Positions 1-29,402 of a stretch of DNA of 29,402 bases are shown here, piece after piece (positions within the stretch are counted from its first letter, which is position 1; every line of letters begins with the position of its first letter). The notes beneath the pieces are model-generated. The model was not told where the DNA came from, did no database searches, and worked only from the letters and a program-made list of their open reading frames with translations. The stretch covers positions 1-29,402 of IMG/VR virus record IMGVR_UViG_3300020235_000119; one strand, 5' to 3'. This DNA comes from a virus (lineage: Duplodnaviria > Caudoviricetes). The position numbers and the translations under genes are program-made.

Positions 1-712
1 AAAACCCGGGGGTGCAAATCAGACTAATAATGTTGCGCAACAGACAAACCGGATCATGGATATTACCAAGATTAATACGTCTAAAGGCGCTAAACTTTGG
101 ATGATTATTAATCGGGTAGGTATGCCTAATGTAGGTCGGCCATTCCATGAATTGTTGGGTTTTGAAACTGGCCTTCGTCCGGCATTAGATCAATTTATTG
201 TTAGTGTGGTTGATCCTGTTACTTTAACCGCTTCTGGTACTTTATTCATGGATTCTTATAGCATTAACGCTATTGTTGAAGTGGTAGATCCAGTTACTGG
301 TGATATATCTTATGTAGTGCACCCAAATGTTACAGCTGTTCTCGATGAATCCAGTGTATTTGAGCCATGGGCGGCTGGTCAAACTGTATTTCTTGGGCTT
401 TTCTACGATAACGATTGGCAATTGTTATCGAGAGAGGGTGTTTCTCAAAGAGGTACGTCTCAAGTATCTAAACGTAGGTGGAATAAGGTCTTTGCTAGAC
501 TTAATGATTCCCCGGTACCCATTATTGAAGGTATTGCAGCAAGAGATAGGACTCCAAGTACCCCGATGGGTACTGGTGAACCTTTCATCACGGGCGATAC
601 TGATATGATTGATTTGGGTTCAGGTGAGGGAGATTTGAAAATAACACAGGATAAACCCCTGATTACGGAAGTATCTGCCATATTTGGTAAGATTATTTCT
701 GAGGAAGTATAA
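1..712 (+). CDS. Tail tubular protein B / nozzle (T7 gp12- or P22 gp10-like), C-terminal part; truncated at window edge
   Basis: The frame is open from nt 2 (no stop before ATG 56). C-terminus GTSQVSKRRWNKVFARL..PFITGD..LKITQDKPLITEVSAI is typical of podovirus nozzle proteins. Confidence 0.7.
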   Translation, partial: KPGGANQTNNVAQQTNRIMDITKINTSKGAKLWMIINRVGMPNVGRPFHELLGFETGLRPALDQFIVSVVDPVTLTASGTLFMDSYSINAIVEVVDPVTGDISYVVHPNVTAVLDESSVFEPWAAGQTVFLGLFYDNDWQLLSREGVSQRGTSQVSKRRWNKVFARLNDSPVPIIEGIAARDRTPSTPMGTGEPFITGDTDMIDLGSGEGDLKITQDKPLITEVSAIFGKIISEEV

Positions 713-1329
713 TGGCTGGTCCAGTAGAAATTGTAAATCTTGCCCTGTCGTGGATGGGTCAGAATTTGATCAACGCTCTGACTGATGAACAGAACGAAGC
801 GAAGATCATGAATGCTAATTATGCCCTATCCCGGGATAAGGTATTGGGCGATTATACTTGGTCTTTTGCGATCAGACGAGAGATATTGTCTCCCGTATTA
901 CCGGTACCCGCGTTTGGGTTCGCTCAGAAATTTTTGATCCCGAGTGATGTTTTGCTCGTTCATAGGGTTCAAAGGCCACAGAATATTGGTGCCACCCTAT
1001 TCAGTCAGGTGGCTGAGGCGACAAGGGGTGCTGTACAGGCCGATTGGGTCAAAGAAGGTCAATTTATCCTTGCAAGAGAAGAGGTAGTACATTGTATCTT
1101 CATTGTTCGGATAACGAATGCGGATTTATACTCTCCATCCTTTATCCATGCGTTGGCTGCTAGACTTGCAGCGGATACATGCTTGGTTTTCACCGAGAAT
1201 AGGAAATTAAAAGAGGATATGGAGGAAATGTATGATACCAAGCTGGCTGATGCCAGATTCTCGGATGGAAGACAGGGCAGGACCGAGAAAATGGTCAGTA
1301 ATATACTTACAGGATCGAGGACACGATAA
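712..1329 (+). CDS. Tail tubular protein A / head-tail adaptor (T7 gp11- or P22 gp4-like)
   Basis: Motifs EIVNLALSWMG, RDKVLGDYTWSFA, P.D.L, FIHALAARLAAD; TAATG coupling; GAGG SD. Confidence 0.8.
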   Translation: MAGPVEIVNLALSWMGQNLINALTDEQNEAKIMNANYALSRDKVLGDYTWSFAIRREILSPVLPVPAFGFAQKFLIPSDVLLVHRVQRPQNIGATLFSQVAEATRGAVQADWVKEGQFILAREEVVHCIFIVRITNADLYSPSFIHALAARLAADTCLVFTENRKLKEDMEEMYDTKLADARFSDGRQGRTEKMVSNILTGSRTR

Positions 1330-1727
1330 TGGGGTGGTTTGCCGCTGCGATTGGCTTATTGTCAGCTGGCGCAGGCATATTTGGTGCTAAAAGTCAAAAG
1401 GATGTTGACAAGCAGCAGACTGAACTTGCCTATAGTGACAATCTTGAGAAAATTCGTCGACGCGAATTTGAACAGAGACAGACTCTTGGTGCTGCTAAGG
1501 CCATAAGCCAAGCGGCTGGTGTTTTGCACACAGGTGGGTCTACTGCTCAAGGTGTTATAAATACAATGGCCCGGGAATTTAAGACTGAACTTGATTGGAT
1601 GACAAAATTTGCTGCTACGGCAAGAAAGCTTGGTCATAGGAGAGCTAGTGTTGCTCACCAGACCAATGTGATGAGGTCCATTACTGGTGGTATTCAAACT
1701 GGTACTTCGATTTACGGGACTGTATAG
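1329..1727 (+). CDS. Small internal virion (ejection) protein
   Basis: Gly/Ala-rich hydrophobic N-terminus, helical Q/A-rich body, located between tail tube and larger ejection genes. Confidence 0.6.
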   Translation: MGWFAAAIGLLSAGAGIFGAKSQKDVDKQQTELAYSDNLEKIRRREFEQRQTLGAAKAISQAAGVLHTGGSTAQGVINTMAREFKTELDWMTKFAATARKLGHRRASVAHQTNVMRSITGGIQTGTSIYGTV

Positions 1728-1729
1728 TT

Positions 1730-3484
1730 GTGGCTTTAAAAATACCTGATATAGCTCAACAGCCCGTTGGTGAATTTGCTTTTGGCAATATTCCTCAGCC
1801 TAATTATGAGGCCCGGGGTAAGGCTGCGCAGGAACTTATTGGTGCTACTGGTAAAGTTATAGCGGAGGTAGCATTACAAGATGCCGATACCGAATTAAAC
1901 GAGGCCACAGCCGGGGCAGCTAACGATTTCGCTGAACTTAGAGCCAAGTTAGAAAAGACAAATACAATACCCTCAGAAGAAATACCGGATGAAATTGTAC
2001 ATGAATATGGTACTACTATAACCGATATTAAAGGTGATAGGGTAGAAATCGGCACTCCTAGGGTATTCACCCATGAGATTGCGGATGAATGGTGGAAGAT
2101 TAAAAGCGAGGAAATCACACAATATTGGGCTAATCGAATTTCGAACAGGGAAGCCCGGGCTAAGTTCCTTGAGGATGTAGGAACTCGGTACGTTGCTCCT
2201 GGAACTTTCGCTATTAATGCAGCATCGATCGCTAGACGTCGTGCATATAATCAAGCCATGGCTGAGAAAGCGGTCAGAGATACTATTGCATCTGATGCAG
2301 ATAAAGCAATAAAGGAGCAACAGGCAAGAGAAATAATCCGTCGGCAGCAAATGCTCGGGGCTGACCCCAAGTGGGTCGAGGATCGGCTTGCCGAGATTGG
2401 ACCACTAATCGATCAGCTTGAGGTACAAAATCAAATTTTCGCAGCCACTACTAAGGATCAAATTGATTTAATCGAAGAGGCAATGTACTCTGACGAAACT
2501 CGTATGACCCCAGCGCAAATACGTACCATGAGCGCTCAAATGGATACGCGGCGTAATGAATTTGACGCTGAGGAATTGGAGCGGCAAGGGGAAAATGCGG
2601 CAAAGGCATTTTTCGAACTCGTTAGTCCAGATATCCCGTTTAATGAAATGACTGTGGCCGATTTAGTCCTAGTTGGGGACATTACAAATTCAGCTGGTTG
2701 GACTTTGTATAATGCTTTGCAAGATGGTAGTACAACTAGAGCCTCTGATCCAGTCGCGTTAAGCCTGTATCGGAGTGCAATGACTGCTTTACCATATACT
2801 GGCAATCGTGCTAGGGTAAAAGAACGGGCTGATCTGTTAAGATTGACAGTTTCAATGGCAGCGGCAGGATTAAACCCTAATGGTACCCCTTCTGGATTAC
2901 CAGCTAGGTTAACTGGAACAGATGCCGCTAAACTTCGAAAAGAAATTGATGCGATAGAGTTAGCAACGCTTGAGAGCGATGAATATGATCGTGCCCTTAA
3001 GCAAGTTTACACATGGACCCACGTTGCGGTCGATCTTGAGGGTCAAATCACCATAGCTCTTGGCGGTAATCAACATCAAGTTGATGCGGCTCTTGAGTTT
3101 AAGAGGGGTCTGGATAATTATATGGACGCCTATGGTGCGGATGCCAAACCCGTTGATTATTTTACCGCCAATAAGGACGCTTTTAATCCGAACAATTTTT
3201 CAGATGGTATCAATGCTAGATTTCTTGTGGCGGTTCCGCAATCAGGCCAGTGGATAGTTATTAACACAGCACAACAAACCTATAGTTTTGATATAGCGGC
3301 TCAGGAAGAATTTGTGGTGTGGTTTGCTGATCAGAGAACAACCATGGATCAACAAGAATGGAATAAAATTGATGTTCTATTTAAACAATATTACAGAGGT
3401 CAGGGTCTAGCTCCACTAGGTGGAAGATTAGATCTTGAGCCAGATAACCCAATGTACACGCAATTTGAGGCACTAGTTGAATGA
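1730..3484 (+). CDS. Internal virion (ejection) protein, 584 aa
   Basis: GTG start; helical A/E/Q-rich composition; occupies the T7 gp15 position. Confidence 0.6.
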   Translation: MALKIPDIAQQPVGEFAFGNIPQPNYEARGKAAQELIGATGKVIAEVALQDADTELNEATAGAANDFAELRAKLEKTNTIPSEEIPDEIVHEYGTTITDIKGDRVEIGTPRVFTHEIADEWWKIKSEEITQYWANRISNREARAKFLEDVGTRYVAPGTFAINAASIARRRAYNQAMAEKAVRDTIASDADKAIKEQQAREIIRRQQMLGADPKWVEDRLAEIGPLIDQLEVQNQIFAATTKDQIDLIEEAMYSDETRMTPAQIRTMSAQMDTRRNEFDAEELERQGENAAKAFFELVSPDIPFNEMTVADLVLVGDITNSAGWTLYNALQDGSTTRASDPVALSLYRSAMTALPYTGNRARVKERADLLRLTVSMAAAGLNPNGTPSGLPARLTGTDAAKLRKEIDAIELATLESDEYDRALKQVYTWTHVAVDLEGQITIALGGNQHQVDAALEFKRGLDNYMDAYGADAKPVDYFTANKDAFNPNNFSDGINARFLVAVPQSGQWIVINTAQQTYSFDIAAQEEFVVWFADQRTTMDQQEWNKIDVLFKQYYRGQGLAPLGGRLDLEPDNPMYTQFEALVE

Positions 3485-6400
3485 GCGCCACCGAATATGA
3501 TGTAATGCAAGAAGCGCAAGAGATTCGGCGCAGGAGACTCGATGCGTTGGGTCTTGGGGATCAGTATGACTTGTGGCGTGAATCTTTGCCTAATGGAAGG
3601 GATATGTCCGAACAGGAGGCCCATAATGCCTTCATGGAAGCCCAGGCCATTGAGCAGGCGGCTCTTGATGGGCGTGTCTCCGTGTCCACGGGGGGCGCGG
3701 ACGTGGTACCCACCACCGACATACCGGCCCCGGGTCCCGATGGCCAGGAGACCGGTACCGATGCGCCCGGAGATACCTCGAAAGGCGCTCCCGAGGGTGC
3801 CGGGGACGACACCGGGCGGGATACCGAATTAAAAGCGGTGGAGGGCATGTGGCTCCCACCTGAGGAATCTGAGGCTTTAAATTACATAGAACCTACAACA
3901 GAACAGATGGCCGGTTCACCTGATTGGATCGATAATGCCAAGGTAGTGTGGAAAGCTATGGGGTCCCCTAATCCAGAAAGGGAAAGGATGGAAGTAAGAA
4001 CCACTCCTTGGCTCACGCCTCGTGACGAAATTCCTAAAATTCCCGATATGACCGATCACCAAATCGGTGAATGGGCCAGAAGAGAACTATCCCTGTTCAC
4101 CTGGAACGTGGCTTCGACTATGAGCTATGCTCATAAAATTATGACGTCCGAAGACCCCAAGATGGCGCTCGCTTTTCTGAATTTAATCAGAATGTATGAG
4201 CATTCAGACGGTGGTTCTGTGGAGTTTACCCGAGCGCTTCTTGGTATCGCCACTGATCCTACTACTTATGTCGGTCTAGGTGTTGGTAGTATTGCGGCCA
4301 GAGGAGCAGCTAAAGCTTTAGTAAAATCTGAACTCAAAAAAGCGATCCAAGTGGGCATTATTGGTGCGTCAGCCGGTTCTTTTGAAGGCGGCACACTTGC
4401 AGGTGGATTTGATTTAGTGGTTCAGAATATTGAGCAAGAAGCGGGTGCTCGACAGGACATTGACTATGGTCGAACTGCATTAGCCACTACTATTGGTGTT
4501 GGTGCAGGTACAGCATTGGGCGGTAGTGTCGGTGGTTTGATGGGTCGTCGCATGGATAAAATTGCCGCCATGCATGATGAAATACAAAGACTTGTAGAGG
4601 GTACTAGAATACTTGAGACAGAACGGGTAGCAGCAGGTTTGTCCGTCGATCAAATAACATCATCCCTTAAAGCATCTGCAAGAGCAGCAGCAAGGGCTGG
4701 TAAACAGGATGAATCAGCTGCGATTCTTAATAGGTTTTTTGAGGAGGGCGGTGAATTACCCCGTAACCCAGATGGTACTGTCGATGAAATTGCCCTTTCG
4801 GAAGCGATAAAAGAGTTTCATGATCTTCGAGTAGGAGCCGAACTTACAGCGCAAGAAGAATTGGCCCGGGCAATGGAGCAATTGTATGAGTTAGATAACG
4901 ATTGGATATATGAATGGCAGAATGGTAATTTAGGATACGACACTAAAGACAATCCTGCCATGCGTCCTGCAATCGATAAGGCAGCTAAAGGAACGGGTGT
5001 AAAAGTAATAGATCACCATGAGGGTGTCATTATTGATGGTACCCCAGAACAAAAATTAGCATTTGCCAAGAATATGGCCTCTGCAGAAGGAATATCTTTA
5101 AAACCCATAACTCCGACTGAATTGTTTACTGAAATGAGGGGAGGTCAAACACCAGAGGAGTTTGTGGCTAAAGGCAAACCAAAAGATATGCCGGACGCGG
5201 ATTGGGAATTAATGGTACAATTAGCGGGACCGGAGGCGAGACTCGCAAGCGCATTTGAAAAGTCAGGCTATAATGTAATCGTCAATGTGGATACTGGTGG
5301 TTTAGCCTTCGATAAGCACATGGTAGGTATTAAGGGTGAATATCCGCCCATGACGCAAGCTAATATTGATAAAATCAAGCAAGCTGCCACTAGGGCCGGT
5401 GTAAAGTTTAAAGAATTTGGTCCCTCTGACAAATTTGGAGGATCACCAGAAGGTCATATCGAAATCGATGGCGAACCCACCGAAATGAAAAAATTTATTT
5501 ACAATTTAATCAGTCAACGGGAGAAAATACTTCCAGGCCGATTGGGTGGGAAACCGTTTACAGTAGAAGAAGGCTTGGCGCGTGGTTTGGATGATGAAGC
5601 AATTGCTAAGCTGGAAATGAATCCTATCAATGTTGTGGATAAGTTGGAACGTGCCGGGTTCAAAGTTACACTTAGTGCAGAAGGTGAGGTAGTATTTGAC
5701 GCCACTGGAATGTCTCCAGCAACCACTGAAAGAATTGAGAAGGTTGCTGCACAAACCGGTGTTAAAGCAGAAATTACAGGTGGATTAGAACCTACTAGAC
5801 CAATTTCAGCAGATCGACTTATTGCAGTAGAAGCGCCTGCTCCAACTGATCCGGTGGAAAAAGCATTATATGATGCTTATCGCACTTTGGAAAGAGGGGG
5901 CACAGATGCTGATTTCGATAAAGCCATGCAAAAGTGGCTTAATATGGAGCATGAACGTAGTGGCGGGGAACTTGTCGTTGAGGTTGAAGGAAACGGTGGG
6001 GAATTATATCGTGGCCATGATTTACAGGCAGCGGATAAGGCATGGCGTGTAGCAGACAGAGAAGGTAAATCTCCACGTACTAGCCATACCACAGAACGTG
6101 GGGATTTTGACCCAGCTGAAGCATTCGCACCAGAGGCCACAGGCACTATTAACATTAGTGGTGACCCTGTAGATGTTGCCAGATTCGGTGCTGCAATGGC
6201 CGATCAAGTTACTCCGACTAAGTTGCCCATAGCTGAATCAAGGGCATTTGCCAGACGTATTCTGGAAATGGAGCAAACTTTACAAGATGAGGTTGTAGCT
6301 AAAACTGCCTCATTACCTGGAAGTCTTGTACGTGGCATAGAAAAAGGCACGGAATTCGAGGTAATGGGTCGTACCAAGAATGGTTGGTATCATTTACGGA

Positions 6401-9060
6401 ATATACTCACTGGTGAAGAGGTCAATAGACGTCGTAACCAGTTTGAGGTCCTTGAGTCTCGTCCTAAACCGACGATGGCCGGACCCATGGAATTGACGCC
6501 TTTCACTACATCTGCGGCCCGAATTATGGCCATGAACGAGGATATTTTATCCGGTAAACTTAAGAAGGTTAAAATTACCGATGCAGAGCAAAAAGCGATG
6601 GTGGAAGATTTGCGTAAAATGGGGATTAATATTACTAATAAGACCCTCTCTGCGCATTGGACCCCAGCTGAACTTTTGTTTTTACGGGACACGTACAACG
6701 CTCAGGCTAAAGGTATGCATGATCTTGCCCGTGTATTGGGTCAAGAGTTAAAGAATAATGGTAGATTAACAGATCAACAAATGGCCATGTTCAATGAAGC
6801 ACATACCCAATTTGTCGCGACCCGGGACCTTTTTTATGGGGTATCCGGTAACGCTGCCAGACAACTCCAAATTCTTAAAACTCGTCCCACGGACGAAATT
6901 TATGAGTTCTCGCAGGCTATAATGGACTCACTCTCCATTAGTGGTGGCAGAGCTAACACAGAACGTGCCATTACCATGATGGCCGAATTTGCTGAAACGG
7001 GTCAACTTAAGCCTGGGCAGACTAAAGTGGGCGCAATAACAAAAATGTCTGATGGTATCTGGGGTAATAAGGTATCAGCGGGCTTTTTGATTGTCAGATA
7101 TAATATGATGTTATCGAGTTGGAGGACTCACTTCTTCAATTTCCTTGGTAATTCCGCTTCTGGTGTCTATCAACATTTGGGAGTTATCCCATTACGGATG
7201 ACCATTAGCAATATGGCCCATGCCCGGGACCTTGCATTATCGGTTATTAATCCAAACTTTAAACCCGATCCGGCAGACCGAATGACAGCACATTCATGGT
7301 ATGCAGGGATACGTAGTCATTTCTCTTCGGCCCGAGATAGTTTCATGTTGGCCAAAGAAATAGCCATGGGTCGGGATATTGGTGAGGGTAAAGTTTGGAA
7401 CGAGCTTGGTTTACGGTACAACGTTATAAATGTGCCAGATTCTGCATTTGCCAAATTAGGCACTACCCCGGTTCGGTTACTTGAGGCTGGTGATGCTTTC
7501 TTCAAGAATCAGTATTACATGGCTAAGATTCATGAATTAGCTAGTATGAAAGCCCGGGCTGATAACATACACAAAGGTTTGAACTTCGAAACACAGTATC
7601 GTACTCATGTTGATAGCCCGGATGCTCCAATGCAGCGAATGGCTAAAGAATACGCTGCCAAACAAACCTATACCAATGACCCGAACGTGTATGGCGGGAT
7701 ATTGGCAGCACTAGCTAGGGGTGCAGCAGCGGCGCAACAGCGAAATATCGCAGTTAATATGATATTACCTTTTGTTCGTACTCCGGCCAATTTGCTTAGC
7801 TATTCAATGGAAATGATTGGGGCTAATGTGATCCTATCGCCTAGTACCACTTATAATGCCATTATGAAGGGTACAGCGGCGGAAAGTCAAGAGGCTTTGG
7901 CAAAATTGACCATAGCCGCTGGATTGTGGATAATGGTCGGTGAAATGTACCAGAATGGAAATATCACCGGTACTGGTCCTTCTAATTGGGAAGAACGAAA
8001 AGTATGGGAAGCTGCTGGTTGGCAATCGAATTCGATCAAGGTATATGGCAAATGGTATGATATTTCTAGGGCCGATCCAGCAGGTCAATCCCTAGTATCC
8101 ATTGCTTCGGTTTTTGATTATTATGCCATGACTAAGGAACAGAGAAAGCCCGCTTTGGAGTGGATCGGTGCTGGGTTATTGTATACAGCAGATATGATAG
8201 TGGACGAATCTTATTTGTCCACGGTTTCCGATGTAATTACAGCTATACAATCTAAAGAGGAGGCTCGTGCCAGATCAGTTGTGGCCAGCCTTGTTAACTC
8301 AGTTGTAGTACCTAATCTATTGCGTGATATCCGAAGGGCGACTGACGAGACAAGAAGGACCGGTGCCAGCGAAAACTTGATGGACCAAGTGGTCAAACAA
8401 ATGAAGAATGCTTCACCATGGCATTCCGAAGATTTACCGCCCCAGCGAGATTGGAAAGGTGACCCGGTTAACTATTACAGTAACGCTTATGCACGTGGGT
8501 TCATACCTTTCGATGTTCGTGATCCTGAGGCTTCTGACCCAGCAAGTATGGCACTTGCCTATGCCCGTATCCCAATATCAACGCCTAATAGAACCATAGA
8601 ATGGCCCAAAGGACAAGGCGATGGTATTGATTTATTCGCCATGGACGAAGGCGATGGGTTTGTATATGATAAGTATATAGAAACCGTAGGCTTAGCCCGT
8701 GTAAGAGTAGTAAAAGAACTAATGAGAAAGCCGATTTGGCGTCAAATGGTGAAAGAGGGTAATATCGGCCCCGGCTCTGATGGTGATAATGCACTACGCA
8801 GGGCTGTTGCGTTAGGCAGTAAGACCGGGCGATTACAAATGCTCGATTTTTTGATCAAACATAGTGGAGATAATAATTCCTTCCGTAGAGCCAATGGTGA
8901 TTTAATTTTGATCCACCACCCAGTAAGTGTACAAGAGTACATAAGACTCCGCCGAATGGTGCGAGGAGAGGATGTTCCAGTACCGGAGGAATTAAGGCAG
9001 TATCAAATTCAAGAACGCCGAGTAGGACCGGAGTTCTTTAAACCGAGGACACCAGAATGA
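3481..9060 (+). CDS. Large internal virion / ejection protein (gp16-like, polyvalent type), 1859 aa
   Basis: Size and position; glycine-rich hydrophobic segments (DPTTYVGLGVG); C-terminal motifs PFVRTPAN, GNITGTGP, GWQSNSIKV typical of large ejection proteins. Confidence 0.65.
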   Translation: MSATEYDVMQEAQEIRRRRLDALGLGDQYDLWRESLPNGRDMSEQEAHNAFMEAQAIEQAALDGRVSVSTGGADVVPTTDIPAPGPDGQETGTDAPGDTSKGAPEGAGDDTGRDTELKAVEGMWLPPEESEALNYIEPTTEQMAGSPDWIDNAKVVWKAMGSPNPERERMEVRTTPWLTPRDEIPKIPDMTDHQIGEWARRELSLFTWNVASTMSYAHKIMTSEDPKMALAFLNLIRMYEHSDGGSVEFTRALLGIATDPTTYVGLGVGSIAARGAAKALVKSELKKAIQVGIIGASAGSFEGGTLAGGFDLVVQNIEQEAGARQDIDYGRTALATTIGVGAGTALGGSVGGLMGRRMDKIAAMHDEIQRLVEGTRILETERVAAGLSVDQITSSLKASARAAARAGKQDESAAILNRFFEEGGELPRNPDGTVDEIALSEAIKEFHDLRVGAELTAQEELARAMEQLYELDNDWIYEWQNGNLGYDTKDNPAMRPAIDKAAKGTGVKVIDHHEGVIIDGTPEQKLAFAKNMASAEGISLKPITPTELFTEMRGGQTPEEFVAKGKPKDMPDADWELMVQLAGPEARLASAFEKSGYNVIVNVDTGGLAFDKHMVGIKGEYPPMTQANIDKIKQAATRAGVKFKEFGPSDKFGGSPEGHIEIDGEPTEMKKFIYNLISQREKILPGRLGGKPFTVEEGLARGLDDEAIAKLEMNPINVVDKLERAGFKVTLSAEGEVVFDATGMSPATTERIEKVAAQTGVKAEITGGLEPTRPISADRLIAVEAPAPTDPVEKALYDAYRTLERGGTDADFDKAMQKWLNMEHERSGGELVVEVEGNGGELYRGHDLQAADKAWRVADREGKSPRTSHTTERGDFDPAEAFAPEATGTINISGDPVDVARFGAAMADQVTPTKLPIAESRAFARRILEMEQTLQDEVVAKTASLPGSLVRGIEKGTEFEVMGRTKNGWYHLRNILTGEEVNRRRNQFEVLESRPKPTMAGPMELTPFTTSAARIMAMNEDILSGKLKKVKITDAEQKAMVEDLRKMGINITNKTLSAHWTPAELLFLRDTYNAQAKGMHDLARVLGQELKNNGRLTDQQMAMFNEAHTQFVATRDLFYGVSGNAARQLQILKTRPTDEIYEFSQAIMDSLSISGGRANTERAITMMAEFAETGQLKPGQTKVGAITKMSDGIWGNKVSAGFLIVRYNMMLSSWRTHFFNFLGNSASGVYQHLGVIPLRMTISNMAHARDLALSVINPNFKPDPADRMTAHSWYAGIRSHFSSARDSFMLAKEIAMGRDIGEGKVWNELGLRYNVINVPDSAFAKLGTTPVRLLEAGDAFFKNQYYMAKIHELASMKARADNIHKGLNFETQYRTHVDSPDAPMQRMAKEYAAKQTYTNDPNVYGGILAALARGAAAAQQRNIAVNMILPFVRTPANLLSYSMEMIGANVILSPSTTYNAIMKGTAAESQEALAKLTIAAGLWIMVGEMYQNGNITGTGPSNWEERKVWEAAGWQSNSIKVYGKWYDISRADPAGQSLVSIASVFDYYAMTKEQRKPALEWIGAGLLYTADMIVDESYLSTVSDVITAIQSKEEARARSVVASLVNSVVVPNLLRDIRRATDETRRTGASENLMDQVVKQMKNASPWHSEDLPPQRDWKGDPVNYYSNAYARGFIPFDVRDPEASDPASMALAYARIPISTPNRTIEWPKGQGDGIDLFAMDEGDGFVYDKYIETVGLARVRVVKELMRKPIWRQMVKEGNIGPGSDGDNALRRAVALGSKTGRLQMLDFLIKHSGDNNSFRRANGDLILIHHPVSVQEYIRLRRMVRGEDVPVPEELRQYQIQERRVGPEFFKPRTPE

Positions 9061-10550
9061 CAGTTCAAAATAACCCTAACACTATCGATTTTTTAGGTAA
9101 CGGCGCACAAACATCGTTTGCCTTTACATTCAGAGCCGACGACGTTTCATGGATTAGTCTCAGTTTCTCAACTGATCTAGATCAAATTCTTTTGAATGCG
9201 GATCAAGATACAACCCCCGGTGGTTCGGTTGTATTTACTGTTGCTCCACCATTGAATCAACTTATTCGGGTCACCCGAATTGTACCACAAGACCAAGAAT
9301 TGGACTATACTAGGTTTGATGCCTTCGATTCTGAGTCGCATGAAGATGCGCTAGACAAGCTCACTATGGAAGTCCAGGATTTGCAGCAGTTAATTGGTCT
9401 ATTTACCAGTGTGCCGATCTTTCAAATTGGCACGATTGACGGGAGCATTTTGCGCTGGAATCTTGCCGGTCAGAATTGGGATGAGTTTATTACTTATTTC
9501 CTCCCGGCTGCGGATGGTGCAGCGGGTCAAGCTATAATAACCGATGGGGCGGGTAATTTATCCTTTTCCAGTGTTTCAGGTGCCGTAAACGATGGTACCG
9601 TTGATGGTCAAATAAACATTTGGGACGTGGGTCTTGATCAATGGATACCTGTTAATGACGCGTTCATTAGGATCAATCCTCAAGGTCCACCCACAAATCC
9701 ACTAGGTAGGATTTCCGGTGGTGGTTCTTCTACGACCGATGTTCGTAAAGCTTTTATCCATATCAATATTGGTGCGTCTGTCAGCGCAGTTTGGTCTACC
9801 GATAGAAATGGGGGTACTCCCTCAGGCTTCTTTAGTAGATCAGCTTTTAATGGCGCTATTGATATTCACGATTGGGGATACTGGAATCCTGGAAACCAAA
9901 CTGGTATAACACACTTCCGTATAACCGAGGATAATGAATTTATCTTCGAATTCTCAGCTTTCATGGCGGAAAGAGCGGCAGCATTGCCAGATATCTCTGG
10001 TCATGGCCAGTATTGGGCACGTGATGATAATACCCCAATGTTCACAACTGAGGCTGGCGTTGACATTGAATTAAATGCGTTAAGTCCTCCAAGTGCGGCG
10101 GTTAGACGAGGAGCTTTAGCATTTAGAAATTCTATTCAATTAATCTCCAATAATGTTGATACAGCCGTGGTAATGAATACTGAAGTTTTTGATACGGACA
10201 GTGTTCATGACAACGTTATCAATGCCTCTAGGATGACTGTGCCGGTTGGTGTTACTAAGGCCAGGATTAGTGGGGGGGCCGTATGGGCATCAAGTGTCTC
10301 TGGTGCTAGACAGATACAAGTCCGGAGAAACGGTCAAGTAGCAGGGTCTATTGATCCGAGTGGTCTATTAAGACCAGTTACTAATGGAGGAAATGCTGGA
10401 GTTGGGGGAGATTTTGGACAGCAAGTTCAATCAGGTTCAATTAACGCGGTAGCCGGAGATTATTTTGAGATATGGGTATTACAGACCTCTGGCGCTGCTC
10501 TAAATTTAACTGCCAATAAGTCGTGGATCGAAATGGAGATTTTTGAATAA
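9057..10550 (+). CDS. Tail fibre protein
   Basis: T7 gp17-like N-terminal anchor (GNGAQTSFAFTF...HEDALDKLTMEVQDL); C-terminal C1q/TNF-like beta domain (FDTDSVHD..RMTVP..GDYFEIWV). Confidence 0.8.
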   Translation: MTVQNNPNTIDFLGNGAQTSFAFTFRADDVSWISLSFSTDLDQILLNADQDTTPGGSVVFTVAPPLNQLIRVTRIVPQDQELDYTRFDAFDSESHEDALDKLTMEVQDLQQLIGLFTSVPIFQIGTIDGSILRWNLAGQNWDEFITYFLPAADGAAGQAIITDGAGNLSFSSVSGAVNDGTVDGQINIWDVGLDQWIPVNDAFIRINPQGPPTNPLGRISGGGSSTTDVRKAFIHINIGASVSAVWSTDRNGGTPSGFFSRSAFNGAIDIHDWGYWNPGNQTGITHFRITEDNEFIFEFSAFMAERAAALPDISGHGQYWARDDNTPMFTTEAGVDIELNALSPPSAAVRRGALAFRNSIQLISNNVDTAVVMNTEVFDTDSVHDNVINASRMTVPVGVTKARISGGAVWASSVSGARQIQVRRNGQVAGSIDPSGLLRPVTNGGNAGVGGDFGQQVQSGSINAVAGDYFEIWVLQTSGAALNLTANKSWIEMEIFE

Positions 10551-10918
10551 TGGCTAAGATAGTAGTTACAATAAACCATAATTGGCATGCAATTGCTGCA
10601 CTTGCGGGTAGTAATCGTGAGCAATTATCTCATGATCCAAATAATGATGAATTAGAAGTTCCGGATGTTACACAACCGGCTCTCGATGCAGCATTTGCGG
10701 ATTATACAGCGAATCAGGTAGCAAGGGATACAGCATTTTTACAATCAGAAATTGATACGGAAACTGACAAAGTACGGGATGATTTCGATGATCAACGTAT
10801 CTTAAAAGCTTTTGCTGAGCTTTTGGTCGATGAACTTAATGTTTTACGCCAATTACACGGCCTCCCGGCTCGTACATTCGCACAACTCCGGACAGCGATC
10901 AGGAGTAAAATAACATGA
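10550..10918 (+). CDS. Hypothetical protein, probably tail-fibre associated
   Basis: TAATG-coupled to the tail fibre gene; GGAG SD. Confidence 0.5.
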   Translation: MAKIVVTINHNWHAIAALAGSNREQLSHDPNNDELEVPDVTQPALDAAFADYTANQVARDTAFLQSEIDTETDKVRDDFDDQRILKAFAELLVDELNVLRQLHGLPARTFAQLRTAIRSKIT

Positions 10919-11277
10919 CTAATACCCAAACAGTCAAAGAACGAGGTATTCGTATAGGGATGAATCAACTTGTCACCTATGCCATTCTTATCCCTGTCTT
11001 TTGGTTTATTATACAACCACTTCTTATCAATGCGATGGCTGAAGATATCAAGGAGATAGTAACACAGCAAACTGCCCCGATCAATAATGCTTTTGTCGCT
11101 CTTCTTCAACGAGATATCAACGCCACAAGAAAAGAAATGGCGGCATTAAGATTCCTCCAAAGAAGTGATGATGATAATGATGAATGGACTCAAGACGATG
11201 AAGAATATTTAGTGGACCTGGAAATTCAGCTTGACGCCCTTGAAGAAGCGAAAGCGGCCCTACAAGACACAACATGA
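10915..11277 (+). CDS. Membrane-anchored coiled-coil protein (lysis cassette)
   Basis: One TM segment (LVTYAILIPVFWFII) followed by an acidic coiled coil; AGGAG SD; directly upstream of the endolysin. Confidence 0.5.
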   Translation: MTNTQTVKERGIRIGMNQLVTYAILIPVFWFIIQPLLINAMAEDIKEIVTQQTAPINNAFVALLQRDINATRKEMAALRFLQRSDDDNDEWTQDDEEYLVDLEIQLDALEEAKAALQDTT

Positions 11278-11738
11278 AACTAACCGAAAATTTCTCACTT
11301 GAAGAGTTCTTGGTGTCGCAAACCGCGATACGCCATGGAATCAACATGGACCCACCTATCGAGGTAATTGATAACTTACGGCGTCTCTGCGTTGATATTC
11401 TTCAACCTGCAAGGGACATACTCGGTGTGCCTTTTTCAGTTAGTTCCGGGTATAGGCCATTGGAACTCAATGAACTCATAGGTGGGTCCGCCACTTCCGC
11501 GCATCCTTATGGCAGGGCAGCGGATATAATACCTCACCGTCCGATAAGTCCACTTAAACTAGCTGAAACGATTCGTGATATGGAGCTTCCCTACGATCAA
11601 GTGATTCAGGAGTTTGGGCATTGGGTCCATGTAGGGATATCGGAAGAAGATATTAACGTCCGTATGGAAGAATTAACAGCCTTTAAGGAAGAAGGACGGA
11701 CTAAATACGTAACCGGGTTAAGAGAGGTATTAGCATGA
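11274..11738 (+). CDS. Endolysin, peptidase M15A family (Zn metallopeptidase)
   Basis: LTENFSLEEF, SSGYR, SAH, AADI and WVHVG motifs. Confidence 0.9.
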   Translation: MKLTENFSLEEFLVSQTAIRHGINMDPPIEVIDNLRRLCVDILQPARDILGVPFSVSSGYRPLELNELIGGSATSAHPYGRAADIIPHRPISPLKLAETIRDMELPYDQVIQEFGHWVHVGISEEDINVRMEELTAFKEEGRTKYVTGLREVLA

Positions 11739-12085
11739 GGAAGTTATTTTATTGTTTGTTAATCTGTTCGCCACTGGTGTTTGCAGTTGAACCAAAGACG
11801 TTTGACTGGATACCGCCAACACAGAACACGGATGGTTCTCCGTTGTCTGACGCAGAGATTGCGTCGTACAATATTTATTGCAATCAAGTCGTACTTGGCA
11901 ATGTTCCTAACACTGGCGGCACTGACACGTGGACTTCACCACCGTTGCCTGAGGGAACTTACGACTGTTGGGCGACCACCATTGCAATTAATGGGGAGGA
12001 GTCCCCTAATAGTAATAGTGTAAATTTTATTGTCGATCCATCAGTACCGGGGGCACCGACAAATTTTTCTGTGTCCCTGCCGTAG
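11735..12085 (+). CDS. Secreted fibronectin type III / Ig-like protein
   Basis: Signal peptide ending VFA; W.PPTQNTDGSPL..IASYNIY...GTYDCWATT..GEESPNSN pattern; GAGG SD. Confidence 0.65.
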   Translation: MRKLFYCLLICSPLVFAVEPKTFDWIPPTQNTDGSPLSDAEIASYNIYCNQVVLGNVPNTGGTDTWTSPPLPEGTYDCWATTIAINGEESPNSNSVNFIVDPSVPGAPTNFSVSLP

Positions 12086-12143
12086 GCCCACCGGATCGAC
12101 CACCGGGCCGACCACCAAAACCAAGTAGACCGGGGTGTTCAAT

Positions 12144-12332
12144 ATGAATAGACCATCAAGTACGATTACAGCAGCAGCATTAGCCGGATCAGCGGTTACG
12201 TTGATATGGATGCTGATTGACAATTTTTCTACCATTTCCGTGTCGGCAGGAGTCATTAGCGGTTCCACCGCATTTGTTGCGGCGGCATTTGGCTACTGGA
12301 AGAAGGAGAACGTTCTTGGGACTTCTAAGTAA
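12144..12332 (+). CDS. Putative two-TM holin
   Basis: ATG 12144 with GGGGT SD; two hydrophobic segments and a basic C-terminus (GYWKKE). Confidence 0.55.
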   Translation: MNRPSSTITAAALAGSAVTLIWMLIDNFSTISVSAGVISGSTAFVAAAFGYWKKENVLGTSK

Positions 12333-12714
12333 AGTATTCGGGGTAGGGGATGTAATTGCCCCTATTACCGCCATCGGGAACGTACTCGACGGGTTATTTA
12401 CATCGAAAGATGAGAAACTGACCCATGAAGAGGTACGAATACGGCTCGCTCAACAACCAAACTTGGCCCAAATAGAGCTTAACAAGGTTGGGGCCAGCCA
12501 TCGATCAATATTTGTTGCCGGTTGGCGACCCTGGATGGGTTGGGTTGGAGGTATGGGGCTGGCTAACATGTTTTTGATCAACCCGTGGATTCAGTGGATC
12601 ACAGGCAAGGCAGGACCTAACTTACCAGAGGACATTATAATGGAACTTGTACTGGCTCTCTTAGGGTTGGGTGCGCTTCGTACCTTTGAGAAGGTAAAGG
12701 GGAAGACTAAGTAA
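12316..12714 (+). CDS. 3TM holin family protein (GTA_holin_3TM-like)
   Basis: TTG 12316 after AAGGAG; LFTSKDEK, FVAGWRPWMGW and LLGLGALRTFEKVKG motifs. Confidence 0.8.
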   Translation: MGLLSKVFGVGDVIAPITAIGNVLDGLFTSKDEKLTHEEVRIRLAQQPNLAQIELNKVGASHRSIFVAGWRPWMGWVGGMGLANMFLINPWIQWITGKAGPNLPEDIIMELVLALLGLGALRTFEKVKGKTK

Positions 12715-12854
12715 TGCCATTCAAATCAGCAAAACAGAAACGAGCAATGTTTGCAGCAGCGGCTGGGAAATCCAAGATTGGTATATCCAAGAAAGGGGCA
12801 AAAAAATTTATAGCCCATTCTAAGAAGTCGAAAAAGAAAAAGCGTCGCTCATAA
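12714..12854 (+). CDS. 46-aa highly basic peptide (MPFKSAKQKRAMFAAAAGKSKIGISKKGAKKFIAHSKKSKKKKRRS)
   Basis: Missing from the ORF track; TAATG-coupled; GGGG SD; the MPFKS.KQ.R start is common in small phage proteins. Confidence 0.7.
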   Translation: MPFKSAKQKRAMFAAAAGKSKIGISKKGAKKFIAHSKKSKKKKRRS

Positions 12855-12995
12855 GGTCGTAACAAAACTCACCGATAGTTGTGAGATGGTCTTTATCGCG
12901 TACCGCTGCACCAGTATAATAAGTCCATATAACTTGGTGTATTCGCACCATTGCGACACACGGTTCATGTTCACGCATTTGGTCATGGACCCATA

Positions 12996-13493
12996 TTATT
13001 TCTTCTTTATGTGTGACGGCAATATCAAGCCAGAGGATTCTTCCTTGGGGTGACCATTGGACCCTTCGTTTTGAGCTATCAAGTAAATGCTTAGATACTC
13101 CATGAGTTGTTCTATTATTATCTTCTCTTCCCATACTATTATCCCCATATGTAACCAATCTTTTACGTCTTTGGTGTGAACAAGTCCAGGCACATTTGTA
13201 CCGGGTATGAGGCACCACCCTCGCGTTTGTCGTATATACGCACAAAGGAGGAGCCATGGCTGCCCCTTAGCTCTGCAACGCTTACGGAACCACGCCGATT
13301 GGCTAGGTCGTAAGATACATTTCTTTTCAGTTTCGGTATATTTAAGTTCAAGATGATTGCAGTATCCCTCGATACAATAGCTAACATCGGGAGTTCCAAT
13401 TGCCGTTTCATGGGATTCGATCCTTTCAAAATGGCCATAGGGTCTAAGTTTTGGCCCTAGGTAGTCCCACATCTTTGTTTCGCCCTTGCTCAT
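12996..13493 (-). CDS. PD-(D/E)xK nuclease (Holliday junction resolvase / VRR-NUC-like)
   Basis: ERIES..GTPDV...LELK...LRPSQSAW; start chosen at ATG 13493 (MSKGE). Confidence 0.75.
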   Translation of the reverse strand: MSKGETKMWDYLGPKLRPYGHFERIESHETAIGTPDVSYCIEGYCNHLELKYTETEKKCILRPSQSAWFRKRCRAKGQPWLLLCAYIRQTRGWCLIPGTNVPGLVHTKDVKDWLHMGIIVWEEKIIIEQLMEYLSIYLIAQNEGSNGHPKEESSGLILPSHIKKK

Positions 13494-13713
13494 TGTTTCT
13501 TCCCCATTGTAACCAATTAAAGAATCGCCGCACTCCATAACTTTTAATCGCCGCAATCGACATAAATATCAGCCCTAGTTGCATGTTTTGGGTTATGGGT
13601 ATATGTTGATCAAAGTACAACGGATAAACTATCATTTGGGATGACACAGCAACTATGAACCCTAATACCTTGCCGGTGGTCATTTCGACCATACTCATTA
13701 TTCGGGACTGCAT
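13444..13713 (-). CDS. Small conserved two-TM phage membrane protein
   Basis: MQSR.MS.VE...GF.VA...Q..VYP...SY.VRRFFN pattern. Confidence 0.65.
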   Translation of the reverse strand: MQSRIMSMVEMTTGKVLGFIVAVSSQMIVYPLYFDQHIPITQNMQLGLIFMSIAAIKSYGVRRFFNWLQWGRNNEQGRNKDVGLPRAKT

Positions 13714-13715
13714 GT

Positions 13716-14045
13716 TTAATCCTTGTGTTGTAGTACCCCATATTCAAATTTCCACTTGCGAGAGCAGTTTACTATCATTTTTTGGTGGATCGCAATCATT
13801 GGATTGATGCCCGATAGTTCACAAATGTCGAGTGCAAGGATTAGGACGTCGGCTATTTCACCCTCGTCTATTTCTCCGTTCTCCTTCAATGCGCGCCAAA
13901 GTTCTGGAACCTCCTCCATGGAAAGTTTCTTGATCGCGTCTGCTGCAGTTCGTTTTGGCATAATGGTATTAGCCCATTTAAAAATGGCCCTGGAAATTAC
14001 GCACAGGTCCGACTCACTGGCACTTATATATTTCTTATCCATCAT
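13716..14045 (-). CDS. mazZ: MazG-like (DUF550/MazZ) purine dNTP pyrophosphohydrolase
   Basis: EExxEL...EIADVLILALD...KM.VN..RKW matches S-2L MazZ as I recall it; ATGA-coupled downstream of purZ. Confidence 0.85.
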   Translation of the reverse strand: MMDKKYISASESDLCVISRAIFKWANTIMPKRTAADAIKKLSMEEVPELWRALKENGEIDEGEIADVLILALDICELSGINPMIAIHQKMIVNCSRKWKFEYGVLQHKD

Positions 14046-15025
14046 ATTAACCCTATATCCTTATATGCTGGTCCAAATCCGACCCACTTGACGGTGCTCA
14101 TATCGTCGATGTGGGCCACTATGTTTTCCACGTAGTGTTTCTCTACGTAGTTGGCGAAGTTCAAGAAGACTAGATCAGGAGCGCAATGCCAACAAGCCTC
14201 CTCTATCTGCATTTTAGAGTACGTGAAGATGCGCCGCACCCGGTTGGTCACTGTGGTTTTCTCAGGCGTCAAGTCTAAGTCATCCCACGAAAGTTCCTCC
14301 TGATCCGGGTAGCAGTCACCGCTAGTTCCGCCGACTCTAATGGGCAGAGTTCTGCAGGTCCCGATCACCATGCTAAGCATTGGTATCGGTAATCCCATGT
14401 TAGAGAGAAAAGCCGCAGGACCACAATCCCGACTGGTGGTGTAGGGATAGAACTGGGTGTTAATCCCAAGACTGAAGCCCTGCGACCCCTCTGCAAGTAT
14501 GCCACTTGATGATTCAAGTCTAATCTTCCACTCAGGGTGGGTGGCAACGTACTGCTGGTAGGCAGTACCTCTTAAAAAATCCTTAGCAATTGACACTTTA
14601 CCGGATCGCATCATCTTCTCAATCACCGCTGCTGCCGACCCTTGTTTAGTGCTACCGATATGGGTCAGATTTTCTTCTTTCTTTATATGGTTTGCGGTTA
14701 GCACCATTGCATTCGGATGAATACGTAGAGTTTGATCCGATCTAAGATGTACCATTTCCTTTTGGAGTCGATCAAGACTAAACACAGCCCCGGGACCGAT
14801 TAAGATTTGCTTAATACTACGACCCACCGCAGAGCTTGGTAGCACTTTAAAGATGTACTTTTTGCCCTTCTTGTCGATATAAGTATGACCTGCGTTTGGC
14901 ATATTAGCCGTGATGCAGGTATCGTAGTCTCCAGTTTCTCCCAGATACCCGGCAATAAGGCCCTTTCCAGTGCTACCGAATTGTAGATCAACTATCAGGT
15001 CCACTTTCGGTTGTAAACAACTCAT
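14042..15025 (-). CDS. purZ: N6-succino-2-amino-2'-deoxyadenylate synthase PurZ
   Basis: DLQFGSTGKG (Ser replaces the catalytic Asp of PurA GDEGKG), NAGHT, GSTKQG, EGSQG, YPYTTSRD, PIRVGG, TTVT, NFANY. Colinear with phiVC8 PurZ as I recall it. Start placed at ATG 15025. Confidence 0.95.
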   Translation of the reverse strand: MSCLQPKVDLIVDLQFGSTGKGLIAGYLGETGDYDTCITANMPNAGHTYIDKKGKKYIFKVLPSSAVGRSIKQILIGPGAVFSLDRLQKEMVHLRSDQTLRIHPNAMVLTANHIKKEENLTHIGSTKQGSAAAVIEKMMRSGKVSIAKDFLRGTAYQQYVATHPEWKIRLESSSGILAEGSQGFSLGINTQFYPYTTSRDCGPAAFLSNMGLPIPMLSMVIGTCRTLPIRVGGTSGDCYPDQEELSWDDLDLTPEKTTVTNRVRRIFTYSKMQIEEACWHCAPDLVFLNFANYVEKHYVENIVAHIDDMSTVKWVGFGPAYKDIGLI

Positions 15026-17192
15026 GCTTCGGGACTTTGTACATCCATCTTCTTGCCCCTCCCCCTTCCGGTCTCGGTCTATGCTTATCAAACCCATAAC
15101 TCTCTACCTTTCTGTAAAAGTGTGCAACCCCCTTAGATCGTAGCCCTTTCTGATTACTGAGCCACGTGTCATAAGCCTCAAATAATGCCATCCTGTCAAC
15201 GTTCGATGGCCAACCTCCCATACCTTCTTCATCGATGCAGCCTAATTCTGCTTTGGCTATGCACCTGTCCATCCAAATGTCCACCGAATCTCCAGTGGAT
15301 TTGTATATTTGTCTTTGTGTTATCAGCCCTCTTGTCACGATAGCCTTGGTTAGATTACTCTTAATCTTCCGTGTCTGGAGGTCAAACATCATTGCAGCTA
15401 GCCCCCCATTATCGAGCATTTGGTCATAGAGTTTAGTGAAATAGCGCCTGTCATTTGCGTACTTGTTGCTGACCTCCAAAACGAGCCAGCGCCTGGATTC
15501 CGGCCCAGCAGGTATGAACCACTCCTCGTTAGAGGCTACGGCAAGCCGAATCCGACTATCGCACATGAAGGGATCAATACCCTTTGGCTCACACACCATT
15601 TCCTTCTCAGTGACCATAGACTTGATTATGCCTCTTGTTTGTCTATCCCCACCGTAGATTACCTCGTCCGCGAACACCAATAGGGCATCCATTAAGAGTT
15701 TATTGAAATTTCCAGTAAGGTGCCGTGGGTTGGTTACATGTTTATAGTGTGCCTTACCTACGATCCCGCCCACCATTTCACAGAAAGTCCCCTTTCCAAT
15801 ACCCTCCTCCCCGTGCATTACAATCGCGGTGCCCTTTGGTGTCATTGGGTCCTGGATTATGTCAGCTACCCAATCGAGGACGAAATCATGTAGTTCCTCA
15901 TTGTCCTCGCACAGTACCTCCTTGATGTGGTTGTTAAATAGGCTCCAGTCCCCCTCCTCTGGTTTGACCCCCCAACCTTGCCACAGATTAACATAGCTAT
16001 CGTGCCATAACCCTTCATCTGGAAAGAAGCCCATACCCCTTATACATTCACGCCGGTCTGGGTGGGCCATCCAAATGTCAGCCTCAGTTGGCGTCTTGCC
16101 TTTCTTTAGAGGAACTGATACCTTGCGATTATACATCAGAGTATTGAAATCTTGGGTGCCCATTATGTGGATTCCGCCCACCTTGTCCCGATGTACGATT
16201 CGTATCTTACCTCCGGTCAGGAGTACGGCATTGTCCTCATTCATAGCCGTTACCAAGTCGATATAATCCCCGGCCCTTGCTGGATCACTTGATGGGTCAT
16301 ACCCGCCTTCTTTAGCGAAATAGATAAGACTTCCAATTCTTATACTGCCCGCTGGGTTGAAACCAGGCCAACGCTTCTCGCATTCGCCAGCTATATAACG
16401 ATCCCCGGTAGCAGACCATGTATCCCATAACTGGAGACCATCATTACCAGGGTGCTGTGAGTTAATTGCCTGTCCAGCATATAGCCATTCTTCGTACGAT
16501 AGAACGTTGGCGTCAATGTGGTCCAGCATAGCAGCAATTTGGCTGGTGCTATACTTGAATTCCTCGTCATCTTGCCCAACCTCCTCGTTACCACGCCCTG
16601 GTTTAGAGGCCCAAGGTACCCCCATAATGTCACTAACCCACTCAGGTGTTTCGGGTATGTCACCCCCTTCTATCCATTGGTAGGTTCCATCCTCGGTCTG
16701 GGAGGGCCAAGCTACGATATGGGACCGGGGCTGTCCGTCACCGCCACGGGTATCGACACCACGGGCGAGTTTCCCGGAGCTACTCGTGAGGTTCTCCCGC
16801 CATTGGAGCAACATATGGCGACCGCCCGTGGGGGTTTTCTGGATAGGGCAGTTTAGCTCTCTGCCACCAGCAAGCTCCGTCCAGTGTTCGATCCCATTTT
16901 CCCGACCATGTAGGTCTAAATCGATGGCGAACAAGTCCTCTCCACAAGGTATCCCGATGTTCCATCCCCGGTATCTCCCTCTTTCCCCGAACCACTTATC
17001 CATGGTTTTGGGTTTGATCGTCCTTGAAAAGTAATTAATGCCGGTTTTGCGCTCCGGTAAAATCTTACTGCCGGGGCGCAATGGAACTATAGCTATACCT
17101 TGCTGCACGTACATTAGCGCGGCTTGATGAATCTTTGTCTCAAAGTCTTTAATCCGGTCGATTTCCCGGATATCGTTCATTGGTAATAACAC
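14988..17192 (-). CDS. Prim-Pol primase + PriCT-2 + SF3 helicase fusion
   Basis: NIGI/AIDLD/TPTGGRH Prim-Pol motifs; YEEWL..G.A...LWDTWS PriCT-2; Walker A GEEGIGKGT; Walker B VFADE. Confidence 0.9.
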   Translation of the reverse strand: MLLPMNDIREIDRIKDFETKIHQAALMYVQQGIAIVPLRPGSKILPERKTGINYFSRTIKPKTMDKWFGERGRYRGWNIGIPCGEDLFAIDLDLHGRENGIEHWTELAGGRELNCPIQKTPTGGRHMLLQWRENLTSSSGKLARGVDTRGGDGQPRSHIVAWPSQTEDGTYQWIEGGDIPETPEWVSDIMGVPWASKPGRGNEEVGQDDEEFKYSTSQIAAMLDHIDANVLSYEEWLYAGQAINSQHPGNDGLQLWDTWSATGDRYIAGECEKRWPGFNPAGSIRIGSLIYFAKEGGYDPSSDPARAGDYIDLVTAMNEDNAVLLTGGKIRIVHRDKVGGIHIMGTQDFNTLMYNRKVSVPLKKGKTPTEADIWMAHPDRRECIRGMGFFPDEGLWHDSYVNLWQGWGVKPEEGDWSLFNNHIKEVLCEDNEELHDFVLDWVADIIQDPMTPKGTAIVMHGEEGIGKGTFCEMVGGIVGKAHYKHVTNPRHLTGNFNKLLMDALLVFADEVIYGGDRQTRGIIKSMVTEKEMVCEPKGIDPFMCDSRIRLAVASNEEWFIPAGPESRRWLVLEVSNKYANDRRYFTKLYDQMLDNGGLAAMMFDLQTRKIKSNLTKAIVTRGLITQRQIYKSTGDSVDIWMDRCIAKAELGCIDEEGMGGWPSNVDRMALFEAYDTWLSNQKGLRSKGVAHFYRKVESYGFDKHRPRPEGGGARRWMYKVPKHELFTTESGPDS

Positions 17193-17201
17193 GTCTATCC
17201 C

Positions 17202-19031
17202 CTAATTTCCCAAAGCCGCCCACCAGTTCGGCCCTACTCCATTACAATCCAGTATTAACGGCACTCCTAAAAATTCCCGTTCAACTGCCCCTGTGACGTC
17301 TATCTTAATCTTATCAACTGTGTCAATATTAACTGACGTACCATAACTATCGTGTGTATTAAGTATAATCCTCCCTCTGCCATCAAGTGCCTCGTCTATT
17401 AAGCACCAATTCTCTTTATTAATATCTGCGGATGTTGCCTGGATAAGGATGCCCGAAGCTTTGTAGGTTTTGTACTTCTTGGGGAATCGAATGTGGCGTC
17501 CATACTTAGTTCGCAGATACCCTCTTCGCTCACTGACTTCGCGAGCCGTTTCAGCCAACTTGCGTACCCCCCGGACCTTCGCATGATACTGGTCGATAAT
17601 TCGATACGCATCGTCACCTGCACGTTGGTATTTAATTGTGTCTCCCCATTCATCTATAAACTCCGCAGCTGTAGTTTTAAGGCCCATCTTCTGAGCAGTT
17701 GCCCCAGCACCCTGAGAAAAGATCATGCTGAGATTTAATTGTTTAGCGTTGGGTTCCCCACCATACTCCGCATTACGTTTTAGTCCCGTAAGTTCAGCTA
17801 CAAGGGCATGGAAGTCCAGGTGTGGGTCTTTTTGATAAAGTCTAACGAGATACTTATTATACATCCCTACTAAGGCGGCAAATATCCTAACTTCGAAAGA
17901 AGCTAAATCATAGTCTACCCAGACTTGACCTTCATCCGGGAGAAAGCACGGTTTAACAATACTTGCTGTGACTTTGTCACGGCTAGGAATTTGCTGCATG
18001 GCTGGGTCAACATACGATAAGCGACCCCATTTAGTACCACCTGTTTCGCGAACTGTCTGGTTGATAGTTGGGTACACTCGGTCCCCGATAGCGTGTTCAA
18101 GTATGTGTTTAGCCAGGAATGTGTCCCTGGTCTTGAGAGCGGACCGTATATCGGTAACCAGTCGGGCACGTGGGTCGAATTTTGCGAGTTCTTCAAGATA
18201 CTCCTTTCGGAAGCTTGGTGCTCCCTTATCCGTTTCACCAATTCTATTTTGTTCAACCCACCAGCCTGATTTAGTCCTAGTTGGGTTAAATAGCTTAACC
18301 ATCTGGGGACCGGAGTTCACATTAAATTCCCACCCCGCCATTTTATCCATTTCGTTCTGAAGCTTTTTGATGTGGGGTGTCATTCGCACCATTGCGCTCT
18401 CTGCTTCATCGAGGTCGACCCGTATTCCCTTCATTTGGGACTCTATAATTACGGGCATGCAGCGACGTTCAAGTCGCTCGATCTTCTCTAGCTTTTGAAT
18501 TTCGATCTGGCGTCTTTGCCATTCCCAAAGCTCTAGAGTAAGCACCGCATCCTGGATTGCGTACTCTGCAGCTTCCTCGTAGGGGAGGTCGGCTATATTA
18601 CCTATATCAATTTCTAGTTTACCCTTATCTATATACTTTCGACATAGATAATCAAGACTATAACCTCCTGGTTTTCCGTGTTTATTCCAAGGGAATCTAG
18701 TGGCCTCATGCTCGTTGATAAGACAAGCACGAACCACCGTGTCGTCTAATAAGTGTAGGGGAATAGAAATCCCGGCGACAGCCGACATACACGCGTCAAA
18801 TGGCGCGTTATGGCAAATGACTCGCGGAGCATCACTTCCACCAAGCTTGTCTAAGGCTTGGAACGAATCATTTAGCCACTCGATGGCTTTTGGCTGCCGC
18901 CGGAAATCGAAGTACCACGCATCCCCGGGTACGGCTATTGAACAGGCAAAGGCCTTATCAATCGGATATCGTAACCCGGTTGTCTCCGTATCGTACGCAA
19001 AGTACGAGTATTGACGGAGGTCAGGGTACAT
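17202..19031 (-). CDS. dpoZ: Family A DNA polymerase with 3'-5' exonuclease, DpoZ type
   Basis: Exonuclease motifs DTETTG, HNAPFD, YAIQD. Motif A DLASFEVR; motif B AKQLNLSMIF (L and F replace F and Y); SGILIQA (G replaces N); motif C HDS (S replaces E). These substitutions are characteristic of phiVC8 DpoZ. Confidence 0.9.
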   Translation of the reverse strand: MYPDLRQYSYFAYDTETTGLRYPIDKAFACSIAVPGDAWYFDFRRQPKAIEWLNDSFQALDKLGGSDAPRVICHNAPFDACMSAVAGISIPLHLLDDTVVRACLINEHEATRFPWNKHGKPGGYSLDYLCRKYIDKGKLEIDIGNIADLPYEEAAEYAIQDAVLTLELWEWQRRQIEIQKLEKIERLERRCMPVIIESQMKGIRVDLDEAESAMVRMTPHIKKLQNEMDKMAGWEFNVNSGPQMVKLFNPTRTKSGWWVEQNRIGETDKGAPSFRKEYLEELAKFDPRARLVTDIRSALKTRDTFLAKHILEHAIGDRVYPTINQTVRETGGTKWGRLSYVDPAMQQIPSRDKVTASIVKPCFLPDEGQVWVDYDLASFEVRIFAALVGMYNKYLVRLYQKDPHLDFHALVAELTGLKRNAEYGGEPNAKQLNLSMIFSQGAGATAQKMGLKTTAAEFIDEWGDTIKYQRAGDDAYRIIDQYHAKVRGVRKLAETAREVSERRGYLRTKYGRHIRFPKKYKTYKASGILIQATSADINKENWCLIDEALDGRGRIILNTHDSYGTSVNIDTVDKIKIDVTGAVEREFLGVPLILDCNGVGPNWWAALGN

Positions 19032-19300
19032 TAGAAGGGTATGTCGTCGTCGAAATCTTCCTCAGTTCGTCCAACCGGGGTGGATTGCTCCTTAGGTTGA
19101 TGCTTACTGAACATCAATCCGAAGTATTTGCCCGTATTATCTTTTAGGTCATTGATCCACGCAGAAATACGTAGTTCATTTGAATGACCACACTTTTCAC
19201 AGATGATTTTACATGCCCCTTGATGGTCTGGATGTTTATCTTCTGTCTTGTATTGATTTTTGAAGATTGATCCGCTGTTGTCCCTGTGTTCAAATGCCAT
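19031..19300 (-). CDS. Small single-stranded DNA-binding protein
   Basis: NSGSIFKN..K...KHPD..G...ISAW pattern and SSB-type tail DFDDDIPF. Confidence 0.7.
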   Translation of the reverse strand: MAFEHRDNSGSIFKNQYKTEDKHPDHQGACKIICEKCGHSNELRISAWINDLKDNTGKYFGLMFSKHQPKEQSTPVGRTEEDFDDDIPF

Positions 19301-19500
19301 TACTGTTTCTCCCTTATCGCTATCAGGGCACTATAGTCAACACTGGTACATTTCTGCAACCTTACGTATTGGTCTTTAGTTAAATCTCTGATTAATGATC
19401 GACCGCCATTGCCCTTTCCTGTGAATAAAATTTCCACAGAGCGGACTAAAAGTTCCTTTACTGTTTTTTCTGTGGGTGTTGCGTCTTTCGGTGTACTCAT
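19300..19500 (-). CDS. Hypothetical protein, 66 aa
   Basis: AGG SD; TAATG-coupled to the SSB gene. Confidence 0.6.
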   Translation of the reverse strand: MSTPKDATPTEKTVKELLVRSVEILFTGKGNGGRSLIRDLTKDQYVRLQKCTSVDYSALIAIREKQ

Positions 19501-19517
19501 AACCTTTCCTCTGGCGT

Positions 19518-19545
19518 GAAAGAGGGGTCCCGTCGCCGGGACCCC
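19518..19545 (-). terminator. Intrinsic terminator / attenuator hairpin
   Basis: GGGGTCCCG-GCGA-CGGGACCCC followed by TCTTTC, just after the stop at 19553. Confidence 0.65.
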
Positions 19546-19552
19546 AAGTTAC

Positions 19553-20332
19553 CTACATGTTATCGTCAGCCTCTTCCTTCTCTTCTTCGGTTGTGGTGGC
19601 ACCGCGATCTACGCCGCGTATTCCAGCCTTAACCGCCTCGTACAGGCTCTCTGCTTGTGCATAGATTGCCTCCGAGACAAAGCCGAGTTGCTCGACTTTC
19701 CAGTTGAAGTAATCCTGTCCAGCCTGATTTTGCGCCTCAATCGCGGAGAGCTTGTAATAACGCTCCCACCGATCGCCGGTCGCTATTCTAATCATGCTGT
19801 TGAGTTGACGGGACGGTTTCAACTGAGATCGGGACATTGAGATAACAATCTCAGTGGTTCGTGGGTCTTCAGCGAGTGAGTCGGGGTCCAATAGCAGCCC
19901 GAACTGTTGGGCTGTATCCTGGATTTCGAGCACTGGTTCCTGTTTTTCGGTCAACTGACCGGCATTAGGATGGTCGCCTACCGCTTCCACGGCACGTTCT
20001 TGTGTCGAGTATGCCCCGACAAAGCCACCACCAGCATCCCTGTTCTTCCATATTACCCACTCAAGACGGTAGTACACCGGAATGAACAGTACCGAGGACT
20101 CATAGAGCCGGTTGGTCACTGTATCAAATAGCATACCCACTTCAGCACCTTCAATGTACTCAGCCTTGTTTTTCTTGTGCTGAGGACTCAGGTCCTGAAC
20201 GATTGACAGCCGGGGGATCGTTACGTCGTTTATACCGACTTCTTCTGATCCTCGGGTACCTTCACCCATCCACGAAGGTCTCTCTGCCAACGCCGTTTCT
20301 TGCGCCACTGTTACTTCTTTACTTTTTGCCAT
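19553..20332 (-). CDS. Conserved phage replication-module protein, putative ssDNA-binding or annealing protein
   Basis: G.E.V...D..IPRL.IVQ.LSPQ motif; acidic C-terminal tail; doubled AAAGGAG SD. Confidence 0.65.
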   Translation of the reverse strand: MAKSKEVTVAQETALAERPSWMGEGTRGSEEVGINDVTIPRLSIVQDLSPQHKKNKAEYIEGAEVGMLFDTVTNRLYESSVLFIPVYYRLEWVIWKNRDAGGGFVGAYSTQERAVEAVGDHPNAGQLTEKQEPVLEIQDTAQQFGLLLDPDSLAEDPRTTEIVISMSRSQLKPSRQLNSMIRIATGDRWERYYKLSAIEAQNQAGQDYFNWKVEQLGFVSEAIYAQAESLYEAVKAGIRGVDRGATTTEEEKEEADDNM

Positions 20333-20454
20333 TCTCCTTTCTCCTTTCTCTGATTAACGTTCTAGCCCTAGTTTTGGCAAGGAACCATCGCCATGTAAAT
20401 AAGTGGTCCAATTTCCGCAAACCGGGAGGACCAAAACCGGGACACAGGAGCCAT

Positions 20455-20907
20455 TTAGGCCTTGCGAAGCGAAGCGGTGTCATACGTGCTGATTTCCAGT
20501 AAGTCGCTTGGGTACTCCTCCCCTTCTTTCATTTGCTCACGTATATAAGCCGCTAAAGTACTAGAATTGACTGTCTCAGTTATCAATTCGGCTGCGTCGT
20601 GTTCACGCAACCATTCCCAGAGCGCCAGTTTATTCTCCGGTGGAGTTTTAACACTGACTTGGGAAAGTACCAACATCTGTTTCTTGCTGCCATCCGGTAG
20701 GATTACCGTGATGTTTTGGATTTGGTCCTTATCAAATCGCTCCGGTATTATGGATCGAGTTAATATGCAAACCGCATCCCACGCCCTGGAAGCTTGTACT
20801 TTCGCCTGGGAGTGTTGATCTTGCAACTCCAACATCATAGCTACAAGCTGATTGTAACTAAAGTTGGCTGTGTGTGAACGCATAGCGTCCAATTCTTCTT
20901 GACTCAT
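20455..20907 (-). CDS. Conserved phage protein (usual partner of the 259-aa gene)
   Basis: LWEWLREHD...TVNSSTLAAYIREQM..G...P motif; ACAGGAG SD. Confidence 0.7.
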   Translation of the reverse strand: MSQEELDAMRSHTANFSYNQLVAMMLELQDQHSQAKVQASRAWDAVCILTRSIIPERFDKDQIQNITVILPDGSKKQMLVLSQVSVKTPPENKLALWEWLREHDAAELITETVNSSTLAAYIREQMKEGEEYPSDLLEISTYDTASLRKA

Positions 20908-20952
20908 GATTTGCTCCTGTGTTAACGTGGACCAGCGGTGCCACGTACGACT

Positions 20953-20983
20953 AGTATACCACGGACCCCGGGGGGTCTGTCAA
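20953..20983 (-). promoter_or_regulatory. Sigma70-type promoter with 19-bp spacer and dyad
   Basis: TTGACA GACCCCCCGGGGTCCGTGG TATACT. Confidence 0.8.
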
Positions 20984-20991
20984 GTCCTGGT

Positions 20992-21114
20992 TTATGACAA
21001 AGCTTCTATCATTTTCTTATAAAATTCCTCCGCTCGCTTTTGTAACTTTAATGCGTACTTATGATTCCACTTAGCAACACGTGCTCGAACTTCAGTTGCG
21101 GTCATATCTTTCAT
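20992..21114 (-). CDS. 40-aa basic helical protein (MKDMTATEVRARVAKWNHKYALKLQKRAEEFYKKMIEALS)
   Basis: Missing from the ORF track; ATGA overlap with the helicase stop; GAGG SD; fills the gap exactly. Confidence 0.65.
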   Translation of the reverse strand: MKDMTATEVRARVAKWNHKYALKLQKRAEEFYKKMIEALS

Positions 21115-22565
21115 GATAAAGCTTCCTCTACTTCTTCTGCTAAATTTCGTTTCTTACGGATTGCCCGCAAGATCATCTTATCTTCTGGTACAGCCATTTC
21201 AATGTCTTGGTACGTAACGTGATTATGTTGCCCTTTTCTATGAGCGCGATCTTCCGATTGGTACCTATCCTCGTATGAAAATGAGTTGGAATAGTAGATA
21301 ACGTAAGTTGCAGCTGTCCAAGTCTGTCCATACCCGCCGACCGTTTGATTAGAGACGATAAAACGGCACGTGGGGTCTCCTTGGAAACGGCGCACATTTT
21401 CGATACGTGCCTCATTATCGGTTGCGCCATAAAATTCCACACTTGCATCTCTTCCGTACTCGGCGTCAAGGGCCTCTCTAATATATCCAATTTCTGGTGT
21501 AAACCTAGCCCATATGATAACTTTGGTACTTTCCGCCAGTCCACTTATCAACTCCTTCATTTCATCGATTTTTGGGTTCCCACCGGGGATAGGTTTAGTA
21601 TCGTATTCCCCTTCAATTTCAAATGGGAACGATCCCCCTATGACCTGTTGATACCTCATCATTCTTTCGAGCACTGTGCTCACGGTGATTTCATCATCAC
21701 CGTCCTGCATGGCGTATTCCTGCTTAAGTTGCGTCATCACTCGTTTCTGATTATCTGTGGGTTGCACAATAACTGTAGCAGGGTAAAGTTTGTCTGGTAG
21801 GTCCAGGCATTCCTCTTTGGTGACATAATCTACATAGGGGCGGATTTTATCGAACAGGTGTTCCTGAAATTGATATCCCATGATTTGTTTAGCCCGGAAT
21901 CCACCCATCACGCAGTATTTGTTTTTAAAGACGGTGAAATTTCTGCATCCGACGATGTTCTCGTTCAGGAATCTGAATTGCCCGAAGAGGTCTTCCAAAC
22001 CTTGAGTAACCGGGGTCCCGGTCAGGATCATTCGGTATTTTGCCCATCCCCCGACTTTGATAACGTTTTTGGTCCGGATGGCTTTGTAATTTTTAATTCT
22101 TGATGATTCGTCGACAACGCACATGAATCGGTGAAATCGCTGGAAATATTCCAGTGCTTGCATAGAGCGTCCATTCTCGATGGATAATGACTCGACACCG
22201 AAGATGAAGATTTTAAGTTCATCGCGTTTTTCCCTACTCCATATTGAAGGCTGGTCGCCCGAAGCATAAACCCAGCATGAATAATCGACAGGGCACCACT
22301 TCTCGATTTCAGAACCCTGTAATTCACCAGCCTCATTGAGCCAGGTACCTTCCCCGGTATACCAAACATTTTTGATGGGAGTGGGGCAGATTATTATAAG
22401 AGCGTTTATTAAGTCCGCTTTATAACGTGCTGCGGCTAAATTGATTGCAGTATAACTTTTTCCTGTTCCCATTTCATGGAACAGAGCAAATTCTTTGAGT
22501 TTCCAAGCCTTCCGCAGGGCCACCGTTTGGTGGCCCATTGGAGGGTGCTTGAACTCGAAGGCCAC
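21111..22565 (-). CDS. SNF2-family (SF2) helicase
   Basis: HEMGTGKS, VVDES, LTGTP, QSEDRAHRKGQ motifs; GTG start. Confidence 0.9.
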   Translation of the reverse strand: MAFEFKHPPMGHQTVALRKAWKLKEFALFHEMGTGKSYTAINLAAARYKADLINALIIICPTPIKNVWYTGEGTWLNEAGELQGSEIEKWCPVDYSCWVYASGDQPSIWSREKRDELKIFIFGVESLSIENGRSMQALEYFQRFHRFMCVVDESSRIKNYKAIRTKNVIKVGGWAKYRMILTGTPVTQGLEDLFGQFRFLNENIVGCRNFTVFKNKYCVMGGFRAKQIMGYQFQEHLFDKIRPYVDYVTKEECLDLPDKLYPATVIVQPTDNQKRVMTQLKQEYAMQDGDDEITVSTVLERMMRYQQVIGGSFPFEIEGEYDTKPIPGGNPKIDEMKELISGLAESTKVIIWARFTPEIGYIREALDAEYGRDASVEFYGATDNEARIENVRRFQGDPTCRFIVSNQTVGGYGQTWTAATYVIYYSNSFSYEDRYQSEDRAHRKGQHNHVTYQDIEMAVPEDKMILRAIRKKRNLAEEVEEALS

Positions 22566-23033
22566 TTACGCGGCTTTCGCTTTGCCTTTTTCTTCCTTGG
22601 CCTTGGCCTCTGCTTTCTTGGCTGCTTCTGCAGCCTTGTTAGCTTTGGTTTTGGCCCGGGCAATTGTTGCCACACGGGGTTTCTCGCAAGCTACCTCAAG
22701 CAGCTTGGCACCGCTTGCCCGACTTTTGTCCTTTTCCCGGGCTTTGTCAGCTTTGGCGATTGCACCACGAATCCGGTTACCCAGATTCATCCGCTGCATG
22801 CCGACGTTCAGGTGATCGTACTTGGCATGAAACTCCTTGGCCGGAGTATCAGTCATTACCTGTGCCACCGCGTACACTTCGTCGAGCGTGAACCCGTCAA
22901 GTGCAATAGCGGTAACATCGTTGGTCCGCATGGTTTTCTTGCCTGAACCAGATACGCCTTTCACGTATTTGGACAGGTCCGGTTTTACCCGCACTTCTTT
23001 CGGTGCGTCCGTTCCTTCTTTCGCGTTTGCCAT
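22566..23033 (-). CDS. Uncharacterised 'RMNxGNxIRG' protein with K/A-rich tail (paralog B)
   Basis: AAGGAG SD; core aligns by eye with 27795..28196. Confidence 0.8.
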   Translation of the reverse strand: MANAKEGTDAPKEVRVKPDLSKYVKGVSGSGKKTMRTNDVTAIALDGFTLDEVYAVAQVMTDTPAKEFHAKYDHLNVGMQRMNLGNRIRGAIAKADKAREKDKSRASGAKLLEVACEKPRVATIARAKTKANKAAEAAKKAEAKAKEEKGKAKAA

Positions 23034-23059
23034 TAGTTTCTCCTTCTGGCGTTGTGGTT

Positions 23060-23132
23060 AAAAAAATGGAGGCTCCAGCTGCGACAACTAAGAAACGCAA
23101 GCAGTAGATTATAAATCTCTAGCCCCCACCGT
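23060..23132 (-). ncRNA. Putative ~73-nt structured leader or sRNA ending in U7
   Basis: GGTGGGGGCT pairs with AGCCTCCATT, enclosing two inner hairpins; begins at the predicted +1 of promoter 23139-23169. Confidence 0.45.
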
Positions 23133-23138
23133 ACCCCT

Positions 23139-23169
23139 AGTATATCATGCTACCCATGGGGTCTGTCAA
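23139..23169 (-). promoter_or_regulatory. Sigma70-type promoter with 19-bp spacer and dyad
   Basis: TTGACA GACCCCATGGGTAGCATGA TATACT. Confidence 0.8.
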
Positions 23170-23177
23170 GCCCTGGT

Positions 23178-23387
23178 TTACTCGACGCGCCAAATGCGCC
23201 CTTTTCCTTTTTCCCATCTTTGGCAATATCGCGTACCGTTTCTTCTGCCGTACCTTCTTGAGGCAAAACCGGCTTTATCGAAACCTTCTCTTCCACCGGT
23301 TGTGGCAAATGAATCACCGACTTTCATATCCTTCCATGGATATTTGTCACCGGACGGTATTGGTACTTTCTTTTCTACGTCATACAT
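23178..23387 (-). CDS. Small basic putative DNA-binding protein
   Basis: VEK.VPIP...KYPW..M.VGDSF...G.RIWR pattern of a widespread phage family; AAGGAGG SD (alternative GTG start at 23390). Confidence 0.7.
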   Translation of the reverse strand: MYDVEKKVPIPSGDKYPWKDMKVGDSFATTGGREGFDKAGFASRRYGRRNGTRYCQRWEKGKGRIWRVE

Positions 23388-23410
23388 CACTTCCTCCTTC
23401 TGGCGATTTA

Positions 23411-24166
23411 CTATCCTTTCCAGTTACTAAACTCCTTATAAACAGCACTGTACGATGTATCAACCACGTGTGCTAGGTTATCATCATCGCCAGCTTCCTC
23501 CAACCATTGCGTTCTTATTGCCATGAGCGTGTCTGGGTGACTAGGGCATTGTGGGTCTGGGTCCATTCCCAGGATTACGTAGTGCCCCTCTATTCCCTTA
23601 ATCCCCTGTTCCAGTACATGATCAACTCGATGTGCCAAGTTTAATTGTACCAGCGAGTTTATGGGAACGTTGGGTGGTTCATGCTTGGACTTGCCACTCA
23701 ATACCAGTCCTTTCTTGCTGGTTCCTTTTACCCTGGCCCGGGTTTCTTCCACCGTTGGTGGGTCCCCTTTATCGATGCGCTCTTCGACCCATTGTATGTC
23801 CTCGGGTTCTGCGAGCACAAGTTCTTGAATAACGGAAAAATTTATCCCGTCGATGAGTTTGGAGGCGTCTCCAAATCGCTTAGCCACTTGCATGAGGTAA
23901 TGGGCATGTTGCTTCGATTGGATCATGGTGTTTTCTTTACGCCACGTTCCAAACTCTTTATCAACATGAAAGAATTGACGCGCTTCTAATAGAAGCTTGC
24001 CTACCCTTATCTTACCTCTGGCGACACTCTTTACTGTGGAATCGATTGTCTTATCGATATCTTTCGCAATCCCTACGAGTTGTTTCAGTCCTGCGGCATC
24101 GATTCCCTCGTGCCATTTGCCGTGACCAGCTATGGGTTCTAATGAACCCGCTGGTGTGGTTGTCAT
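23411..24166 (-). CDS. DUF3102-like putative DNA-binding protein with J-domain-like C-terminus
   Basis: VGKLLLEAR....EFGTW..E......AHYLMQVAKRFG; C-terminal HYVILGM...GDD......SY..V. Confidence 0.65.
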   Translation of the reverse strand: MTTTPAGSLEPIAGHGKWHEGIDAAGLKQLVGIAKDIDKTIDSTVKSVARGKIRVGKLLLEARQFFHVDKEFGTWRKENTMIQSKQHAHYLMQVAKRFGDASKLIDGINFSVIQELVLAEPEDIQWVEERIDKGDPPTVEETRARVKGTSKKGLVLSGKSKHEPPNVPINSLVQLNLAHRVDHVLEQGIKGIEGHYVILGMDPDPQCPSHPDTLMAIRTQWLEEAGDDDNLAHVVDTSYSAVYKEFSNWKG

Positions 24167-24170
24167 GTTT

Positions 24171-24365
24171 TCATTTAGCTCCTTCTAGATTGAGAAACAC
24201 GGCGTCCTCGATTTGCTTGATCAAGTCGTCGGGTCTCGTTACGTGGGCACCGCCCACTTTGGTCAGGGAAAGACGGATTATCTTCACCTGTTTGAAAGTT
24301 TCAACACCCCGGAGGGCTACGATTATCTCGTAACCCTCAATTGGCCCCAGCTTATTATCGCTCAT
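24171..24365 (-). CDS. Hypothetical early protein
   Basis: ATG 24365 overlapping the upstream gene; packed in the operon. Confidence 0.55.
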   Translation of the reverse strand: MSDNKLGPIEGYEIIVALRGVETFKQVKIIRLSLTKVGGAHVTRPDDLIKQIEDAVFLNLEGAK

Positions 24366-24657
24366 TCGCACGTTTTTCCTTGTGGATCTTGTAGGTTGAT
24401 TTGATTACGTCCACAATCATCTCTTCCATCTTATCCAGGAAGTCGGGTCCCGGACTGTGTCTATGGTTGAATTGAATAGCGTAATCATCGATTGCCAATT
24501 GGCAAATAGACTTCATAACAAGAAGAGTTATGACTGGATTTATGTTCAGGTCCTGCGATCTTGCGATCGCATTCCCTACCATTGACTTTGCAATTACCTC
24601 GGCATCCACAAGGGACTCCGAGAGTTTTGCAACTGCCAAGTTCTCTATTCGGTTCAT
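24355..24657 (-). CDS. Hypothetical early protein, 100 aa
   Basis: ATG 24657 after ACAGGAG SD. Confidence 0.65.
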   Translation of the reverse strand: MNRIENLAVAKLSESLVDAEVIAKSMVGNAIARSQDLNINPVITLLVMKSICQLAIDDYAIQFNHRHSPGPDFLDKMEEMIVDVIKSTYKIHKEKRANER

Positions 24658-24673
24658 GCTTGACTCCTGTTTG

Positions 24674-25072
24674 TTATTCGCACACCGTTTCGTAAATGTC
24701 AATTTCCCGGGTCTCCGTGCCAATTTTGATTCGGGTGCATTTGGTCGACGAGAAACTGAGCCAGAATCTGGCATTTTCTGTCGGGTGCTCCCAATGGCAA
24801 GTAAACGACGATTCAGGCTCATTACCCGGGCGGCTAGTGGGTTCGTAGCCCAACTTACGAAAGACCGAGAAGATTGCATTCAGTACGTGTTTATCTCCCG
24901 AAATGAAAAGATCAACACACTCCCCGCAGAGTTCCGCTCCGTTGATGTCTATCTTGCTCAACCCTGTGGCAATCCGGCCTATTTCAACCTTGTTGGCGTG
25001 ATACCAACTGGCTTGTTTGGTCAGCGTTTCCGATTCGCGTACCATTTTCTCCTTCAACTGCTGTGTGAACAT
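24674..25072 (-). CDS. Hypothetical early protein, 132 aa
   Basis: ATG 25072 after ACAGGAG SD. Confidence 0.7.
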   Translation of the reverse strand: MFTQQLKEKMVRESETLTKQASWYHANKVEIGRIATGLSKIDINGAELCGECVDLFISGDKHVLNAIFSVFRKLGYEPTSRPGNEPESSFTCHWEHPTENARFWLSFSSTKCTRIKIGTETREIDIYETVCE

Positions 25073-25130
25073 TTTAAGCTCCTGTGGGATGATTCCCAGG
25101 TTGCCCCCTCGTTGAAGGGACAACCAGCGA

Positions 25131-25313
25131 TCACACCTTCTTGTAGACATTCAGGCCGATCATTATGTCTTCCGCGCCTGGGACTCGGGCGTTACCCCGG
25201 GTCGTTGCGATTACCTGTGATTTCTGGGATTTGCTAAGCCCCAGATTCTCGTTAAGGTTCACCACAATTGTGAGGATTCCCTCTCTTACCTTCATTTCGC
25301 AGTTCTCTGGCAT
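25131..25313 (-). CDS. Conserved 60-aa beta-rich protein
   Basis: LTI.V.L....G.SKS.KS..IATT.GN..V......IGLNVY pattern; AAGGAG SD; first gene after promoter 25351-25379. Confidence 0.75.
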   Translation of the reverse strand: MPENCEMKVREGILTIVVNLNENLGLSKSQKSQVIATTRGNARVPGAEDIMIGLNVYKKV

Positions 25314-25350
25314 TACAGTCTCCTTCCCCGGACCCCCCGGGGGTATGCCC

Positions 25351-25379
25351 ATTGTAGCACAGGCGCGGCCCCCTGTCAA
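25351..25379 (-). promoter_or_regulatory. Early sigma70 promoter, 17-bp spacer
   Basis: TTGACA GGGGGCCGCGCCTGTGC TACAAT (TGn extended -10). Confidence 0.85.
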
Positions 25380-25387
25380 GCCCTAGT

Positions 25388-25477
25388 TTACGACCAAAAC
25401 CACGGAATCATGTTAATTAGAACTAAAACGGCAAGAATAATCCAAATGGTTCGTGTTGTGGTTGGATGATATTGCAT
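25388..25477 (-). CDS. 29-aa single-TM peptide (MQYHPTTTRTIWIILAVLVLINMIPWFWS)
   Basis: Missing from the ORF track; starts 1 nt after the upstream stop and fills the gap exactly. Confidence 0.55.
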   Translation of the reverse strand: MQYHPTTTRTIWIILAVLVLINMIPWFWS

Positions 25478-25478
25478 G

Positions 25479-25667
25479 TTAGCCCGGTTCGACCGTGTAT
25501 TTGAAATCCGCTGTTCTAAACGGTCCGTTTCTCACTCTGTTGTTATGGTCCGCTATTTCCTGTGCGCCCGCTTTAGTTGCATAATACTGCACAACTCCTC
25601 TTTCCTTCATATAGGATTCTCGGGTTCCTGTTACCCCGCCGCTTACGCGGCATTTTATTCTATACAT
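25479..25667 (-). CDS. Hypothetical early protein, 62 aa
   Basis: ACAGGAGG SD. Confidence 0.7.
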   Translation of the reverse strand: MYRIKCRVSGGVTGTRESYMKERGVVQYYATKAGAQEIADHNNRVRNGPFRTADFKYTVEPG

Positions 25668-25678
25668 GTTGCCTCCTG

Positions 25679-26017
25679 TTAGCCGTGGAAGAATTTAATC
25701 AATAACTCCGGGGCGGGCCATTCCATGTAACCCAGTGGGTCCCCAGTTTCTTCATCTTCCGCTTGAAACCACTCCTTGACGTCTTCATCGGTTAGTGGTT
25801 GCATTCCATCGAGCGTGTAATACGCCCAATCCTTTACCGTGTAGGTCATTACCATGTCTTCTGCCATTTGGTAAGCGGTGTACCAACGTGCGTCCGCTTC
25901 ATAATCGCGTTCATAAGGCTTCCCATCCCGGCCAATAAAGTCGATTCCCGTGAGGGATTCCTTTATATGTTCGGCCAATTTGGTGATGTTCGGCCCCGTT
26001 TGGGGTTTCTCACTCAT
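25679..26017 (-). CDS. Acidic, aromatic-rich early protein
   Basis: ACAGGAG SD; D/E- and W/Y-rich. Confidence 0.7.
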   Translation of the reverse strand: MSEKPQTGPNITKLAEHIKESLTGIDFIGRDGKPYERDYEADARWYTAYQMAEDMVMTYTVKDWAYYTLDGMQPLTDEDVKEWFQAEDEETGDPLGYMEWPAPELLIKFFHG

Positions 26018-26029
26018 TTCTAGCTCCTG

Positions 26030-26299
26030 TTAGTGTAGCTTCTGCATTTCTTCCTCTGAGAGTTCTGACCTCAGTGCGTTATCAATGAACCCAAACAGTA
26101 GGCCGAGTTCTCTACAAGCTTCCTCGTATTCCTGTGGGCTTACTTCAGATGGGTTCGTGCCTGTTAGAACTTCGAACACGTACCCGTTTGTTTTCAGGGT
26201 TGCATGTAACACGGAGAGAAGAACAAAGGAATCAATTTGTACTGTTTCCTGCTCCCCTTCCGCGTCGTTTGCTAACCCCACGATTACCGTGAGTTTCAT
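26030..26299 (-). CDS. Acidic early protein, 89 aa
   Basis: AGGAG SD. Confidence 0.7.
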   Translation of the reverse strand: MKLTVIVGLANDAEGEQETVQIDSFVLLSVLHATLKTNGYVFEVLTGTNPSEVSPQEYEEACRELGLLFGFIDNALRSELSEEEMQKLH

Positions 26300-26307
26300 G
26301 TTATCTC

Positions 26308-26550
26308 CTATTTGTTAAATTCCCTGATCTTCTCCAGGGTTGCTGCTACTTCCTCTATGTATTCCTCGTGGAATTTCACCTCGTCTGGAATGAGGTCTCG
26401 TTTCGTGTCTATCAAGCTGTCTAGCTGGTTATCTAGTGCTTCCACTATGATTGCCAACTCGTGGCTTTCGAGTTCTGTATAAACACGTCCGTCCGGAACT
26501 GGCCCGTCCAACACGCTCAGAACTACGTGCATTTCTTCCATTGTTGTCAT
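26308..26550 (-). CDS. Acidic early protein, 80 aa
   Basis: GAGG SD; ATGA overlap with the upstream gene. Confidence 0.7.
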   Translation of the reverse strand: MTTMEEMHVVLSVLDGPVPDGRVYTELESHELAIIVEALDNQLDSLIDTKRDLIPDEVKFHEEYIEEVAATLEKIREFNK

Positions 26551-26711
26551 CTTCCTACCTCTTCTAGTAGTTTCTCTAGTTCAATTGTTTCGTCCCGGGT
26601 CCAGGTTTCAAACTCCTCGCAACCTGTCCACTCGTCCATTCCGAGTATTCGGTCCATTTCTATTGCCATGTTTAGCAACGCCCGAAGGAACTTAATTTGC
26701 CGTTGCGTCAC
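26547..26711 (-). CDS. 54-aa acidic early protein (MTQRQIKFLRALLNMAIEMDRILGMDEWTGCEEFETWTRDETIELEKLLEEVGR)
   Basis: Missing from the ORF track; GTG start with AGGGG/AGGA SD; its stop overlaps the next ATG. Confidence 0.65.
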   Translation of the reverse strand: MTQRQIKFLRALLNMAIEMDRILGMDEWTGCEEFETWTRDETIELEKLLEEVGR

Positions 26712-26871
26712 GTTCCTGCCCCTGTTTAGCGTATTTGTGTTTGATGCGCTTCACGTGGCGTTCGTGCCGCGCCTGCGCTGTTATCGTCTTCCGACAGAAT
26801 CCGGGGTTCGAGTTGCAGAATTGCTGAATCTCGCCCTCGGTCGTGTTGTGTGTGATGTTCAGATGGTTCAT
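26692..26871 (-). CDS. 59-aa early protein (MNHLNITHNTTEGEIQQFCNSNPGFCRK...)
   Basis: Missing from the ORF track; ACAGGAG SD; ATGA overlap. Confidence 0.6.
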   Translation of the reverse strand: MNHLNITHNTTEGEIQQFCNSNPGFCRKTITAQARHERHVKRIKHKYAKQGQERDATAN

Positions 26872-27032
26872 TGTTGTGCTCCTGTGTTACTCGCTTCTGT
26901 TTGCGAACCTGCGGCCCCATTCCCGTCCAACCCGCAATGCGGGCAGTATTCGGGGTATGTTTCCTCGTCGTGTTCAAGAACGCCGCTCGCGCCGCAGTTC
27001 TCACATTTCAAGATTGTATGCCATTTCGACAT
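26868..27032 (-). CDS. 54-aa zinc-ribbon protein (CENC...CPHC)
   Basis: Missing from the ORF track; ACAGGAG SD; first gene after promoter 27084-27112. Confidence 0.7.
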   Translation of the reverse strand: MSKWHTILKCENCGASGVLEHDEETYPEYCPHCGLDGNGAAGSQTEASNTGAQQ

Positions 27033-27083
27033 TTCCTGTCTCCTGTGTTGCGAAACCCGACCGGGGGGCCGGGGCGCACCCCC

Positions 27084-27112
27084 ATTATAACACAGGCGGG
27101 CTGCGCTGTCAA
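27084..27112 (-). promoter_or_regulatory. Early sigma70 promoter, perfect consensus, 17-bp spacer
   Basis: TTGACA GCGCAGCCCGCCTGTGT TATAAT. Confidence 0.9.
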
Positions 27113-27159
27113 GCCCTAGTTGCCTCTGCCCAGAAGAGCCGCGTGATAAATAAATTACG

Positions 27160-27275
27160 AGCGAGACCGGTCCCGCTCAGAAGGCGTGTGATTGATTCTC
27201 GAACTTGGGAATAATCCCCTCAACGTGTCTCTTGCCGCTGAGGGCAACTGAGGAGAAGGACCAGCGAGACCGGTC
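27160..27275. repeat. 13-bp direct repeat AGCGAGACCGGTC x2 (contains palindrome GACCGGTC)
   Basis: Copies at 27160-27172 and 27263-27275. Confidence 0.7.
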
Positions 27276-27567
27276 TTGATGATGTTCTGTGTTTCAGGCC
27301 CCGTCGTTCGGGGCGGGTCTCCGTGGTCTTCCTGGTCCTTCTTTTTAAGAACTAGAGAGAAGAGAGAAGAGAGGGGGGTGTATTCGCGCAGGAAGGGATC
27401 CCCCCTCGCCGCTGGGTTACGGATGCGTCGCCCGAGAAGGACCATATAAGGAGTCGCTCCCCGCTAATGGGTTGGCGAACACCGGTGCCTCCGTCTGCGG
27501 TTGTCGCTCTGCTTCCCTAGTTCCATTGGTCCGCTTCTGATTCCCGGGGCCGGGGGAACTTGTTCGC

Positions 27568-27652
27568 AAGTCCACTTCCTAAGTCGTCGTCGTGCTGAAT
27601 GTGTTCCCAAGTCCACTTTGCAAGCCATTCAGGTTCCGTGGGAAGTCCACTT
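27568..27652. repeat. AAGTCCACTT x3 (dyad AAGT-NN-ACTT)
   Basis: Copies at 27568, 27609 and 27643. Confidence 0.75.
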
Positions 27653-27764
27653 CAAAACTCGTTCCCTCGCCCGGGCGCGGGCGAAACGTGTCTCCGAAAG
27701 TTGCCCGCTCTCCCTCCTCCTGTGACCGCATCTCAGGTAGCGTGGTTCCCAACTGTTCGAGATT

Positions 27765-27786
27765 GGCCCCGGGTTGCCCCGGGGCC
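27765..27786 (-). terminator. GC-rich hairpin 3' of paralog A
   Basis: GGCCCCGGG-GCAA-CCCGGGGCC, 8 nt after the stop; no clear U tract. Confidence 0.5.
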
Positions 27787-27794
27787 GTTCCCCG

Positions 27795-28196
27795 TTAGCT
27801 CGGCGTGTTCAGTGCCTTGCTAACGTCCAACAGCGCATCCTTGACCTGTTGTAGCGTCGTGTTGCGCCGTACGCAGCCCCGGATGATGTTCCCTGCGTTC
27901 ATCCGTTTCGCGCCTTGGTTCCGGTTGGCGTACCTTGCGGTCAGCGTTCCCGGCTCCAGTCCCTTAAGCTTCTCAGCTGCCGTCATCACGGCTTCCGGAC
28001 TGGCCCCTCGTAGGGCAAGAGCGACTTCGTCGTTGTTGTCCATACTCAGGTTCCCGTTGGCGGTCTGGTACGTCGTGTACCGGGCCTTGTACAACCGGAG
28101 CTGTTCTGACTTGCTCCGTTTGGGCGTCCCGTCGACTTCCGTCTTGGGTTGCTCTTCCGCTTTCCCCTGCGGCTCGGGTTGCTTCGCTTTGGCCAC
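27795..28196 (-). CDS. Uncharacterised 'RMNxGNxIRG' protein (paralog A), 133 aa
   Basis: GTG 28196 after AGGGGA SD; NDEVALALRG...Y...N.G..RMNAGNIIRG aligns with 22566..23033. Confidence 0.75.
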   Translation of the reverse strand: MAKAKQPEPQGKAEEQPKTEVDGTPKRSKSEQLRLYKARYTTYQTANGNLSMDNNDEVALALRGASPEAVMTAAEKLKGLEPGTLTARYANRNQGAKRMNAGNIIRGCVRRNTTLQQVKDALLDVSKALNTPS

Positions 28197-28288
28197 TTGC
28201 GTGTCCCCTGCGTTGCACCTGCCGGGACGCGGGATTGCGCCCCGGTCCGGCGACCAGCGACGCGTCGTGCTGCGCCGCCAGCACCCCC

Positions 28289-28317
28289 AGGGTAGCACAG
28301 CCGAGCCGCCGACGCAA
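28289..28317 (-). promoter_or_regulatory. Degenerate early-class promoter, 17-bp spacer
   Basis: TTGCGT CGGCGGCTCGGCTGTGC TACCCT GGGGGTGC; shares the CTGTGY and GGGGGTGC flanks of promoter 27084-27112. Confidence 0.55.
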
Positions 28318-28415
28318 GTCCGGCGTCGGCGATGCATCGCGCAAGATGCGCGCCCGCAACGCGAGCGCGTCGCGCTCGCCGCGCCTGCGACGCAGCGCCG
28401 AGCCGGGTCGCCTTG

Positions 28416-28501
28416 CGCGCCCGGTATACACCATGCGCGACGCGCTCGGTATTAACCGCGTGTGTACGCGCCCGGTTCCAACAGCAGGGGGGTACACCCC
28501 C
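28416..28501. repeat. CGCGCYCGGT x3 plus G5/C5 inverted repeat; candidate packaging or terminus signal
   Basis: Copies at 28416, 28441 and 28467; GGGGG-GTACA-CCCCC at 28487-28501; lies between divergent promoters upstream of terS. Confidence 0.5.
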
Positions 28502-28617
28502 AACCCAGCGGCGCGTTCCACGTTTATGGGGGTTCCACGCGCCCTCGACCTCAACTCGCTGCGCGCCATTGCCGATTCTTCTTTTTTTCCGCGCATGCGC
28601 GTGTAGGGAACGGGGGG

Positions 28618-28648
28618 TTGACAGACCCCCCTGGGGGTGTGGTATACT
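28618..28648 (+). promoter_or_regulatory. Late sigma70-type promoter with 19-bp spacer and dyad
   Basis: TTGACA GACCCCCCTGGGGGTGTGG TATACT. Confidence 0.8.
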
Positions 28649-28763
28649 CTCGGGATGCGCGACTCATTCTTTCGAGACCTGCCGCCTTTAACGGTGACAG
28701 AAGTTATCGAGCCTCTGAATCTGGAGGAGCGCACCTTTATACTCAATCAAAGGATGATTGAAA

Positions 28764-29333
28764 TTGGCCGAGCAAGGGTTAGTTCAGACAACAGAATCGT
28801 CGCAATTAAGCGAGTTCGAACAATTAGAGAAAACGCTCGATCCGCAGCGTAGGTTGTTCTGTTTTGAATACCTAGTCGACTTTGATCATCGTCGAGCGGC
28901 CACTGTTGCCAAACTTTCCGCAGATTCCGGTATCCGACTTCTTCGGAACCCAGACATATCCAAATTCATTAAGCTTCTCACTGACGAGTTGGCTCATGAA
29001 TCCCTTATATCCAGGGATATGGTCCAGTATGAACTTCTCCATGAGTTTCTACCCCGGGCTAAGGGTGAAATGGATGTTGTTGGTGTCGACCGGGATGGTG
29101 TTGCATGGTCCGGGAAGGTCACTAATATGGCCGCACATGCGAAAGCCATTGATCTAATGGCAAAACATAGTGGGTTCACGGTTCCAGAAACTGTTAAAGG
29201 CGGTCTCACGATCAATATAAATCATGAGGCCATGGGTATAACTATTGACGGACACTCAGTGGAGATAACTAATGAACAAAGTGGCGAACAAGTTGAAGAA
29301 GAAAGTCTTAGCCAAGAGGAAGGCGCAGGCTGA
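28764..29333 (+). CDS. terS: Terminase small subunit
   Basis: L.PQRRLFC.EYLVDFD..RAA..A......G.RLL.NP.I HTH and KAIDLMAKH.G; TTG start (28764 or 28758) after AAGGA. Confidence 0.85.
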   Translation: MAEQGLVQTTESSQLSEFEQLEKTLDPQRRLFCFEYLVDFDHRRAATVAKLSADSGIRLLRNPDISKFIKLLTDELAHESLISRDMVQYELLHEFLPRAKGEMDVVGVDRDGVAWSGKVTNMAAHAKAIDLMAKHSGFTVPETVKGGLTININHEAMGITIDGHSVEITNEQSGEQVEEESLSQEEGAG

Positions 29334-29402
29334 GGATAAGGAGAGGCTTGAGGCCGGTGGCGGATATAGTCCGGAACCCACGGATGAAGACAAAAATCCG
29401 CC
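29272..29402 (+). CDS. Hypothetical late protein, 5' part only
   Basis: GGAG SD plus ATG 29272; open to the window end; overlaps the terS 3' end. Confidence 0.45.
   Translation, partial: MNKVANKLKKKVLAKRKAQAEDKERLEAGGGYSPEPTDEDKNP

Follow-up and report, generated by a model that had tools for sequence, protein, structure and literature searches.

A class of 19-bp promoters with a conserved spacer dyad in a branch of phiVC8-like purZ phages

Results

The DNA analysed here (29,402 nucleotides, hereafter the window) comes from a phiVC8-like purZ podophage. A PurZ-type synthetase is encoded at 14042–15040 on the minus strand, matching the phiVC8 protein at 54% and PHROG 1211 with an E value of 3e-79. 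Both PurZ proteins contain the motifs QFGSTGKG and FLNF-NY. A family A polymerase gene (PolA) is also carried, and no datZ gene was seen in the window. Judged by these genes, the phage has the combination of PurZ and family A polymerase that marks a phiVC8-like Z-genome phage. The window holds no RNA polymerase gene, and neither an integrase nor a repressor gene was seen in it. Gene order is identical to that of the Z-phages phiVC8, ZP6, K294 and BUCT555, in which TTGACA/TRTGn/TATAAT-type promoters precede the same genes. Those promoters have spacers of 17 bp (18 bp in two cases) and no dyad, unlike the 19-bp class found in the window. The literature searched gave no account of gene timing in phiVC8-like Z-phages without an RNA polymerase.

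Three promoters read exactly TTGACA-N19-TATACT, at 20953–20983 (−), 23139–23169 (−) and 28618–28648 (+), with GACCCC opening each spacer, as the initial annotation had described; the pattern occurred in 0/100 dinucleotide shuffles. Their reported position ahead of replication, helicase and packaging genes was likewise borne out. The M2 promoter (20953–20983), with a TGn-TATACT −10 region, is predicted to drive genes for a Pam3-gp33-like protein, a gp34-like protein, SSB, PolA, Prim-Pol and purZ. M1 (23139–23169) is predicted to drive a PHROG-8941 paralogue and an SNF2 helicase. Both middle promoters sit within a co-directional gene run that has no strong terminator there. L1 (28618–28648) is predicted to drive a conserved 65-aa ORF and the terminase small subunit (28655–29333, +), followed by the structural operon. 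An inverted repeat around the −10 is visible in single promoters, without a class-wide signal.

A C-run/G-run dyad had been claimed for each of these spacers. All three copies are present, but symmetry that could be called perfect is restricted to the M2 copy. This 14-bp element (20964–20977) has the highest PWM score in the window (20.8) and matches at 6/7 pairs, the central CC being unpaired. In the M1 copy (23150–23163), symmetry is confined to the 8-bp core CCCATGGG; the M1 orthologue in relative G001 carries a different, perfect 14-bp palindrome, changed on both sides. The L1 copy, at 28624–28637, consists of a C-run/G-run.

As the initial annotation had suggested, we scanned related genomes for 19-bp spacing, using a set of 15 genomes (the window and 14 relatives). 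The spacing is conserved in the clade and coupled to the dyad: CCC-NN-GGG centred near −25/−24 occurs in 14/14 middle/late promoters of 19 bp and in 0/31 of those with 17–18 bp, counts that are not independent events because the 19-bp genomes are close kin. The dyad centre falls between spacer nucleotides 7 and 8, which corresponds to −25/−24 if the −10 hexamer occupies −12 to −7 (assumed transcription start). Relatives have a fourth 19-bp dyad promoter, ahead of the capsid gene. Among 21 distinct 19-bp promoters, the inner dyad pairs are mirrored in 20/21, 21/21 and 17/21 and the outer pairs in 14/21, 6/21 and 8/21. Spacer nucleotides 1–6 and 9–11 are nearly fixed and nucleotide 13 is free, with 7/21 sites having been found solely by a search in which GACCCC was fixed. 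TTGACA is perfect in 21/21 whilst nucleotide 13 and the flanks vary, so the −35 element is likely still in use. Within a genome, two different 19-bp promoters have on average 9.7/12 spacer nucleotides in common (15 pairs), compared with 6.2 for other pairs (35). The base at −17 is C in 8/14 of the 19-bp promoters and T in 22/22 of the 17-bp ones, which gives a weaker TRTG at 19 bp.

Spacer length is graded across the relatives. M2 orthologues have 19 bp in G001, G002, L073 and L086 and 17–18 bp in G310, G311, G313, G314, G315 and G316, L1 orthologues have 17, 18 or 19 bp (18 in G002), and G003 combines all three lengths. In G313, an early promoter of 18 bp contains a full dyad and the 17-bp M2 a partial one. 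In the terS tree, L1 promoters of 19 bp fall on either side of a split (86/87); therefore, the trait follows the genome and not the gene. From this distribution, the 19-bp dyad class arose locally, as a derived trait of a single branch of uncultured relatives. A generic scan of IMG/VR for 19-bp TG-TATACT promoters (27/64 parts, 84 distinct spacers) found the dyad in no other clade, 2/84 spacers being members of the phage's own clade. The promoter class itself is not described in the openly accessible literature searched.

The early promoters E1 (27084–27112, −; perfect consensus), E2 (25351–25379, −; TTGACA/TACAAT) and the degenerate E0 (28289–28317, −; TTGCGT-17-TACCCT) all have 17-bp spacers ending in CTGTGY. 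The 17-bp length noted initially holds for 41/42 early promoters across the 15 genomes, but the proposed early box does not: CTGTGY occurs in only 17/42 of them and TG at −15/−14 in all (42/42, and 69/69 clade promoters), so CTGTGY simply reflects the extended −10 common to all and is no early-specific element. The near copy of the dyad reported over the +1 of E2 (25331–25344, within 25326–25344, −) is present, and is kept in 7/7 clade genomes covering the site. It overlaps a predicted 6-bp 5' RNA hairpin (25342–25326; −12.7 to −14.3 kcal/mol) just before the Shine-Dalgarno sequence, which offers another explanation of the copy. A second dyad-like copy (28282–28295) lies at the −10 of E0; its suggested role as an operator at 28289 found no support, the overlap occurring in 1/16 E0 regions examined, namely that of the window itself.

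The initial annotation had seen no MerR gene, in agreement with our search using the PF13411 and PF00376 HMMs, which matched 0/5 records at E≤10. These records are 29–85% complete, and G001 and G002 supply the part lacking in the window. Two other families provide candidate regulators. The best placed is a DUF3102-like ORF (251 aa; 23411–24166, −), modelled as a long N-terminal helix followed by HTH-like helices. It lies towards the end of the early run, adjoins M1, and is the last early gene in most relatives. Second come two PHROG-8941 paralogues, both candidate DNA binders: paralogue b, the gene behind M1 (155 aa; 22566–23033, −), with a modelled β-hairpin, helical core and Lys/Ala tail, and paralogue a, the first early gene (27795–28196, −; start codon GTG, as judged from relatives).

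Relatives with 17-bp promoters share the candidates' putative recognition helices. A comparison of the DUF3102-like ORF across the relatives yielded three weak columns specific to the 19-bp clade, all outside the HTH-like part. Searching PDB sequences with the two candidate alignments gave no match under E 5. The best fold match of paralogue b reached Z 6.7, among death-domain/SAP-like helical proteins, and was not significant; the DUF3102-like model had no Foldseek match, and the Atlas ties this ORF to DUF3102/DUF1016_N only. Neither of these two models, the ones folded, significantly matched the MerR winged-HTH fold. The search for genes confined to the 19-bp clade yielded none. E3 (26692–26871) first seemed limited to the 19-bp genomes and was considered as a clade-specific activator, but was rejected, with homologues in L017 and L112.

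Discussion

Our preferred, tentative explanation is that a phage-encoded protein outside the MerR family binds the dyad and boosts the 19-bp promoters by distortion. On this view, the promoters of the replication, helicase, packaging and capsid genes are of the host sigma70 type, and their 19-bp spacer contains a conserved 14-bp dyad. A putative phage protein bound there would kink the spacer and realign the −35 with the −10, and the boost would follow production of the early genes. It would add to a basal level provided by the extended −10 and by read-through from early promoters, and through the copy over the +1 of E2 the protein may also damp one early promoter. This retains part of the initial proposal, that a single phage protein turns on middle and late genes by distortion: the distinct promoter class, its MerR-like geometry and the coupling of dyad to length are consistent with it. 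The case for a strict on/off switch in place of a phage RNA polymerase is weakened, because 17–18 bp is the spacing in sister phages that have the same core genes, every promoter retains an extended −10, the middle promoters lie in a co-directional run without a strong terminator, and consensus 19-bp promoters show strong activity in E. coli with no activator present (PMC8695583). We regard a bolder version as doubtful, namely that two added spacer bases converted the constitutive sigma70 promoters of this lytic branch into a regulon of the MerR style, and that a protein of unrelated fold (DUF3102-like or PHROG-8941), having independently evolved activation by distortion, turns on the genes for replication and the virion and represses an early promoter via the +1 copy.

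It is possible that no protein is involved. Slippage in the C-run may have lengthened a GC-rich spacer from 17 to 18 to 19 bp and recombination among repeated promoters spread it, with the C/G tract (A-like DNA), the extended −10 and supercoiling keeping constitutive activity at another strength. The graded spacer lengths, a C-run at nucleotides 7–9 that is already family-wide, and G315's parallel class at 18 bp, whose motif differs, are all in line with such tuning, as is the failure to find a regulator. The activity of 19-bp promoters in E. coli fits as well, and TG or TGTG lowers the output of consensus 17-bp promoters (PMC8695583); poly-dG tracts lean to A-form (PMC3902906). In five Oscillospiraceae-type genomes, similar promoters precede gdhA, and no regulator was seen within 2 kb of them. 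However, conservation in the phage spacers is position-specific, the AT centre of M1 interrupts the tract, the G001 palindrome is compensated, and the summed B-form twist (671 versus 608 degrees, from step values) shows no intrinsic compensation. Nor did 301 Clostridia genomes show a general C/G-tract rule: the core is not enriched among 666 matches at 19 bp, with two hits including the seed, and three at 17 bp (no denominator).

An unlikely reading makes the dyad the operator of a phage repressor exerting feedback or dormancy control over replication and virion genes, the long spacer merely damping expression. Copies do occur at repressing positions, at the +1 of E2 and in the 18-bp early promoter of G313. 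CsoR-type repressors recognise G/C-tract palindromes (PMC3902906) and the MerR-like Gp36 of the lytic phage D29 acts as a repressor (PMC12266134). Yet repression would need no fixed register and no particular length of 19 bp, both of which hold in 14/14, and the E2 copy has the hairpin as a second explanation.

A host MerR-type or CsoR-type regulator reading the dyad, and thereby coupling phage development to a host signal, is quite improbable. It would suit a phage without a MerR gene, and bacterial 19-bp promoters with C/G cores do exist; the sole non-seed example in the Clostridia set lies directly 5' of a MerR-domain gene, a position that also counts in favour of our preferred explanation. 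Against this, the strict phage pattern had 0 matches in 185,579 prokaryote genomes, and a looser pattern retrieved 13 loci, mostly in gut-type Firmicutes and at unrelated genes. Finally, the earlier idea that 19-bp spacing offsets the helical geometry of 2-aminoadenine DNA, prompted by the purZ and PolA genes, can be practically set aside because purZ-carrying sister phages and the cultured Z-phages (phiVC8, ZP6, K294, BUCT555, PMBT28) use 17 (rarely 18) bp at the same middle/late genes, early promoters on the same DNA have 17 bp, and the 19-bp spacers contain only about three A/T outside the extended −10.

Whichever reading holds, orthologous promoters with spacers of 17, 18 and 19 bp form a natural series in this branch. 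If a phage protein activates via the spacer dyad, it would extend activation by distortion beyond the MerR family, would assign a function to DUF3102 or PHROG-8941, and would provide an orthogonal switch of compact size. Should no protein be required, the series would show that a C/G tract can make a spacer of 19 bp usable, which would amount to a promoter-design rule.

The overall architecture of the phage promoters is reminiscent of MerR-family promoters (Pbmr/BmrR, CueR, SoxR, MerR), which share the 19-bp spacer, near-consensus hexamers and a spacer-filling palindrome centred near −24, the centre of the BmrR operator itself being −24 (PMC7722741). There are clear differences. The phage has no MerR-family gene in the records searched, all its copies carry the extended −10 TG, and its dyad is reliably symmetric in the inner three to four pairs only. 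Moreover, the phage class is predicted to serve a developmental gene set instead of a stress operon.

The Pmom promoter of phage Mu also has a 19-bp spacer. There, the phage protein C unwinds out-of-phase promoter elements for late transcription by host RNA polymerase (PMC4461284), much as proposed here. Whereas Mu C binds upstream of or overlapping the −35 of non-consensus promoters (PMC4461284), the phage site is internal to the spacer, downstream of a perfect TTGACA, and a Mu C homologue search of the phage gave no match.

CsoR/RcnR operators share with the phage dyad a palindromic C-tract/G-tract core of A-like character (PMC3902906). CsoR requires TAC/GTA flanks (PMC3902906), and these are absent from the phage spacer copies, in which the left flank is GAC in 20/21 and GCA in 1/21. 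CsoR is also a repressor without a spacer rule, unlike the phage class, and no CsoR-like gene was matched in the phage. Mycobacteriophage D29 Gp36 (PMC12266134) differs from what we propose for the window phage in its MerR-like fold, its direct repeats, its action as a repressor and the lack of long-spacer promoters; in common with it, Gp36 is a small regulator of a lytic phage that tunes early and late genes through GC-rich sites.

Promoters of the window

The window covers most of a phiVC8-like podophage genome. Its leftward genes comprise early ORFs, an SNF2 helicase, Pam3 gp33/gp34-like proteins, SSB, PolA, Prim-Pol, PurZ and a MazG-like protein; the opposite strand carries terS with tail and internal virion genes, including a 1859-aa internal virion protein (3481-9060) whose long middle part is uncharacterised. 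PurZ shares 54% identity with its phiVC8 counterpart, and we infer that the phage DNA contains Z. RNA polymerase, sigma factor and integrase had no match among 38 and 28 scanned proteins.

The three 19-bp promoters of the initial annotation, M1 (23139-23169, minus strand), M2 (20953-20983, minus) and L1 (28618-28648, plus), were confirmed, with no match in 100 shuffles. TTGACA occurs 14 times; a consensus-like -10 follows in five cases, with a 19-bp spacer in three and a 17-bp spacer in two. A third early promoter (E0; 28317-28289, minus) is degenerate. M2 and L1 recur in an independent public assembly (run X6), whose contigs each differ by no more than one substitution or gap. The region between the divergent E0 and L1 (28330-28600) is very GC-rich, contains a perfect 14-bp inverted repeat (28362-28375/28435-28448) and is possibly a genome end. 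A non-coding stretch downstream of the PHROG-8941 gene 8941a (27180-27790), accompanied by a terminator-like hairpin at 27158-27179 (minus), has three AAGTCCACTT repeats (27568, 27609, 27643), purine tracts and an 18-bp inverted repeat; it is a possible origin or packaging site.

The early-promoter features held up less well. CTGTGY, proposed as an early box, is the family-wide extended -10, with TG in 69/69 promoters. The dyad-like sequence overlapping the -10 at 28289 (28282-28295) consists of a decayed -10 and the usual G-run, and it shows no conservation. The near copy at +1 of the early promoter E2 (25331-25344) is conserved in 7/7 clade genomes, although it doubles as a 6-bp hairpin before the SD; other early leaders fold much as this one does. 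Early promoters of the clade also carry a G-run downstream of the -10 and GC-rich 5' hairpins.

Spacer lengths in related genomes

A motif search yielded 13 viral and 25 metagenome stretches. The dyad is missing from five metagenome stretches (L075, L078, L083-L085) and from L092, which appear unrelated, and L069, L071, L072 and L076 are matches to the window's own sequence, adding no independent information. Protein searches, independent of the promoter motif, supplied additional genomes and recovered the 19-bp-promoter genomes that the motif search had found first.

The 19-bp spacing recurs in relatives, at the same places. Promoter positions are constant: several early, M1 before 8941b, M2 before gp33, L1 before terS and, outside the window, L2 before the major capsid gene (19 bp with dyad in G001, G002, G003, L005, L090 and L077). 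Early spacers measure 17 bp in 41/42 promoters and 18 bp in the other. The 45 middle/late promoters (from 15 genomes or contig sets, the window among them) divide into 22 of 17 bp, nine of 18 bp and 14 of 19 bp, and all carry a TATACT -10 whatever the spacer, against 4/42 early ones. In two genomes a CxxCxxCC ORF runs into the capsid promoter, its TGA stop falling within the TTGACA (L098:18183-18443 in G001; L100:19168-19413 in G002).

A dyad characteristic of the 19-bp class

Numbering from the -35 edge, 21 distinct 19-bp spacers follow G-A-C-C-C-C-[C/A]-[C/T/G]-G-G-G-[G/T]-N-S, with nt 7 and 8 on either side of the centre; seven of these spacers are known only through a search that fixed GACCCC. 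Inner pairs hold in 17-21/21 spacers and outer pairs in 6-14/21; one orthologue, M1 of G001, has a different perfect palindrome. Best-centre pairing reaches 5.2 in this class, a value attained by 0/1000 shuffles, versus 3.9 in shuffles, and does not exceed shuffles in the early, 17-bp and 18-bp classes. In the motif-independent set the core occurs in 14/14 promoters at 19 bp versus 0/31 at 17-18 bp, counts that reflect few independent events because the 19-bp genomes are closely related.

When different 19-bp promoters within a genome are compared, 9.7 of the first 12 spacer nucleotides agree, versus 6.2 for other pairs. Since 19-bp L1 promoters fall on either side of the terS tree, and a tree of gp34 likewise intermixes classes (both with moderate support), the class behaves as a genome property.

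Candidate regulators

MerR HMMs matched nothing in five records, in agreement with the initial annotation. Identity best follows promoter class in a DUF3102-like early ORF adjoining M1 on its upstream side (67-78% in genomes with 19-bp promoters versus 45-59% elsewhere) and in 8941b (72-85% versus 55-65%); linkage and kinship account for this tracking as well. In the predicted DUF3102-like model (pLDDT 82, pTM 0.45), HTH-like helices come after a helix of 40 residues, and it had no match in the PDB; that of 8941b (pLDDT 88) gave no significant structural match. Both are candidate DNA-binding regulators. However, PHROG-8941 proteins keep a nearly invariant NVGMQRMNLGN helix (in the b-type NVGMQRMNLGNRIR, across podo- and siphophages) in phages with unrelated spacers, which counts against their reading a clade-specific site.

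The PHROG-8941 paralogues of the window (22566-23033 and 27795-28196) have no known fold, and a promoter usually lies just upstream. Distant phages with this family (L028, L035, L045, L047, L051 and PMBT28, L096) have 17-bp consensus promoters whose spacers share genome-specific motifs, such as GGTAT..TACC and GGGCCCCAACC.

How the 19-bp promoters may work

The fixed register, exact length, retained -35 and position-specific conservation lead us to favour a bound, spacer-reshaping protein, which fits the promoter sequences better than drift does. A phage-encoded, non-MerR protein would bind the dyad, reshape the 19-bp spacer and, by this distortion, boost the promoter; we propose this tentatively, at somewhat below even probability.

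The available text of Fang et al. (PMC7722741) gives 19-20 bp for every one of 28 MerR-regulated promoters and a holoenzyme tolerance of 17 +/- 1 bp. The proposed strict switch is weakened by several observations. G003 mixes lengths (L1 17, M1 18, L2 19), L1 of G002 is 18 bp, and G313, without 19-bp promoters, has the full GACCCC/GGGGTG dyad in the 18-bp promoter of its first early gene, 8941a (L302:6291-6320), and a partial one in its 17-bp M2. Three 18-bp middle/late promoters of G315 share a different motif, G[A/G]GTACCT (L304:328, 5533, 13808). Moreover, M1 and M2 lie within a co-directional gene run with one weak terminator-like hairpin, and the accessible part of Klein et al. (PMC8695583) reports high expression in E. 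coli from consensus promoters with 15-19 bp spacers, and damping of 17-bp ones by TG/TGTG. The G315 motif also occurs in G003 (L102:10621), a parallel, second homogenised spacer motif. In G002, a small-ORF cassette (L100:12268-14100) including a Tad2-like anti-Thoeris protein (L100:12859-13083) separates the 18-bp L1 from terS.

Next in probability, and close behind, comes protein-free tuning of the 19-bp promoters. Because the family already had a C-run at nt 7-9 ancestrally, spacers could readily have lengthened by slippage. G/C tracts in CsoR operators lean to A-form, according to the portion available of PMC3902906, but twist summed over B-form steps leaves about 63 degrees uncompensated. 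Bacterial genomes also speak against tuning: among 301 evenly sampled Clostridia the core occurs in 2/666 19-bp matches, many of them chance by a reversed-pattern control, and hence follows no general shape rule. A repressor at the dyad is improbable, and a host factor there slightly more so. Z-DNA geometry fails as a cause, since a 17-bp spacing is found both in purZ relatives and in the early promoters that share this DNA.

Comparison with known systems

The strict phage pattern has no match in 185,579 genomes, and a relaxed version brought up 13 loci, among them a conserved 19-bp C/G promoter upstream of gdhA in five Oscillospiraceae-type genomes (L247, L249, L251, L252 and L259, each at 2001-2031), a perfect TTGACA-19 bp-TATAAT with a C-run/G-run spacer and no regulator seen within 2 kb. 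The two Clostridia core matches are the seed genome and a promoter directly upstream of a MerR-domain/FGGY gene, one case in which a MerR-type gene is linked to both this core and its register. This CCC-NN-GGG promoter (L260:1005-1035) precedes a MerR-HTH/FGGY-kinase fusion (L260:5-991), and a similar one in another genome precedes a plain FGGY kinase (L248:2001-2031); the two possibly form one MerR-type regulon.

The cultured relatives phiVC8, ZP6, K294, BUCT555 and PMBT28 have 17-bp spacers, rarely 18, whereas M1, M2 and L1 of the window have 19 bp. We found no report of a 19-bp dyad promoter class in the literature searched, and the transcript maps of phage K (PMC11598898) and a Pseudomonas phage (PMC10914365) describe none in the portions available. 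The phage promoters resemble MerR systems in geometry but are not filed with them, because no MerR gene was found. The nearest phage precedents, as far as the accessible text of the two sources goes, are Mu C (PMC4461284) and D29 Gp36 (PMC12266134).
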